DNA of 64,000 nucleotides. Origin: a bacterium. GTDB taxonomy: Bacteria; UBA8248. Below, piece by piece: positions 1 to 64,000 of the stretch (positions are counted from its first letter, which is position 1; the number at the start of each line of letters is the position of its first letter). The notes beneath the pieces are model-generated. The model worked only from the letters and a program-made list of their open reading frames with translations, did not search any database and was not told where the DNA came from. The stretch is taken from NCBI GenBank assembly GCA_965203325.1, contig OZ241875.1:2242702-2306701 (forward strand), read 5' to 3'. Both the position numbers and the translations under genes were made by a program.

Positions 1-637
1 TCATGCAAAATTCAGAGCGGCTGAAAAAGGGCGTGCGCTCCACACCGGCGTGCGGGCCTTTTCTTGTCGTATCGTCTACGCCTTCGGGGGTCTCTTTCTT
101 CCGGGGACCATGCACCCGCCAATCGCGTACATGGCATGCGGCGCAGGCCAGTCCACTCATCTCCAGTTCAGTATTGTGGACCGGATTTTTCCGCCAGTTC
201 GCCAGAGGGCCAGCGCCAAACTTCGCGCGTTTTTGCTGTTCCGCCAAGGGCGCGTGGCACTCGTTGCAGTTTTGCGCTCCCCCGGGATTCGTCTTCCACA
301 TATCGACGAGTTGCCCATATATGCCCGGACTCATCGCCTTGGCGTGAAGCGTGGTTCTCCACTGTTTGTACTGCTCGGGATGACAACTGCCGCAACGCTC
401 CGGCGAAAGAGAGCGTTCAGCGCCTCTGTATGATTTCGGCGCCTCGCCCATGGGAGGCAATGGATAGCGGAAGTATTCTTTCGCGAAATCCCGCCAGCGC
501 TTCCATTCTTTGGGAATCCCTTTTTTTTCCGATGCTTGCACGGAGGGAAAGATGAAGTTTTTTGATATCTTCCGGGAAAACGCCGGGAGAGCGAGAAAAA
601 CAACGGAAACGATACAGATCCCGAGTTTCAAGCGCAT
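1..637 (-). CDS. Multihaem c-type cytochrome. The N-terminus lies in the window and the C-terminus runs off the left edge.
   Basis: Manual minus-strand translation from ATG at 637-635 gives MRLKLGICIVSVVFLALPAFS (signal peptide) followed by three CxxCH haem motifs (CGSCH, CNECH, CAACH). An AGGAAG SD lies 6 nt upstream of the ATG. It is absent from the ORF track because no in-window stop exists. Confidence 0.72.
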   Translation of the reverse strand, partial: MRLKLGICIVSVVFLALPAFSRKISKNFIFPSVQASEKKGIPKEWKRWRDFAKEYFRYPLPPMGEAPKSYRGAERSLSPERCGSCHPEQYKQWRTTLHAKAMSPGIYGQLVDMWKTNPGGAQNCNECHAPLAEQQKRAKFGAGPLANWRKNPVHNTELEMSGLACAACHVRDWRVHGPRKKETPEGVDDTTRKGPHAGVERTPFFSRSEFCM

Positions 638-919
638 TCCATGCTTCCTGTTACGGCGGCCCGCCTGCCTGACCAGTTTCATTTCACCTGACGACACCCG
701 TGTAAACAAGTTCCTGAGAAAACCCGAGAAATCGTAGTGCTGCTCCACGCCCGAATCTATTGTGGGCTGAAAGCCCTTTTTTTCTCAACAGGCGTATTCC
801 ACACAAAGTTCATGGCTGAAACCCTGGGAAACGATATCACCCGGTACAGGTTTTACTTGATGAATCGAATTGGATAGGGTCTGTCAGAACAATCGAACCA
901 GACCCGACAATTCGGAGGC

Positions 920-1375
920 ATGATGAATTTCGAGATACGTCCGGCCACTATCGAGGACACGGAAACTATTGTCCAATTCAACATCGAGATGGCCCTGGAG
1001 AGTGAAAACCTTCGTCTGGAGCCCGAAAAAGTCCGCCGGGGCGTGGAAAAATCCCTCGCCGACCCTTCGCTGGGACAATACTATCTCGCGCACCGGGGCG
1101 ACGAGATTCTGGGGCAAATCCGGGTCACCCTGGAGTGGAGCGACTGGAACAACGGCCAATACTGGTGGATTCAGAACGTGTATGTCGTTCCGTCTGAGAG
1201 AAACCAGGGCATTTACAAAGCCTTGCACCATCACGTCAAAAATCTCGCCGAACAAGCGGGCGCCTGCGGCCTGCAGCTATACGTCGACGCGCAAAACGCG
1301 GCGGCCCAGGCGGTTTACAAGAACCTGAACATGGAGGAAAGCCACTATCTGATTTTCGAGCAAAGAGGAGATTAA
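920..1375 (+). CDS. GNAT family N-acetyltransferase
   Basis: 151 aa; acetyltransferase fold motifs (QYWWIQNVYVVPSERNQGIYKAL...). Confidence 0.75.
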   Translation: MMNFEIRPATIEDTETIVQFNIEMALESENLRLEPEKVRRGVEKSLADPSLGQYYLAHRGDEILGQIRVTLEWSDWNNGQYWWIQNVYVVPSERNQGIYKALHHHVKNLAEQAGACGLQLYVDAQNAAAQAVYKNLNMEESHYLIFEQRGD

Positions 1376-1860
1376 CGACCCTCTTGATTCCTCTTGAGGG
1401 GGATGACATCCGCAGGCTTTTGCGCGTCATCCCGGCGGCGCCCCCGCCAGGAAGAGGGCCAGACATACCGCACACGCCACAGGGTTCGGGCCGCACCGCC
1501 TACCGCCCACGTGAGCGTGCTGCCCGCGTTTCGCGTTCTTTTGCCGAGCGAGCGAAACGCTTTTTTACCGCCTTCCTCGCCGATGGAGACGAGGCGCGAG
1601 GTCGCCTCTTTCGCCGCGCCGATGGGGCGGAGGGCCTGTGCGATCGCCTGTCGCAAGACCCATTTCAGCATCAGGCAAAACACGACGGAGAGAGCGAAAA
1701 AGACGCCCAGCACCTTGAGGCCCCGCGCGGGCTCGTCCACTATCATCACGCTCGTCTGCGCGATGCCGTAGAACGCCAGGGCCACGATCCCCAGACAGAC
1801 GGCCACGGCGCCCCCTGAACGCACTATCAACCGCATGATGCCGAACATGTTCGTCTCCAT
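1372..1860 (-). CDS. Hypothetical small membrane protein. The Arg-rich C-terminal half is doubtful.
   Basis: The N-terminal ~80 aa contain two hydrophobic helices. The remainder is low-complexity and may be a read-through artefact. Confidence 0.3.
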   Translation of the reverse strand: METNMFGIMRLIVRSGGAVAVCLGIVALAFYGIAQTSVMIVDEPARGLKVLGVFFALSVVFCLMLKWVLRQAIAQALRPIGAAKEATSRLVSIGEEGGKKAFRSLGKRTRNAGSTLTWAVGGAARTLWRVRYVWPSSWRGRRRDDAQKPADVIPLKRNQEGR

Positions 1861-1993
1861 CCCCTGTCGTTGCCGGAAAACGCATCCGATCCATCAAGAA
1901 TACCCATTTGCGAAGCCAAAATCCAGCGCGGTTATTTCACCTCCGGGAGATATTTCCGTTGACGCGCGAAACCTCTCGTTCTATGTTCACTAG

Positions 1994-3322
<1,329 letters not shown>

Positions 3323-3866
3323 AACCCATATAACGCTTTAAAAACCAACCGTTTGCATTTTCAGTTTCATCCCGGCCGAAAAATCCGGGGTTCCACCCCC
3401 GCCGCTCCCGTCCGGCAATTCCCGAAGGGCGCACGGAGCGGAAACCTTTGCAGAATCTTTACCCACCGCCGCCGCCTTCGCTGATACCATTCAAGCCGTT
3501 TGAGCAGCCTCGAAGGGTGTTTGGAGAGGCGACGGATGAATCCGGCGGGGGACGCCGAGTTGCTTCGCCCTCATGGACGAGTCGTCGGCGGGCCGGATAC
3601 GCCGCGCGGGGGTCAAAGGCCCCGCACAAGGGTCTTCCCGCCCCGGAGACGGGAGCGCGGTCCAGTCGCGCGGATGCGCACCCGGATTCCGGCCGGTTGT
3701 CCGCCTTGTTGGCTCGGGCGGCTTCGGTCGATTCCTCCCGAAGCGGAAAGCCCGAACGCGGGGTCTCCCCGCGCGGCCCACCCCACGCCCCGAACACGGC
3801 AATCGCTCACTCTTCAATCGCGATTGACCCCGACACGGCTCATCGCGCCCTGAAGGCCCGCAACTC

Positions 3867-4207
3867 CCCGCATTGCATTTCCCCGCATTTGCTGTCATGG
3901 CGGGACCGGCCGGTCGTGGCAGAATCCTCCTGCGTCGCGGCCTGGCGGCGTCATTTCCCAGGAAATTTAATTTTCAGAAATACCCCGTCAATTTATCGAT
4001 ATTTATCGAATTTTACGGGAATTTTCAGGAATTCCATTTTCTCGAACGAAACCGCCCGGCTTCGCCATCATACGCGCCCGCGCCCCGAGCAGCGCGACGG
4101 CAATTGCGGGCAAATGCGGGTCGTTTCGAACGGGATGCGGAGAATTTCGTCCGGACGCCGGGCGGGAGCGGTGAGCGCTTCGCCGCAAATGCGGGCAAAT
4201 GCGCCCC
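3867..4207. repeat. Six copies of CCCGCATTTGC-like motif in both orientations, bracketing an AT-rich ~100-bp segment (3952-4050) that contains ATTTATCGA x2
   Basis: Direct reading: ccccgcattgc / ccccgcatttgc at 3867-3892, and the reverse-complement pairs at 4101-4120 and 4185-4207. Confidence 0.5.
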
Positions 4208-4311
4208 GGCGCGCGAGGGATGGAGACCCGGACGGAGGATGCGGAATCCGACCCGGCCGTCGCGGGTCAATCGCGACCGAAGAGGGGCCGGTGAAAAAGT
4301 CTGGCATGCGA

Positions 4312-4500
4312 CCCCTACGAAGATCGCTCTCCACCGAGGAAAATTTCAAATCAACTCCCCCCTTGAGGGGGAGTCGAAGAGGCCGAGCCTTGGCGAAGGC
4401 CGATTCGGTGGGGGGAGGTTTTTATCTGTGGCTTGTCCCCCCACCGATTCGGTTTCGGGTTTACACCCTCACCTCATCGACTCCCCCTCAAGGGGGGAGT
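4312..4500. repeat. Family-A complex palindromic element (REP/MITE-like), copy 1
   Basis: Nested inverted repeats: outer AACTCCCCCCTTGAGGGGGAGTCG / CGACTCCCCCTCAAGGGGGGAGT and inner CCGATTCGGTGGGGGGAG / CTCCCCCCACCGATTCGG. The same architecture recurs at 13364, 19011 and 40236. Confidence 0.8.
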
Positions 4501-4687
4501 GAAATTTAGCGCTCTCCTTCTGGGACTTTTCACCAGCCCCCTCCTCAGGGGGCATCGTTTTTACCCCCCTGACAAGGGGGGGTAGGGGGGGGTGGTTTTC
4601 CAGTCGAGAGGGGCGCCGCCTCTCCCCGCTCGGGATTGATTAAAAACCCCATCTCGCCATGCTAGAATAATGGGAGCGGCTCTCGCG

Positions 4688-4774
4688 CGGAGGGATGGCC
4701 GAGCGGCCGAAGGCGGTGGTCTTGAAAACCACTGAGCGAAAGCTCCGGGGGTTCGAATCCCTCTCCCTCCGCCA
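4688..4774 (+). tRNA. tRNA-Ser (anticodon UGA)
   Basis: Acceptor stem GGAGGGA/TCCCTCC, anticodon loop CTTGAAA, long variable arm, GGTTCGAATCC T-loop, encoded CCA. Confidence 0.9.
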
Positions 4775-4876
4775 GTTCATACGGGCGGGCCTGGAGAAAG
4801 CCTGAGTTTCTCGTAGCCGTTCCATGCGGGCATCGCCGCTCAGCCATTGCCATTCACCGACCCCTTTGCACCGTCC

Positions 4877-4998
4877 GCACGGCACCCCGACCCGCCGCTA
4901 TACTTGCCCGGAACATTTCTGCAAAATAAGACCATGGCATGCAGTCCACCGGAACGGCGACCGATAAGGGCGGTCGAGGAGACCGGATAGCGACATGG
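4877..4998. repeat. Left 122-bp direct repeat (DR-L) bounding the low-GC island
   Basis: ~93% identical to 10759-10880 (gcacggcaccccgacccgccgctatacttgcccggaacatttctgca...gcgacatgg). Confidence 0.85.
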
Positions 4999-5192
4999 GG
5001 ACTCCCAAGTTAGGCAAAGGTGATGACAGGACCATAGTGAACGGCTGGTGCGAGGGCGGGCGCACCGTCCATCAAGTAAGCATTTGATATGGGGGAAACA
5101 CTCCGCCACTACATGAAGACTTCTCGATCAGCCAAGCCAAACAGCTATGTAGGAGATACCTGCTACTTGAAAACTCACACGTCGGAGCGCTT

Positions 5193-6419
5193 ATGATTAG
5201 ACCCCCAGATATAAAGGGACTGGCGCGGCGTTGGCGTCGTGCGCCGCGACGATGGGGCCACCCTCTACACTCTTTGTGCTCGTACTTCGCCATGTTTCCG
5301 CCACAGGTTCCGTACGTATTCATTCGATGGCTTACTAAGCCTGGTGATGTCGTCTATGATCCGTTTGCCGGACGCGGCACTACACCTATGGAGGCATGCC
5401 GGATGGGACGCGTTGGCATGGGTTCGGATGCTAATCCCCTGGCGCACCTCCTTACCGCAGGCAAAGTAGACGCTCCAACCACTGATGAGGCACATACTCG
5501 CTTGAGAGTCTTGCGTGAGAATTGTGTCCCGGAGTGCCCGAGTTCAGCCCCTGCTGACATCCAGATGCTCTACTCAGGCCGAGTCCTCGGGCAGCTCATA
5601 TGGTTGCGAAATGCACTTAAAGTTAGCCAGCGTGATGACCGATTCCTAATGGCACTTCTCTTAGGGGTGATGCATGCCAACTATAGGCCCGGTGGACCGG
5701 TACACGGCTTGTCGATCAGTATGCCGAACACATTTTCGATGTCGGCGGGATATGTCCGGCGATATATTGAGGAGCATAGGCTCGTACCACCCGATGTTGA
5801 CGTCTTCGATCTTCTCGATTGGAAGCTGGGCAGGATGAGCTTGCCTGAGGCTACGGCAACGCGAGGCACCGCTTGGCAGCAGGACGCACGCAACCCCATG
5901 GCCACGACAATTTGCGACCGGCCTGCGAAGCTCGTGTTCACATCTCCCCCTTACCTTAGCGTCATCAAGTATGGGAAATACAACTGGGTGCGACTCTGGA
6001 TGCTCAAGCAAGAACCGGAAGTGGTTGATCGAGCACTCGTCGCGACTGGGTCTCTGCCGAAATACCTGCAGTTCATCAGTGCCGTCTTGACGCAGATGGC
6101 CTCAGCGATTCGGGAGGATGGATACCTCTGTCTGATGATCGGCGACGTTTATGATCGTTGCAAGGGAAAAACTACGAACCTCGCTGCCCAGGTCTGGGAG
6201 GAAGCTGCGCAACCACTTGGTTGGCGCCTTCATGGCATTGTTACTGACCGACTTCCAACTAAACACAAAGTCAGTCGAATTTGGAAGCAAAGGCGTGGGG
6301 AAGCGACGAAGACGGACCGTGTACTTATATTATCCCGCCCTGGAAACAACCTTACTCAGCTGCCTCCTCTTAGCCCTATACGGTGGGAGCCAGCTTCCGA
6401 GTGGGCTGCAGGAGGATAG
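5193..6419 (+). CDS. DNA methyltransferase (N6-adenine/N4-cytosine, PF01555-like, motif I then IV order)
   Basis: Motif I/X context FPPQVPYVFIRWLTKPGDVVYDPFAGRGTT, and motif IV TSPPY further C-terminal. Confidence 0.85.
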   Translation: MIRPPDIKGLARRWRRAPRRWGHPLHSLCSYFAMFPPQVPYVFIRWLTKPGDVVYDPFAGRGTTPMEACRMGRVGMGSDANPLAHLLTAGKVDAPTTDEAHTRLRVLRENCVPECPSSAPADIQMLYSGRVLGQLIWLRNALKVSQRDDRFLMALLLGVMHANYRPGGPVHGLSISMPNTFSMSAGYVRRYIEEHRLVPPDVDVFDLLDWKLGRMSLPEATATRGTAWQQDARNPMATTICDRPAKLVFTSPPYLSVIKYGKYNWVRLWMLKQEPEVVDRALVATGSLPKYLQFISAVLTQMASAIREDGYLCLMIGDVYDRCKGKTTNLAAQVWEEAAQPLGWRLHGIVTDRLPTKHKVSRIWKQRRGEATKTDRVLILSRPGNNLTQLPPLSPIRWEPASEWAAGG

Positions 6420-6424
6420 AAGTA

Positions 6425-8383
6425 ATGTTGATCAACGAGAGACTTAGGAACTTGGCGACAATAAATGTCTTCGAGGATGTCGCGATTGAGAACTCGTTTA
6501 TCGGGCGACCATTCTACTTCGACTTTAACAAGATGAAGATCTTGTCGAACGACCACTGGAAGGAAATGGTGGGTGGGGTCCCGGCTGGGGCTTTTCTTGC
6601 TGCACTATTCGACAACGACACGGAACATCCAGAGGTCGTACTTCTTCGTGTCCTTGGGCCAACTGCGCTTCCAACTGATTCAGATGTCGTCGCTGCAATG
6701 GTGGATCACTACAAGGAGAGTGAAGGAACGGAGACGGACTCGGGAACGCTCGACAGCTATACTAGGTACGAGTTTCAGTTCTCAGGCCTAGAGTGTAGAG
6801 TGCTCGGTTCTTTTTATCAGAATGCACAAGGCAATACATGCTTCGGGGCTGATGTCGACAACTTCTACGGCCCCAACAACTACTCGGTCTACAAACCTTC
6901 CGGTAACGTTTTGGAGTACCTAGTGAATTTCCGTGAAGGCGACGGACTTCCCGGAGGACCTGGAGATCAAAGAATCGGTGAAATCCGCTACTCGTCAAGC
7001 CAGCGGCACACTCAGGATGCTTCTGTCCCTCTGTATGTGTCGGCCCTTGACTACTTAGGAAAACGCACAGCGCTCTTCGGAATGAAGCGTACAGGAAAAT
7101 CCAATACCGTCAAAAAGATCATTCAGGCAACTGTAAACTTGGGATCAGCGGGAATTGAGCATGAGGGTGAGCAGCTTGTCCCAATAGGGCAGATCATTTT
7201 CGATGTAGACGGTGAATATGCCAATGCGAATCTACAAGACGAAGGAACCGCGGTTTTTGAGCTTTTTGAGAACGAGACCATCCGATACTCCACCCACCCA
7301 AAAGAAGGCTTCCGTGTGCTCAAGGTGAACTTCTACAACGAGGTTGATCTGGGATTCGAGCTCATATCCAGTGATCCGAGAGTCGCGGACGACACAACGA
7401 GATTTGTGTCGAACTTTAGAAGCGTAGAACTGACGCAGCCTGACCAAGAGAACGTGTCTGAGATAAGGCGCTGGGAGCGACGTAGGGCTGTGTATTTTTG
7501 CATTCTGCACGAGGCAGGTTTCGCTGCGCCTCAGACTTTCCAGGTTCGCTTTTCGGCTAATGCTGAAGTTCGAAACGCTGTGGCTCTTAACTTCGAGGCA
7601 GACCGTAGGGGATATATGCGCCTCACTCTGCAGCAAGCCTCCGCATGGTGGCAACGTTTTTGGGAAGTGTATGCCGCCGACCCCAACGGTTGCTTTGCAC
7701 AATACAAACGCGACCACGATAGCCGACCTTGGGCTGAAGATGATCTTGAGGCCCTGCTCACAATGCTCACAAGACGGCGCACGTCCGGAGGGGCAGTCGA
7801 CTGCAGCGGTTTTCGTGTCTTGCGGGAGATCGCCGAAAAACACACATCGACACTACAGACTTCATTTGAGGATGACATCCTTCAGCAGTTACGTGAGGGG
7901 AGAATCGTAATTGTTGATCTCTCGCTCGGAGATGACATCACGAAGCGTTTCTTCTCCGAGAGAGTATGCCGTCGTATATTCGATGATGCAATGCTCCGCT
8001 TCACTCAGATGCAGACACAAAACTTCATTCAGATGTATTTTGAAGAAGCGCACAATTTATTTCCGAGGAAAGAATCTGCCGACCTAACCCAGATCTACAA
8101 TCGTATTGCAAAGGAGGGTGCGAAGCTCCGACTTGGACTCGTCTACGCCACCCAGGAAGTTAGCTCGATATCAGCGAACGTTCTCAAAAACACACAGAAC
8201 TGGTTCGTGTCGCACCTTAACAATCAAGATGAGCTTCGCGAGATAGCTAAATATTACGACTTCGAGGACTTCGTGGATAGCCTTCGACGAACGACCGACA
8301 AAGGGTTCATTCGAATGAAGACGTACTCCAACGCGTTCATTGTACCCGTGCAGATCGACCGGTTCACAGTGGCGGAGACATAA
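6425..8383 (+). CDS. HerA/DUF87-like P-loop ATPase (FtsK-HerA superfamily) with a ~200-aa N-terminal domain of unknown function
   Basis: Walker A GMKRTGKSNT, Walker B-like IVIVDLS plus EEAHNLFP (DEAH-like), and the HerA C-terminal motif KLRLGLVYATQEVSS...NTQNWFVSHLNNQDE. The start is probably ATG 6425 after GGAGGA; the track starts at 6383. Confidence 0.65.
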   Translation: MLINERLRNLATINVFEDVAIENSFIGRPFYFDFNKMKILSNDHWKEMVGGVPAGAFLAALFDNDTEHPEVVLLRVLGPTALPTDSDVVAAMVDHYKESEGTETDSGTLDSYTRYEFQFSGLECRVLGSFYQNAQGNTCFGADVDNFYGPNNYSVYKPSGNVLEYLVNFREGDGLPGGPGDQRIGEIRYSSSQRHTQDASVPLYVSALDYLGKRTALFGMKRTGKSNTVKKIIQATVNLGSAGIEHEGEQLVPIGQIIFDVDGEYANANLQDEGTAVFELFENETIRYSTHPKEGFRVLKVNFYNEVDLGFELISSDPRVADDTTRFVSNFRSVELTQPDQENVSEIRRWERRRAVYFCILHEAGFAAPQTFQVRFSANAEVRNAVALNFEADRRGYMRLTLQQASAWWQRFWEVYAADPNGCFAQYKRDHDSRPWAEDDLEALLTMLTRRRTSGGAVDCSGFRVLREIAEKHTSTLQTSFEDDILQQLREGRIVIVDLSLGDDITKRFFSERVCRRIFDDAMLRFTQMQTQNFIQMYFEEAHNLFPRKESADLTQIYNRIAKEGAKLRLGLVYATQEVSSISANVLKNTQNWFVSHLNNQDELREIAKYYDFEDFVDSLRRTTDKGFIRMKTYSNAFIVPVQIDRFTVAET

Positions 8384-8386
8384 CTT

Positions 8387-9733
8387 ATGGGATATGGCTC
8401 CAAGGGACGAAAGCCTATAGAGCGCGCCAGTAAGATTGCGCACGCAGAGATTATCAAAAACCCGGAAGTCCAAGCTTATATGAGAGAATGTATAGTCCCA
8501 TCTGCGCCTGGCGTGGAGTCACTCGACTCTATGATTGAGACGCTCGGCGAAGTGGATACCTCAGAAGTGACTGCGGTCGTCGCTGTGGATGGTGGCTACA
8601 CAGAGACCTATGTGCGTGAGGAGTATCCTTCGGCCTCCATTACGTTTTTCACATTCGGTCCCCTATTGTTTGAACTTGCTGACCTCCGCGCATTGGACAA
8701 AAAGAGGTTCATTGCGCCAGAAGAGCTCGCTCGCCTTAAGAGAATCGAGCGCTACACCCTTGTGTTGCCGACGAAGGGTATTCGGCGTCAGGACCAACAG
8801 TCCCTGTCAGCCACGATCCGGCGCACTGTATACGAGTTCTTCACAAAGCCACGTGGGGAAGACGATAATCTCATGGTCAGCCTCAAGTGGTTTCTATTCA
8901 GGCGTTGGAAGCGGAATCCAGACAATGGTCTAGTTCAGATTGTTGAGCACTGTCCATCAGATTGCGGTCACGGAGCAACGAGTTTCCTTTTTGAGGAGCA
9001 GACTGAGAAAAGCTGTCCTAAGTGCGGGCGACCAGTTTATCTTACGGATGTCTTCCGGCTGCAAGAGCGGATCGATGAGGAGCTAGGTGCGGGAGGAATC
9101 AGTGCCTATGTAATGACAATGCTGGAACAACTAGTTCTCATACACCTGTTCTACAACATAATAGAGCGCCTCAAGCCCAGCCTGATGCGGAGCATCTTAT
9201 TCATCAAGGATGGACCATTGGCCTTTTTCGGTCTGGTTGCTCCGCTGTGTCGGCCCATGCGGGAGCTCGTGCAGCACCTACTCAGCGAGCCCGGAGGACA
9301 AATGGGGCCAACGCTCAGGCTCGCCGGATTAGAGAAGAGTGGAGCATTTGTCGAACACGCTGCAGCGATCCAGGACCTTATGGAGCCTAACTCCTACATG
9401 ATTGTTAATGATGGCTATATCCGGCGACATATCGTGCCAGGAGAGGTCGGCGTGGTGTATGGACAAAACACATACTACGGCCAAAAAGTGTTGTTCCGGG
9501 CACCGGGTGGGGAGATGCACGTCGTGACGATCCCGGCCCAAAGCTATATGGCAGATCCGAATCCCTCGGAAATGCCCCACCTCGAAGATGTGCTGACACT
9601 CATCGCCGAGCTTCGATGCAGTATGCACGATAATTCGTTGATTCCTGTTGCATTGGCAAACAAACTCGTCTCGCTTTCTGACTTCCCGAGCCAGCGCATC
9701 CTAACGACTTTCGCGAGAGAGAACATCCAGTGA
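8387..9733 (+). CDS. NurA-like / RNase H-fold putative nuclease with internal zinc ribbon (partner of the upstream ATPase)
   Basis: AVDGG near the N-terminus (NurA motif I is xDGS), a CPSDC...CPKCG zinc ribbon, and acidic motifs IKDGPL and IVNDGY. It is translationally coupled to the upstream gene (4-nt gap). Confidence 0.4.
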   Translation: MGYGSKGRKPIERASKIAHAEIIKNPEVQAYMRECIVPSAPGVESLDSMIETLGEVDTSEVTAVVAVDGGYTETYVREEYPSASITFFTFGPLLFELADLRALDKKRFIAPEELARLKRIERYTLVLPTKGIRRQDQQSLSATIRRTVYEFFTKPRGEDDNLMVSLKWFLFRRWKRNPDNGLVQIVEHCPSDCGHGATSFLFEEQTEKSCPKCGRPVYLTDVFRLQERIDEELGAGGISAYVMTMLEQLVLIHLFYNIIERLKPSLMRSILFIKDGPLAFFGLVAPLCRPMRELVQHLLSEPGGQMGPTLRLAGLEKSGAFVEHAAAIQDLMEPNSYMIVNDGYIRRHIVPGEVGVVYGQNTYYGQKVLFRAPGGEMHVVTIPAQSYMADPNPSEMPHLEDVLTLIAELRCSMHDNSLIPVALANKLVSLSDFPSQRILTTFARENIQ

Positions 9734-9848
9734 ACTAGCCCTGCACTTTCCAACTTCTAGAGTTCTATGGGTCTTGTTTCTTTAATGCAATGGATATTTA
9801 GACTATTGAGTTTGAAAGAGTTTCCGGGACGGAGACAAATTTCGCGAT

Positions 9849-10451
9849 TTGATCGAGGTAGAAAGTGTGGCTAAAAAAAATACTACTGGGCTTGACAAGG
9901 TTCCAAAGCGTTTGTTTTTAGACTCTTCTGTTTTGCAAGTACTTCTAACCTATGGTGAGTTCATCTACGATGGAGGAACAATACCTTCTCAAGCTCGCAT
10001 CTGGTCGATTCCCAAAGGGCTAGAGAATTTAGATGCTCTTAAACAGATCATGTTTGTAGGTAACCGTGCTTTGTTTGAGTTTGCACTGTCCTCTCAAAGT
10101 CTAGAAGAAGTAGCGCAACGGAAGGATGCAAAATATATGGACTGGGCAAGAGATGTCCTCGTGTATTGGAGAAATAAATTGGCTAGTTACGATGAGGTTG
10201 GTATTCCAGCGTTTAGTGGGTATGGCAGCAAAGTTGCCACGAAGCTTGAATCTAAAAAATTCGGTTACCTGAGCAATAAAGATAAGGCATTGTTGGTAGA
10301 TGCCCTGAAGCTAGAATGTGAGGCCTTCATCACGATGGACCGTAGACTTGTCCGGAACACATTCCACCTAGAAGCCCATGTTGCGATTAAAGTTTTAGAG
10401 CCAATAAAATTCTGGGGCCTTTTGCAACCTTGGGCGCCGCTATTTGTTTAA
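9849..10451 (+). CDS. PIN-like domain protein (putative)
   Basis: RLFLDSSVLQVLL (β1 Asp), a conserved Glu, and EAFITMDRRL (T-x-D). This is the lowest-GC gene of the island. Confidence 0.35.
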   Translation: MIEVESVAKKNTTGLDKVPKRLFLDSSVLQVLLTYGEFIYDGGTIPSQARIWSIPKGLENLDALKQIMFVGNRALFEFALSSQSLEEVAQRKDAKYMDWARDVLVYWRNKLASYDEVGIPAFSGYGSKVATKLESKKFGYLSNKDKALLVDALKLECEAFITMDRRLVRNTFHLEAHVAIKVLEPIKFWGLLQPWAPLFV

Positions 10452-10758
10452 ATTGCTGAAGCGAATCACGCTAAACTGTGGGAAAAGAGCCCTGTATGGC
10501 AGCGCACTATGGGCTGAGGAACATCCAAACTTTCAGATTTATCAGCAAGGAGGCCAAGAGAGCGGACACGGGCACCGGATACCGATACTCAAATCGGGAG
10601 CGAGCGATTAGATATCCATCGAACTCTCTTCAATCAACGTAGTGGAAAACAAGCCCTCGTAACGAGAGATTAGGGAACGGATCACAGGAATCTCTAAAGC
10701 CTTTGACCTGAACGATTCTCCATATCCCCTCATCGACACCATCAATACCGATCCATCA

Positions 10759-10880
10759 GCACGGCACCCCGACCCGCCGCTATACTTGCCCGGAACATTT
10801 CTGCACAATAAGACCATGGCATGCAGTCCACCGGGACGGCGACCGACGGGTGCGGTCGAGGGGACCGGAAAGCGACATGG
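10759..10880. repeat. Right 122-bp direct repeat (DR-R) of the island
   Basis: Matches 4877-4998. Confidence 0.85.
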
Positions 10881-13306
10881 CGATTGCCGGACGGGAAAAG
10901 GAACGCGGGGCGAAGGGCCAATGCGAGGGCGCGAACGGCGTTCATCCGCGCCGCCGCCTCGTGAATGGGGGGCGCGGCGGCGGCGCCTTCACGCTGAGCC
11001 GGGCCTCCGCTTGCGCCGTCCTCCTTTGCGCGATGCTCATTCTCACGAACTGCGGCGGGGGCGGCTCGGGAGCGCGCCCCCAAGCCGCGGTGACGCCCGA
11101 AACCCCGCAGCCGCAACCACCCCCGCCAGAGCCAGTGCAGCCGCCGCAACAACCGCAGCCGTCGCCGCAACAACCGCAGCCGCAGGAATGCGTTCCGCTC
11201 CAAGACGGGACCTGCCCCTCGGTCGACGATTTCAACAGCCGGGCGCGGCGGCTCGCCGGCACATACGCCGTACACCGGAATTTCAGGAACCAGCCGAGTC
11301 TCGCGGCAATCGGCGCAGACCGAGCCTACGCCCACGTCCACCTGCTCGAGGGCGCGGGCGCCGCGCCGGGCGAGGGCGTGACCATCGGCTTCATCGACAG
11401 CGGCATCGATACCGCACACCGGATGTTCGCGGGAAAGTCGGTTGACGAGGTGTTCATCAGCGGCGCCTCGAACGAGACGGGCGCCAGGTTCTCCCACGGC
11501 ACGGCCGTCGCGAGCGTCGCCGCCGGAATCCGGGATCACACCATCGCCCGCGGCCCGCACGGCGTCGCCTGGGGCGCCGACATCGCCATGTTCGCCATTC
11601 CCTTACAAAGCCCGGACGGCCCCTACAACCCCGTCTCTCTCACCAGTTCGGGAGGCGCAGACGACTCGTGGGCGTCGCGGCTCGACCGGGTCCTGGCGTG
11701 GCGAAACGGCCCGAGGCGCGCCGACATCCTGAACCTGAGCATCGGCTATCAGGGCATCATCGACGACTACGACGAGGACGACCTCCGCGCCAGCTTCGAG
11801 CGGACGATCGCCGCGATGGCGCAGGCGGGAGCCATTGATAAGGCGGTTTTCGTCTGGGCGGCCGGCAACGCCCACGGAAGGGAATGCGCTTCGTCGGTGG
11901 CCCACTGCGAGAACGGAAAAATCAACGCCGTTTCGCCCGAGGTGCTGGCGGGCCTCGCCGCGCGGGTCGAGGAACTCCGGGGACATACGGTCACCGTCGC
12001 GGCGCTGGGGCCGGGCGGAACCATCGCGGACTTCTCCAACCGCTGCGGCATCGCGGCGGACTATTGCATCGCGGCGCCCGGAGAAGACGTCCGGGTCGCC
12101 TGGTTCGGACCCCATCCCGACACGTCCGCGCCCATCCGGGGCGTCGGGAGGAGCAGCGGAACATCCGTCGCCGCGCCGATGGTGTCCGGCGGGCTCGCCA
12201 TCATGAAGCAACTCTTCCGGGACCAGCTCTCGAACACCGAACTGGTGACGCGCCTCTTCGAGACCGCCGACGACACCGGCGCCTACGCGAACAGGGCCGT
12301 TTACGGCCGGGGAAAACTCGACTTGGCCGCCGCCACGCACCCCGTGGGCGTCCCGGCGGTCCCCGTCGCCGGGAACGCGAACGGGGCCGGGAGCAATCTG
12401 CGCGCCACGAGCCTGCGTCTCGGGGCGCCGTTCGGGAACGGCCTCACGCGGTCGGTCGGGGACCACGAAATCATGGCGCTCGACGATCTGGGCGCGCCGT
12501 TCTGGTACCGGCTGGGCGATTTCGTGACGACGGCGAAGGTCCCGGCGATGGACGCAAGGGTCAGGCGCTTTCTGGCGGGCGGGACGCTAGGGGTCAGCGC
12601 GCAGGAGACCACGGCGGAAGCCGGCGGCGGCCACCTCTCGCTCGCCGAGGGGGGGATGACGGCGACGTTCACCGGCCGGGCGGGCCTTTCCGCCTCGGTG
12701 TTCGGGACGAACCACGAGCACGACGTGGCGGGCGGGACACTCGGCTGGCGGCCGGAAGGCGCCCCGCTCGGCCTGCGCGTCGGGTGGATAAGCGAGGGCG
12801 GAACCATCCTCGGCGGCGAGGGCCGGGGGGCCTTCGGGTCGCTGGCGGCGGACACCGCCTTCATCCGCCTCGAGGGAGACGTGAGGCTCGGCGCGTGGCG
12901 TCTCGGAGCGGATGCGGAATGGGGGAGCGCGCGCGCCCGGGCCCGGGGCGGGCTCATCGAGGAGGTATCGCCGATCTCGACCAGCGCGTTCGCGCTGCAC
13001 GCACGCGCCGCCGTGACGGATACGGACACCGTGCGGCTCGCCCTCTCACAGCCCCTGCGCGTCGAGGACGGCCAAGCGTCGCTGACTCTCCCTGCTGCGC
13101 GGACCAAATTGGGGCGGGTGCTGCGCACGTCCCTCACCTCGCCGCTCGCGCCCGAGGCGCGCCAGATCGACCTGGCCGCCACCTGGGAGAGGCCGCTGGC
13201 GGAGGGGCGGCTGCGCCTCGGCGTCGTCTGGAGCCAAAACCCCGGCCACAGCGCCTCCGCCAAGCCCCGGCTCACGTTTCTCGCCGGCTGGCAAAGGGCG
13301 TTCTGA
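10877..13306 (+). CDS. S8 subtilisin-family serine protease, lipoprotein with C-terminal beta-barrel (NalP/SphB1-like autotransporter)
   Basis: Catalytic triad motifs DSGID, HGTAV, GTSVAAP; lipobox LILTNC; Pro/Gln-rich linker; C-terminal ...AGWQRAF. The start is uncertain: ATG 10877 (inside DR-R) or GTG 10961. Confidence 0.85.
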   Translation: MAIAGREKERGAKGQCEGANGVHPRRRLVNGGRGGGAFTLSRASACAVLLCAMLILTNCGGGGSGARPQAAVTPETPQPQPPPPEPVQPPQQPQPSPQQPQPQECVPLQDGTCPSVDDFNSRARRLAGTYAVHRNFRNQPSLAAIGADRAYAHVHLLEGAGAAPGEGVTIGFIDSGIDTAHRMFAGKSVDEVFISGASNETGARFSHGTAVASVAAGIRDHTIARGPHGVAWGADIAMFAIPLQSPDGPYNPVSLTSSGGADDSWASRLDRVLAWRNGPRRADILNLSIGYQGIIDDYDEDDLRASFERTIAAMAQAGAIDKAVFVWAAGNAHGRECASSVAHCENGKINAVSPEVLAGLAARVEELRGHTVTVAALGPGGTIADFSNRCGIAADYCIAAPGEDVRVAWFGPHPDTSAPIRGVGRSSGTSVAAPMVSGGLAIMKQLFRDQLSNTELVTRLFETADDTGAYANRAVYGRGKLDLAAATHPVGVPAVPVAGNANGAGSNLRATSLRLGAPFGNGLTRSVGDHEIMALDDLGAPFWYRLGDFVTTAKVPAMDARVRRFLAGGTLGVSAQETTAEAGGGHLSLAEGGMTATFTGRAGLSASVFGTNHEHDVAGGTLGWRPEGAPLGLRVGWISEGGTILGGEGRGAFGSLAADTAFIRLEGDVRLGAWRLGADAEWGSARARARGGLIEEVSPISTSAFALHARAAVTDTDTVRLALSQPLRVEDGQASLTLPAARTKLGRVLRTSLTSPLAPEARQIDLAATWERPLAEGRLRLGVVWSQNPGHSASAKPRLTFLAGWQRAF

Positions 13307-13363
13307 GCCGCCGGGCGGCGCTTCCCCGGTCGGTTCGATTGTCCTCTCACCTGTTGAAACCAA

Positions 13364-13538
13364 CCCCCCCTACCCCCCCTTGAGGGGGTCGGGCTTCCCG
13401 AGGGGAAAGCCCGACAGAGGCCGAGTCCTTTGGACGAAGGCCGATGTGGTGGGGGGACATGCCACAGAAAAACTCCCCCCACCGAATCGCTTTCGGGCTT
13501 ACGCCCTTAGCTCTTCGACTCCCCCTCAAGGGGGGAGT
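13364..13538. repeat. Family-A palindromic element copy 2 (its left end is a family-B arm CCCCCCCTACCCCCCCC)
   Basis: Same nested inverted-repeat architecture as 4312-4500. Confidence 0.75.
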
Positions 13539-13675
13539 TTATTCATAATCTTATGTCGATTGGGAAATCCATTCTCTGTTTGTGGCAGGGCTTCTCCAAC
13601 AACCCCTCGCGGGGCCGATTTCTCCTGCGCAGGATAGCCGCCGCCCCGTCTTATGATATAGAATGGCGGCCCTCG

Positions 13676-13767
13676 CGGAGAGATGGCCGAGTGGCTGAAG
13701 GCGCTCGCCTGCTAAGCGAGTAGGCTGGGAAACCGGCCTCGAGGGTTCGAATCCCTCTCTCTCCGCC
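13676..13767 (+). tRNA. tRNA-Ser (anticodon GCU)
   Basis: Acceptor stem GGAGAGA/TCTCTCC, anticodon loop CTGCTAA, long variable arm, GGTTCGAATCC, CCA. Confidence 0.9.
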
Positions 13768-13885
13768 ACGCGCAAACCCGCCTTGTGTTACATTAACTCC
13801 CGGCACATCACCGGCGCCGCCTCGTTCCTCCCGGTGGTTCGGATGAAGACGACCCTTGCCCGGAACCGGCAGGAGGGAGAATACG

Positions 13886-14356
13886 ATGCGGCGCAACTTC
13901 TTTCGCCTGGACGCGACCCAGCAGCTTCCCATCGAACTCGACGCCGCCTGGGCGTTTTTCTCGAACCCGCAGAACCTCGCGGAGATCACGCCGCCCGAGC
14001 TTCACCTGGTCGTCGAGAACGAACTGCCTGAAAGGATGCACCCCGGCGTCCTCATCTGCTACCGGGTGAAGCCCCTTCTCGGGATTCCGGTGCACTGGGT
14101 CACGGAGATCACCCACGTGGAGGAAGGCCGCCTCTTCGTGGACGAGCAGCGCTTCGGCCCCTATCGATTCTGGCACCACCAGCACCATTTTCTGCCGATC
14201 GAGGGAGGCGTGGAGATGCGCGACATCATCCACTACAAGCTGCCGCTGGGGCCCCTCTCGTTCCTGGCCGACAGCTTCGTGGTGAGCCGCCAACTGCGCC
14301 GCATCTTCTCCTACCGCGAAGAGGCGCTCACGCAGCGCTTCGGGCGGATGAATTGA
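13886..14356 (+). CDS. SRPBCC (polyketide cyclase/START-like) family protein
   Basis: The GPYRFWHHQHHF motif typical of the family; the start is probably ATG 13886. Confidence 0.65.
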   Translation: MRRNFFRLDATQQLPIELDAAWAFFSNPQNLAEITPPELHLVVENELPERMHPGVLICYRVKPLLGIPVHWVTEITHVEEGRLFVDEQRFGPYRFWHHQHHFLPIEGGVEMRDIIHYKLPLGPLSFLADSFVVSRQLRRIFSYREEALTQRFGRMN

Positions 14357-14488
14357 ATATGCTCCCCTCTATGGACTTGGAGCACGACACGCTATAGAAC
14401 ATGAGACACCCGGCGGGACTCGCATCACCCGAGCCGCCCGGGCGGATGGGACACCACACCTCTTCACGCAAGCACCCGGAGACACGCA

Positions 14489-15319
14489 ATGAAAATCATA
14501 CTCGCAACCGCTCTCTCGCTCCTCGTGGCCTCGGCCTCTTTCGCGCAGGAGATCGCAAAGGAAAAACCCACCAACCCGGTTCTCTTGATGAAGACGAATT
14601 TCGGCGACGTCTACATCGAGTTGTTCCCCGAAGAAGCGCCCAAGACGGTGGCGAACTTCATGGGCCTCGCCACGGGGGAGCGCGTCTTCACGGACCACAA
14701 GACCAGCAAGAAGGTGAAGCGCCCCTTTTACGACGGGCTCAAGTTTCACCGCGTCATCAAGGAGTTCATGATCCAGGGAGGCGACCCCAAGGGAAACGGA
14801 ACCGGAGGGCCGGGCTATAAGTTCGAGGACGAGATCAACGCCGACGCCCTGGGCCTGCACAAAATGAAGGCCGTGAAGGACGGGCGTCCCCACGCCTTCC
14901 TGCCCATCAGGAACCAGAGCGATTTCCAGCGCACCCTGGTGAATCCCCTGTTCCAGAAGATGGGCATCCGCTCCCAGGCCGACCTCGACAAGCGCAGGGA
15001 AGAGGTGAAGAAGCGCATCAACGATCTCACGCTCAAGGACGCGTACGAGAACATGGGCTACCGCTTCAACGGGAAGCTCAAATCGCGCGCGCCCGTGAAG
15101 GGCGTGCTCGCGATGGCGAACTCCGGCCCCGACACGAACGGCTCGCAGTTTTTCATCAACCTGATCGACACCCCCTGGCTCACGGGCAAGCACACCGTCT
15201 TCGGAAAAGTGGTCAAAGGAATGGACATCGTGGAGAAAATCGGCGCAACCCCCGTGGGATCGGGGAGCATGCCCCAGAAAGAGGTGCAGATCATCTCGAT
15301 CCGCCTTTATTCGCCCTGA
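14489..15319 (+). CDS. Secreted cyclophilin-type peptidyl-prolyl cis-trans isomerase
   Basis: Signal peptide; FHRVIKEFMIQGGDP and ANSGPDTNGSQFFI motifs. Confidence 0.9.
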   Translation: MKIILATALSLLVASASFAQEIAKEKPTNPVLLMKTNFGDVYIELFPEEAPKTVANFMGLATGERVFTDHKTSKKVKRPFYDGLKFHRVIKEFMIQGGDPKGNGTGGPGYKFEDEINADALGLHKMKAVKDGRPHAFLPIRNQSDFQRTLVNPLFQKMGIRSQADLDKRREEVKKRINDLTLKDAYENMGYRFNGKLKSRAPVKGVLAMANSGPDTNGSQFFINLIDTPWLTGKHTVFGKVVKGMDIVEKIGATPVGSGSMPQKEVQIISIRLYSP

Positions 15320-15386
15320 ACCGGGGTTTTTGGGAAAGGCCCGATTCCGTAATTCGGCGTATGGAACCAACCGGGAATGGGGTACT

Positions 15387-15414
15387 GTAGGGACAGGTCG
15401 CGACCTGTCCCTAC
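15387..15414. repeat. Perfect 28-bp palindrome GTAGGGACAGGTCGCGACCTGTCCCTAC (family E; second copy 19217-19248)
   Basis: Direct reading. Confidence 0.8.
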
Positions 15415-15433
15415 GAGACGGTGCGGCTTTGTT

Positions 15434-15459
15434 CGTCATTCCGGCGAAAGCCGGAATCC
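15434..15459. repeat. Family-D hairpin CGTCATTCCGGCGAAAGCCGGAATCC (GAAA tetraloop). Other copies at 15623-15648 (rc), 23103-23128 and 23205-23237.
   Basis: Direct reading. Confidence 0.8.
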
Positions 15460-15837
15460 ATTTTGACTTTTCACCGGACGGGGCGGCCACGACCTTGTTG
15501 TTGCGCGGCGGACAGATGCGGAATCCAGAGAATTCGCCTTTCGTTTTTGTGTTCGATTCCGATCCGCCCCGCCCGGGAATAAAGACGTCCGAACGAGGAA
15601 GCGAAAAGGCAAAGGCGAAAATGGATTCCGGCTTTCGCCGGAATGACGGGTGTTGTGATCTCTACGGAAGGGTGTCGTAGGGGCGCTTCGCGAAGCGCCC
15701 GTTTCTCCGACAAGGGCCGTTCGCGTGAACGGCCCACTACGGAACAAACTCCTCCTTCATCAAGACTTCTTCAACAACCCCGATTTCCGGGAGACAGTTC
15801 GGTGGGACGCGCTCATGGATAACGCCCACGCGCAAGA

Positions 15838-16446
15838 CTACATCTCGCGGCGGCCTTCGAGGGAGCGGGTGAGCGTCATCTCGTCCGCGTATTCGAGATG
15901 GCTGCCCATGGGAAGGCCGTGCGCCAGCTGGGTGACGCGCACGCCGAGCGGCTTGAGCACCTGTGCGAGATAAAGGGAAGTCCCCTCGCCCGCCATGTTG
16001 GGGTTCAGGGCCAGGATCACCTCTTTCACTTCGCCCGCCTTCACGCGCTCGATGAGCCCGGCTATGGTGAGGTCTTCGGGCTCCACGCCGTCCAGGGGGG
16101 AGATGACGCCCATCAGCACGTGGTAGCGTCCCTTCACGCCCCCCGCGCGCTCCACGGCGAACACGTCGGCGGGTTCTTCCACCACGCAGATGACGCTCGG
16201 GTCGCGCGCGCCGCACACCGAGCAGTCGGCGCCTCCCGCCTCACCCTCCACGAGCATGGAACACGTGCCGCACAGGCCCACCTTTTCATGCAGCGCCTCG
16301 CAGGAGGCGGCGATTTTCCCGGCGGCCTCGGGATCCTTGCCCAGTAGATGGAAGACGATTCGCTGCGCGCTCTTCGGCCCCACCCCCGGAAGACGGCGGA
16401 ACGCCTCAATGCACTCTTCGATGGCGGGAAAGCGGCTCAACTGCAT
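15838..16446 (-). CDS. recR: Recombination protein RecR
   Basis: Full-length homology: HhH (PGVGPKSAQR), C4 zinc finger, Toprim. Confidence 0.95.
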   Translation of the reverse strand: MQLSRFPAIEECIEAFRRLPGVGPKSAQRIVFHLLGKDPEAAGKIAASCEALHEKVGLCGTCSMLVEGEAGGADCSVCGARDPSVICVVEEPADVFAVERAGGVKGRYHVLMGVISPLDGVEPEDLTIAGLIERVKAGEVKEVILALNPNMAGEGTSLYLAQVLKPLGVRVTQLAHGLPMGSHLEYADEMTLTRSLEGRREM

Positions 16447-16537
16447 GGCGTTTTCTCACTCGGGTCTCAGGCGGCGGCCCGGAAGCGACGATAATGACGA
16501 TATAAAACGACGCGCGGCGCGGAGGCCGCGCACCTGC

Positions 16538-16855
16538 TCAGAACATGCCGGGAATGGGCAGGCCGCCGGTGAGTTTCTTCATCTCCTCGGACATCATGTC
16601 CTTGCCTTTGCGGGACGCCTCGTTGCACGCGGCGCGCACCAGATCCTCGAGCATCTCCACGTCGTCGGGGTCGACCACCTGCGGGTCTATCTTCACCGAG
16701 ACTACCTCGCCCGCCCCGTTGGCGACCACGTTCACCATCCCCCCGCCGGCGGAGGCCTCCACCGTCTTCGCCGCCATCTCCTCCTGAAGCTTGGCCATCT
16801 TGTCCTGGATCTGGCGCGCCTGTTTCATCAGATTGCCGATGCCGCCTTTTAACAT
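16538..16855 (-). CDS. ybaB: YbaB/EbfC nucleoid-associated protein
   Basis: 105 aa family signature; the conserved dnaX-ybaB-recR arrangement. Confidence 0.9.
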   Translation of the reverse strand: MLKGGIGNLMKQARQIQDKMAKLQEEMAAKTVEASAGGGMVNVVANGAGEVVSVKIDPQVVDPDDVEMLEDLVRAACNEASRKGKDMMSEEMKKLTGGLPIPGMF

Positions 16856-16886
16856 GAGAATCTCCCCGAGGTAGTTCCCTCACCAC

Positions 16887-18617
16887 TCAAGCGAATGTAT
16901 TTCCACCCGATTTTCGCATCCGCCCCTGGCGAATGTCGACTATCTTTCCGTTGAACAAATCCACGATCTCCTGGATCACGGCCTCTTCACTCTCATCCCG
17001 TTTCCGGCCATGCGCATTGCTCTTCTCTCCGGCCCCCTGCCCGGTTTGCGAACGCGCGCCGTTTTCCGCGCCCGCTATCTCGACCCTGGCGCTCCAGGGG
17101 GAATGCTCCCGGAAAAACTTCTCGATTTCGGGCCGCACCTCCTCCGCCATGTGCAGGCCCTGCGCGTTTCGGTTCTCCCGGGCAAGCACCACGCGGACGG
17201 TTCCTTCCGTTTCCAGATCGAGCTCCACGCCGTGAAAGAGCGGGCGCCTCATCGGGCGCAAGGCCTTCACCGCTCCGGCCCACACGCGCCGCGCCTCTAC
17301 GGAGTTCCACTCCTGCGCTTCGGCTTGGGCGACGGGAGAACCCCCCGAAGCAGGTTCACCCGCAGGCGGCGCAGGCTCGGGCGCCGCGGTTTCCCGGGCA
17401 GCCGGAGGCGGCGCGGCGGCGGGAACCTCCCCTCCCGGCGAGGGGGCGCGCGGGGGATTCGGCGCCGCTCCCCCGCTCATGGATTCGAGCCGTTCCATCA
17501 ACGCGCCCAAATCCGTAATCGGCTCAATCTGGCACATGCGGAGAATCGCGACCTCGAGCGTCATGCGGGGATGATCCGATGTCCTGAGTTCGAACTCCGC
17601 ACCCTGCAGAATGGAATACGCCTGATGCGCCTCGGCGAAACTCATCTTCGCGGCTACCTGCCTGCGCTCTTCGATCTCGGAAGCCGCCACGTCGAAGAGC
17701 GCCTCATCGTCGCCTGCGGAGAGGAGCACCATGCAGTCGCGCAGATACTCGAGCAGGTTCGAGGAGAAGAGCTTGAGGTCGTGGCCCGCGTCGAAGAGGT
17801 TCTTGAGCTCGGTGAGCGCCTTGTTGCCGTCGCGCGCGACCACCGCCTCGACCAGGGCTTTATAGATGCTGCCCGACGGCACACCGAGCACCTTTTCCAC
17901 TTCTGCGCTCGAAACCGGATCCTCGGCGGCGAAAGCGAGCACCTGATCCAGCAGGGATTGCGCATCGCGGATGCTGCCCTCCCCCATCCGCGCCAGCAGC
18001 TTGACGGCCGCATCGTCCATCTTCCGCTCCTGCGCCTCGACGATCCTCAAAAGATGTTCCGCGATGACAGAAGTCGTGATCCGCCGGAACTCGAACACCT
18101 GGCAGCGGCTCAAAATGGTGTCGGGGACGTTCTTGATCTCCGTGGTGGCCAGAATGAAGACGACGTGGGGCGGGGGTTCCTCGAGCGTCTTGAGCAGCGC
18201 GTTGAACGAGCTTTTGGAGAGCATGTGCACTTCATCGAAAATCACCGTCTTGTAGCGCCCGCGCGCGGGCTGGTAGCGCAGCCCCTCGCGCAACTCGCGC
18301 ACGTTGTCCACCCCCGTATAGGTGGCGGCATCGATTTCGAGAATATCGGGATGGCTTCCTGCGGTGATCTCCTCGCACGACGAGCACGCGTTGCACGGTT
18401 CGGGCAGCGGCCCATCCCCCGATTCGCAGTTGAGCGCCTTGGCGAGAATGCGCGCGGTGGTCGTCTTGCCGACCCCGCGCGTCCCGCTGAACAGATAGGC
18501 GGAGGCGACGCGCCCCGAGGCGAGCGCGTTCGATAGCGTTCGCCGGATATGCTCCTGGCCGATGAGTTCCCCGAAGCGCTGCGGACGCCATTTCCTGGCG
18601 CTGCCGATGAAGGACAT
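16887..18617 (-). CDS. dnaX: DNA polymerase III subunit gamma/tau
   Basis: ARKWRPQRF...GTRGVGKTT Walker A, zinc module CNACSSC. The start is probably M15 of the track ORF. Confidence 0.95.
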   Translation of the reverse strand: MSFIGSARKWRPQRFGELIGQEHIRRTLSNALASGRVASAYLFSGTRGVGKTTTARILAKALNCESGDGPLPEPCNACSSCEEITAGSHPDILEIDAATYTGVDNVRELREGLRYQPARGRYKTVIFDEVHMLSKSSFNALLKTLEEPPPHVVFILATTEIKNVPDTILSRCQVFEFRRITTSVIAEHLLRIVEAQERKMDDAAVKLLARMGEGSIRDAQSLLDQVLAFAAEDPVSSAEVEKVLGVPSGSIYKALVEAVVARDGNKALTELKNLFDAGHDLKLFSSNLLEYLRDCMVLLSAGDDEALFDVAASEIEERRQVAAKMSFAEAHQAYSILQGAEFELRTSDHPRMTLEVAILRMCQIEPITDLGALMERLESMSGGAAPNPPRAPSPGGEVPAAAPPPAARETAAPEPAPPAGEPASGGSPVAQAEAQEWNSVEARRVWAGAVKALRPMRRPLFHGVELDLETEGTVRVVLARENRNAQGLHMAEEVRPEIEKFFREHSPWSARVEIAGAENGARSQTGQGAGEKSNAHGRKRDESEEAVIQEIVDLFNGKIVDIRQGRMRKSGGNTFA

Positions 18618-18680
18618 CAAGAATCCATCCCAAGGATTTCCGCCGTTGAAGGGCCCCATACCCCGTGAGCGGCGCGCAGA

Positions 18681-18815
18681 CCCTGCGATGGAGTCGACCG
18701 GTCAGGCGCCCTCGTGGCACCCGGGAGTGTCCACTTACCGCTGCTTCCTTCCGGACCTGACGGGGTTCGCGGGCTCCCGCCGCACGAGACCCAACCGGCC
18801 GAATCCATCGCAGGC
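18681..18815 (-). ncRNA. ffs: Signal recognition particle RNA (4.5S/ffs)
   Basis: The minus strand reads ...CCCCGUCAGGUCCGGAAGGAAGCAGCGG... (the conserved domain IV motif) inside a long hairpin whose ends CCUGCGAUGGA/UCCAUCGCAGG pair. It lies upstream of dnaX as in many bacteria. Confidence 0.8.
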
Positions 18816-19010
18816 TCTTCCATAAATCCTACCCCGTCCCCCGGCCTTTGGGAAGCGGATGCGCCGCCATTTTGGCGACGGCGAACCATGCGGCGGATAA
18901 CCATCCATATAACATGGCGTTAGGGGATTGGGGGCGGTTCGCGAACCGCCCCTACGGGATTGTTGAAAAAGTTCCCTGCAAGGGGGTTGGGGGGTTCGAA
19001 GGGAGTCACG

Positions 19011-19162
19011 CTTCACTCCCCCTTTGAGGGGGAGTCGATGAAGCCGAGCGATTTGTGCGAAGGCTGAATCGGTGGGGGGACGATTCTAAAATAAAAGCTC
19101 CCCCCACCGACTCGCTTGCGGGCTTCGCCCTTACCTCGTCGACTCCCCCTCAAGGGGGGAGT
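19011..19162. repeat. Family-A palindromic element copy 3
   Basis: CACTCCCCCTTTGAGGGGGAGTCG ... CGACTCCCCCTCAAGGGGGGAGT with inner CGGTGGGGGG/CCCCCCACCG. Confidence 0.75.
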
Positions 19163-19417
19163 TGATTCGTTTTTTGTGGGCTTTTTCAACAACCCCCTTC
19201 AACAAGGGATTCTCCCGTAGTAGGACAGGTCGCGACCTGTCCCTCTACACAACCGCAATCGCTCCCTCATCGTCCAGAATCGGTTCTAAAGAGAAATGCT
19301 GCGGGCATCGCCAATTCACGCGGAATGGGGTTACAATGGATTTTTAGTCATCTGGTCGCAAATTCCCCCGGCGCAAGTCTTCTGTTCGTCGCCGAACAAG
19401 GAAAGGCCGCCGTACGC

Positions 19418-20281
19418 ATGTCGTATTCCGGGATTGCCGAACTCGCGGAGGGAAAAGTCTACGCCCTCCACAACACGTTCCCGCTGGACGGGCGGATCAG
19501 CGCATACCCCATCAGCGCGCGCGGGCACAGCGTCTCGAACTGCTATCTCCTGAAAGAAGACGCGGGCGCGCTCCTGCTCGATACGGGCTACGCCGCCCAC
19601 GAAGAAGAAATCCTGGCGCAGCTGGAATCCCTCATCGCGCCGGATACGCCGCTGCACCTGCTCCCGCTGCGCATCAACGAATTCATGTCGGTGGGAAACG
19701 CCATGGCGGTCGCCAAGCGCTTCAACGTGGTGGAGTGCCTCGCCCCCGTGCCGGAAATCAACGAGTGGCTCGAGTTCGAAGCGATCGAGCCGAACGAAGC
19801 GAACAACGGCAACCCCATCCTGCCCACCACGATACTGAAGCCGCTCCACCCGCTTGAAATCGGCGATAGATACATCGAGGTGATGAACGCGCCGATCCGC
19901 CTCATCAGCACCCGCTGGATTTACGATGCGGCCACGCGTATCCTGTTCACCTCGGACATGTTCAGCCACCTCTGGGCGGAGGGGGCGGAAGGCCCCTGGC
20001 TGCTGGATGAAGACAACGCCACGACGACTTCCTTCGTCCGCTCGTTCCTGCTGAACACGCGCTACTGGTGGCTCGAGGGCGCGAGGACGGACTCCATCCG
20101 AAAAGGCATCACGGAAGTATTCGAGCGCTACGACATCGAGACCATCGCTCCGGGATACGGCGCGGTTCTGCGCGGGCGCCGTCTGGTCGAGCAACAATTC
20201 GCCGTGCTGGATGAAGTTCTGGCGGGTCTCGACCGGGGCGTCGTCAAACCCCAATACGTCGCGCTGGGTCTGGAAAGATAG
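19418..20281 (+). CDS. MBL-fold ODP-like (oxygen-binding di-iron protein / flavodiiron N-domain-like) paralog 1, metal ligands degenerate
   Basis: Colinear with the downstream paralog, but the His motifs are replaced (LLLDTGYAAHEEE). Start ATG 19418 after AGGAAAGG. Confidence 0.55.
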   Translation: MSYSGIAELAEGKVYALHNTFPLDGRISAYPISARGHSVSNCYLLKEDAGALLLDTGYAAHEEEILAQLESLIAPDTPLHLLPLRINEFMSVGNAMAVAKRFNVVECLAPVPEINEWLEFEAIEPNEANNGNPILPTTILKPLHPLEIGDRYIEVMNAPIRLISTRWIYDAATRILFTSDMFSHLWAEGAEGPWLLDEDNATTTSFVRSFLLNTRYWWLEGARTDSIRKGITEVFERYDIETIAPGYGAVLRGRRLVEQQFAVLDEVLAGLDRGVVKPQYVALGLER

Positions 20282-20289
20282 GAGCACAC

Positions 20290-21051
20290 ATGAGTCATCC
20301 CCTGCCCCGAGAAATATCGCCCGGCGTCTTCTGGCTCGGCGACTGCCTGGTCCAGCACTCCCAGGGCAAGATATATCACTCCTACAACGCGGCCTTCCTC
20401 GTCATCGGATCAGTTGCCTCCATGCTGATAGAGACGGGACATCCCAAGGATTTCCCGATCATCGAACGCCAGATGAGGGACATCCTGACCCGAGGCGGAG
20501 GCCCGCTCAAACACCTGTTCCTGACCCATCAGGAGACGCCCCACTCGGGCGGTCTGGGCCGCGTGCTCGATAGATACCCCGACCTCACCATCCACGGGGA
20601 CATGTGCGACTACCACCTGGCGTTTCCCCAGCACGAGGGCCGCTTCCGGGAGATGCGCGTGGGAGACGCCATCGACCTGGGCGATACGAAGTTCATGGCC
20701 GTGGAGCCGGTGATCCGGGACTTGCGGAGTTCTCTCTGGGGATTCGAGACCAAAGGGCGCGTGCTGTTTCCGGGAGACGGCTTCGCCTACAGCCACTACC
20801 ACACGGACGGCCACTGCGGGATGTTCGCCGAAGAGGCGACCTCGCTCGATCTCGTCGACGTGCTGGGCGTATTCGCCGAACGCGCCCTGTACTGGACCAC
20901 CTTCACTGACATGAACGTCTACGCCGACAAGCTCGAAGAGTTGATGGATGAACTGGACGTCGAAGTCGTCGCGCCGACGCACGGCCTGCCCATACGCGAC
21001 ATCGCGCAAACAATGCCGAAAGTGAGAGAAGGCCTCGTACGGGGCGACTGA
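20290..21051 (+). CDS. MBL-fold ODP-like di-iron protein paralog 2
   Basis: THQETPH (HxExxH-type), HTDGHCG and GDGFAYSHYH motifs. Confidence 0.6.
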   Translation: MSHPLPREISPGVFWLGDCLVQHSQGKIYHSYNAAFLVIGSVASMLIETGHPKDFPIIERQMRDILTRGGGPLKHLFLTHQETPHSGGLGRVLDRYPDLTIHGDMCDYHLAFPQHEGRFREMRVGDAIDLGDTKFMAVEPVIRDLRSSLWGFETKGRVLFPGDGFAYSHYHTDGHCGMFAEEATSLDLVDVLGVFAERALYWTTFTDMNVYADKLEELMDELDVEVVAPTHGLPIRDIAQTMPKVREGLVRGD

Positions 21052-21131
21052 GGCGCGAACCCCACGGAGAAGAATTCCAACCGGTGAATGAAGAATCGCA
21101 GGGACAGGGCCTCCTCGGGGTATAAAGGCAA

Positions 21132-21271
21132 CCCCCCCTACCCCCCCTTGTCAGGGGTCAAACGCGAGTGATGAACGAGCGTTTGCATAAGCCATTGACG
21201 AGAAACACATCGTCTTGCAAAACCTCCCTCTTCGGTCGGTTTTGACCCCTGACAAGGGGGGGTAGGGGGGG
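21132..21271. repeat. Family-B MITE-like element: terminal inverted repeats CCCCCCCTACCCCCCCTTGTCAGGGG / CCCCTGACAAGGGGGGGTAGGGGGGG around an 88-bp core with an internal hairpin
   Basis: Direct reading; related arms occur at 4565-4592, 26953-27117 and 37459-37482. Confidence 0.8.
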
Positions 21272-21320
21272 TTGGTTCTCAAGGCGAGAGCCTGCGCCGC
21301 CGCCCGGTTTCGGGTTTGAC

Positions 21321-21719
21321 TTAAACGTCCTCCACCAGCTCCCACAGCGTTCCCATCGTGCTCTTGGGCTTGATGAAGGCGATGAGGTGTCCGCCGAAGC
21401 CGGGCCTCGACTTCTCATCAATCAACTCGAAGCCCTGCGCTTTCATCTCGGCCAGCACGCCGTCGATGTTCTTCACGTCGAAGGCCACGTGGTGGAGGCC
21501 CTCGCCGCGCTCCTCGATGAACTTGGCGAGAGGCGAATCCTGCTGGATGGGCGAGATGGGCTCGATGAGGTCGCCGCCCAGGTCCAGCATGGCCAGATCG
21601 GTCGCGCCGTCGGCGGAAGTCTCCCGCGCGAGCAGCTTCGCGCCCATGCCCTCGTACAGGGCGATGGCGGCGTCCATGTCCTTCACCGCGACGCCGATGT
21701 GATGAAATTTGTTGAACAT
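21321..21719 (-). CDS. mce: Methylmalonyl-CoA epimerase (VOC family)
   Basis: MFNKFHHIGVAVKD...GLHHVAF motifs. Confidence 0.8.
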   Translation of the reverse strand: MFNKFHHIGVAVKDMDAAIALYEGMGAKLLARETSADGATDLAMLDLGGDLIEPISPIQQDSPLAKFIEERGEGLHHVAFDVKNIDGVLAEMKAQGFELIDEKSRPGFGGHLIAFIKPKSTMGTLWELVEDV

Positions 21720-21937
21720 ATCCGCATTCCCCCCGACCGGGCGCGGCGGCGGAACGCGGTCCCTTCGCCGCACCGGCCATTCATAGATTTGGTGACCACC
21801 TGTTTAGCAGGCTCGCCGGAATTCCTCAATCAGGCCCGCCGGTTCCAGTCTCCGGAAACTATACTTGGCGAAGCGTTTGTCGTATCCTGCGCGCATCAAC
21901 GAAATCATGCGAACCATATATTCATGAGGAGAAATCC

Positions 21938-22498
21938 ATGACAGGTCCTGTAGATGGACACAGCACCTCCACCGTGCCGGGCGAGCGCGTCATCGACAAG
22001 CCCGAACTCCCCAAAGGGGGGCTGTATACCGACAACACCGTCCACACCGAGATGCACGAAGGCTCCCTGCAGCTCAAGCGCGGAACGGCGGGCAAGTTCG
22101 AGATTTTCTGCGACGAGGGCGCGAACATCGGCGGCACGGCGCAATACCCCACGCCGATGGCCTATCTCGCCATGGCGACGGGGTTCTGACTGCTCACCCA
22201 GGTGTCGCGGTACGCGCACATGATGAAAATGGAGATCAAGGGAGCGAGCGTCTCCGTCCGGTTCCGAAAGCTGCTGGGCGGCTCGGTGCTCAAAGGCACC
22301 GTGTTCAACAAGTGGGAGGCCGTGGACACACATCTCAAAGTCGAATCGGACGAACCCGCCGAAAAGCTCGCCCACCTCATCAAGAACGCCAAGAACGGCT
22401 GTTTCGCCGAGGCCCTGATCACCGAGCCGGTGCCGCTCCACTCCACCGTGGAGGTGAACGGCGAACCGTTCGAGATAGAGGGAATCACGGCGGATTAA
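21938..22498 (+). CDS. OsmC/Ohr-family peroxiredoxin-like protein with an in-frame TGA (22187-22189) at the peroxidatic Cys position. It is a candidate selenoprotein, or otherwise a pseudogene.
   Basis: Both track ORFs (21938-22189 and 22202-22498) are in the same frame. GGTAQYPTPMAYLAMATGF-TGA-LLT aligns with OsmC GG..P.P.ELLLAALAGC. The second conserved Cys (NGCF) is present. A GAGGAG SD precedes the ATG. Confidence 0.55.
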
Positions 22499-22520
22499 CC
22501 CCCATACCTGGAGTTTTTTC

Positions 22521-22973
22521 ATGGAATACTTCCACGCATCTGAGGATATCGCCTTCGGCTCGCAGCCCGAGCCCGCGGATCTGGAGTCCCTCGCCGCAAG
22601 AGGGGTCAAGACCATCATCAACACGCGCTTTCCTGAAGAAGACCAGGGCGACCTCCCGCCCGAGCGCGCAAAGGCCCAAGCCGAGGCGCTGGGAATGCGC
22701 TACGTGAACGTCCCCGTCTCGCCCGCCGAGTTCAGCCCCGCCTCGCTGGCCGAGGTGAGCCGCGCTCTCTCAGAAGCCAAGGCCCACGGAACGACCTTCG
22801 TCCACTGAAAGGCCACGGGGCGGGCCGGGATTTGCTCGCTGAACCATCTGGCGGATGAGAACGACTGGAGCGCGCGGGAGATGGAGGGGGCCGCCGACGC
22901 CACCGGCTTCGACTGGCGCGACGCGCCGTTAGCACCCAAATACCGCGAGTTCTTCGCAAGGAGGCCCGGGTAG
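22521..22973 (+). CDS. DUF442/TIGR01244-like (rhodanese/phosphatase-like) protein with an in-frame TGA (22806-22808) replacing the CX4R catalytic Cys. It is a candidate selenoprotein.
   Basis: ...AHGTTFVH-TGA-KATGRAG... matches the family motif VLaHC(R/K)SGtRs. The frame continues to TAG at 22971. Confidence 0.5.
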
Positions 22974-23404
22974 GCGCAAAAGGGCCGTCGTATCCCCATC
23001 CATCAAGGGCTTAATCTTTCCTGCGCCCTGAACGCCATTCGGCGGGGATGCGCGCCGCGCTTCAGAGGTTGTTGAAAAAGCCCCTCGATATGGGAAAACC
23101 ACCGTCATTCCGGCGAAAGCCGGAATCCAGAGCCAACGAGGAGAGCAACACCGCCGAACGGCTGGCAAAACCGACAAAGCAAAAAAACCAAAAACAAATT
23201 CACTGGATTCCGGCTTAAAAACATGCCGGAATGACGGTCGGGTCGGGCGGACACACAGGTCCGCCCCTACACCCCATTGCGTTTTTGCGTAGGGGCGGAC
23301 CTGTGTGTCCGCCCGATCTCGAAACGGTTTTTTTCACCAGACCCTTGTCAGGGGGGAGTCAACAGCCGCTTCAGTAGGCCGTCTTTCCCGACCCCCCGGT
23401 CCGC

Positions 23405-24184
23405 CTAGCCGGAACCGCGCTTGAGGACGCCGCCGGCGTCGAAGCCGCCGTCCACGGGCAGCGTCACGCCGTTGATGTAGCCCGATTGCGGCAGCGCCAG
23501 ATAGAGGGCCGCGGCCGCCACCTCCTCCGGCGCCCCGTAGCGGTTCATCGGAACGCTCTGGAGATAGGCCCGGCGGGTCTCCTCGTCGTGCATTTCCCTC
23601 ACCAACGGGGTTTCGACGGGTCCCGGCGCCAGGGTGTTGACCGTCACGCCGGACTCCGCCCACTCGGTCGCCAACACCCTCGTCAACGCCGCGACGCCGC
23701 CCTTGGACGCGCCGTAGGCCGCGCGACCCGTCCCGCCCCGCAAGCCCGCGACCGAGGACATCGACACGATCCGCCCGTATCCCGCCTCGACCATGACGGC
23801 GCCGGCGGCCTGCATCATCAGGAAACTGCCCGTGAGATTGACGGCGATGATGCGGTTCCAATCCTCGAGCGCGGTTTCCAGGGCGAGTATCTCCTGACCT
23901 ATGCCCGCGAAGTGCATCAGGATTTCCAGCGAGCCGAACCGCTCCGTCACCGCCTCGATGAGCGCTTCGACGTCACGCGCCTCGGCCACGTCGGTCCTGA
24001 CGAATAGCGCTTCGGCGCCCCCCGCTTTCAACTCTTCCGCTGCCGCAGCACCCGCCTCTTCGTTCAGGTCGGCGATGACGACGGCCGCACCCGCATCCGC
24101 CAGCGTCTGCGCGGTGGCGCGTCCGATGCCGCTCGCACCGCCGGTGACGACCGCCGCCTGTCCTTCAAGTGTGAGCATGCTCAT
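23405..24184 (-). CDS. SDR family oxidoreductase
   Basis: TGGASGIGRA Rossmann motif, and YGASKGGV catalytic YxxxK. Confidence 0.9.
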   Translation of the reverse strand: MSMLTLEGQAAVVTGGASGIGRATAQTLADAGAAVVIADLNEEAGAAAAEELKAGGAEALFVRTDVAEARDVEALIEAVTERFGSLEILMHFAGIGQEILALETALEDWNRIIAVNLTGSFLMMQAAGAVMVEAGYGRIVSMSSVAGLRGGTGRAAYGASKGGVAALTRVLATEWAESGVTVNTLAPGPVETPLVREMHDEETRRAYLQSVPMNRYGAPEEVAAAALYLALPQSGYINGVTLPVDGGFDAGGVLKRGSG

Positions 24185-24194
24185 CTCCCGTGTG

Positions 24195-25385
24195 CTAGGT
24201 GATTACCCCGAGTTTGCGGCCCACCTCGGCGAATGCGCCGATGGCGCGGTCGAGGTCTCCCGTATCGTGGGCCGCCGACATCTGCGTGCGGATCCGGTCC
24301 TGCCCGCGCGGGACGACGGGAAACGAGAACGCGGTGACCAGTACGCCCTCCTCGCGAAGCCCGGCGGCGAAGTTCTGCGCCAGTTTCGGGTCTCGCAGCA
24401 TCAGGGGGATGATGGGGTGCTCGCCCGGCAGCAGTTCGAACCCCAGGGCGGTCATTTCGGCGCGGAAGCGCCTCGTATTGCGCCAGAGCCGATCCCGCAG
24501 CTCCGCCGAGCCGGCGAGAAGGTCCAGCGCCGCCAGGCCGGTCTGGGCGATGACGGGCGCCGGCGTGTTGGAGAAGATGTAGGGGCGCGCGCTCTGGCGC
24601 AGCCACTCCACGATGACGCGCCGGGCCGAGACGTAACCCCCCGCAGCACCTCCCAGCGCCTTGCCGAGCGTCCCCGTCAGGATATCGACCCGCCCTGCGA
24701 CGCCGAAGCGCTCCGGCGTCCCCCGCCCGCTTTTGCCGACGAAGCCGACGGCATGGCTGTCGTCCACCATCACGAGGGCGTCGTGTCTTTCCGCCAGGTC
24801 GCAGATGGCCGGCAGATCGGCCATATAGCCGTCCATCGAAAAGACCCCGTCCGTGGCGATCAGGCGGTAGCGCGCACCGGCCGCTTCTTTCAGTCTGGCC
24901 TCCAGGTCCTTCATGTCGTTGTTGGCGTAACGGAAGCGCTTCGCGCGGCAAAGGCGCACGCCGTCGATGATAGAGGCGTGGTTCAGCGCGTCGGATATGA
25001 TCGCGTCTTCCTCGCCCAGAAGGCTCTCGAACAGCCCCGCGTTGGCGTCGAAACAACTGGGGAAGAGGATCGTGCCCTCGGTTCCCAGAAACGCGCTCAG
25101 GCGCTCCTCCAACTGCTTGTGGGGAACCTGGGTGCCGCAGATGAACCGGACCGACGACATGCCGAAACCGTAGCGGGACAACGCGGCCCTGGCCGCCTCG
25201 ACGAGGCGTGGGTGGTTGGAGAGGCCCAGGTAGTTGTTGGCGCACAGATTGATGCAGGCCGCACCCGTCTCGAGGGTGACCTCGCCCTGCTGCGGCGAGG
25301 AGATGACCTGCTCCTGTTTGAACAGGCCGTCGGCCTTGAGCGTTTCGATCCGGCCGGCTAAATCGGCGAGGAATTCCTGGGTCAT
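24195..25385 (-). CDS. kbl: Glycine C-acetyltransferase (2-amino-3-ketobutyrate CoA ligase)
   Basis: Near colinear identity in motifs to E. coli Kbl ([27 protein letters not shown]). Confidence 0.93.
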
Positions 25386-25725
25386 TGGTCGGCCCTCTAG
25401 GTGCGAACACCGGCCGGGGCGGCGCGGGAGTCGGCGAGATACGGCCCATACCGGGATTCACTCCGATGATCTTCCGATTATGCCGCATCACGGCGAAGTC
25501 CACCAGACGCCGCGGGACGGCCCCCGGGGGGAGAGTCGCCGGAAAGCGTTTCAGGCGCGGGTCGGCGCGGGGAAATTTCTTGACATCGATCCGGCGATTC
25601 GTAGGATGAAACAGGCGAATTCCATGCGGCGGCGCGAGCGCCCGGCTGCCGCGCAGCGCCTTATTCATCACCTCCGCGCACGTATCCACTCACGGCCGCG
25701 TCACCGGAGAAAAGGATATACGGGC

Positions 25726-26865
25726 ATGATTGAGCTGCTCGGCATCGGTCACCTCTTCGAGCTTTCCCGGGCGGAAGCGGTTGCGGGGTTTTTCACCCCG
25801 CTCGTGGTCTTCGCCGCCTTTTTCGTGGCGCAACTCGCCTTGCCGGGCAGGTGGGTTCCCGGCTACGTCATCGACTCCGAGACGGGCGAGCCCCGCAAAT
25901 ACCGGCTGAACGGCCTCCTGGTTTTCGTGGTCGCGCAGATCGTGTGGGCTTTCGAGCTCACCGGGATGCCGCGCGAGTGGTTCTACCGCTCCACGGTCTA
26001 CGCCGTAGCCGGCGGAACGGTCTTCACCACCATCTTCGCCGTCATCGCGGTGTACAGCCGGCCGCCGGGGGAGGAAAAGAATCCGCTCCTGGCGCTGTGG
26101 GACGGGCGGGCGCAGGAGATATCGTTCTTCAAGAGCCGCTTCGACGTGAAGATGTATTTCTACGTCGTCGGCGGGACGATGCTCTCGCTGAACGCCCTCT
26201 CGGGCGCCGCGTACCACTGGGAGCACTTCGGCGCAGACTTCAACCCGGGCGTTTTCCTGTATGCGGCGTTCTTCACGTTCTACGTACTGGACTACTTCAT
26301 CTTCGAGCGCGTCCAGCTCTATACCTACGATCTGATCCACGAGAACGTCGGCTTCAAGCTGTTCTGGGGCGGCCTCGTGGTCTACGGGTGGATGTTCATC
26401 CTCCCGCTGTGGGGCATGGCCGCCTACCCCGACCCCCGATTCTCGCCGGGGTGGAAGAAGGTATGGCTCATCGGAACGGCCGCGCTGTTCCTGTTCGGGT
26501 GGGGCATCGGGCGCGGCGCCAACCTGCAGAAATACACGTTCAAAAGGTGGCCCGAGCGCAAGTTTCTGGGCCTCATCGAGCCCGTCTACATCGAGGCGGG
26601 TGAGCGCAAGATACTTTGCAGCGGCCTGTGGGGCGTCGCCCGTCACTTCAACTACATGGGCGAGGGGTTCCTGGCCCTCTCCATCGCCCTGGTGTTCGGC
26701 TACTTCACGAATCCCTGGGCCTGGACCTATTTCGTCTTCATCGTCTCGTTCTTCACCTGCCGTCAGCGTTACGACGACGCCTACTGCGCCGAGAAATACG
26801 GCGCGGAGAAGTGGGCGGAGTATCAGGCGCGGGTGAAGTACCGGATATTCCCCGGCGTTTATTGA
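25726..26865 (+). CDS. ERG4/ERG24-like sterol reductase family membrane protein
   Basis: Multi-TM; C-terminal signature GLWGVARHFNYMGEGF ... YCAEKYGAEKWAEYQARVKYRIFPGVY. The true start is ATG 25726 (GGAG SD). The track ORF starts at 25234, antisense to kbl. Confidence 0.75.
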   Translation: MIELLGIGHLFELSRAEAVAGFFTPLVVFAAFFVAQLALPGRWVPGYVIDSETGEPRKYRLNGLLVFVVAQIVWAFELTGMPREWFYRSTVYAVAGGTVFTTIFAVIAVYSRPPGEEKNPLLALWDGRAQEISFFKSRFDVKMYFYVVGGTMLSLNALSGAAYHWEHFGADFNPGVFLYAAFFTFYVLDYFIFERVQLYTYDLIHENVGFKLFWGGLVVYGWMFILPLWGMAAYPDPRFSPGWKKVWLIGTAALFLFGWGIGRGANLQKYTFKRWPERKFLGLIEPVYIEAGERKILCSGLWGVARHFNYMGEGFLALSIALVFGYFTNPWAWTYFVFIVSFFTCRQRYDDAYCAEKYGAEKWAEYQARVKYRIFPGVY

Positions 26866-26952
26866 TGGCGCTCCTTCGACAGGCTCCGGACAGGCCCTTC
26901 GATACAAACGCTCCTTTATCGGGGCCGCCCAAAAAGTCCTGCGGGGCAGTAA

Positions 26953-27117
26953 CCCCCCTACCCCCCCTTGTCAGGGGGGTATAAAAAGGCGATGCGCCCC
27001 ACCGGTCTGAGGGGGCTTTGATTTTCTTGCCCCCTGACAATAAGGGGACAGAGGTCGCCGGGTGGAGCAGCTGAGGGGGTTTTGATCTTGCCCCCCTGAC
27101 AAGGGGGGTAGGGGGGG
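26953..27117. repeat. Family-B MITE-like element with TIRs and two internal direct repeats GAGGGGG(C)TTTGAT(T)TTCTTGCCCCCTGACAA
   Basis: Direct reading. Confidence 0.8.
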
Positions 27118-27270
27118 TTGCCTTTATGGGATTTCCCTTTCAAGGGGGTTGCCATTACCCTCTCAGGGGCTTCTTCAACAGCTCCCAAGGGGGGAATGAT
27201 TTTCGGGCGCTCGCCACTTCATTCGAAAAACTGGTTGGTGAGGTGTCCAAACCCACCGATAGCCTTCCCC

Positions 27271-28143
27271 TCACTCTCCGATCTTCCAGACGCCCTTCTC
27301 CCGGAAAGCGGGGATGGTCTGGCGGCGGGCGGCGTTGGTCGTGGCGGGGGCCGAGAGGCCTCTCTTCCTGATGTAGTCGGAGAGCCGCACGACCGATTCG
27401 CCCCTGAGGTAGGTCACCCGTTTGTGCAGCGATTCCAGAAGCGCGAGCGAGAAGATGTTCTCCATCGTCCGGGCCGTCCGGCGGTCGCGATAGTCGCCAA
27501 ACGCCTGGTAGTAGCGCTCCCTCTCCGAGTATCGGATGATGAGGCGCGGCAGGCCGAGTTGTAGAAGCTGGAAGTTGATGATCACACGACCGATCCGTCC
27601 GTTGCCGTCGCAGAAGGGATGAATCGTCTCGAAATCCAGATGGAACCGGGCGATCTTGTCGAGGCAGTAGGAATCCAGATCGCTCGAATATGTGATGAGG
27701 ATGTTCTCCATCATGCGCTCCACGTGCTCGGGCGCGGGCGCGATATGCGTACCCACGCGCACGTACTCTCCCTGTCCCCGAAACCGGCCCGCGATGGCGT
27801 CGTCGATGCCGCCGATGAGCATCTGGTGCAAGAGCAGTATCAACTCCTCATCCAGTTCGCTATCTTCCGCCCGCGCGCGCTTGTATTCGGTGACGCGGGC
27901 CAGATTCCTGGCTTCAAAAACCTCCCGCACCGACACCTCGCGCGCGAGGGATTGCTCCAGCAGGATTCTTTCGGTTTCATCGAGTGTGAGGGTGGAGTTT
28001 TCAATCGCGTTCGAGTTGTAGACGCTCTCGGGGATTTCGACCTCGTCGATCATTGCCAGAAGCGATTCCCTGCCCCGGCGCAAGGCGTCGTATTCCCGCT
28101 TGAGAGCCCCGATGCGATCTTTTATCGGCCCCGGAGTAGTCAT
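27271..28143 (-). CDS. Fic family protein (class II, intramolecular inhibitory helix)
   Basis: FIC motif HPFCDGNGRIGR, and N-terminal inhibitory motif SNAIEN ((S/T)xxxE(G/N)). Confidence 0.85.
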   Translation of the reverse strand: MTTPGPIKDRIGALKREYDALRRGRESLLAMIDEVEIPESVYNSNAIENSTLTLDETERILLEQSLAREVSVREVFEARNLARVTEYKRARAEDSELDEELILLLHQMLIGGIDDAIAGRFRGQGEYVRVGTHIAPAPEHVERMMENILITYSSDLDSYCLDKIARFHLDFETIHPFCDGNGRIGRVIINFQLLQLGLPRLIIRYSERERYYQAFGDYRDRRTARTMENIFSLALLESLHKRVTYLRGESVVRLSDYIRKRGLSAPATTNAARRQTIPAFREKGVWKIGE

Positions 28144-28149
28144 GCCGTT

Positions 28150-28260
28150 ACTATAATATATTCACGCTAAAGCATCAATGTCCCGTGAATGAACCTCATA
28201 AAACGCCCTTTATTCACGCTAAATCGCTTAAATAACGTGAATCACTCTTCAGGCCTTTTG
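28150..28260 (-). promoter_or_regulatory. AT-rich leader of fic with four TTCACG/CGTGAA half-sites and a duplicated ATTCACGCTAAA
   Basis: Direct reading of 28150-28250. Confidence 0.3.
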
Positions 28261-28373
28261 CCCGCATCGGGCCGCCCGGATAGTTTTCCTTGACACTCAT
28301 CCTGCCCCTCGCTAGGTTGGTTGGAGACTCCGACACGTCCTCCATAGCACGTCGCTGGTCCGGGAGAGGATTC

Positions 28374-30056
28374 ATGGCCATCGCATCGGATGTGGAAATC
28401 GCGCAAGCCGCGAAGCTCAAACCCATCACGGAAATCGCCGAAGAACTGGGCCTGGGGCCGGAGGAGATAGAACTCTACGGCGCGCACAAGGCCAAGGTGA
28501 GCCTCGATGCGCTCGAACGCCGCAAGGACGCGCCGGACGGAAAACTCATCCTCGTCACCGCCATGACACCCACCCCGCTGGGCGAGGGCAAGACGCTCAC
28601 CACGGTGGGGCTCGGCCAGGCGCTGGCGCGGCTCGGCAAGAAAAGCGTCATCTGCGTGCGCGAACCCTCCCTCGGCCCCGTGTTCGGCATCAAGGGGGGC
28701 GCGGCCGGCGGCGGCATGTCCCAGGTGCTGCCGATGGAGGACATCAATCTCCACTTCACGGGCGACATCCACGCCGTCACCTCCGCGCACAACCTGCTCT
28801 CCACCCTGCTGGACGCGCACATATTCCACGGAAACGATCTCAGCCTGGACGTGAACCGCGTCACCTGGAAGCGCGTGCTGGACATGAACGACCGCGCGCT
28901 GCGCCACGTGCTCGTGGGTCTCGGCGGCAGGACGCACGGCGTGCCCAGGGAGGAGGGCTTCATGATCACGGCGGCGTCCGAAGTCATGGCCGTGCTGTGC
29001 CTCGCGCGCGACCCGCAGGACATGAAAGAGCGCATCGCGCGGGTCGTCGTCGGCTACACGCGGAAGGGCGCGCCCATCACCGCGGGCGATCTGAACGCCG
29101 CGGGCGCGATGGCCCTGCTCTTAAAAGACGCCATCAAGCCCAATCTGGTGCAGACGCTGGAGGGCTCGCCCGCCTTCGTCCACGGGGGGCCGTTCGGGAA
29201 CATCGCCCACGGCACGAACTCGCTCATCGCGGACAAGCTGGCGTTAAAGCTGGGCGACGTGATGGTGGTGGAGGCGGGATTCGGCTCCGACCTGGGTGCG
29301 GAGAAATTCTTCGACATCACCGCGCGCACGGGAGGCCTGAGCGTGGACGCGGTGGTGCTCGTCGCCACCGTCCGCGCGCTCAAGCTCCACGGGGGCGTTC
29401 CCTTCGACAAGGACGCGCTGGCGGAGGAGAACGTGGACGCCCTCGCGGAAGGCTTCGCGAATCTAAAGGTCCACATCGAGAACATCCAGAGCTTCGGCGC
29501 GCCCGTGGTGGTGGCCGTGAACCGCTTCGCTTCGGATACCGACGCCGAGATAGCGCGCGTGAAAGAGCTTTGCGCCGAGGCGGGAGCGCCGTGCCACGCG
29601 CATGAGCTTCACGCCAAAGGTGGCGAGGGGGGCGTAGAACTCGCCGGGACGGCTTTCGATCTCGCCGCCGCGAACGATTCACCCTACACCCCGCTTTATC
29701 CCCTCGATATGCCGCTCAAGGAAAAAATCGAGGCCATCGCGACGCGCATCTACCGCGCGGGTGCGGTGCGCTTCGAGCCGGGAGCGGCGCGCAGCCTGCG
29801 CTCCCTGACGAGGCTGGGCTACGGCGAGCTTCCGGTCTGCATCGCGAAGACGCAGGCTTCCCTCTCCGACGACCCCAAGCAGCCGGGCGCGCCCGAGGGC
29901 TTCATCCTGAACGTGCGCGAGGCCTACGTGTCCGCAGGGGCGGGGTTCGTCGTCGCCATCGCCGGGAACATCATGCAGATGCCCGGCCTCGCCAAAGTCC
30001 CCGCTTCGGCGGGAATGGACATCACGGCTGAGGGGAAGATTACGGGGCTGTTTTAG
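28374..30056 (+). CDS. fhs: Formate--tetrahydrofolate ligase
   Basis: Full-length FTHFS homology (PTPLGEGKTTT...). The start is probably ATG 28374 (MAIASDVEIAQ). Confidence 0.95.
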   Translation: MAIASDVEIAQAAKLKPITEIAEELGLGPEEIELYGAHKAKVSLDALERRKDAPDGKLILVTAMTPTPLGEGKTLTTVGLGQALARLGKKSVICVREPSLGPVFGIKGGAAGGGMSQVLPMEDINLHFTGDIHAVTSAHNLLSTLLDAHIFHGNDLSLDVNRVTWKRVLDMNDRALRHVLVGLGGRTHGVPREEGFMITAASEVMAVLCLARDPQDMKERIARVVVGYTRKGAPITAGDLNAAGAMALLLKDAIKPNLVQTLEGSPAFVHGGPFGNIAHGTNSLIADKLALKLGDVMVVEAGFGSDLGAEKFFDITARTGGLSVDAVVLVATVRALKLHGGVPFDKDALAEENVDALAEGFANLKVHIENIQSFGAPVVVAVNRFASDTDAEIARVKELCAEAGAPCHAHELHAKGGEGGVELAGTAFDLAAANDSPYTPLYPLDMPLKEKIEAIATRIYRAGAVRFEPGAARSLRSLTRLGYGELPVCIAKTQASLSDDPKQPGAPEGFILNVREAYVSAGAGFVVAIAGNIMQMPGLAKVPASAGMDITAEGKITGLF

Positions 30057-30108
30057 GGGGCACTCGTGACGCCCGGCGCGTGGAGCCGCAACCGGCAACG
30101 GCCTGGAA

Positions 30109-30522
30109 TTACCCCTCCCCGCTCAGCTCGTCCAGTTTGCTCTCGAGCCGGTCGATGACCTCGGCGGCGTCGGATGCCGCGTTGTAGTCCTGCGCGAGGT
30201 CGCCGTCGCCGCAGGGACTTTTCACGACGAAGAACACGGACTTCTCACCGATGGTGCGCCCGCCGTGGCGCGTGTTCCGGGGGATGTGGACGAGGTCGCC
30301 CGGCTCGACAACCCGCTCCTCATCGCCCACGATCACGAAGCGCTTCCCCTCCAGGACGAGGTAGAACTGCTCCTCGTTGGGGTGGTAGTGCGGCGTCGCG
30401 CCCTCGCCTTTCAGGTACGTCACAATACCCACCTTCATCAGTTCGCCGGGCACCGTCTTGGCGGTCGCGGGCGATATCGCGGCGCGGACCTCTTCCATCT
30501 CGGAAATCTTGTAGAACGGCAT
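30109..30522 (-). CDS. Cupin domain protein (paralog 1)
   Basis: HYHPNEEQFYLVLEG...GDLVHIP. Confidence 0.75.
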   Translation of the reverse strand: MPFYKISEMEEVRAAISPATAKTVPGELMKVGIVTYLKGEGATPHYHPNEEQFYLVLEGKRFVIVGDEERVVEPGDLVHIPRNTRHGGRTIGEKSVFFVVKSPCGDGDLAQDYNAASDAAEVIDRLESKLDELSGEG

Positions 30523-30533
30523 GATTTTCTCCT

Positions 30534-30938
30534 TTAGGTGTATTCGCTGAGTTTTTCTTGCAGGCGGCGGACGATCTCCTCGGCGTCCTCCGCGTCGTGG
30601 TGATCCTGATCGAGCCGTCCGTCGCCGGCGGGACTCTTGGCGGTGAACATGCGCACCTCGTCGATGATGACGCCGCCGTGCTTCGCCCCCCGCGGGATGT
30701 GGACGAGGTCGCCCGCGACGATCAGTCCCTCCTCATCGCCCACGATCATCCACTGCCTGCCTTCGAGGATGAAGAGGAACTGCTCCTCGTTCGGGTGGTA
30801 GTGGGGTCTCGACATCTTGCCCTTGGGATAGGTGACGAAGCCCACCTTCACCAACTCCCCCGCCAGCCCCTTGAAGCGGCCCATGGGCTGTGCGGCCACA
30901 TGCGATTCAACCATCTCGGATGCTCTGTAAAACGGCAT
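30534..30938 (-). CDS. Cupin domain protein (paralog 2)
   Basis: HYHPNEEQFLFILEG...GDLVHIP; tandem duplicate of the neighbour. Confidence 0.75.
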   Translation of the reverse strand: MPFYRASEMVESHVAAQPMGRFKGLAGELVKVGFVTYPKGKMSRPHYHPNEEQFLFILEGRQWMIVGDEEGLIVAGDLVHIPRGAKHGGVIIDEVRMFTAKSPAGDGRLDQDHHDAEDAEEIVRRLQEKLSEYT

Positions 30939-31195
30939 TTTAATACGTCTCCTCCTGTCTATTGCTCCCCATATTTCGTAGAGAGTACACGCCAGAACCC
31001 CTTGCCGGTTGGAGCAATCGGGCGCTCGGAAACCCTTTCATCTGCAACACCGGGTTCGCTCATTCTATAGAATCCGTCCGTTATACGCACGAGAACCACG
31101 TGGTGCGCTTGCGGGCAATTCGGGGATTCAAGAATGTGGTAATATCTCATTCGCAAGCCGCCGTTTCACGCAAGAACTCCCGGAGGAAGTTCCGC

Positions 31196-31765
31196 ATGCC
31201 CCGCCTTAACGCCCAAGGGCTCAAATGCTCCGCCGCCATTGCATTCGTCTTGTTTCTCTCCGGCTGCGCGGTCCAGACGTTCCCCACCATGGGCGTGCTG
31301 CGGGAGGGGCTGGCTTCCATGGTGGGCGCTCCCGTCGAGAGCCTCGTCCAGCAAATAGGGTATCCGGACAGCGACGTCAGCGTCGGCGGCCGGAAAGTCT
31401 ACACCTGGGACCACAGAAAAGCCTTCACCTACCTCGCGCCGGAGACCATCTGCCGGGATGAGATCGTGTTCCACCCCCGGGGCCGCCGCGAAGTGAGGAG
31501 AGTGTGTGAAACGCATCAGGTGGAGAAAACGGTGCTCCACCACTGCACGATCAAGGTGGAAGCCGACGAAGCGGAGAATATCATAGGGTTCAGCTTCGAC
31601 GGGAACGCGGACGGATGCGAACGCTTCGCCGTGGCCTTCCGAAACCTCCCCTACGAGGCGTGCATCCAGAAGCTCTCGGGGCTCAAGTTCGCGGTGAACA
31701 TCGGGACGGAACCGCAGGAGAAGCTGACCGCCGCCATCGCCCGGTGCGAGAGGCTGCACCGCTAG
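31196..31765 (+). CDS. Hypothetical lipoprotein
   Basis: Start ATG 31196 after GGAGGAAG; signal peptide and lipobox LSGC. Confidence 0.5.
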   Translation: MPRLNAQGLKCSAAIAFVLFLSGCAVQTFPTMGVLREGLASMVGAPVESLVQQIGYPDSDVSVGGRKVYTWDHRKAFTYLAPETICRDEIVFHPRGRREVRRVCETHQVEKTVLHHCTIKVEADEAENIIGFSFDGNADGCERFAVAFRNLPYEACIQKLSGLKFAVNIGTEPQEKLTAAIARCERLHR

Positions 31766-31795
31766 GCATCGCTCGTTACGAAGACTCCCGAATTC

Positions 31796-33190
31796 TCACG
31801 CCGTCTGACCCGCCGTCTCCTCCCGCGCGCCCGCGCCGCCTAAAAGACGCATCAGGGAATCGATCTCGGGTTCCGCTTCCAGCGATTCCAGACGCGAGAG
31901 AACCTCTTCGTACTCCTCTGCTTCAAGAGCGGATTTCGCGCAATCGCGGAATTTGGAGCGTATCTTCTCATTCTCCATCGGCCAGAGCGCACAGCCGCGT
32001 GAGACGTCCGTTCTCTTTTTGAGGGTGCGTCCATCGTTCAGAAAAACGCGCACCTCGCTCGGCTTGCGCATGCCGGGCCGCCAGCCCATATCGTCTGTGC
32101 TCACGTGAACTCGCCCCATCCACTCCTGGAGCAAGGGTTTTTGCACCGCTTCGTCCGTGAAGGTCTCCAGGCGCAAGTCCCTATCCAGCAACATGCGCGC
32201 AAGGCAATACTCGATGGAGAACTTGCCCTCCAGCCCCGTCTGGGGCGCGTGATAGCGAAGCACCTGCGTGGCGATCTCGACCAAGGAGACTTCGATGCGC
32301 GCGACGTCCGCCGCCGAAACGCCCGCCTCCTCCACCAGGTCGTAGAGCGCATCCACCGCCGGGTGGGTCGAGAGGCAGCACGGGTAGGGCTTCATGTTCA
32401 TGCCCGGCTCCGCCAGGGCGTAGGGTCGCCCGAGGCTCTCGATGATCGCCTCGCCATCAGGGGAGCCGCCGCCCGCGTATACGTCGAAAAATCCGCGCGG
32501 GGCTTCGAGAATCGTCGTGCTCGCCGTGAGGCCCGCCGCCGCGAGTTCCGCCGCGCGAAGGCCGGCCTCGGGCGCAAGCCCTGCGTGGAGCGGCTTCGTC
32601 ATGGTGCCGAAGTTCGCGTGAACGCCCGAGGCGTGAGAGGCCGCGATGCCGAGCGCGTGGCGCGTCGTCTCGGCGTCGAACCCGCGCAGGTGGGCGGTCG
32701 CCGCCGCCGCGCCCATCGTGCCGAGCGTGCAGGTGGAATGCCAGCCCGCTCCGTAGTGTTCGGGATTCATGCCCTCGCCCAGCTTCGTCGAAATCTCGTA
32801 GCCGATGATGAAGGCCTCCAGAACTTCGCGGCCGGACGCTCCCTGCACTTCCCCTTGCGCCAGGACGGCGGGCAACAAGACCACGCTGGGGTGGCCGTTC
32901 AGCAGGTAGCTCGAATCGTCGAAATCGAGCGCGTGGCCCAATGCCCCGTTGACGAGGGCGGCCATCGGCGCTGCGGCGCGGGCGTTCATCCCGATAATGC
33001 TCGCCTCGGGCGCGCCGCCCATTTTCCGCGCGAAATCGGCCACGATGCGCCCGACGGGCTCATCCACACCCGCCAGCGTCACGCCCACGGTGTCGACCAC
33101 CGCCTTTTTCGCGCGCTCGACCACCAGTGCTGGAAAATCCGACCACTTCGTCTCGACGATGAATTCCGCCATCCGTTCGGTAACGCTCAT
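31796..33190 (-). CDS. MmgE/PrpD family protein
   Basis: Family-wide similarity; the start is probably MSVTERMAEF. Confidence 0.8.
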   Translation of the reverse strand: MSVTERMAEFIVETKWSDFPALVVERAKKAVVDTVGVTLAGVDEPVGRIVADFARKMGGAPEASIIGMNARAAAPMAALVNGALGHALDFDDSSYLLNGHPSVVLLPAVLAQGEVQGASGREVLEAFIIGYEISTKLGEGMNPEHYGAGWHSTCTLGTMGAAAATAHLRGFDAETTRHALGIAASHASGVHANFGTMTKPLHAGLAPEAGLRAAELAAAGLTASTTILEAPRGFFDVYAGGGSPDGEAIIESLGRPYALAEPGMNMKPYPCCLSTHPAVDALYDLVEEAGVSAADVARIEVSLVEIATQVLRYHAPQTGLEGKFSIEYCLARMLLDRDLRLETFTDEAVQKPLLQEWMGRVHVSTDDMGWRPGMRKPSEVRVFLNDGRTLKKRTDVSRGCALWPMENEKIRSKFRDCAKSALEAEEYEEVLSRLESLEAEPEIDSLMRLLGGAGAREETAGQTA

Positions 33191-33254
33191 GTACGCCTCC
33201 TCGTTCAGGCGCCTCGGGGCGCCGCTCAACCCTGCGATAGTTCTCCCGGCATCC

Positions 33255-34350
33255 TTATCTCAAAGACCCGCCTTTGATCGCGTTGATCGAGGCGGGGTCG
33301 ATGGAAACGTGAATCGTGGCCCCCGATTCGAGTATCGGCAACCGGTGCCCGTGGACGCGGATTTTCTGGCCGGAGGCAGACAGCCAAAGCTCCAGCACGC
33401 CGCCCATGTACACCGCCTTGTCGACGCTGCACTCGATGACGTTCGGGGTCCCCTCGGGAGGTGCCTCCGTGCTTGCGACGCAATCCTCGGGCCGGATGGA
33501 AAGCATAACTTTCTCACCTTCCGACACGCCGGCGGTTCTGCACAGCAGCGTCACCTCGCCGACCTTCACCGCCGTCTGCGCTTCGCCCACGCCTGCGGCG
33601 ACGACTTCGCCTTCCAGGAAGTTCGAGATGCCGACGAAACCGGCGACGAACTGGTTGGCGGGGTTCTGGTAGACGTCGCTCGGCGAGCCCATCTGCTCGA
33701 TGCGCCCCTCGTTCATGACCACGATGATGTCGCTCATGACCATGGCCTCGACCTGGTCGTGGGTGACGAATATGGTGGTGATGCCGGATTCGGTTTGCAG
33801 TTCCTTGAGTTCCAGGCGCATCTCCTCGCGCAGCGCCGCGTCGAGGTTCGAGAGGGGTTCGTCGAGGAGCAGCACGTCGGGCTCGTACACCAGCGCGCGG
33901 GCGAAGGCGACGCGCTGCTGCTGGCCGCCCGAGAGCTGCGATGGGTAGCGCTCCCCCAGGCCCTCGAGCCGCACGAGGCCCAGGGCGCGCTCCACGGCGC
34001 CCGCGATTTCGCTTTTCGGCGTCTTGCGCATCTGCAGGCCGAAGGCGACGTTGTCACGCACCCGCAAGTGCGGCCACAGCCCGTAGGACTGAAACACCAT
34101 GCCGAGGTTTCGCTTGTGCGCCGGCACCAGCACGTTCTCGGACGCGCTCGATATGAGCCTCTCGCCGACGTGGACGTCGCCGTCATCAGGGGTCTCGAAA
34201 CCGGCGATGATGTTCAGGGTGGTCGTCTTGCCGCAGCCGCTCGGCCCCAGCAGGGTCAGCAGCTTGCCCTTGGGCACCTCGAAGGAAATCCCGCCGACGG
34301 CGACCACGTCGCCGAATCTCTTGACCAGTTTCTCGACCCGTACGTTTTGC
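33255..34350 (-). CDS. ABC transporter ATP-binding protein (PotA/FbpC-like)
   Basis: Walker A GPSGCGKTT, signature LSGGQQQRV, Walker B LLLDEP, and a C-terminal TOBE domain. Confidence 0.9.
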
Positions 34351-34351
34351 A

Positions 34352-36076
34352 TCAGGTGAGGCCCTCCACGTCCGTTTGTTTCGTGAGCCAGCGCACCAGC
34401 GCAACAGAACCCAGCGACAGGATAACAATGATGAGCGAGAGAATGCACACGTGCGAGAAGAGTCCTTCGTCGTAGAGCTGGATGAGAATTGTGCTGATCA
34501 CCTCCTTGTTCGAGCTGAACAGCATGATCGAGGCGGACAGTTCGCGCATCATCGATACGAACAGGATGATCCAGCCGGCGACGATGCCCGGCATGGCCAG
34601 GGGCACGAGGATCTTCCAGAAGACGACGCCCCAGTTCGCGCCGCTCACCGCGGCGGCGCGTTCCAGCTCCTCATGGATTTGCGTGATGGAATTCGAAACC
34701 GCCCGAACGCCGAACGGCAGGAAGCGCGTGATGTAGGCGATGAGGATGATCCACAGCGTGTGATACAGGTTGAACGGCTCGCGGATGTAGGCCCAGAGCA
34801 TGGCGATGGCGATGACCGCGCCCGGAATGGCCACCGGGATGAGGGCGAGGAAATCGAGCGTTCCCCGGCCCTTCCAGGTGCTGCGGACCACGAAGTAGGC
34901 GACCACGGCGGAGAGCGCGATGCCGATAGTAGCGCCCATGAAACTGAGAAGCAGACTGTTCTGGATGGACCGGAGGATGACCGCGCCCCCGTCTCCGGTG
35001 ATGATCTCCACCAGATGGCCCAGCGTGAGGTATTCCAGGGTCGGGGGGCGTCCGCGGTTGGAGATGAACGTGCCGTAGATGAGCGTCAGCACCGGCAGGA
35101 TCGCCGACACCAGAAGGTAGAAGGCGGCGAAGCTCAGTGAGACGTATTTCCACGGGCCCAGCTCCACGAGCCTCGGCCGGAAGCTCTTGCCCGCGACCGT
35201 GGTGTACCTGGCGCTTCGCCCCAGCGCCCGGGTCTGCCCCCAGAGCGCCAGCCCGCAAACCAGCAGGATGGGGATCGACAGGGCGGCGGCGTGCGAGAAG
35301 TTCGGCGGGATGCCGAGCATCATGCGCCAGAGCTGGGTTGAGAACACGTATATGCCGCCCGAGACGCCGATGGTCGCCGGTATGGCGAAAACCTCCAGCG
35401 ACTGGATGAACGTGAGCAGCGCGCCGGAGAGTATGGCCGGCGCCGCCATGGGCAGCGTGATCCAAATCGTCGTTTGCCACTGGTTCGCGCCGCTGACGTG
35501 GGCGGCGTTCTCGAGCGTCGGGTCCATGTTCTTGAACGCCGTGACCGTGAAGATGAACACGTAGGGCGCCAGCGAGAGCGCCATCACGAAGATGAGCCCG
35601 CCCATGGTGAAGATGTCGAACAGCGGCTCTTTGGTGCCGACCAGCCACTTCCAGAACAGGTTCACGAAGCCCACGCGCGGCGTGCCGAGATAGGCCCAGG
35701 CCACCGCCACCACCACGGGCGGCATGATGAAGGGCAGAATCGCTATCATGTTGATGTAGTTCTTGAGCGGCGTGTCGGTGCGCCCGACGATCCAGGCGAG
35801 GGGAACGCCGATCAGGACGGAGAGGCTCGTGACCCCGACCGACATGACGGCGGTGTTCCACAACACCTCGCCCATGTACTCTTCTTCGAAGATGGCGAAG
35901 TAGGCGTCGAGGGTGAAGTCCGTGCTTATCGGGTCGGGCCGGAAGCTGCCCAGTACCAGCCAGAACAGCGGGTACAGCACGATGAAGCCGATGACGAGAA
36001 GACATCCCCATTCGAGTACCCGTACGGTGCCTGGAAGCCTGAACATGGCAAACGAACGGGGACGCATCTCTGTCAT
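34352..36076 (-). CDS. ABC transporter permease (fused two-domain, FbpB-like)
   Basis: 574 aa, ~12 TM, two EAA-like loops; its stop overlaps the ATPase start. Confidence 0.85.
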   Translation of the reverse strand: MTEMRPRSFAMFRLPGTVRVLEWGCLLVIGFIVLYPLFWLVLGSFRPDPISTDFTLDAYFAIFEEEYMGEVLWNTAVMSVGVTSLSVLIGVPLAWIVGRTDTPLKNYINMIAILPFIMPPVVVAVAWAYLGTPRVGFVNLFWKWLVGTKEPLFDIFTMGGLIFVMALSLAPYVFIFTVTAFKNMDPTLENAAHVSGANQWQTTIWITLPMAAPAILSGALLTFIQSLEVFAIPATIGVSGGIYVFSTQLWRMMLGIPPNFSHAAALSIPILLVCGLALWGQTRALGRSARYTTVAGKSFRPRLVELGPWKYVSLSFAAFYLLVSAILPVLTLIYGTFISNRGRPPTLEYLTLGHLVEIITGDGGAVILRSIQNSLLLSFMGATIGIALSAVVAYFVVRSTWKGRGTLDFLALIPVAIPGAVIAIAMLWAYIREPFNLYHTLWIILIAYITRFLPFGVRAVSNSITQIHEELERAAAVSGANWGVVFWKILVPLAMPGIVAGWIILFVSMMRELSASIMLFSSNKEVISTILIQLYDEGLFSHVCILSLIIVILSLGSVALVRWLTKQTDVEGLT

Positions 36077-36094
36077 CGACCGGTCCGAAGCCGG

Positions 36095-37105
36095 TTATTT
36101 CTTTCTCTTCGCTTCACGAATGTGCTTGGTCATGAAGGCGCGGTATTTCTTCTGATCCTTGAACACCTTCTCCCAGTTCGCATACAGCGGCTTGAAGGGG
36201 TAAGGGATGCCCTTCACGTGCGGCACGTCCGAACGCGCGGAGTTGATCTTCACGTCCTGGGTGATGACCGTCTGGCCTTCCTTGGAGAGGATCCAGCGGT
36301 ATACGCGCTCCGCGTTCTTGGGGTTCGGGCCGTCCTTGATCATCCCGAACGAAGCGGGGATGACCGGCGTACCCTCGGCCATCTTGGCGATCTTGATCTT
36401 CGCACCCTTGTTGATGCGCCGGATGGCGATGTATTCGAACACCATCGTCACGTCGCGCTCGCCGGTGGCGACGCGCTCGGTGGAGGCGCCCATGCGCGAT
36501 TGCACCAGCGCGCCGTTATAGAGCAGGCCCTTGATGTATTCTTCGCCGAAACCATCCGCGCCGTAGAAGAAATCCCACAGGCCTGCGGACTGGAACGGGT
36601 CGACGAGCACGAGACGGTTCTTCCACTTGGGCTTCGTCAGTTCCGCGAAACTCTTCGGCGCCTCGCCGGGCTTCACGTTGTCGGTGTTGTAGATGACCTG
36701 CAGCGTCGGCGCGCGCAGCCCCACCCACTGGGCCTTTTCGTCCTTGCCCCATGCCGGGAATTTCTTGGCCTCGGGGAACTGCGTCACGTTCTTCACGTAG
36801 CCTCTCTTGGCGAGGTCGTACCAGCCCGGCGTGTAGCTGAAGTGCAGCAGGTCGATCTTGCCCTTGCCCACGCTGCGCTCGGCCACGAAACGCTGATAGA
36901 GGCTGACGCCGCCCGCGGTGATGGACTGCACCTTGATGTCCGGGAATTTCTTCTCGATGCCCTTCACCAGAGTGGCCTGTGCGGCGGTGGTGAGCGAGGA
37001 GTAGAAGATGAGGTTGGCTTTTTGCGCCACGGCTGCGTGGGATGTGAACGCCACGAACCCGGCAATCAGCAAAATCACGAGAATCGACTTGATGGAACGT
37101 TTCAT
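36095..37105 (-). CDS. ABC transporter substrate-binding protein (iron(III)/polyamine-type SBP)
   Basis: Signal peptide; SBP_bac_1-like fold. Confidence 0.8.
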   Translation of the reverse strand: MKRSIKSILVILLIAGFVAFTSHAAVAQKANLIFYSSLTTAAQATLVKGIEKKFPDIKVQSITAGGVSLYQRFVAERSVGKGKIDLLHFSYTPGWYDLAKRGYVKNVTQFPEAKKFPAWGKDEKAQWVGLRAPTLQVIYNTDNVKPGEAPKSFAELTKPKWKNRLVLVDPFQSAGLWDFFYGADGFGEEYIKGLLYNGALVQSRMGASTERVATGERDVTMVFEYIAIRRINKGAKIKIAKMAEGTPVIPASFGMIKDGPNPKNAERVYRWILSKEGQTVITQDVKINSARSDVPHVKGIPYPFKPLYANWEKVFKDQKKYRAFMTKHIREAKRKK

Positions 37106-37371
37106 ATTTGCTTCTCCTTTTACGGTGAAACGGATTTCCCAAGAACAAGTCTGACGAGAACTCGTTCGCTGCGAGTTTTTCCGACGCGGTTACGCTGCTC
37201 CCCAAATTTTGCGATTGGATTCATTAGAGCAGGTTCGAAGGGTCGGGTCAAACCATCTGACGGCAGGGCGAAGCAGTCTCCCGAAGGAGCCGTTGAAAAC
37301 CCGGTGAGCCGCCCCTGCCAGGATCGCTCCCCATCCAGGAGAATTCCAAATCCGCTTCCCTCTTGGAAGGC

Positions 37372-37499
37372 TTGTTGAAAAAGTCCCCGTCGGGGGACAT
37401 TGTCTTTAGAGGGAAGGCCGCTTTCGCGCGAACCCCCGACTTCCCTCTTTGAAAGCAACCCCCCTACCCCCCCTTGTCAGGGACTTTTTCAACAACCCC
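37372..37499. repeat. Composite repeat: family-C inverted arms TTGTTGAAAAAGTCCCC ... GGGACTTTTTCAACAACCCC enclosing a family-B arm
   Basis: Direct reading. Confidence 0.7.
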
Positions 37500-37596
37500 G
37501 TTTCGGGGCGCGAGTTGACCTGAGCGATCGCGTGCTCTAGTTTCCTCGCCATTACCCGTGGATCCGCGATCAAGGGATAAAACGAAGGAATGGAAG

Positions 37597-38547
37597 ATGA
37601 AAACGAAATTCGGCGTTAGCTTCACCATGCACCCCGAGCGCATCTTCACGCCCGAGGAAATGTATGCGTTCGCAGAATCCGCCGAAACGCTCGGTTATGA
37701 CGCCTTGTGGATTGGGGATCACATCTCCTTTTACGGCCACTACACCGAGAGCCTCACCACGCTGGCCGCCTTCGCGGCCCGCACCAGCCGCATCACGCTG
37801 GGCGTAGGCGTATATCTCCTGCCGCTGAGACGTCCCGCCATCGCCGCCAAGACCGCGGCCACGGTGGACTACCTGACGGGCGGAGGGCGCTTCATCTTCG
37901 GCGTCGGCGTAGGTGGTGAGGGAAAAACCGAGTTCGAGCTTTGCGGCGTGAACGTCAAAGAGCGCGGCGCGAGAACGAACGAGTCCATCGAAATCGTGCG
38001 AAAGCTCTGGAGCGGCGAGGCGGTGAGCCACGAGGGACGCTTCTGGCGTTTTCAGGATGCGCGCCAGACGCCCGCCCCGCTCACGCCCGGCGGGCCTCCC
38101 ATCTGGGTGGGCGGCCGCAGCGACGCCGCCCGCAGAAGAGCCGCGCTCATGGGCGAGGGCTATGTCTCCTACATGTTCTCGGCGCCGCGCTTCGCCAAAG
38201 GGCTGGAAGACATGAAGCGATGGGCGGAAGAAGCGGGCAAGCCCCTCGACATCGAAGGAGGCGCGTGGACGCCGGCGCACCATGCATTCATATACGTTCA
38301 TGAGGACGCGGAGCACGCCCTGCGCGAGGGCATCCGGAATCTGTCGAGGCGCTACAACATGGATTTTGACGGCATCGCCCAAAAGTATTTATTCTATGGG
38401 CCGCGCGAGCGTTGCCTGGAGCAGATAGCGGAATTCCAGCAGGCGGGTGCGAGACACTTCATCTTCAAGCACGCGGGTCCCGCGGATGAGGAGATGGATC
38501 AGATGGCGCTATTGGCGGAAGAGGTGATCCCGGAGGCGAGAGATTGA
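37597..38547 (+). CDS. LLM-class flavin/F420-dependent oxidoreductase
   Basis: Luciferase-like TIM-barrel signature; start ATG 37597 after AAGGAA. Confidence 0.85.
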   Translation: MKTKFGVSFTMHPERIFTPEEMYAFAESAETLGYDALWIGDHISFYGHYTESLTTLAAFAARTSRITLGVGVYLLPLRRPAIAAKTAATVDYLTGGGRFIFGVGVGGEGKTEFELCGVNVKERGARTNESIEIVRKLWSGEAVSHEGRFWRFQDARQTPAPLTPGGPPIWVGGRSDAARRRAALMGEGYVSYMFSAPRFAKGLEDMKRWAEEAGKPLDIEGGAWTPAHHAFIYVHEDAEHALREGIRNLSRRYNMDFDGIAQKYLFYGPRERCLEQIAEFQQAGARHFIFKHAGPADEEMDQMALLAEEVIPEARD

Positions 38548-38909
38548 GCGAGGCGAAAAAAACAGGCCTCAAATGGCCCGTATGCACCGTCCTGATTCTC
38601 GCGCTCCTGGGCGGGATGATCTACTGGGGCTACACGGCCTTCCAGGCCGAACAGGCCATCACGCAGGCGCGGGTGGTCCCGCTCGCGCCGAAAGCGCCCG
38701 GAGCCGCGCCGGGCGCGAACGCTCCGCCCGTCGCCTACCGTTCCTTGCCCCCGTATTTCGTGGAGGGTTTCGCCCTCGTCATGGCGGCCATCATGGGCGC
38801 CATCATCTACTTCTGGTGGTCGCTCAAGGATCTGGAGGGCGGCAAACGCTACGGCGAGGAAGAAGCCGAGGAACCGGCCCCTGATTCGGATAAAGTCTCC
38901 ACGCCGTAA
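38544..38909 (+). CDS. Small membrane protein, coupled to the LLM gene
   Basis: Two TM helices; the TTG start overlaps the upstream stop. Confidence 0.35.
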   Translation: MSEAKKTGLKWPVCTVLILALLGGMIYWGYTAFQAEQAITQARVVPLAPKAPGAAPGANAPPVAYRSLPPYFVEGFALVMAAIMGAIIYFWWSLKDLEGGKRYGEEEAEEPAPDSDKVSTP

Positions 38910-38931
38910 GAATTTTTAAGTCTTATAAACC

Positions 38932-40044
38932 TCACGCCTGCTCGATGGCGGAGAGGAACCACTGGTTCGGCCCCTCGGGCCGCGCCCACGTCCAGTGCTC
39001 GGCGAAACTCACGCGCTGCGTACGGCTGCCCTCGACCAGATCCCCGCTTCTCTCGTCCACCACGTAGTCGCATAGGCTCGCCTCGTAGCGCACGGTGATG
39101 AATTCGAAGCCCTCCTCGCTCCAGGCCTCGACGATCTCTGCTTTCTGAACCTCCACGTCGTCGAGCTTGTTGATCTTTCCCTCGCTCTTGAGACCCTCGA
39201 CGTCGCGCTGGACTTCCCCGTAAATCTCCTTGTCCATCAGGTCGCGCACGGGGGAGAGATCACGCGCTGTCCAGGCTTTCTGGAAGCGGATGAAGTTCTC
39301 CTTCGCCAGACCGACGAAGGCCTGTTCCGAGAAAGATGCGTCGTTCTCACTCATACTCTTGAGCGCCGCATCGCTCGCCGAATCACGGCGCGGGCCTGCG
39401 CTATGGCCTCCCGCCGAGCGGGTTGCGCCGCCGGCGGCGCCGATGTCGGGGCCGCGATAGACGCCGCCCGACCTCTCGTGCCTGCCGGGCGCTTCGTACC
39501 TCCCGCGCGGCTCCTCCTCGTAACCCCCCACACCGTAGGGGTCGGCCTCGGCGTAGCGGTCCCCCGAATAGCGGGGTTCCTGGTAGGAGGCGGAGGCGCG
39601 GTTGCGCATCATCCGGAAGACGAAGAAGATGACCCCGCCGATCAGGAGAATTTCCAGCAGACCGAAACCGCCTCCCATTCCCATGCCGCCCATTCCGCCG
39701 AAGAGCATGCGCCCCAGCATTCCGCCGAGCAAAAACCCGCCGATGCCAGCGAACAGGCCCGAGCCCAAACCACCGCCCAGGAACGAGGACCTCTGGAGCG
39801 GCCTTCGCGAGAAGCTGCGCGCCCCGGAGCGCGAGCCGAACGAGCGCCTCGAGAAGCCCCTGCGCCCGAAACTGCCGAACCCGCGCGAGCCTCGGAACCC
39901 GAAGGAGCGGAAGCCGCCGAAGCGCCTCGCCTCGGCGTCCTGGGTCACCAGAACCAGGCCGTCCGGGGTGCGCGCGGGCGCGCCGAGATGCGCGGGGGCC
40001 AGAAACAGAAATGTGAACAGTGCGGCGATGAGAATAGACTTCAT
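38932..40044 (-). CDS. Tim44-like domain protein with signal peptide and RGG/FG-rich region
   Basis: C-terminal Tim44-like fold motifs (AFVGLAKENFIRFQKAW...). Confidence 0.75.
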   Translation of the reverse strand: MKSILIAALFTFLFLAPAHLGAPARTPDGLVLVTQDAEARRFGGFRSFGFRGSRGFGSFGRRGFSRRSFGSRSGARSFSRRPLQRSSFLGGGLGSGLFAGIGGFLLGGMLGRMLFGGMGGMGMGGGFGLLEILLIGGVIFFVFRMMRNRASASYQEPRYSGDRYAEADPYGVGGYEEEPRGRYEAPGRHERSGGVYRGPDIGAAGGATRSAGGHSAGPRRDSASDAALKSMSENDASFSEQAFVGLAKENFIRFQKAWTARDLSPVRDLMDKEIYGEVQRDVEGLKSEGKINKLDDVEVQKAEIVEAWSEEGFEFITVRYEASLCDYVVDERSGDLVEGSRTQRVSFAEHWTWARPEGPNQWFLSAIEQA

Positions 40045-40235
40045 GCGATACCTCCGAATGCGGCCAGGCCCGAAAGACGAGCGTCTCTACTGCTCTGATT
40101 ATCCCAATATCGGGAGTCCAAGTCCATTGCGAGGCAGGGATGGCGGATGGCGTGCGCATCCAAGGGTCCGGCGGTTTCTGTACGCAGCCCCTGAATTCCC
40201 TCATTGCGGGGTTGTTGAATAAGCCGGTATACGGC

Positions 40236-40446
40236 CCCTACGAAGATCGCTCTTCACTAATGAGAATATCAAATCAACTCCCCCCTTGAGGGGGAGTCGA
40301 GGAAGCCGAGCGGTTTGTGCGAAGGCTGACTCGGTGGGGGGAGCTTTACTCTGTGGCATGTCCCCCCACCGATTCGGTTTCGGGTTGACACCCTCACCTC
40401 ATCGTCTGGCTTTCCCCTCGGGAAGCCAGACCCTCAAGGGGGGAGT
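40236..40446. repeat. Family-A palindromic element copy 4 (with an extra nested hairpin TCTGGCTTTCCCCTCGGGAAGCCAGA)
   Basis: Same outer and inner inverted repeats as copy 1; the shared 5' extension CCCCTACGAAGATCGCTC. Confidence 0.8.
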
Positions 40447-40529
40447 GTATCTTTCTTTTTCATCGGTCGCGTTAAATCCTCGTTTATCGGAGGTTATTCA
40501 ACAGCCCCATTACGCGCAGGCCTGCTCTC

Positions 40530-40625
40530 CTCATCCTGAGTAGGCGCGAATGCGCCGTATCGAAGGATGTCCCTCCTCGACCTCCATGATATGCGCCCTT
40601 CGATACGCGGCTTCGCCGCTACTCA
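40530..40625. other. ~95-nt long imperfect hairpin (outer CCTGAGTAG/CTACTCAGG, inner GTATCGAAGG/CCTTCGATAC) upstream of the CoA-transferase gene
   Basis: Direct reading; a third CTACTCAGG copy at 40668. Confidence 0.3.
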
Positions 40626-40881
40626 GGGGGAGGGGGAGGGAAAAGTTCGCGCCGGTCAAGATGAGGGCTACTCAGGATTTGGGTGGGGGATTAAATCGAC
40701 CCACTCGCCGGGCGAGGCCCCCGGCTCGCGGGAAGCGGAGGCCAGGGCGGCGAAAACTCCGCAAATCGTTGCCGGGGCATCCGCCCTCTGCTACCATCGG
40801 GGCGTCCCGCGAAACGTAATTCTTCGAACTTGTCCCGGGCCGTGAGGCGTCGGCCCCTGAACCTGAGGAAGCGCCGATTCC

Positions 40882-42081
40882 ATGAACGAACACAAAAAAA
40901 TGCCGCTCGAGGGCGTCCGGGTCATCGACATCGGGACCCTGTTCGCCGGCCCCTGGATAGCTACCTACATGGCGGATTTCGGCGCCGAGGTGATCAAGAT
41001 CGAGCACCCGCGCGGCGATTCCCTGAGAAACTTCGCCTCCCAGAAAGACGGCGTCTCGCTGTGGTGGAAACTCGCGAGCCGCAACAAGAAATCCATCACC
41101 TGCAACATCTCCTCGCCCGAGGGCCAGGAGATCCTCCGCAAGCTGTGCGAGAGCGCGGACGTCCTGGTGGAGAACTTCCGCCCTGGCACGATGGAGAGGT
41201 GGGGCTTCTCCTGGGAGAGCCTCCACGCCCTGAACCCCAAGCTCATCCTCGCGCGGACGAGCGGCTTCGGGCAGAAGGGCCCCTACGCGCAAAGGCCCGG
41301 CTTCGGCACGCTGGCGGAAGCCATGAGCGGCTTCGCGCACATCACGGGCTTTCCCGACGGGCCGCCCACATTGCCGCCCTTCGCCCTGGCCGACGGCATC
41401 AGCGCGCTTTGCGGCACCTACGCCGTGATGATGGCGCTCTACCACCGCGACGTGCACGACGCGCCGGGGCAGGAGATCGACATCGCCATCTACGAGCCCA
41501 TCACCATGGTGCTCGGCCCCCAGCCACTCGAATACGACCAGCTAGGCTACGTCCAGATGCGCACCGGAAACGCGATTCCCTTCGCCGCGCCCAGAAACGC
41601 CTACCGCTGCAAGGACGGGCGCTACGTCGTGATATCGGCGAGTGCGGAGAACATCTTCAAGCGCGTCATGCGCGCCGTGGGGCGCGAGGACCTGGGCGAT
41701 GACCCGAGAATGGTCACACAGGCGGGCCGGGTGGAGAACATGGCCGAACTCGATGGCGCCATCCAGGCGTGGATAGCCGAGCACACGCTCGATGAGACGA
41801 TTGCCCATTTCGAAAAACACGAATGCGCCCTGGGGCCCATCTACGACGTGGCCCAGTTCATGGCCGACCCCCACGTGCAGGCGCGCGAGACCATCACCAC
41901 CGTGGAGGATGAGGAATTAGGCCCCATCAAGATGCAAAACGTGATCCCGAGGCTGAAGGGCTCGCCGGGCACCATCCGCTGGGCGGGGCCTCCGATGGGC
42001 AAGCATACCGACGAGGTGCTGGAAGGAATCGGCTACGACGCCTCGGCCATTTCCTTGCTCAGGGACAAGGGCGTCATCTAG
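40882..42081 (+). CDS. CaiB/BaiF family (class III) CoA-transferase
   Basis: Family-wide similarity (GVRVIDIGT...). Confidence 0.9.
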   Translation: MNEHKKMPLEGVRVIDIGTLFAGPWIATYMADFGAEVIKIEHPRGDSLRNFASQKDGVSLWWKLASRNKKSITCNISSPEGQEILRKLCESADVLVENFRPGTMERWGFSWESLHALNPKLILARTSGFGQKGPYAQRPGFGTLAEAMSGFAHITGFPDGPPTLPPFALADGISALCGTYAVMMALYHRDVHDAPGQEIDIAIYEPITMVLGPQPLEYDQLGYVQMRTGNAIPFAAPRNAYRCKDGRYVVISASAENIFKRVMRAVGREDLGDDPRMVTQAGRVENMAELDGAIQAWIAEHTLDETIAHFEKHECALGPIYDVAQFMADPHVQARETITTVEDEELGPIKMQNVIPRLKGSPGTIRWAGPPMGKHTDEVLEGIGYDASAISLLRDKGVI

Positions 42082-42089
42082 CCTTCGCG

Positions 42090-42992
42090 ATGAGAGCGCC
42101 GCCCGAGCACTGCGTTTTCATCTTTCACGAAGGTTATTACGCCTACATCGGCCAGCACGTCCTGCAAGCCGAGAAATACCAGAAGACCCACGCCAGACTG
42201 AGAGAGGCAGGGCTGCCCGATAGCGCCTTTCTGGCGCCCTCCACCGCGACGGAAGAAGAACTGGCCCTCGTCCATACGCAGGAGTATCTGGCGGATCTGC
42301 GCTCGGGCGTGCACACAGCGCGCACGGCGCCGAGCGAGCTCCCCATCAGCAAGCAGATCGTGGACGCGAGCTTTCTCGCGACGGGCGGCACGATCCTCGC
42401 CGCGCGCGAGGCGCTCGCAAGGGGCCGCGCCGTCAACCTGACCGGGGGCTTCCACCACGCCTTCGCCGATCAGGCGGAAGGTTTTTGTTATATCAACGAT
42501 TTGGCGGTCGCCGTGCGCGTCCTCATGAAAGAGGGCTCCGTCGAAAGAGCCGCCGTGATCGACTGCGACCTGCACCAGGGAAACGGCACCGCCGTCATCT
42601 TCCGCCGCGAAGAGGCGGTGTTCACCTTTTCCATCCACCAGGAGAACATCTACCCGCAAAAGAAAAGAAGCGATTTGGACGTCGGCCTTTACGACCTCGC
42701 GACGGAAGACGAATACCTCCCGCATCTCGAAAAACACATCCCGAAGATTCTCGATGAGCACAGGCCCGACCTGGTGATGTACCAGGCGGGGGCGGACCCG
42801 TATTCGGGGGATCAGCTCGGAACACTCAAGCTCTCGAAAGAGGGCTTGAGGCGGCGCGATGCGTACATGCTCACTGAGTGCCACGCGCGCGGGATTCCCG
42901 TGGCGGGCACCCTGGGAGGGGGATACGCCCTCAATCCTGCGGACACGGTGGACATCCACCTTCAGACGGCGACCTGTTTTTGGGAGGTCTGA
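42090..42992 (+). CDS. Histone deacetylase-family (AcuC/AphA-like) protein
   Basis: GGFHHA, DCDLHQGNGT, and YQAGADP motifs. Confidence 0.85.
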   Translation: MRAPPEHCVFIFHEGYYAYIGQHVLQAEKYQKTHARLREAGLPDSAFLAPSTATEEELALVHTQEYLADLRSGVHTARTAPSELPISKQIVDASFLATGGTILAAREALARGRAVNLTGGFHHAFADQAEGFCYINDLAVAVRVLMKEGSVERAAVIDCDLHQGNGTAVIFRREEAVFTFSIHQENIYPQKKRSDLDVGLYDLATEDEYLPHLEKHIPKILDEHRPDLVMYQAGADPYSGDQLGTLKLSKEGLRRRDAYMLTECHARGIPVAGTLGGGYALNPADTVDIHLQTATCFWEV

Positions 42993-43068
42993 TTTCTCGC
43001 TTCTCCCGAAGCGGGGGCTGTGTGTATACTCCCCTGAAATTCCGTGGCTCACCTGAACAAGGAAGCGA

Positions 43069-44376
43069 ATGACTACGTTCCCGCAAAGCGGCCCCGCCAA
43101 AAAACCGAAATTCTACTACGGCTGGCTCATCGTCTGGCTCTCTTTCTTCACGCTGGGCTTCCACGTCGTCACGCGGTTTTCCTTCGGCATCTTCCAGGTT
43201 CCCCTGCTCGAGGAATTCGGCTGGAGCCGGGGTCTCCTGAGCGGGGCGTTCTCGCTCTCGATGGCCACCTACGCCTTGGGCGCGCCGTTCGCCGGCTCGC
43301 TACTTGAGAAAAAAGGCCCGCGCGCCATCATGCCGTGGGGTTCGGTGATACTGGGCCTCACGTTCATCTCGTGCTACTTCGTCTCCTCGCTCTGGCACCT
43401 CTACATCCTCTTCGGGCTCTTCGCCGGCTACGGCCTCTCGTTGAGCGGCTTCTCCACGCACAGCGCCATCATGCCCCGCTGGTTCGTGAAGAAAAGAGGC
43501 CGCGCCACGGGAATCGCGCTATCGGGCATCGGAATCGGCATCCTCGTCCTGGCGCCTCTCATCGAGCGCCTCATCGCGTCCGTCGGCTGGCGCTACACGT
43601 ATGTGATCTTCGGCCTGATCATTCTGTGCGTCGTCTCTCCCGCGAGCTTTCTCCTGCTGCGCGACGTGCCGGAAGACGTCGGGCAGGGGCCGGACGGCGG
43701 CCCGCCGCGCACCCCCGAGGAGCTGACGAGAGCCGGCGTCGGCCACGGCGGCGAGGGCAAGGGCGTGTGGGAGGTCTTCTCGGCCGTGAGGCGCGACATC
43801 CGGTTTTGGTGCCTCATCCTGATGGTCTTCGCCATCGGGCTCAACAACAACACCATCATGAGCCAGTTGCAGCTCTATCTCGTCGACGTGGGATACGGCA
43901 CCGCCCTTGCGGCCCTCATCTTCGGCTCCGTCGGCTTCATCCGGACGTTCGGCAGCATCGGCGGCGGATGGGTGGGCGACCTCATCGGGCGGGGGCGCGG
44001 CGTGGCGCTCGCGGCCGTGGTGGTGGCGGCGGGCCTGACGCTGCTCATCCTCATCCCCCATTTCGGCGGGGGCATCCTGCCGGGCTACGCCTTTGCACTC
44101 GTGTACGGAATCGGCATCGGCGCCATGAGCGCGTGCTATTCCGCCCTGGCGGGGGATTGCTTCGGGGGCCGCACATACGGCGTCATCATCGGCTTCATGG
44201 AGATCTGCTACGGGCTGGGAGGCGTCGTCGGCGCGCCATTCGCGGGGTTCATGTTCGATTACACGAAAAGCTACTTCATTCCCTTCCTGACGATCATCTT
44301 CTTCATGTTCGTCTCGTTAACCCTCGCGCTCTGGCTGCAGGCCTACATGAAAAAACACGGCCTCGAACCAAGGTAG
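43069..44376 (+). CDS. MFS transporter
   Basis: 12 TM, MFS loop motifs; the 3' end is duplicated at 46418-46473. Confidence 0.85.
   Translation: MTTFPQSGPAKKPKFYYGWLIVWLSFFTLGFHVVTRFSFGIFQVPLLEEFGWSRGLLSGAFSLSMATYALGAPFAGSLLEKKGPRAIMPWGSVILGLTFISCYFVSSLWHLYILFGLFAGYGLSLSGFSTHSAIMPRWFVKKRGRATGIALSGIGIGILVLAPLIERLIASVGWRYTYVIFGLIILCVVSPASFLLLRDVPEDVGQGPDGGPPRTPEELTRAGVGHGGEGKGVWEVFSAVRRDIRFWCLILMVFAIGLNNNTIMSQLQLYLVDVGYGTALAALIFGSVGFIRTFGSIGGGWVGDLIGRGRGVALAAVVVAAGLTLLILIPHFGGGILPGYAFALVYGIGIGAMSACYSALAGDCFGGRTYGVIIGFMEICYGLGGVVGAPFAGFMFDYTKSYFIPFLTIIFFMFVSLTLALWLQAYMKKHGLEPR
44321..44376. repeat. Left 56-bp direct repeat (native 3' end of the MFS gene)
   Basis: 52/56 identical to 46418-46473. 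Confidence 0.85.
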
Positions 44377-44466
44377 TAATTGCCATCTTTTGCTGGCCGT
44401 ATCAGATATATTATTGCTTTGTCGCTATTCACTAATTCACAGCATATAAAACTTGACATATATAAT

Positions 44467-44505
44467 AACCTTATGTATACGTCCTTAGGACGTATACATA
44501 AGGTT
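44467..44505 (+). promoter_or_regulatory. 39-bp palindrome AACCTTATGTATACGTCCT-T-AGGACGTATACATAAGGTT (putative AbiEi operator 1)
   Basis: Direct reading; shares the core ACGTCCTNAGGACGT with 44565-44599. Confidence 0.5.
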
Positions 44506-44564
44506 ATATTTTATTTTCGAAAATGGCTTTTTTAGTTGCGGAGTGCCGTGACTTTAATATATTT

Positions 44565-44599
44565 AACATGATAAACGTCCTAAGGACGTTTATCATGTT
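44565..44599 (+). promoter_or_regulatory. 35-bp palindrome AACATGATAAACGTCCT-A-AGGACGTTTATCATGTT (putative operator 2)
   Basis: Direct reading; lies 33 bp upstream of the abiEi ATG. Confidence 0.5.
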
Positions 44600-44631
44600 A
44601 AATTTTCTAATTCTATATAAGACATGAGATA

Positions 44632-45540
44632 ATGGCGGTATACTCTCCGGGAGCATATAAAGGAAAACCGACCCGAGCCACCAGCTACCTGGCAGGCTTG
44701 CTCGAAGAAAACGACAAGCCGGTTCTGACCCAGCTCGATTTTTTGCAAATCATTCGCCAAATGTACCGAGAATCACCCGACAAGAAACTATATCTGCGCC
44801 ACGATACTCCTGGCCGGGCAGACTGCTTTCGTCTCAGGTCAAACTTGAATAGGCAAGGCGTAATCGGGCCCGATCGGGATTATGGCGCGCGCATCATCAG
44901 GGTGTTGGCCGTTTCGGACCTTCCGGCTGAAGGCATCGTCTGCCTCGTCGATCCGACATGCTACATTTCCCACCTCTCCGCTATGCAGCGGTGGGGACTC
45001 ACCGACCGAAGACCGGATGCCCTGATGCTGACGCGCCCGGATCGCAAGACCGCCATGATCCACTTAAAAGCACACACGTCGAAAATTCTGGGAACAGGAG
45101 AAACCAATCTCTTCCCGCTGAAGATCGTCGGTCATCCCGCTCGTGTCCGAAGGCGGGCCGTCCACGTTCATGAAAGCAAAACCGCAGGGGCGTTTTTGAA
45201 GAACCGGGGGGATGGAGTGTCTCTCTCGACTATCGGACAAACTTTCCTCGACATGCTTCAAAGGCCCGATCTTTGCGGGGGGATGTCTCATGTTCTCGAT
45301 ATTTGGGAAGAACACGCTAAAACCTATTTCAGCGAAATTGTCACATCGGTCGGGACCGCCAAAATCGGGATCGTCAAAAGCCGGGCCGGCTACATCCTTG
45401 AAGAACGGTTAGGGTTGCATCACCGCGAAATAGAGCGCTGGCAATCATGCGCTCAGCGCGGCGGTAGTCGCAAGCTCGATCCGGCCAAGGCCTTTGCGCC
45501 GACCTATTCAGAAAAATGGATGATTTCCCTCAATGCCTGA
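44632..45540 (+). CDS. AbiEi-family antitoxin / transcriptional regulator (type IV TA)
   Basis: CYISHLSAMQRWGLTD resembles the AbiEi/COG5340 YhSxxSAL..hGL core; it overlaps the downstream gene by 8 nt. Confidence 0.65.
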   Translation: MAVYSPGAYKGKPTRATSYLAGLLEENDKPVLTQLDFLQIIRQMYRESPDKKLYLRHDTPGRADCFRLRSNLNRQGVIGPDRDYGARIIRVLAVSDLPAEGIVCLVDPTCYISHLSAMQRWGLTDRRPDALMLTRPDRKTAMIHLKAHTSKILGTGETNLFPLKIVGHPARVRRRAVHVHESKTAGAFLKNRGDGVSLSTIGQTFLDMLQRPDLCGGMSHVLDIWEEHAKTYFSEIVTSVGTAKIGIVKSRAGYILEERLGLHHREIERWQSCAQRGGSRKLDPAKAFAPTYSEKWMISLNA

Positions 45541-46414
45541 ACCCAATCTTAAAATTGACGTTGCCAGGTGGGTCGAAAATGCGAAGGCCGACCCGGTCGC
45601 CTACCAGCAACGCCAGACGGTGGAAATAGTCCTCAACGCCATAGCGATGACGGTCCCCCTTAACGCAAAGATGTTCCTGAAAGGCGGCATTCTCATGGGT
45701 CTCGCCTATGACAGCCCAAGGCAAACGACCGACATCGATATGTCGACAAACCTTATGGCCCGAAGCGAAACCGCAGACAGGGTCAAAACGCTACTGGATT
45801 CAGCTTTCCCTCGCGCGGCCGCAGCGCTGGGTTATGCCGACCTCGTCCTTAAAACTCACTCGGCAAAAAAGATGCCTAAGAAAACAATCTTTGAAACAGC
45901 GGATTTCCCCGCCCTAAAACTCAAAATCGCTTATGCGCGCCGAAGGACAAAACAAGAAATGAGGCTTTTGGAGGGCAAAGTTTCTGAGGTGATTGACCTA
46001 GATATTTCATTCAACGAAACCTTGCAACATATCCAAGTATTAGAACTAACCGGTGGACAGGAGCTGCAAGCTTATGGCCTCGTCGATCTCATCGCCGAAA
46101 AATATCGCGCTATGCTTCAACAAGTGCCACGAAGGCGTAACCGGCGACAAGATGTCTACGATCTCGATTTGCTGCTTAGAATGCATCGGATCGATGACAT
46201 TCTCCGCACGCAAATCCTGGATGTTTTCATTGCGAAATGCCGGTCGCGCCGTATAGAGCCGACACGTTCGTCCCTAGACGACCCCGAGGTCAAAACAAGG
46301 TCTCGCGCAGAGTGGCAAACGATGAAATTGGAGTTAGGCGAAGTGCCGGATTTTGAGCGCTGTTTCGCCCGCATCTCGGAATTTTATCGGAACCTGCCTT
46401 GGAAACCAGAATGA
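45533..46414 (+). CDS. AbiEii/AbiGii-family nucleotidyltransferase toxin (DUF1814)
   Basis: FLKGGILMGLAYDSPRQTTDIDMS matches lKGGtAL...R.S.DIDf. Confidence 0.7.
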   Translation: MPEPNLKIDVARWVENAKADPVAYQQRQTVEIVLNAIAMTVPLNAKMFLKGGILMGLAYDSPRQTTDIDMSTNLMARSETADRVKTLLDSAFPRAAAALGYADLVLKTHSAKKMPKKTIFETADFPALKLKIAYARRRTKQEMRLLEGKVSEVIDLDISFNETLQHIQVLELTGGQELQAYGLVDLIAEKYRAMLQQVPRRRNRRQDVYDLDLLLRMHRIDDILRTQILDVFIAKCRSRRIEPTRSSLDDPEVKTRSRAEWQTMKLELGEVPDFERCFARISEFYRNLPWKPE

Positions 46415-46479
46415 TAGCCCTCGCGCACTGGCTGCAGGCCTACATGAAAAAACACGGCCTGGAGCCGAGGTAGGGGCCG

Positions 46480-47349
46480 TTATTTCAGGTTTTCGAGATA
46501 CCGCTTCACCTCGTAGCGTTCGGTGAGTTCGATAAACTTCTGCCGCATCGCCTCCTGCCTGTTGCGCTCGCCCATCTCCTTGGTGATTTTCTCCGCCACT
46601 TCCGAGAAATCGAGTTGCTTGGCCCCCTCCTTCTTGGAGGTTTTCACGACGTGCCAGCCGTAGATGCTCTGCACGACACCACTGTGCGCGCCCGGATCGA
46701 GAGAAAACGCCGTCTGCTCGATTATCCCGGGCAGGCCCGTCCTCTTGCTGTGGCCCCGGCTCATCTCGCCCAGGCTCCCGCCGAGCGCGCGCTCGGGCGC
46801 CAGGGAATACTTCTTCGCCAGTTCGGCGAAATCCTCTCCCCCGGCGATCTTCGCCAGCAGATCCTTCGCCTCTTTCTCGGACGAGACCATGATGTGGGCC
46901 GCGGTGACCTTGCCCCCCTCCGTGTATTTCACCTTGTTGCGCTCATACTCCGCGCGAATATCGGACGCCTTGGGCCGCGCGCCCTCCTCGATCCTGCGGA
47001 GCGCCTCGCCGATCAATATCTCGCGCCGCGCGCGCTCGATCTGCATCTTCACCCGCTCGGTGCCCAGAAAATTACTCTCATCCGCATGCCGAAGCATGAG
47101 TCTGCGCTGAATGAGGGCTTCCAGGAACGCCGCCTTGTTCGCATCCGCCTGGGCCTGCATGTTGGCGGGCAACTGGTGGATGAAGGCGTTGAATGCCCCG
47201 AGCGTTATCGGCATTCCTCCGACGTGCGCGACGATGCTCTCCTCAGCCGCCTTCGAGCCGCTCTTGGGCGCGGCGAACGCTGAGACGCCGAGAGCGAGAA
47301 AGGCCGCAAGGGTGAGCGCTGCAATTTTTGTGACGTGTGGACGCGTCAT
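46480..47349 (-). CDS. PpiC-type (parvulin) peptidyl-prolyl isomerase, SurA/PrsA-like
   Basis: Signal peptide plus a parvulin domain (GGSLGEMSRG...GWHVVK). Confidence 0.8.
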   Translation of the reverse strand: MTRPHVTKIAALTLAAFLALGVSAFAAPKSGSKAAEESIVAHVGGMPITLGAFNAFIHQLPANMQAQADANKAAFLEALIQRRLMLRHADESNFLGTERVKMQIERARREILIGEALRRIEEGARPKASDIRAEYERNKVKYTEGGKVTAAHIMVSSEKEAKDLLAKIAGGEDFAELAKKYSLAPERALGGSLGEMSRGHSKRTGLPGIIEQTAFSLDPGAHSGVVQSIYGWHVVKTSKKEGAKQLDFSEVAEKITKEMGERNRQEAMRQKFIELTERYEVKRYLENLK

Positions 47350-47428
47350 GACGTGTCTCCTGAAAATATGGCAGGCAAATGAGGAAAGGGAGATCATACA
47401 ACAAATCGCTCGGGGCTGCCTTGCGCCC

Positions 47429-48142
47429 TCAATCGTCTGCTTTCTCCATGCGCTTCGGCCCGATGAGGAGGACGCACTCGCCCCTGATTTTCTTGTCCTC
47501 GAGTTTCTCGGCCAGTTCGCGCGCTGTATCCCTCAAAATTTCCTCGTGGAGTTTCGTGATCTCCCGCGCAAGGGCCAAGGGCCGCGCCGGCGCGATGGCG
47601 GCGATCTCGCTCACGAGCCTTGGCGTTCTGTGGGGGGATTCGAAGAGGACGACCGTGCGCTCCTCATCGAGCAGCGCCTCGATTTTTTGAAGTCTCTTCC
47701 GGCCCTTGGAGGGAAGAAACCCCTCGAAGACGAAGCTGTCGGTGGGAAGCCCCGAGGCGGTGAGCGCGGCGAGAACGGAAGATGCGCCGGGTACGGGGAC
47801 AACCTGGACGCCTGCTTCTATCGCGGCGCGCACCACCCGGTAGGCGGGATCGGACACGCCCGGCGTGCCCGCGTCTGACACCACGGCGACGCACTCGCCG
47901 CTCAGCGCGCGTTCTGCCAACTCGCCCGCGCGCCTCGCCTCGTTGTGTTCGTGATAGCTTACGAGCGGTTTCTTGATTCCGAGCCTGGAGAGCAGCCTGC
48001 CCGTGTGGCGGGTGTCCTCGCACGCGATGAGGTCGCACTCGCGCAAGACCCTTAAGGCGCGTTCGGTGATGTCTTCGAGATTTCCAATCGGTGTGGCGAC
48101 GAGATAGACGCCGGGAGAGAGGGGCGGCGGCGGTTTGGCCAT
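47429..48142 (-). CDS. rsmI: 16S rRNA (cytidine1402-2'-O)-methyltransferase
   Basis: YLVATPIGNLEDIT...CEDTR signature. Confidence 0.9.
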   Translation of the reverse strand: MAKPPPPLSPGVYLVATPIGNLEDITERALRVLRECDLIACEDTRHTGRLLSRLGIKKPLVSYHEHNEARRAGELAERALSGECVAVVSDAGTPGVSDPAYRVVRAAIEAGVQVVPVPGASSVLAALTASGLPTDSFVFEGFLPSKGRKRLQKIEALLDEERTVVLFESPHRTPRLVSEIAAIAPARPLALAREITKLHEEILRDTARELAEKLEDKKIRGECVLLIGPKRMEKADD

Positions 48143-48146
48143 GCGC

Positions 48147-49349
48147 TCAGGCCACGACGCCCGCTTCTCGCAGGTTTGCTATTTCATCCTCGCTCGTTCC
48201 GAACTCGCGGAGCACCTCGTCTGTGTGCTCTCCCAACAGGGGCGCGGGCGTCCTCACGCCGACGCGCGTCTCGGACAGCTTGGGCGGGAAACCCAGAACC
48301 CGGATCCGGCCCGCCGCGGGGTGTTCCATCTCGACGCTCATCTCTCTGGCCTGAATCTGGGGATGCGCAAAGGTCTCCGCCATGTTCAGGATCGGCCCGC
48401 AGGGGATTCCGCCCGAATCGAGAAGCGCCACCCATTCGTCGCGCGTCTTTTCGATGAACACCGTTTCGAGTTCGCTCGCGAGTGCGAGATAGTTCTCGCG
48501 CCTCAAGCCGTCGGTGGCGTATTCTGGGCGCTCCAGGAGGTCTTCGCGCCCGATGGTCCCGCAGAAAAGCTCCCAGTTCCTCTGGTTGGCGGCGCCCAGG
48601 GCCAGATAGCCGTCTTTGCACTGAAAGGCCTGGTAGGGCGCCGTCATCTCGTGGGCTGAGCCGAGCGGCTCGGGCGGCTCGCCTGAGGGGAAGAACTGGG
48701 ACGCCTGCCAGAAGGTGTAGCCGAGGCCTGCGTCGGTCAGCGCCATGTCGATGCGCTGGCCCTCGCCGGTGCGCTGTTTGTGGATGTATGCGGAGAGGAT
48801 GGAGAGCGCCGTGTACATGCCTGCGTTCAGGTCGCAAATCGGCACGGGTATCTTCGCGGGCGCGCCGCCCGGCTCTCCCGTGAAGCTCATGAGGCTCGAA
48901 AGACCCTGCGAGACAAGATCGAACCCGCCCTTGCCCGCGAAAGGCCCCGTATCGCCGTAACCGGAGATGGAGGCGTAGATGAGGCCCGGGTTTATTTCTT
49001 TCAGGTCCTCATACCCAAGGCCGAGCCTGGTCATGATGCCGGGCCGTATGTTCTCGACGAACACGTCGACTTTTCGGGCGAGTTCTTTCATGAGCGCGAC
49101 GCCTGCCGCCGTCTTCATGTCCACCGCCAGGCTGCGCTTGTTGCGGTTCAGGTTCATGAAGCCGTGCGCTTCGCCGCCGTCGTAGTAGCGGCCCAGCCGG
49201 CGCGCGCTGTCGCCACCCTCAGGGTTTTCGATCTTGATGACGTCTGCGCCCATATCCGCCAGCAGGCACCCGCAGAACGGACCGGCCATCACCTGGCAGA
49301 CCTCCAGCACGCGAACGCCCTCGAGGGGTCCGCCCGTTTCTCGGCTCAT
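48147..49349 (-). CDS. CaiB/BaiF family CoA-transferase
   Basis: Family-wide similarity. Confidence 0.9.
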   Translation of the reverse strand: MSRETGGPLEGVRVLEVCQVMAGPFCGCLLADMGADVIKIENPEGGDSARRLGRYYDGGEAHGFMNLNRNKRSLAVDMKTAAGVALMKELARKVDVFVENIRPGIMTRLGLGYEDLKEINPGLIYASISGYGDTGPFAGKGGFDLVSQGLSSLMSFTGEPGGAPAKIPVPICDLNAGMYTALSILSAYIHKQRTGEGQRIDMALTDAGLGYTFWQASQFFPSGEPPEPLGSAHEMTAPYQAFQCKDGYLALGAANQRNWELFCGTIGREDLLERPEYATDGLRRENYLALASELETVFIEKTRDEWVALLDSGGIPCGPILNMAETFAHPQIQAREMSVEMEHPAAGRIRVLGFPPKLSETRVGVRTPAPLLGEHTDEVLREFGTSEDEIANLREAGVVA

Positions 49350-49353
49350 CCGT

Positions 49354-50163
49354 TTATTTTCCCCGGAATTCAGGCGCGCGCTTGCCCAGAAAAGCCTCCA
49401 CGCCCTCTCGGAAATCTTCGGTGTCGAAGCAGGCGACCTCGCGCGATTTTTCTTCTTCGGTGAGAGTGGAGAGGCCCGGGTCCAGCAACACTTTCTTCAC
49501 AAAGCTCTTGTGCCACTTGTGAACGAGGGGCGCCAGGGAAACGATGCGCTCCGCCATCCCGTACGCCGCGGCCTCCACCTCTTCGTCCGGCACGACGCGC
49601 GCCAGAAATCCCGCGTCGAGCATCTCCTGCGCCGTGAAGAGCTTGGCTGTCAGCAGCATGTCCAGCGTGCGCGCGGGGCCGATGGAGTATACGAAGCGCC
49701 TGAGTTCGGAATAGCCCGCCACGAGGCCGAGTTTGGCGACCGGTATGCCGAAGCGCGAGCTCTCGCCGGCGACCCGCAGGTCCGTGGCGGCGGCGAGCTC
49801 CACGCCACCGCCCACGCAGGCGCCGCGAATGAGACAGATGACGGGTTTCGAGAAGGCGTCCACGGCGTCCAGGCCGCGCAAGAATCCCGTTTCCGAGAAG
49901 TGTTTGGCTTGCGCGGAACTGTAGCGCTCCTGCTTGAAGCGCGAGATATCCGCCCCGGCGGAGAAGGCGCGCTCGCCGGCGCCCCGGAACACGACGGCGC
50001 GCACCGAATCGTCCGCATCGAGTTCGGGCATGAGGCTGCTGATTTCCACCCACATCTCATACTCGATGGCGTTCAGCCGCTCGGGCGCGTTGAAGGTGAT
50101 CGTCGCCACCGCGTCCTTGCGGGAGAGCAGTATTTTTCCGTCCGCGCGCTGTTCTTCGCTCAC
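49354..50163 (-). CDS. Enoyl-CoA hydratase/isomerase
   Basis: Crotonase fold motifs (FSAGADI, GACVGGG). Confidence 0.9.
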   Translation of the reverse strand: MSEEQRADGKILLSRKDAVATITFNAPERLNAIEYEMWVEISSLMPELDADDSVRAVVFRGAGERAFSAGADISRFKQERYSSAQAKHFSETGFLRGLDAVDAFSKPVICLIRGACVGGGVELAAATDLRVAGESSRFGIPVAKLGLVAGYSELRRFVYSIGPARTLDMLLTAKLFTAQEMLDAGFLARVVPDEEVEAAAYGMAERIVSLAPLVHKWHKSFVKKVLLDPGLSTLTEEEKSREVACFDTEDFREGVEAFLGKRAPEFRGK

Positions 50164-50253
50164 GTCAATCGCCTCGAATCAATCTCTGCTGCGTATGAGC
50201 CGTTAGAAGGTCTAGCCGGAAGGCCGCGCCCTCATCAAACGAGAAGGGAAAAA

Positions 50254-50472
50254 CTAATCTCCCTGCGCATCCTTGTATTCTTCGAGCCACGCCATCTGGA
50301 TGGCTTCGAGCTTGCCCTCCGTCGAGGACATCGGCTCGTCGTCGAACTCCTCGAGCTCGCACACCCACTCGTGCAGATCCGTGAAACGCACGGAAAGCGG
50401 GTCTATCTTCGGAAATTTCTCGTACAGCGCGATGCCGATGTCCTCGGCGTCTTCCCAGCCGAACGTGTCCAC
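50254..50472 (-). CDS. iscX: Fe-S assembly protein IscX
   Basis: 72 aa; VRFTDLHEWVCELEEFDDEP matches IscX. Confidence 0.85.
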   Translation of the reverse strand: MDTFGWEDAEDIGIALYEKFPKIDPLSVRFTDLHEWVCELEEFDDEPMSSTEGKLEAIQMAWLEEYKDAQGD

Positions 50473-50497
50473 CAGTTTCTCTCCTGAACCGAATTTT

Positions 50498-50854
50498 CTA
50501 ATGGGCGTGTTGCTCGCGGGCCGCGTCCGGGCCTTCCTGCACGAGGTTCACGTTCCAGAACGGCACCTCGATCTCGATGACCTCGTCCGTGTCGGACTCC
50601 AGAGTCGCCTGGCAGGCCAGCCGGCTGTCGAGGTCAACGTCGCGCGCATCGTCGAGCTGGTCTTCCTCATCCTCGGTGGATTCGTTGAACGAATCCGCGC
50701 CCGTGCGGATCTTCACGTGGCACGTCGAGCATGCGCACACGCCGCCGCAGGCATGATCCAGGTCGAAGCCGTTTTCGAGCGCCACTTCGAGAATGTTCTC
50801 GCCCACGTGGATCTCTAACGTCTGTTTCTCTTCCGTGAAATGTAGTTTCGCCAT
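50498..50854 (-). CDS. fdx: ISC-type [2Fe-2S] ferredoxin
   Basis: CGGVCACSTC ... LACQ cysteine pattern. Confidence 0.9.
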   Translation of the reverse strand: MAKLHFTEEKQTLEIHVGENILEVALENGFDLDHACGGVCACSTCHVKIRTGADSFNESTEDEEDQLDDARDVDLDSRLACQATLESDTDEVIEIEVPFWNVNLVQEGPDAAREQHAH

Positions 50855-50893
50855 TTTCTTCCCCTGCGCCCCGCTGGAATCTCCCCGCGGTTA

Positions 50894-52729
50894 CTAGTCT
50901 TTGAGGGCTTCGCTCACCCTCTTGTTCTCCAAGGCAGATTTCAAAACGTTATCCATCATCCGCTCTGCGAGCGGCATCGTCACTTCGTTGAGGGCGTCGA
51001 CCATATCGCGAATTAGGCCCGCGTCCTCTCCCCGGCAGGCTTCTTCGAGCGCGCTCACGGCTTCTTGAATCTTCGCGCGCTCCTCGGGAGAGACGGCATC
51101 CTCTTCATAATCGTTCATCGCACGGGCCGCCGCCATGAGGATCGTCTCCGCCTCGGTTCTGGCGTCCAGAACCTGGCGGGAGCGGATGTCCTGCTCGGCG
51201 TGCTCGAAAGATTCGATGAGCATGCGCTCGACCTGCTCATCCGTCAGCCCATAAGAAGGCTGCACCTCCACCGAGGCCGCCTTGCCGCTCTTGAGATCCC
51301 GGGCCGTCACGTTCAGGATGCCGTTCGCGTCGAGCAGAAACGTCACCTCTACCCGGGCGAGGCCGGCGGGTGCCGGGTCGACCGCGAGGCGGAAACGCGC
51401 GAGCGAGCGGTTGTCCTTCACCAGTTCGCGCTCGCCCTGGAGCACGTGGATGTCCACGCCCGTCTGGTTGTCCTTGAAGGTGGTGTAGGTCTCCCTCGCG
51501 CTCGTGGGGATGGTGGTGTTGCGCGGAATGATCCACCCCATCACGCCGCCCATCGTCTCGATGCCCAAAGAAAGCGGCGTCACGTCGAGGAGCAACATGT
51601 CTTTTCTGCCGCCTCCCAGGATGTCCGCCTGCACCGCCGCGCCCAGGGCCACCACCTCGTCGGGGTCCAGGTCCGCATGCGGGCGCTTTTCGAACAACTC
51701 CTCCACCATACGGCGTATGAGGGGCATGCGGGTGGACCCGCCCACCAGAACGACCTCGTCCACCTCCCCGGGCGAGAGGCCCGCGTCCTGGAGCGCACGC
51801 CTGCAAGGCGCCAGCGTGCGCTGGGCGATGGGCCAGAGGAGCGCTTCCATCTCCTCCCGGGTGAGGCTCCCCTTGTGAGCGAGCGGGACGCCGCCGGGGT
51901 TTTCGATGACGTACTCCGTGGAATCGCCCTCCGAGAGCGTCATCTTGACGTTTTCGGCCAGAAGCGTCAGTTCGGCCAGCGCCTCGGGCGTCTCGCTCAA
52001 ATCCACGCCGTGCTGTTCAAGGATTTCCTCCTGAATGCGGCGGGAGATCGCCAGATCGAAATCGTCTCCGCCCAGGTGGGTGTCGCCGCCGGTGGCGAGC
52101 ACCTCGAACACGCCGTCCTTGATCCTCAAGAGCGAGATGTCGAACGTGCCGCCGCCCAGGTCGTAGACCGCGACGACGCCCCGGTTCCGCTCGTGAAGAC
52201 CATAGGCGAGAGAGGCCGCCGTGGGCTCGTTGATGATGCGGAGCACTTCGAGGCCCGCGAGTTTGCCCGCGTCTTTCGTCGCCTGACGCTGCGCGTCGTT
52301 GAAATACGCGGGCACCGTGACCACCGCCCGAAGGACGGGCCGGCCGAGCGTTTTCTCCGCTCGGGATTTCAGGCGCCTCAGCACCAGGGCGCTGATTTCG
52401 GGCGCACTGTAGGAGCGCCCCTGCGCCAGCACATGGACGACGTCTCGCTCATCGGGGTCGGCATCGAAGGGCAGGTGGCGCATATCGTCCTTCACGTCCT
52501 CATAGCCCCTGCCCATGAACCGCTTGATGGAAAAGATGGTGTTCCGGCTGTTGGAGACGCGCTCATCGTGCGCCTCATCGCCGGTGAAAACGCGGTCGGA
52601 GCGAAAGCTCACCACGGAAGGCACGATGCCGCGCTCGCCCTCGGGCGCGAGTATCGCCGGCTCTCCTCCCGACACGGAAGCGACCAGGCTGTTCGTCGTG
52701 CCCAGGTCGATTCCGACGATCTCGCTCAT
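50894..52729 (-). CDS. hscA: Fe-S cluster assembly chaperone HscA (Hsp70)
   Basis: [10 protein letters not shown]..., full Hsp70 architecture. Confidence 0.95.
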
Positions 52730-53367
52730 TCACTCTCCTCCAGGGCGCGCTTGAGGCTCGTGAGGGTGTTCTCGATGTAGTTCCTCAGCCCGAGAATGGA
52801 GCGCATCCTCCTGATCACTTCAGATGGGGCAGGTTCGTCTTTTTCGAGCGCCTCGTCCCAGTCGGCGCCCAGCATTTCGAGCGCCATGAGTTGTCCATCA
52901 CGAAGCGTCGAAAAGCACTCCATGGCCGCGTTCAGGCGCTCGCGCAAATTCTCGGCTTCCTCTTCGTCCATGCAGCACTGAAACTCCTCCGCCGCCTCCT
53001 GGGCTTCGAATATCTCCTCGAACAATTCGGGCGGGGGCCTCCTCTCGTTCTCGTCGAGCTTTCCGCTTTCGAGCTGCACGAGGTAGACGACGCGCGCAAT
53101 CGGATCCTTGAGGGTCTGGTACGCGTCGTTGATGCGAGCCGTCGCGTCCAGGCTCCTGATCCGCACCGAGGCGGGCGCACTCATGAAAAAATCGGGATGA
53201 AGCCTGCGGTTCAGTTCATAGAACTTCGATTCGAGCGCGCCGGCGTCGATGCCGAACCTGCGCTCCAGCCCCAGCAGCGCGAAGTGATCCACCCCGGCGG
53301 GAATCGCCTCAATTTCACCCTCTTCGTTGAAAACGGTAAAAGGTTTTTTTTTCGTCGCTTCGCTCAT
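52726..53367 (-). CDS. hscB: Co-chaperone HscB (J-domain)
   Basis: J-domain HPD (RRLHPDFF) plus C-terminal helical domain; the start is probably M8 of the track ORF. Confidence 0.85.
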
Positions 53368-53472
53368 CTCGCGATTCCAGGCCCGCATGAACCGCCGGGC
53401 GATTTGAACCCAAAAGAAAAACGCGTCGCTATCCCATGCGGCATGGGCGCGGCGCGTTTCATCCCGGTTGCG

Positions 53473-53829
53473 TTACGCGGAAAAACTTTCCCCGCAACCA
53501 CAGGACTGGCGTGCGTTGGGGTTCTTGAACACAAACCCCTTGCCCATCAGCCCGTCTTCAAAATCCAGCGTGGTGCCCGCCAGGAAAAAGAGGCTCTTCT
53601 TGTCCACGACCACGCGGACGCCGTCTTTCTCGAACACCTCGTCCATCAGCGGGTTGATGCGTTCCTCGCCCTCGAACTGGAGGACGTAGGAAAGCCCGGA
53701 GCAGCCTCCTCCCTTCACGCCGACGCGGAGAACGTGGCCCTGCGCCCCTTCTTTCTCCATGAAGCGGTTCACGTGCTCCACAGCCTTGTCGGTAATCTCG
53801 ATGCTCAGTCTTTTCGCGGCCGTATCCAT
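53473..53829 (-). CDS. iscA: Fe-S cluster insertion protein IscA/ErpA (A-type carrier)
   Basis: GGGCSG ... CGCGESF motifs. Confidence 0.9.
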   Translation of the reverse strand: MDTAAKRLSIEITDKAVEHVNRFMEKEGAQGHVLRVGVKGGGCSGLSYVLQFEGEERINPLMDEVFEKDGVRVVVDKKSLFFLAGTTLDFEDGLMGKGFVFKNPNARQSCGCGESFSA

Positions 53830-53860
53830 TTCCTGCCCCTTACACGCGAATCGCCCGCTT

Positions 53861-54274
53861 CTAGTGGTGGTGGCCCTTGCGCTCGACGACCGGTATCCCG
53901 TTTTTCTCGCGAAAATCGTTCAGCGCGGTCTTGATGGCGTCTTCGGCCAGCACGGAACAGTGGATCTTCACCGGCGGGAGATTCAACTCCTCGACGATCT
54001 GCGTGTTCTTGATCTCCTCGGCCTCGTCCACCGTCTTGCCCTTGAGCCACTCGGTGGCCAGGGAGCTCGATGCGATGGCGCTTCCGCAGCCGAAGGTCTT
54101 GAACTTCGCATCCTCGATGAGGCCGCCCTCGTCCACCTTGATCTGGAGCTTCATCACGTCGCCGCATTCGGGCGCGCCGACGATGCCCGTGCCCACCGTC
54201 TGGTCGCTCTTGTCGAGCGAGCCGACGTTGCGCGGGTTGTTGTAGTGATCGACCACCTTATCGCTGTAAGCCAT
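53861..54274 (-). CDS. iscU: Fe-S cluster scaffold IscU
   Basis: GAPECGDVMKLQI, LPPVKIHCS. Confidence 0.95.
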   Translation of the reverse strand: MAYSDKVVDHYNNPRNVGSLDKSDQTVGTGIVGAPECGDVMKLQIKVDEGGLIEDAKFKTFGCGSAIASSSLATEWLKGKTVDEAEEIKNTQIVEELNLPPVKIHCSVLAEDAIKTALNDFREKNGIPVVERKGHHH

Positions 54275-54358
54275 TTTCCCGTTCTCCTCTTTCCAGTTGC
54301 TGCGATTCCGGATTTCTGCGAGCCGCAGGCTCTATATCAAAATAAGCTCAACGCTCCT

Positions 54359-55579
54359 TTAATGCGACTGCCATTCCACCTTGGAGAGGTCCACGCCCTC
54401 TTTCACCATCTCATAAAGCGGGCTCATCTCGCGAAGCCGGTTCACGATGTCCGTCGTCTTCTCGGCCACGTAGTCTATCTCCTCCTCGGTGGTGAAGCGG
54501 CCGAAGCCGTAGCGAATCGAGGAATGCGCCAGCTCGTCGCCCCGGCCCATGGACTTGAGCACGTAGCTCGGTTCCAGGCTCGCCGAGGTGCAGGCCGAAC
54601 CCGAGGATACGGCCACGTCGCTCAGCCCCATGATGAGCGATTCGCCCTCCACGTAGGGGAAGCTGAGGTTCAGGTTGCCCGAGAGGCGCTTGGTCTCATG
54701 GCCGTTCACGTATACCTCTTCCAAACTCTCGAACATGGTCGCCTTGAACTTGTCGCGCAGGTTCGTCAGACGGATGTTCTCTTCTTCCATCTCCTCCATG
54801 CACAACTCGGCCGCCTTGCCGAAGCCGACGATGCCCGAGACGTTCAGCGTACCCGAGCGCATTCCCCGCTCGTGGCCGCCGCCGTCGATGATGGCCGACA
54901 GCCTCACGCGCGGCCTGCGCCTGCGGACGTAAATCAACCCCACGCCCTTGGGCCCGTAGACCTTGTGGGCGGTGGCCGAGAGGAGGTCGATGTTCATCTC
55001 GTCCACGTCGATGGGAATCTTGCCGTAGCCCTGCGTGGCGTCGGTGTGGAAGAGGATGCCGCGGCCCCGGCACAGCGCGCCGATCTCGGCGATGGGGTTC
55101 AGCACGCCGACCTCGTTGTTCGCCGCCATGATGGAGACGAGTATGGTGTCGTCGCGCAGGGCGTTCTCGACCATCTCCGCCGTCGTGATGCCGTCCTCGG
55201 GAGGCTCGATGTAGGTGACGTCGAAGCCCCACGTCTCCAGGCGTTTGGCGGAGTCGATGATGGCCTTGTGCTCGATCGCCGAGGTGACGATGTGGTTGCC
55301 CTTTTTCTTGTACATCTCGGCGACGCCCTTGAGCGCCATGTTGTCCGATTCCGTAGCCCCGCTGGTGAAGATGATCTCGCGCGGGTCCGCGCCGATGACG
55401 GCGGCGAGTTTCTCCCGGGCGTCGTCCACGGCCTTTTCCGCCTCCCAGCCGAAGCTGTGGTTGCGGCTCGCGGCGTTTCCGAACTTGTCGTCGAAGTAGG
55501 GATTCATCTCCTCGAGGACGCGCGGGTCCATGGGCGTCGTCGCCTGGTAGTCCATATAGATGGGGAACTTCAAGCTCAT
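54359..55579 (-). CDS. iscS: Cysteine desulfurase IscS
   Basis: PLP-lysine [14 protein letters not shown], active-site SSGSACTS. Confidence 0.95.
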
Positions 55580-56001
55580 CTGATCTCTCCTGCAGGCGTA
55601 CCCACCATGTCCTGAAGGGTCATTCCTTCAAGCACGTCGGTCACCTTTTTCTGGATCCTTTCCATGGGATAAAAAATGGTGCATTTCTCGTATTGTTCAC
55701 AGCCCGTGGCGTCGCCGATCTGGCACGTCGCCATCGCGATGGGCCCCTCAATCGCCCGGATGACTTCGGCCACCGAGATGGTCTCGGGCCTGCGCGAGAG
55801 AACGTAGCCGCCCTTGGGGCCGTTTCTCGACTCCACGAGGTCATTTTTGGCCAGAAGCTGCATCGTCTTCGCGAGCAGCTCGGCGGGAATGCGGAACCGC
55901 TCCGCGATGGCGCGCGAGGTGATGGATCCCTCCTCTTCGCACTCCGCGAGGTAGCAAAGAGCCATCAAGCCGTAATCCGTACGCTTTGCAATTGCGAACA
56001 T
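55576..56001 (-). CDS. iscR: Rrf2-family Fe-S regulator IscR
   Basis: The wHTH start and the Cys ligand cluster (CQ...C...C) typical of IscR. Confidence 0.9.
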
Positions 56002-56083
56002 TCCGCATACCGCCTTGAATTATACAGGATTATCGGTCAAACCCGACCATTTGGAAGCTGACGGCGTCTTACCCCCACTAAAT

Positions 56084-56100
56084 GCGACCCAAATGGTCGC
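56084..56100. promoter_or_regulatory. Palindrome GCGACCCAAATGGTCGC in the iscR upstream region (possible IscR autoregulatory box)
   Basis: Direct reading; its position relative to the iscR start is appropriate. Confidence 0.25.
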
Positions 56101-56229
56101 CGACCCATCCAGTCGCATATATACGCCCCAAACGGGCCAATGTCAAGGGTTTCGAACGTAAAATCAACGATTAAGAGGGGATGGGCAATCGTCGTCGGCC
56201 ATGTGCCTTCCCGCCAAAGGCGCCGCTCC

Positions 56230-57360
56230 CTACCTCCCCTTCACCAACTCCCACTTGCCTTTCACGATGCGCACCAGGGCGAGGGAGTCGATATCCTGGC
56301 CGTTGTGGTCGTTTTTGGAAAAGCCGTAAGTTCCGTTCAGCCCCATGAAATAGCGCGCCCCTTCGACGCCTGCGGGGATTCTCGCCCGGTTGGCGCCCAC
56401 GCCCCGGGCGGACCACGCCAGAATGCGCAGCGCATCGACGGCGGCGGCCGCCGTCTCTCCCGGCGCGCTCCTGTAGGCCTTCAGGAACTCATCCCGAAAC
56501 GCGGCGAGGTCCTTCTTGGCGGGATGCGCTTCTGGCAGAAGATGGGCCGCTGCGATCCACGAGGCCGGGAACACCACGCCCTCGGCGGCCCGGCCCCCGC
56601 TTTTGGAGCCGAACATTCCGGGCGACGCCTGAGAGAGATAGAGCGGCATATCGAGATCGAGCGCCGCGCGGGCGCGCACCAGGTCCACGCGATATCCTCC
56701 TCTGGCCCAGTGCACGAAGGCCCCGACGCCGCGCAGGGAGGCGCGCTTCAGAAAGGGCAGGAAATTGTGCTCGCCCGGCTTGAAGGATTCGTTCAGGAGG
56801 ATGGATACGCCGAAATCGGGCGCGAGCGCGGTGATCTGCTCCCGTCCCTCCGTGCCGTAGCCCACGGAGGAACCCAGCATCGCCGCGCGCTTGATTCCTC
56901 TGCTTTTCAAGTGTCCCAGTATCAAGCGAACGGGCAGCGACGCGGGCCTTGCGGTGGAGAAAACCCACTGACGGACCGGGACGAGAATCTCCTCGGGCGC
57001 GGACAACGTGAAAAGCGGCACCCGTTCTTCCTGCGCCGCTTCGGCGGCGGCGATGGCGGCGTAATGCTCGACGGGCCCGATCACGGCGACGGCCTCATGC
57101 TTTCGGGCCAGTTCGCGAACCGCGGCGGCCGCCCCCTCGGGGCTTCCCCTGGTGTCGAGAGTGAGGAGAAAAATGCGCCCGCCGGCGACGCCCCGGCGGT
57201 TGATTCGCGCCATCTCAAGTAAAAGCGCGTTTCGGGCCTCGCGGCCTCCGGAAGCGCCCGGGCCCGAGAGGTCGAGCGCGAGGCCGACGACGATCCTGTC
57301 GGCCGGTGCCGCATCCCCGGCCCACCCGCAGACGCAAAAGAAGGCTGCGAGCGACGCCAT
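56230..57360 (-). CDS. Periplasmic substrate-binding protein (Peripla_BP_6/LivK-like)
   Basis: Signal peptide plus type I PBP fold. Confidence 0.75.
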   Translation of the reverse strand: MASLAAFFCVCGWAGDAAPADRIVVGLALDLSGPGASGGREARNALLLEMARINRRGVAGGRIFLLTLDTRGSPEGAAAAVRELARKHEAVAVIGPVEHYAAIAAAEAAQEERVPLFTLSAPEEILVPVRQWVFSTARPASLPVRLILGHLKSRGIKRAAMLGSSVGYGTEGREQITALAPDFGVSILLNESFKPGEHNFLPFLKRASLRGVGAFVHWARGGYRVDLVRARAALDLDMPLYLSQASPGMFGSKSGGRAAEGVVFPASWIAAAHLLPEAHPAKKDLAAFRDEFLKAYRSAPGETAAAAVDALRILAWSARGVGANRARIPAGVEGARYFMGLNGTYGFSKNDHNGQDIDSLALVRIVKGKWELVKGR

Positions 57361-57474
57361 CCACCTGATGCGCCATCCGTTTTTGATCGCCACGCTCATG
57401 TTCTATCATTACCCCGAAACTTAGAGCGTCGTCTTTGAAAACCCTAATACGCTTGATAACGGCTGGCCCGACGC

Positions 57475-58626
57475 ATGTCAAACAAAACGAAAAGCAAACC
57501 GGAGAGCCTGCGTTTCACTCCCCCTGAGCGCAGAAAGTTCAGAAAGCGCATCCTGGGGTGGTACGAGCGGGAGAAAAGAGAACTCCCCTGGCGCGGAGAG
57601 AAAGACCCCTACCGGATATGGGTGTCGGAGGCCATGCTCCAGCAGACCCGGGCGGATACCGTCCGGCTGCGTTATCCCGCTTTCATCGAGCGGTTTCCCA
57701 CCCTGGCCGCCCTGGCCGACGCACCCCTGGACGCCGTATTGGCCGAATGGCAGGGACTCGGCTATTACAGCCGCGCGAGGAACCTGCACCGCGCCGCACA
57801 GGAGGTGATGAGCCAAGGCGGGGGCGGGATGCCCGAAACGCGCGATGCGCTTTTGGCCTTGCCAGGGGTCGGCCCCTACATGGCGGGGGCCATCGCCAGC
57901 ATCGCCTTCGGTGAGCGTTGCGCGGCCATCGACGGGAACATCTTTAGAATCATGAGCCGGATTCTCAACATCTCGACACCCATCGACATTCCGCCTGCAC
58001 AAAAAACCATCCATGAAGAAACGCAAGCGCTGGTTCCGCGTGCCAGGCCCGGCGACTTCAACCAGGCGCTGATGGATTTGGGCGCCCGAATCTGCCTTCC
58101 CAAAACCCCTGATTGCGCGCGATGTCCCGTCCGCGCACACTGTGCCGGCCACGATGCCGGAACCCAGAACGCCCTGCCGGTAAAAACCGCCAAAAAACCG
58201 CCCGCGCCGTATACCTTTTTTCAGTTCCGGGCGGAGCGGGACGGATTGGTTCTTCTGGCCCAAAGGGAGAAAACCGGCCTTTTCGGCGGCATGTGGGAGC
58301 TGCCCGGCTTCATGGTGGAGGGCCACCACGAGAAGATGGACCCCCGCCGCCTGAGAACGCAGTGCGCCGAACTTCTCGGGACGGGCTGGCGGCCGGGACG
58401 CGAACTCGCCAGAACCACCCGAACGCTCACCCACAGAAAGATTCTGTTCGTCGTACACCTGGCGGAAAATTTCGAGAAGGGCGCGCCGCAAGCAAACCAG
58501 AACGGATTGCTCTGGGCGTCCGGGGAGGATTTTCGCACGCTGGCCATCTCCACCGCCCAGCGCGCCGCATGGCGCGCCGCTGAAAGCGCGCTCCACAATT
58601 TAGAGGGAAAACAAGGCGAAGGATGA
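57475..58626 (+). CDS. mutY: A/G-specific adenine DNA glycosylase
   Basis: HhH-GPD, Fe-S motif CxxxxxxCxxCxxxxxC, and a C-terminal NUDIX-like domain. Confidence 0.9.
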   Translation: MSNKTKSKPESLRFTPPERRKFRKRILGWYEREKRELPWRGEKDPYRIWVSEAMLQQTRADTVRLRYPAFIERFPTLAALADAPLDAVLAEWQGLGYYSRARNLHRAAQEVMSQGGGGMPETRDALLALPGVGPYMAGAIASIAFGERCAAIDGNIFRIMSRILNISTPIDIPPAQKTIHEETQALVPRARPGDFNQALMDLGARICLPKTPDCARCPVRAHCAGHDAGTQNALPVKTAKKPPAPYTFFQFRAERDGLVLLAQREKTGLFGGMWELPGFMVEGHHEKMDPRRLRTQCAELLGTGWRPGRELARTTRTLTHRKILFVVHLAENFEKGAPQANQNGLLWASGEDFRTLAISTAQRAAWRAAESALHNLEGKQGEG

Positions 58627-58669
58627 GGTCCGGGCGCGCCACCCGCTTTCCGGATCCGTTCCCTGAAGC

Positions 58670-59572
58670 CTACCTGCCGAAGTGATCCGCCAGATAATTC
58701 TCGAGCGTTCTGGGCGTGAGGCCGAAGGCTTCTTTCATGGGCGCCGGGTCGCACACGTTGTCCTCGCCCAGCATCGTTATCTGATCCTCGGTGAAGGGAG
58801 GCTTCATCGGTAGCAGGTTGAACAGTTTGGCCTGCAAGCGCGCAATGGAGACGGGCAGGGGCGCGAGCAGCCTCTTCTTGCCCATCGCCTTCACCAGCAT
58901 GGAGAGAATCTCCCGGACCGGGTACGCGGTGTCTCCGCCCATGTCGTAAGTCTGTCCGATGGTCTCGGGCATACCCAGGCACTGCGCGAAACAACGGCAC
59001 ACGTCCTCCACCCAGATGGGCTGGAGCTTGCCGTTTCCTCCGCCGATGAGGGGAAGGGCGGGCGCCATGCGCGCGATGCCGGCGAAGGTGTTCAGGAACT
59101 CGTCGTTCTCACCGAAGATGATGGAGGGTCTGAAGATCGTCCAGTCCAGATCGCTCTCGCGAACGAACTGCTCGGCGGCGTATTTGGATTTATGGTACCG
59201 GGCGACGGCGTTCTCCCGCGTGCCCAGGGCGCTCATGTGCACGAAACGCTTCACCCCCGCCTGCTCGGCGGCGGCGACCATGCGGCGCGTGCCCTCGGTA
59301 TGAACCGCCTCGAAGCCGGGCGTTCCCTTCTCGATGATGATGCCCACCAGGTGAATCACGGCATCTTGTTTCTTCATCAGCTCGGCGAGTTGGTCGACCG
59401 AATACTCCGTGATGTCGCCCCGCACGGGAAAGGCCCCGCTCATCGAGGTGAGGCGCTGCCTCGCCGGTTCGGGGTCGCGCGAGAGCACCCTCGTCTCATG
59501 GCCCGCCAAAGAGAGAAGCGAAAGGAGCGTGCCGCCGACATATCCAGTTCCGCCCGTCAGAAAAACCTTCAT
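58670..59572 (-). CDS. NAD(P)-binding epimerase/NDUFA9-like SDR-family protein
   Basis: GGTGYVG Rossmann motif. Confidence 0.75.
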   Translation of the reverse strand: MKVFLTGGTGYVGGTLLSLLSLAGHETRVLSRDPEPARQRLTSMSGAFPVRGDITEYSVDQLAELMKKQDAVIHLVGIIIEKGTPGFEAVHTEGTRRMVAAAEQAGVKRFVHMSALGTRENAVARYHKSKYAAEQFVRESDLDWTIFRPSIIFGENDEFLNTFAGIARMAPALPLIGGGNGKLQPIWVEDVCRCFAQCLGMPETIGQTYDMGGDTAYPVREILSMLVKAMGKKRLLAPLPVSIARLQAKLFNLLPMKPPFTEDQITMLGEDNVCDPAPMKEAFGLTPRTLENYLADHFGR

Positions 59573-59575
59573 GAT

Positions 59576-60898
59576 TCACTTCCTCCCCCACGAAGCGGAT
59601 GGTTCCGCTCGGCGATCGCCTCCGATGCGCGTGACAGCGCCCACCGGAGGTTCGTTCTTCGTCAACTCCCGCAATACCTCGCTCGCATAGGACCCCGGCG
59701 GCAAGGTGAACTTGAAGCGCAGGCCCTCCTTTTCCGGCCTCAGGCTCAGTTCCTTTATTTGTACACGATACGGGCGCCTGGAGCCATGAAGATTCAGCTT
59801 CTCAAGCCCGTCGAGCGTTCCCGGGCCTCCGACGCCGAGGGAGTCTAGCACGCTTCGCTCGAGTTTTCCCGCCTCCCCCCGGGCTTCGACGAGTTTCCGG
59901 CCAATCAGCGGTCCCGCCGGGCTCACCTCGAATCGCGCCAGCGAGCGCTCCTCCGCCTCGGGCGCGCCCACCCTCCTGGTCTTGCCCGTTTCGTGGTGAA
60001 AAACCACGTCGCCCGCCCAGAGACGGTCATGCGCGCGCGCTTCGAGCCTTCTCGCGAGACACGAGTTGAACACGGCGGCCTGGAACGCGCCGCCGTACAA
60101 GACCCGCTCTCTGGCGGGAATCGAAGCCGCCGCCTGCCGTGGCGAGCCGCCTTTTTCCAGGCGGGCGAGTGCGCGCCTCTCCGCCTCCCACGAGGGAGGG
60201 TAGAGCTCTCTCGCCCTCTGGAACTCACCCGCCTCATACCTGCGGGCGGCTTCCAGCAAGCGCTCGTCCGCATCGTTCCGCGTGGATGCAAATCTCGCGC
60301 CGCCCAGGAGCGCATCGAGAACGCCTCGCCAGTCTTCCCTCGCGAGCGCGAAGCCGACTCGCGCCGTATGGCCGTGAACCCCGAACCTCTGATCGCCGAA
60401 CGCGTTGGGCAGCCCCCGCGCAACGAGATGATCCAGAATCTCCTGCGCTCTTTCCTCCGCCTCGGGCGCGACGCCTCGAACGAATATCTCGAAGCGGTTG
60501 CCCGAAAGCGCCCCCCGCCTGATGCGGCTCCGGGAGCGCGCCGCCTGAAGAACCAGGATGCCTCTTTGTTCAAGTTTCGATGCGGCGCCCGGAATCCCTC
60601 GCGTTTTCGTCCTGAAGGAAAACCACTGCCTCGTCACCGCATTGGCGTCTTTGAGTCCCGCATAGCCTGCTTCCGCCTCGGATGCGCCCAGCGCGCGGCG
60701 CAAGGCGCGCAGCGCCTCTATGGTCGAGACGCCACGCTTCTCCACCCACAAGTGGAGGTGTTCCCCGTCGCCGCTCGGTGGCGCGAGCGGAACCTCCTCC
60801 ACGCGAAAATCCTCCGGCATCGCGCGCAGGCGTCCGCCTGTGCCGGGCACGGAACCGGTGAGATACGCTCCCGCCAATTTTCCCTCCCTTGAAATCAT
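59576..60898 (-). CDS. truD: tRNA pseudouridine(13) synthase TruD
   Basis: GEHLHLWVEKRG, YAGLKDANAVTRQ motifs. Confidence 0.85.
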   Translation of the reverse strand: MISREGKLAGAYLTGSVPGTGGRLRAMPEDFRVEEVPLAPPSGDGEHLHLWVEKRGVSTIEALRALRRALGASEAEAGYAGLKDANAVTRQWFSFRTKTRGIPGAASKLEQRGILVLQAARSRSRIRRGALSGNRFEIFVRGVAPEAEERAQEILDHLVARGLPNAFGDQRFGVHGHTARVGFALAREDWRGVLDALLGGARFASTRNDADERLLEAARRYEAGEFQRARELYPPSWEAERRALARLEKGGSPRQAAASIPARERVLYGGAFQAAVFNSCLARRLEARAHDRLWAGDVVFHHETGKTRRVGAPEAEERSLARFEVSPAGPLIGRKLVEARGEAGKLERSVLDSLGVGGPGTLDGLEKLNLHGSRRPYRVQIKELSLRPEKEGLRFKFTLPPGSYASEVLRELTKNEPPVGAVTRIGGDRRAEPSASWGRK

Positions 60899-61027
60899 GG
60901 AAAACAGAGGCCTTCGATTCCTCGCCGAGAAGGTTCACTCCGCGCGCCCTTAGGGCTATACTCGCGGTTCCTGCCGAGGGGCTCCTCCCGGCTTCTTGTT
61001 GCAACCCGCTTTCTATGAGGAACGAAC

Positions 61028-61546
61028 ATGTCCGGCATTTTCGACAAGACTTCTCTTTTTCTCGCGGGCATTGCGCTGCTCCTGGCGTTTCTGGCGTATC
61101 AGAAATCCGGCGAGCTGCCCTGGGCTCCCGCGGGCCGCGCGGGAAGCCTCATCGTGAACATTCTTCCCAAGCTCGTGATCGGCATGTTCATCGGCGCGCT
61201 CGTGGCCGACGTCCTGCCGAAGGAGATTCTGCAGAACTGGCTCTCCGATCGCTCCGGCTGGCGCGGCATCTTCGTCGGATGGCTGGCGGGGTTCATGTTC
61301 CCCATGGGCGCGCCCTTCGTACTCTATCCGCTCGTGGCCGGGCTTCTGCAGGGGGGTGCGGGCTTCGGGCCGATGATAACGATGCTCACCTCAGCAGCCC
61401 TGATCGGCCCGGTGCGCGCGTTCGCGTATGAAATCCCCATCCTCGGATCGGAGTTCTTCATGTTCCGCGTAATGGCCGTGTTCTGGATTCCGCCCGTGGC
61501 GGGCCTCGTCGCGCAAACGCTCGCGCGCGTCCTGAAAGGCGGCTAG
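61028..61546 (+). CDS. Hypothetical membrane protein (permease-like)
   Basis: 4-5 TM helices. Confidence 0.5.
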   Translation: MSGIFDKTSLFLAGIALLLAFLAYQKSGELPWAPAGRAGSLIVNILPKLVIGMFIGALVADVLPKEILQNWLSDRSGWRGIFVGWLAGFMFPMGAPFVLYPLVAGLLQGGAGFGPMITMLTSAALIGPVRAFAYEIPILGSEFFMFRVMAVFWIPPVAGLVAQTLARVLKGG

Positions 61547-62442
61547 GCGCTTCTTCGGGGGACTTCGATGGGCAGATCTTCCCTGTCGCCCCACTCCTTC
61601 CAGGAGCCGAGATAGTTTCTGATCCTCGGGTAGCCCAGCAGCCGGTAGACGAGGTAGGCGTGCGCCGAGCGGTAGCCGCCCTGGCAGAGCGGCACCATTT
61701 CCTTATCAGGCGTCAGGCCCCTCGGCTCGAGCAACCCCTCGAGTTCGGAGGCGGGCTTGAGCGATCCGTCCGCCGCGATGGCCTCGCTCCATTCGAGGTG
61801 GACCGAACCCGGAACCGCCCCGCCGCGCGCCGCCCGGACGTTCTCTGCGAAATACTCGCCCTCCGAGCGCGTATCGTGAATCGCAACGTCCGTATCGCCC
61901 AGATGATCCAGTATGTACTCCGCCGTGGCGATGCGCCCTTCTTCATACGGCTTCAAGCGGCTCGCGAACGCGGTTCTTAAAATGCGCTTGTGGCCTTCGA
62001 CACCCGCCTCGTAGGGGCCTCCCGCCATCGGCCATGCGTCGCGCGTGAGGGGCAGCCCTGCGGCCTTCCAGGCGTCAATGCCGCCGTCCAGGACGTGCGC
62101 GTCCTCGTGGCCGAGATATTCCAGGAACCAGAACCCGCGCGCCGAGCGGAAACCCGTGTTCTCCTGATAGAAGACCACCGTCTTGTCGTAGTCGACGCCC
62201 CGTATCTCCATAAGATAGGCGAGCATCCAGGTGAAGGCGGCCAGCGCCTGGGGCCGGGTGTCGTTGAGCGAGATTCCGTAGAGATCCAGGTGCGCGGCGC
62301 CTTCGATGTGGCCCGCGCAAAACTCCGGCGCCTGACGGGTGTCGATGATGACGAGGTCGTCGCCCTTTCGTTCGCCGATGCGCTCTGCGAGTTGCGCGGG
62401 CGTGAGGGCGAGGCCCGGGTTCGCGCAGCCTTTCTCGCTCAC
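61543..62442 (-). CDS. Tandem-rhodanese sulfurtransferase
   Basis: Two rhodanese domains; active loop CQGGYRS. Confidence 0.85.
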   Translation of the reverse strand: MSEKGCANPGLALTPAQLAERIGERKGDDLVIIDTRQAPEFCAGHIEGAAHLDLYGISLNDTRPQALAAFTWMLAYLMEIRGVDYDKTVVFYQENTGFRSARGFWFLEYLGHEDAHVLDGGIDAWKAAGLPLTRDAWPMAGGPYEAGVEGHKRILRTAFASRLKPYEEGRIATAEYILDHLGDTDVAIHDTRSEGEYFAENVRAARGGAVPGSVHLEWSEAIAADGSLKPASELEGLLEPRGLTPDKEMVPLCQGGYRSAHAYLVYRLLGYPRIRNYLGSWKEWGDREDLPIEVPRRSA

Positions 62443-62453
62443 CGGAAAGCTCC

Positions 62454-62996
62454 TTACCGAAACTCGCGGGGGCTTAACGGTTCAAGCTGGTCCGTGAGCT
62501 CTCTCGTCGTGGGCGAGGCCTGCAGCGGACGCACGTACACCTTCGCCTTCCCCTCGGGGGTGACGAAGCGGTAGCTCAGCTTGGCGACCTGGCCGTAGTT
62601 GTACCATACGTGCGTGTTGCGCTCTCCGCCGGTGACCAGGAGCAGATGGATCATCTCGACCGCTCCGTCGGAGCGAGTGATAAGCTCGAGCCGGTCGATC
62701 TCGCGGGCGAAGGTTTCGGATTTTCCCGTCGCCAGCGTGATGGTGACGATGAGGTCCAGGGGACGCTGCGGTTGCGCAGGCGCAAGGGGGGCCTGCGGCG
62801 GCATCGCGGGCGCGGGTGGTGACAGGGCCGGGGCCGCTTGAGGCTGGCCGGGAACAACTCCGGGCGAAGCGGGCTGCGCCTCGGGCGGCGTCAGCGGCGG
62901 CGGCGTCAGGCTCTGCGCCTGGGCGCCCGCCGCCAAAAGAACCACCCCGAGCACGGCGAACAACAATTTCGGGAACCTTGTCTTGATTAAAAACAT
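62454..62996 (-). CDS. Secreted Pro-rich hypothetical protein
   Basis: Signal peptide; the rest is uncharacterised. Confidence 0.4.
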   Translation of the reverse strand: MFLIKTRFPKLLFAVLGVVLLAAGAQAQSLTPPPLTPPEAQPASPGVVPGQPQAAPALSPPAPAMPPQAPLAPAQPQRPLDLIVTITLATGKSETFAREIDRLELITRSDGAVEMIHLLLVTGGERNTHVWYNYGQVAKLSYRFVTPEGKAKVYVRPLQASPTTRELTDQLEPLSPREFR

Positions 62997-63059
62997 GGTC
63001 TCTCCTTTTTCAGGGAGTCGCGCTTTGTATGTGTTCGAATGATGTGCGCCTATTATACC

Positions 63060-63935
63060 TCATTTCGCCGCATCCGCAGCGCACCGAAACCCATACGCCG
63101 GCAATCGGCGCCCGGGAACGTCGCCCGTTCTGTGCGATGAGACTAGCGCCCACCACCCGTTCACCCAGGATCCCCCCTTGAGCGTTCGGAGCGCGCGGCC
63201 GTTCTGCTTGATCGACCGGGCGCCATCGGGCGTATTCCTGAATTCATCCTCCACCCACTCCCAGACGTTTCCGGCCAAATCCTCCACCCCGTGAACGCTG
63301 GCGCCTTCGGGTCGCCTTCCCACGGCCTTGGGCCCTCCGGCGTCCGGGCTCAGGCCGAAAACGGCGTTCCTGTCGCGTTGCGTATTCCCCCACGGATACC
63401 GCCTGCCCTTGCCCGCGCCCTGGGCGGCGTATTCCCATTCGGCCTCCGTGGGCAGCCGTTTCCCGGCCCAGGCGCAGTAGGCGCGCGCCTCCTGCCATGT
63501 AATCCCGACCACGGGCAGATGAGGTCCCGTGAAATGGACCTTGCGCCAAAACGGAGGTTCGGGGGCTTTTGTCGCCCGCACGAAATCCGCGTAAAGCGCG
63601 TTCGTCACCTCGAACTTGTCCAGACGGAAAGGCCCGACTTCGACGGGCCTGCCGCCGGTCGCCCTTGGAGGGGCTCTCCTGCGGCGCGATCTCCTGCGAG
63701 ACCTTTTCGGGTAGGTGAACTCGGCCCCCATCATGAAGCGCCCGCCGGGAATCGGCACCATCCCCTCGAGAGAGGGCTTGCGGACGGGAGGCGGCGCGGC
63801 GTCTTCGGCGGGGCGCGGCAATGGCTTCAACGCCCCGGGGGCTGTTTCGGGGAGCGCGAGTTTTGCGGTTTCGGTTTCCGGTTCGGGCTTTCGCCGCGCT
63901 TCGGGCTCAGGTTTTGACTCCGCTTCCGGCGTCAA
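63060..63935 (-). CDS. FGE-sulfatase (SUMF1/EgtB/PvdO) domain protein with Pro-rich N-terminal region
   Basis: GNVWEWVED, RGGSW motifs. Confidence 0.75.
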   Translation of the reverse strand: MTPEAESKPEPEARRKPEPETETAKLALPETAPGALKPLPRPAEDAAPPPVRKPSLEGMVPIPGGRFMMGAEFTYPKRSRRRSRRRRAPPRATGGRPVEVGPFRLDKFEVTNALYADFVRATKAPEPPFWRKVHFTGPHLPVVGITWQEARAYCAWAGKRLPTEAEWEYAAQGAGKGRRYPWGNTQRDRNAVFGLSPDAGGPKAVGRRPEGASVHGVEDLAGNVWEWVEDEFRNTPDGARSIKQNGRALRTLKGGSWVNGWWALVSSHRTGDVPGRRLPAYGFRCAADAAK

Positions 63936-64000
63936 CCCGGGTTCAGGCGCTGATGATACTTCCGGGACCGCTTCGGTTTCGGGCGAGGGTTCCCCGGCTT

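Follow-up and report, generated by a model that had tools for sequence, protein, structure and literature searches.

Organisation of the insert at the MFS/PPIase junction

A 2,038-bp low-GC insert (44377-46414) was located between two 59-nt direct repeats in the 64-kb stretch of DNA that was analysed, referred to here as the window. The features of the locus were as follows, in window coordinates.

43069-44376, plus strand: intact MFS transporter gene, 435 aa (PF07690, 1.2e-49), of which the last 59 nt are the left repeat copy
44318-44376, plus strand: left repeat copy, the functional MFS 3' end (ending in LTLALWLQAYMKKHGLEPR and the stop) and true end of the 435-aa MFS gene
44377-44631, plus strand: AT-rich leader, GC 0.30, predicted abiE promoter/operator region, alignable with the leader of every AbiE locus at the site
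44458-44514, no strand: putative operator palindrome 1, core ACGTCCTTAGGACGT, from an inverted-repeat search
44554-44610, no strand: putative operator palindrome 2, core ACGTCCTAAGGACGT, ending 21 nt upstream of the abiEi start codon
44632-45540, plus strand: abiEi, 302 aa, predicted antitoxin and autorepressor (PADLOC AbiEi 1.6e-96, full length)
45533-46414, plus strand: abiEii, 293 aa, predicted DUF1814 nucleotidyltransferase toxin (PF08843 2.4e-28; PADLOC AbiEii 2.6e-105)
46415-46473, plus strand: right repeat copy, a non-coding remnant of the MFS tail that begins 1 nt past the abiEii stop
46480-47397, minus strand: convergent SurA-like PPIase gene, right border of the hotspot (PF13145, PF00639, PF13616)

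The GC content was 0.50 for the insert as a whole and 0.61-0.64 for the bordering MFS and PPIase genes and for the flanks. The only genes of the insert were abiEi and abiEii, with no integrase or transposase ORF in its ORF list. An earlier reading made without database searches (the sequence-only reading) had described a low-GC, self-contained cassette with an AT-rich leader, two palindromes and an 8-nt gene overlap, which preserves the MFS C-terminus and encodes no integrase, and all of these points were confirmed. The best NCBIfam matches of the MFS protein were to the L-lactate and oxalate/formate MFS families, every one under the cut-off, and orthologues with 80-100% identity were present in at least 25 Nitrospinota loci. 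The PPIase gene adjoins the MFS gene in relatives too, a conserved pairing.

The AbiE operon and its leader

The genes abiEi and abiEii are co-oriented, abiEi being first, and overlap by 8 nt; their pairing was kept in homologous loci. AbiEii matched PF08843 with 100 bits (cut-off 22.5) over profile positions 3-237 of 238 and carries LKGG-x14-DID with an Arg before the DID, which fits motifs I and II of the DUF1814 toxins, hG[G/S]-x(~15)-DhD (Dy et al. 2014, PMC3985639). AbiEi scored 18.3 bits against the C-terminal domain family AbiEi_1 (PF09407, cut-off 22.2) and had no match to PF13338 or another N-terminal AbiEi family in Pfam, nor to any NCBIfam family. Of the profile searches proposed in the sequence-only reading, that with PF08843 was thus borne out and those with PF09407 and PF13338 were not, while PADLOC recovered AbiEi. 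The CYISHLSAM block, which the same reading had picked out, consists of invariant columns in a 30-sequence alignment. A total of 1555 AbiEi homologues were found, those on plasmids being annotated as AbiEi family antitoxins. The AF2 model of AbiEi had an overall pLDDT of 58.6, with residues 10-100 alone confident and winged-helix-like; Foldseek gave no significant match for it, and no PDB sequence match was found for the AbiE proteins.

The AbiE identification is sound. The module, ordinary in itself, resembles AbiE of Streptococcus agalactiae and Lactococcus and Rv2827c-Rv2826c of Mycobacterium tuberculosis in its bicistronic operon and its DUF1814 nucleotidyltransferase motifs I and II (PMC3985639; Beck et al. 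2020, PMC7319586). AbiEi antitoxins (COG5340) have an N-terminal winged helix and a C-terminal AbiEi domain, a two-domain layout that the protein encoded here may share. Its sequence relation to these studied systems is remote. It has the appearance of a functional type IV toxin-antitoxin or abortive-infection module, in which AbiEii would act as a GTP-type nucleotidyltransferase toxin and AbiEi as antitoxin and autorepressor, predicted to bind two operators, both built from paired 23-nt inverted repeats.

Both putative operators are upstream of abiEi with a 23+1+23-nt layout and arms of 23-24 nt, and a TTGACA hexamer (44453-44458) could be read immediately ahead of palindrome 1. Palindrome 1 had 28-nt arms with 89% complementarity in the repeat search (24 nt by extension allowing 2 mismatches) and, folded as RNA, gave -29.8 kcal/mol (z = -9.5). 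In palindrome 2 the outer arms, compared with those of the near-identical L001, carried symmetric differences. Of the 69 distinct leaders of AbiEi homologues, 63 had this kind of palindrome once or twice, centred around GTCCTnAGGAC. Known AbiEi operators are 23-bp inverted repeats, two pairs of which are present in the Rv2827c promoter (PMC7319586), and the two putative operators match this architecture, although the arms are 1 nt apart here and 3 or 13 nt apart in the studied systems.

The flanking direct repeat

The two repeat copies (44318-44376 and 46415-46473) were identical at 54 of 59 positions, the longest identical run being 33 nt; the 56-bp repeat noted earlier (52/56) is real and lies inside this slightly longer one. 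Similarity stops at the cassette ends, contrary to what a larger segmental duplication would give. Eleven families of direct repeats of at least 35 nt were found in the 64-kb window, most of them GC-rich and REP-like, and two of the eleven bracket low-GC islands, the AbiE insert being one of these.

Because the 3' end of the MFS gene is duplicated, the MFS C-terminus is kept intact. The left copy differed from the MFS tails of relatives at four positions, three of which are synonymous third-codon positions clustered within 7 nt near the stop and beside the cassette. The right copy was identical at 58 of 59 positions to the functional MFS tail of L002, the nearest non-AbiE relative, and ends 6 nt from the PPIase stop, the position of the MFS stop in empty-site relatives. 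Judged by these comparisons the right copy appears to be ancestral, and the clustered changes of the left copy are as expected if it was imported. On its minus strand the right copy holds a terminator-like hairpin and T-run (46467-46455), placed immediately after the PPIase gene, with a 5-bp stem and a fold z of only -1.9, and it probably includes the PPIase terminator.

A target direct repeat around an insert that lacks movement genes could also arise by transposon-like insertion, with a transposase supplied in trans and the repeat as its target-site duplication. This is very improbable, since duplications of variable length, from 55 to 136 bp, far exceed those of known transposases, the two copies differ in the manner of alleles, and no terminal inverted repeats pairing the two cassette ends were found.

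The MFS/PPIase junction in related genomes

The junction was compared among related Nitrospinota metagenome-assembled genomes, the loci of which are labelled L001 and so on. An empty junction was present in L005, L007, L009, L010 and L015, in which the MFS stop is 6-16 nt from the PPIase stop and the target segment is single-copy, so that the insertion described in the sequence-only reading was borne out relative to these empty-site relatives. AbiE occupied the same junction in eleven other loci (L001, L003, L012, L030 and L050-L056), and no recombinase was among the genes called in those AbiE loci that were fetched with gene calls. Non-AbiE cargo at the junction in relatives comprised PDC-M48B (a defence candidate), two unknown genes, and PAP2/OMP genes. 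The MFS/PPIase junction is a general cargo hotspot. The window itself comes from a metagenome-assembled genome, for which an assembly or binning artefact might be considered as the source of the repeat; this is scarcely credible, as the same architecture recurs, with lineage-specific sequence, at 12 loci whose assemblies and samples are independent and several of which are on megabase contigs.

All AbiEi homologues of at least 81% identity were confined to this site within a single Nitrospinota clade, and cassette divergence followed host or flank divergence with r = 0.83, which points to a long-resident polymorphic locus. The term integrative element used in the sequence-only reading therefore holds as far as insertion is concerned; the single site and the correlation do not describe a freely hopping element.

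The extent of the repeat varied with lineage, being 59 nt in the window, 55/55 in L012, 64/65 in L056 and 72/72 in L054. In L054 it extends 15 nt beyond the stop into lineage-specific sequence and takes in the border of another cargo, and the L056 repeat likewise takes in lineage-specific downstream sequence. The left junction of L054 is where the repeat meets the leader at a common TTTTC microhomology, and on the right side of this locus a remnant of an older repeat start (GCCCTG|GCCCTCG) was visible. At least three distinct left junctions were recognised, one lying at the stop codon itself, another 15 nt beyond it and formed via TTTTC, and a third about 9 nt beyond it and accompanied by 110 nt of additional sequence. 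The right junction had the same position in every lineage, with the abiEii stop, 1-9 nt and then GCCCT. Right copies were decayed in L030 and L050.

Filled and empty alleles could be compared closely in L050 and L007, which were 97-99% identical right up to the repeats. The single tail of L007 was left-copy-like over 47 of 48 nt and then right-copy-like over 15 of 18 nt. Two bases common to both L054 copies were absent from L028, its closest cassette-free relative, and neither simple gain nor simple loss between these two genomes explains this difference.

The fixed right junction and the correlation of 0.83 mean that the pattern could largely be one old event plus vertical descent. A single illegitimate insertion in the ancestor of the clade would then have been inherited as an immobile cassette, cassette-free genomes being secondary deletions, and the repeats would have stayed alike through gene conversion or selection on the PPIase 3' region. 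The confinement of the close homologues to one site fits this account, as do the decayed right copies of L030 and L050, which resemble old relics, and the L007 tail, which resembles a deletion product. It does not account for the three or more left junctions, nor for the L054 repeat, identical over its whole length and containing the edge of a different cargo. Moreover, the two copies co-vary by lineage at sites at which more than eight changes would be expected in a neutrally drifting relic, and the AbiE genes were closer than their flanks in two pairs, with a divergence of 1.2% vs 3.0% between the window and L001 and of 0.0% vs 1.4% between L050 and L053. We consider a single ancient insertion unlikely, though it deserves to be weighed.

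Origin of the duplication

The structure as a whole is probably best explained by horizontal acquisition of the AbiE module, in an uncultured Nitrospinota clade, at the MFS/PPIase cargo hotspot, through an insertion with long target duplication that was made by host recombination and has repeats permitting loss and re-gain. Incoming DNA would have been joined on one side by an illegitimate, microhomology-mediated event and on the other by homologous exchange. Were the pairing unequal, as might happen between sister chromosomes, the segment separating the two joins would end up in two copies. The duplication would render the insertion silent, as the left copy completes the MFS protein and the right copy would preserve the stretch that immediately follows the PPIase gene. 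It would thus explain how both convergent neighbours are spared by an insertion into the 6-16 nt that separate them. The repeats could afterwards permit precise loss of the cassette and its re-gain from relatives via homologous recombination, which would yield presence/absence polymorphism. To our knowledge, no circular or excised form is known from these uncultured bacteria, nor are they known to be transformable.

An element with attL and attR sites, either non-autonomous or a stripped remnant, could instead have been moved by a tyrosine or serine recombinase acting in trans and have carried a replacement MFS tail. Elements that insert at the 3' end of a gene, such as prophage 21 and e14 at icd, encode an integrase and have a fixed att core. 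As in these, the reading frame at the AbiE locus is completed by the copy on the element side, and most of the differences between the two copies are synonymous; the 33-nt identical core has differences on both sides. The 3' end and stop of the left copies (mostly TAA next to TAATTGCC) look to be of an element type, right copies retain the host TAG, and the same site is occupied in many genomes. The locus is unlike phage 21 and e14 in having no integrase within or beside the cassette in the AbiE loci fetched with gene calls, and since the cassette ends 1-9 nt past the abiEii stop there is no space for a decayed one. The repeat has no fixed core, its 3' limit being at the stop, about 9 nt past it or 15 nt past it, with the downstream sequence of L054 and L056 included. 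Site-specific integration in trans is therefore quite unlikely; the variable duplication length and the microhomology at the junction argue for host recombination over a fixed att site, and we infer that host recombination, not an element-encoded integrase, made the structure.

Relation to known systems

The sequence-only reading had called this an unusual mode of mobility, but it matches the insertion with long target duplication described for restriction-modification gene complexes (Furuta, Abe & Kobayashi 2010, PMC2853133). Those authors looked for inserts of less than 20 kb with a duplication of more than 30 bp that is single-copy in a related empty-site genome, and with homologues of R and M genes; in one case 46-bp repeats overlap 15 bp of HI0105, and some repeats overlap gene 3' ends (PMC2853133). 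The AbiE insert has an empty site with aligned flanks, a duplication above 30 bp, a length below 20 kb and no mobility gene, and it falls outside the original RM-only definition as its cargo is AbiE. Like the RM units it is a small, self-contained 'addictive' or defence unit with variable repeats longer than 30 bp and no integrase or transposase. This fits a further case of a rarely noted insertion class, of which the mode is not unprecedented. Such insertions reportedly also feature in Nobusato et al. 2000, Gene 259:99, and Kobayashi's group is said to have proposed a 'virus-like life cycle' that it could not document.

Unlike the RM units, the AbiE cargo encodes no DNA-cutting enzyme and the host is an uncultured Nitrospinota lineage. 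The first of these differences makes the published idea of an insertion driven by restriction breakage less convincing, cleavage by the cargo not being a required step. The number of lineages that could be compared here, in contrast to the published RM cases, made different junctions and allele-type differences between copies visible.

One junction with conserved flanks and different cargos in close relatives (AbiE, PDC-M48B and unknown pairs) is also typical of defence-island hotspots between conserved core genes. Unlike hotspots exchanged by homologous recombination, the AbiE cassette is delimited within the hotspot by repeats of its own, and what distinguishes the filled allele of L050 from the empty one of L007 was confined to the repeats. 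For the proposed route, interchromatid integration during natural transformation offers a likeness, as it is recombinase-free and places donor DNA at a novel joint; it was described in Streptococcus pneumoniae, where it gives tandem duplications of 100-900 kb bordered by IS copies, in contrast to the 60-bp duplications in Nitrospinota for which a mechanism of this kind would be invoked (Johnston et al. 2013, PMC3784515).

Little is understood of how chromosomes acquire small defence or toxin-antitoxin modules that lack mobility genes. A well-sampled natural series at one site is available here, comprising empty, filled and differently filled junctions with fresh and decayed repeats. The series shows that long target duplication is not confined to restriction enzymes and that the repeats can bear the signature of two different parental alleles. 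As a tentative and broader possibility, defence cassettes of every type may in general enter by long target duplication, with no recombinase needed, and the two copies here would represent donor and recipient alleles. The structure would then form by a homologous join on one side of the incoming DNA and microhomology on the other, and through the repeats the cassette could be lost from related genomes and enter them again, which would amount to the 'virus-like life cycle' of Kobayashi's group.

Parallel cases

Most homologous AbiE cassettes elsewhere had no flanking repeat; the one other context with repeats was alphaproteobacterial, where a 69%-identical AbiE cassette was flanked by 100-nt repeats with 92% identity, six of the seven differences lying at third codon positions.

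The same 64-kb window also holds a second island of the same architecture. This methylase/HerA defence island (5007-10752), which carries a DNA methylase, is bracketed by a 136-nt duplication with two copies of different allele types, and L138 has a clean empty site. Neither the 100-nt nor the 136-nt repeat has sequence in common with the MFS-tail repeat, a further point against attL and attR sites at the AbiE locus.

The AbiE cassette and its flanking repeat

The cassette consists of abiEi and abiEii, which encode a predicted antitoxin-autorepressor and a predicted nucleotidyltransferase toxin of the type IV toxin-antitoxin (abortive infection) kind, and lies between an MFS transporter gene and a convergent PPIase gene.

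Features of the AbiE cassette and its surroundings in the window
43069-44376, MFS transporter gene, 435 aa (PF07690, 1.2e-49)
44318-44376, direct repeat, left copy; true MFS gene end
44458-44514, leader palindrome 1, arms of 23-24 nt around ACGTCCTnAGGACGT
44554-44610, leader palindrome 2, arms of 23-24 nt around ACGTCCTnAGGACGT
44632-45540, abiEi, 302 aa (PADLOC AbiEi end to end, 1.6e-96)
45533-46414, abiEii, 293 aa (PF08843, 2.4e-28; PADLOC AbiEii, 2.6e-105)
46415-46473, direct repeat, right copy, ending 6 nt before the convergent PPIase stop
46480-47397, minus strand, SurA-like PPIase gene, convergent to the MFS gene

A sequence-only reading had described an AbiE pair with two palindromic operators, inserted with duplication of its target, and both the identification and the duplication were right. 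The PADLOC models recognized both proteins, while of the Pfam profiles proposed AbiEii passed PF08843 and AbiEi stayed below the cut-off of PF09407 (18.3 against 22.2 bits) and had no PF13338 hit; neither protein was matched by any NCBIfam model. The two genes overlap by 8 nt and AbiEii carries the LKGG-x14-DID catalytic pattern, of a type reported for AbiEii (PMC3985639). Plasmid relatives of AbiEi are annotated as AbiEi antitoxins and adjoin AbiEii genes. Built from 30 sequences, the AlphaFold2 model of AbiEi was of low quality (pLDDT 58.6), with confidence only at residues 10-100, which look winged-helix-like, and a Foldseek search with it gave no significant match. PDB sequence searches returned no match for the AbiEi profile or for AbiEii, and a phage collection contained no AbiEi relative. 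The module is a remote yet typical member of the AbiE family and the activities of its proteins are predicted from sequence.

The palindromes fit the architecture of known AbiEi operators, which are 23-bp inverted-repeat pairs, one in S. agalactiae and two in M. tuberculosis (PMC7319586), and one or two such palindromes were present in 63 of 69 distinct leaders of AbiEi homologues (AbiEi 42-100% identity). The identification of the module and of its putative operators is sound. An Rfam search of the cassette gave nothing but sub-threshold hairpin matches to the palindromes. Across the leaders of fetched loci L001-L135 the palindrome core GTCCTnAGGAC is invariant and the arm length remains at about 23 nt down to 42% identity, and the outer 15-18 nt of the arms vary by lineage, and within a leader from one palindrome to the other, with perfect symmetry. 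Between the window and a relative (L001), whose abiE genes are 99% identical, palindrome 2 has four mirrored differences per arm.

The insert between the repeat copies is 2,038 bp with a GC content of 0.50, and its leader (44377-44631) has a GC content of 0.30 versus 0.61-0.64 in the MFS gene, the PPIase gene and the flanks. A 52/56 match noticed earlier is contained in a direct repeat of 59 nt (54/59 identical, with an identical run of 33 nt), and copies of the MFS 3' end bracket the insert as had been claimed. Since the window holds just 11 direct-repeat families of at least 35 nt, the majority GC-rich and REP-like, the MFS-tail repeat is no chance match. Nor is it part of the larger segmental duplication that would have spoken against an insertion, as similarity ends exactly at the insert ends. 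The duplication preserves the MFS C-terminus and also the sequence immediately downstream of the PPIase stop. By inspection the repeat was unlike a dif/Xer-type or an integron attC-type site, and the cassette 3' end is without an imperfect hairpin. The right copy includes a minus-strand hairpin and T-run (46467-46455), which was dropped as a strong PPIase terminator given its 5-bp stem and fold z of -1.9; a terminator-like element for the PPIase gene is a weak suggestion.

The MFS-PPIase junction in relatives

The host belongs to a Nitrospinota MAG lineage, and the gene order CoA-transferase, deacetylase, MFS, junction, PPIase, RsmI, CoA-transferase is kept in more than 20 loci.

States of the MFS-PPIase junction in the window and in relatives (L numbers are fetched loci)
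Empty, 6-16-nt spacer: L005, L007, L009, L010, L015
AbiE cassette: window, L001, L003 (cut by contig end), L012, L030, L050-L056
PDC-M48B-type candidate defence gene (PADLOC, 2.7e-136) and putative membrane protein: L004, L008
Two low-GC genes without family assignment and a 24-nt MFS-tail relic: L025
PAP2/vanadium-chloroperoxidase-like gene and outer-membrane barrel, host GC: L011
Both AbiE cassette and PAP2-type cargo: L054, L056

These several states make the junction a cargo hotspot. The inserts of L002, L013 and L028 are similar in size to the PAP2-type cargo demonstrated in L011. In the PDC-M48B-type inserts (L004 3983-5888 and L008 11309-13214) the matching gene encodes a metallo-beta-lactamase-fold protein and its neighbor a 216-aa protein with no family match, and the sole flanking duplication is a possible one of 5 nt (TAGGG). 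Neither of the two L025 genes (11309-13050; products of 304 and 175 aa) was matched by Pfam or PADLOC. They may represent a defence pair that has so far escaped recognition and took the place of an earlier cassette; the relic (23/24) is on the PPIase side. A gene with a SIR2_2 domain lies between PPIase and rsmI in L051 and L053 (7857-8804), is absent from the near-identical L050 and, as a third test case, had no flanking direct repeat.

AbiEi homologues with at least 81% identity were all at the MFS-PPIase site, and the next closest, at most 73% identical, came from other organisms and were frequently part of islands containing HipA, Fic, TrwC or integrase fragments. Divergence of cassette and flank DNA was correlated (r = 0.83) and 1.5-2 times larger in the cassette. 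The cassette has long resided in the Nitrospinota clade and is no recent arrival.

Junctions and alleles of the repeat

The right junction is at the same place in all lineages, consisting of the abiEii stop, 1-9 nt and then GCCCT(C/G)GCGCTCTGG, and the left junction varies. The cassette begins directly after the MFS stop with (T/C)AATT(G/T)CC in the window, L001, L003, L012, L030, L050-L053 and L055, its start being mostly deleted in L030. The repeat of L054 is identical at 72/72 positions, reaches 15 nt past the MFS stop into the PAP2-cargo edge and joins the leader at a common TTTTC; in L056 the repeat (64/65) has about 110 nt of additional sequence after it, and its right copy also continues into the PAP2-cargo edge. 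The right junction of both loci reads GCCCTG|GCCCTCG, apparently the remnant of an older repeat.

One ancient event followed by vertical descent, with only deletions and gene conversion thereafter, would agree with the fixed right junction and with the co-divergence of cassette and flanks. We consider it improbable, as there are three left junctions, a 72/72 repeat takes in the edge of another cargo, and in two pairs the cassettes are more alike than the flanks.

The two repeat copies vary together from lineage to lineage (55/55 in L012, 55/56 in L055 and 72/72 in L054), those of L050 have drifted to 42/50, and the right copy of L030 has decayed. In the window 58 of the 59 positions of the right copy agree with the functional MFS tail of L002, the nearest relative without AbiE, and the functional left copy has four derived changes, three of them synonymous third-position changes at most 7 nt apart beside the cassette. 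The right copy has far fewer changes than would be expected of a neutral relic of clade age. Two bases common to both L054 copies are absent from the closest cassette-free relative (L028), and neither genome is derivable simply from the other. The filled L050 and the empty L007 are 97-99% identical over 4 kb on each side up to the repeats, and the single tail of L007 is left-copy-like over 47/48 nt and then right-copy-like over 15/18 nt. In this pair presence and absence are bounded by the repeats, and the filled and empty alleles differ solely within them.

A second AbiE context and a known class of insertion

In a screen of 80 metagenome loci carrying AbiEi relatives, with usable flanks in about 55, two contexts had the long flanking repeat, the MFS context (L056) and another represented by L058, L060 and L090. 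There, in a Rhodospirillales-like host, a cassette whose AbiEi is 69% identical is located downstream of a DUF2141 gene and faces guaA, with an ABC transporter also in the context. The repeat (L058 241-347 and 2408-2507; L060 3689-3788 and 5810-5909) is 100 nt at 92% identity and comprises the last 13 nt of DUF2141 and 87 nt downstream, with six of seven copy differences at third codon positions of a small ORF. The DUF2141 gene is mostly deleted in L060, together with one operator palindrome. A clean empty site for this context was not found, the nearest relative (L136, 87%) being without the duplicated 87-nt part and L137 being too short.

The further proposal of an integrative element that moves in an unusual way was only partly right. 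The cassette has occupied a defence hotspot for a long time and is polymorphic there, and the structure of its boundaries places it in a class of insertion that is known, if obscure. 'Insertion with long target duplication' was first seen in an H. pylori genome comparison (Nobusato et al. 2000) and was extended by Furuta et al. 2010 to type I-IV restriction-modification systems of several phyla, the criteria being an empty site in a relative, an insert below 20 kb without mobility genes, a duplication above 30 bp and R plus M cargo (PMC2853133). The AbiE insert shares the empty site, the size, the lack of mobility genes and the duplication length, whereas its cargo is AbiE rather than R plus M genes. 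DNA breakage by the restriction enzyme was proposed there as a possible driver of insertion (PMC2853133). As the AbiE cargo encodes no nuclease, breakage by the cargo is not a needed step. In the part of the literature covered by a limited search, the structure was not reported for a toxin-antitoxin or Abi module.

Restoration of the gene end, and stop codons of the element type, would speak for a recombinase acting in trans or for an integrative element stripped of its own. This is an unlikely source, since no integrase was called in or next to the cassettes of the annotated AbiE loci fetched, the repeat limits vary and the repeats at the other sites are unrelated.

A second island in the window

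4871-5006 and 10753-10888, 136-nt direct repeat, 90% identical
5007-10752, low-GC island of 5.75 kb (GC 0.51) between tRNA-Ser(tga) and an S8 protease gene

The island includes genes for an N6/N4 DNA methylase, a HerA/DUF87 ATPase and two proteins without family assignment, and no integrase was found in this low-GC stretch (5.2-10.5 kb). A clean empty site is provided by L138, a relative that has both tRNA and protease and a single copy of the segment. Over about 30 nt the left copy continues into a protease 5' end of the L139 allele type, and the right copy belongs to the L138/L140 type, so the island copies come from different parental alleles. The tRNA-Ser/S8 protease region is a second hotspot with defence-type cargo varying among relatives. 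Genes for DndB, HNH and PAPS reductase lie beyond the tRNA in L138, and upstream of the S8 protease orthologue are a methylase, a TIR protein and a transposase in L139 and a SNF2 helicase with DUF1156, DUF499 and HEPN genes in L140.

Formation of the duplications

We observe a compact cassette free of recombinase, long and variable duplications, junction microhomology, allele-like copy differences and empty sites. Host recombination probably built this structure. Incoming DNA would be joined homologously at one side and illegitimately at the other and, where the two join points were offset, for example on sister chromosomes, the intervening stretch would be duplicated. Interchromatid integration creating duplications is documented in S. 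pneumoniae transformation (PMC3784515). The repeats might then permit precise deletion, and regain from relatives via homologous recombination. Insertion by a transposase and an artefact of assembly are both very unlikely origins of the structure. The well-sampled natural series and the second example in the window make the mechanism testable.

Other repeats in the window

A GC-rich intergenic family (4303-4610, 13449-13544, 19015-19168, 21224-21290, 27071-27117 and 40226-40407) carries internal palindromes such as ACTCCCCCCTTGAGGGGGAGT and CCCCTGACAAGGGGGGG, and its scattered members look like REP-like elements. Two 229-nt segments (30232-30460 and 30645-30873), 413 nt apart, are 71% identical.
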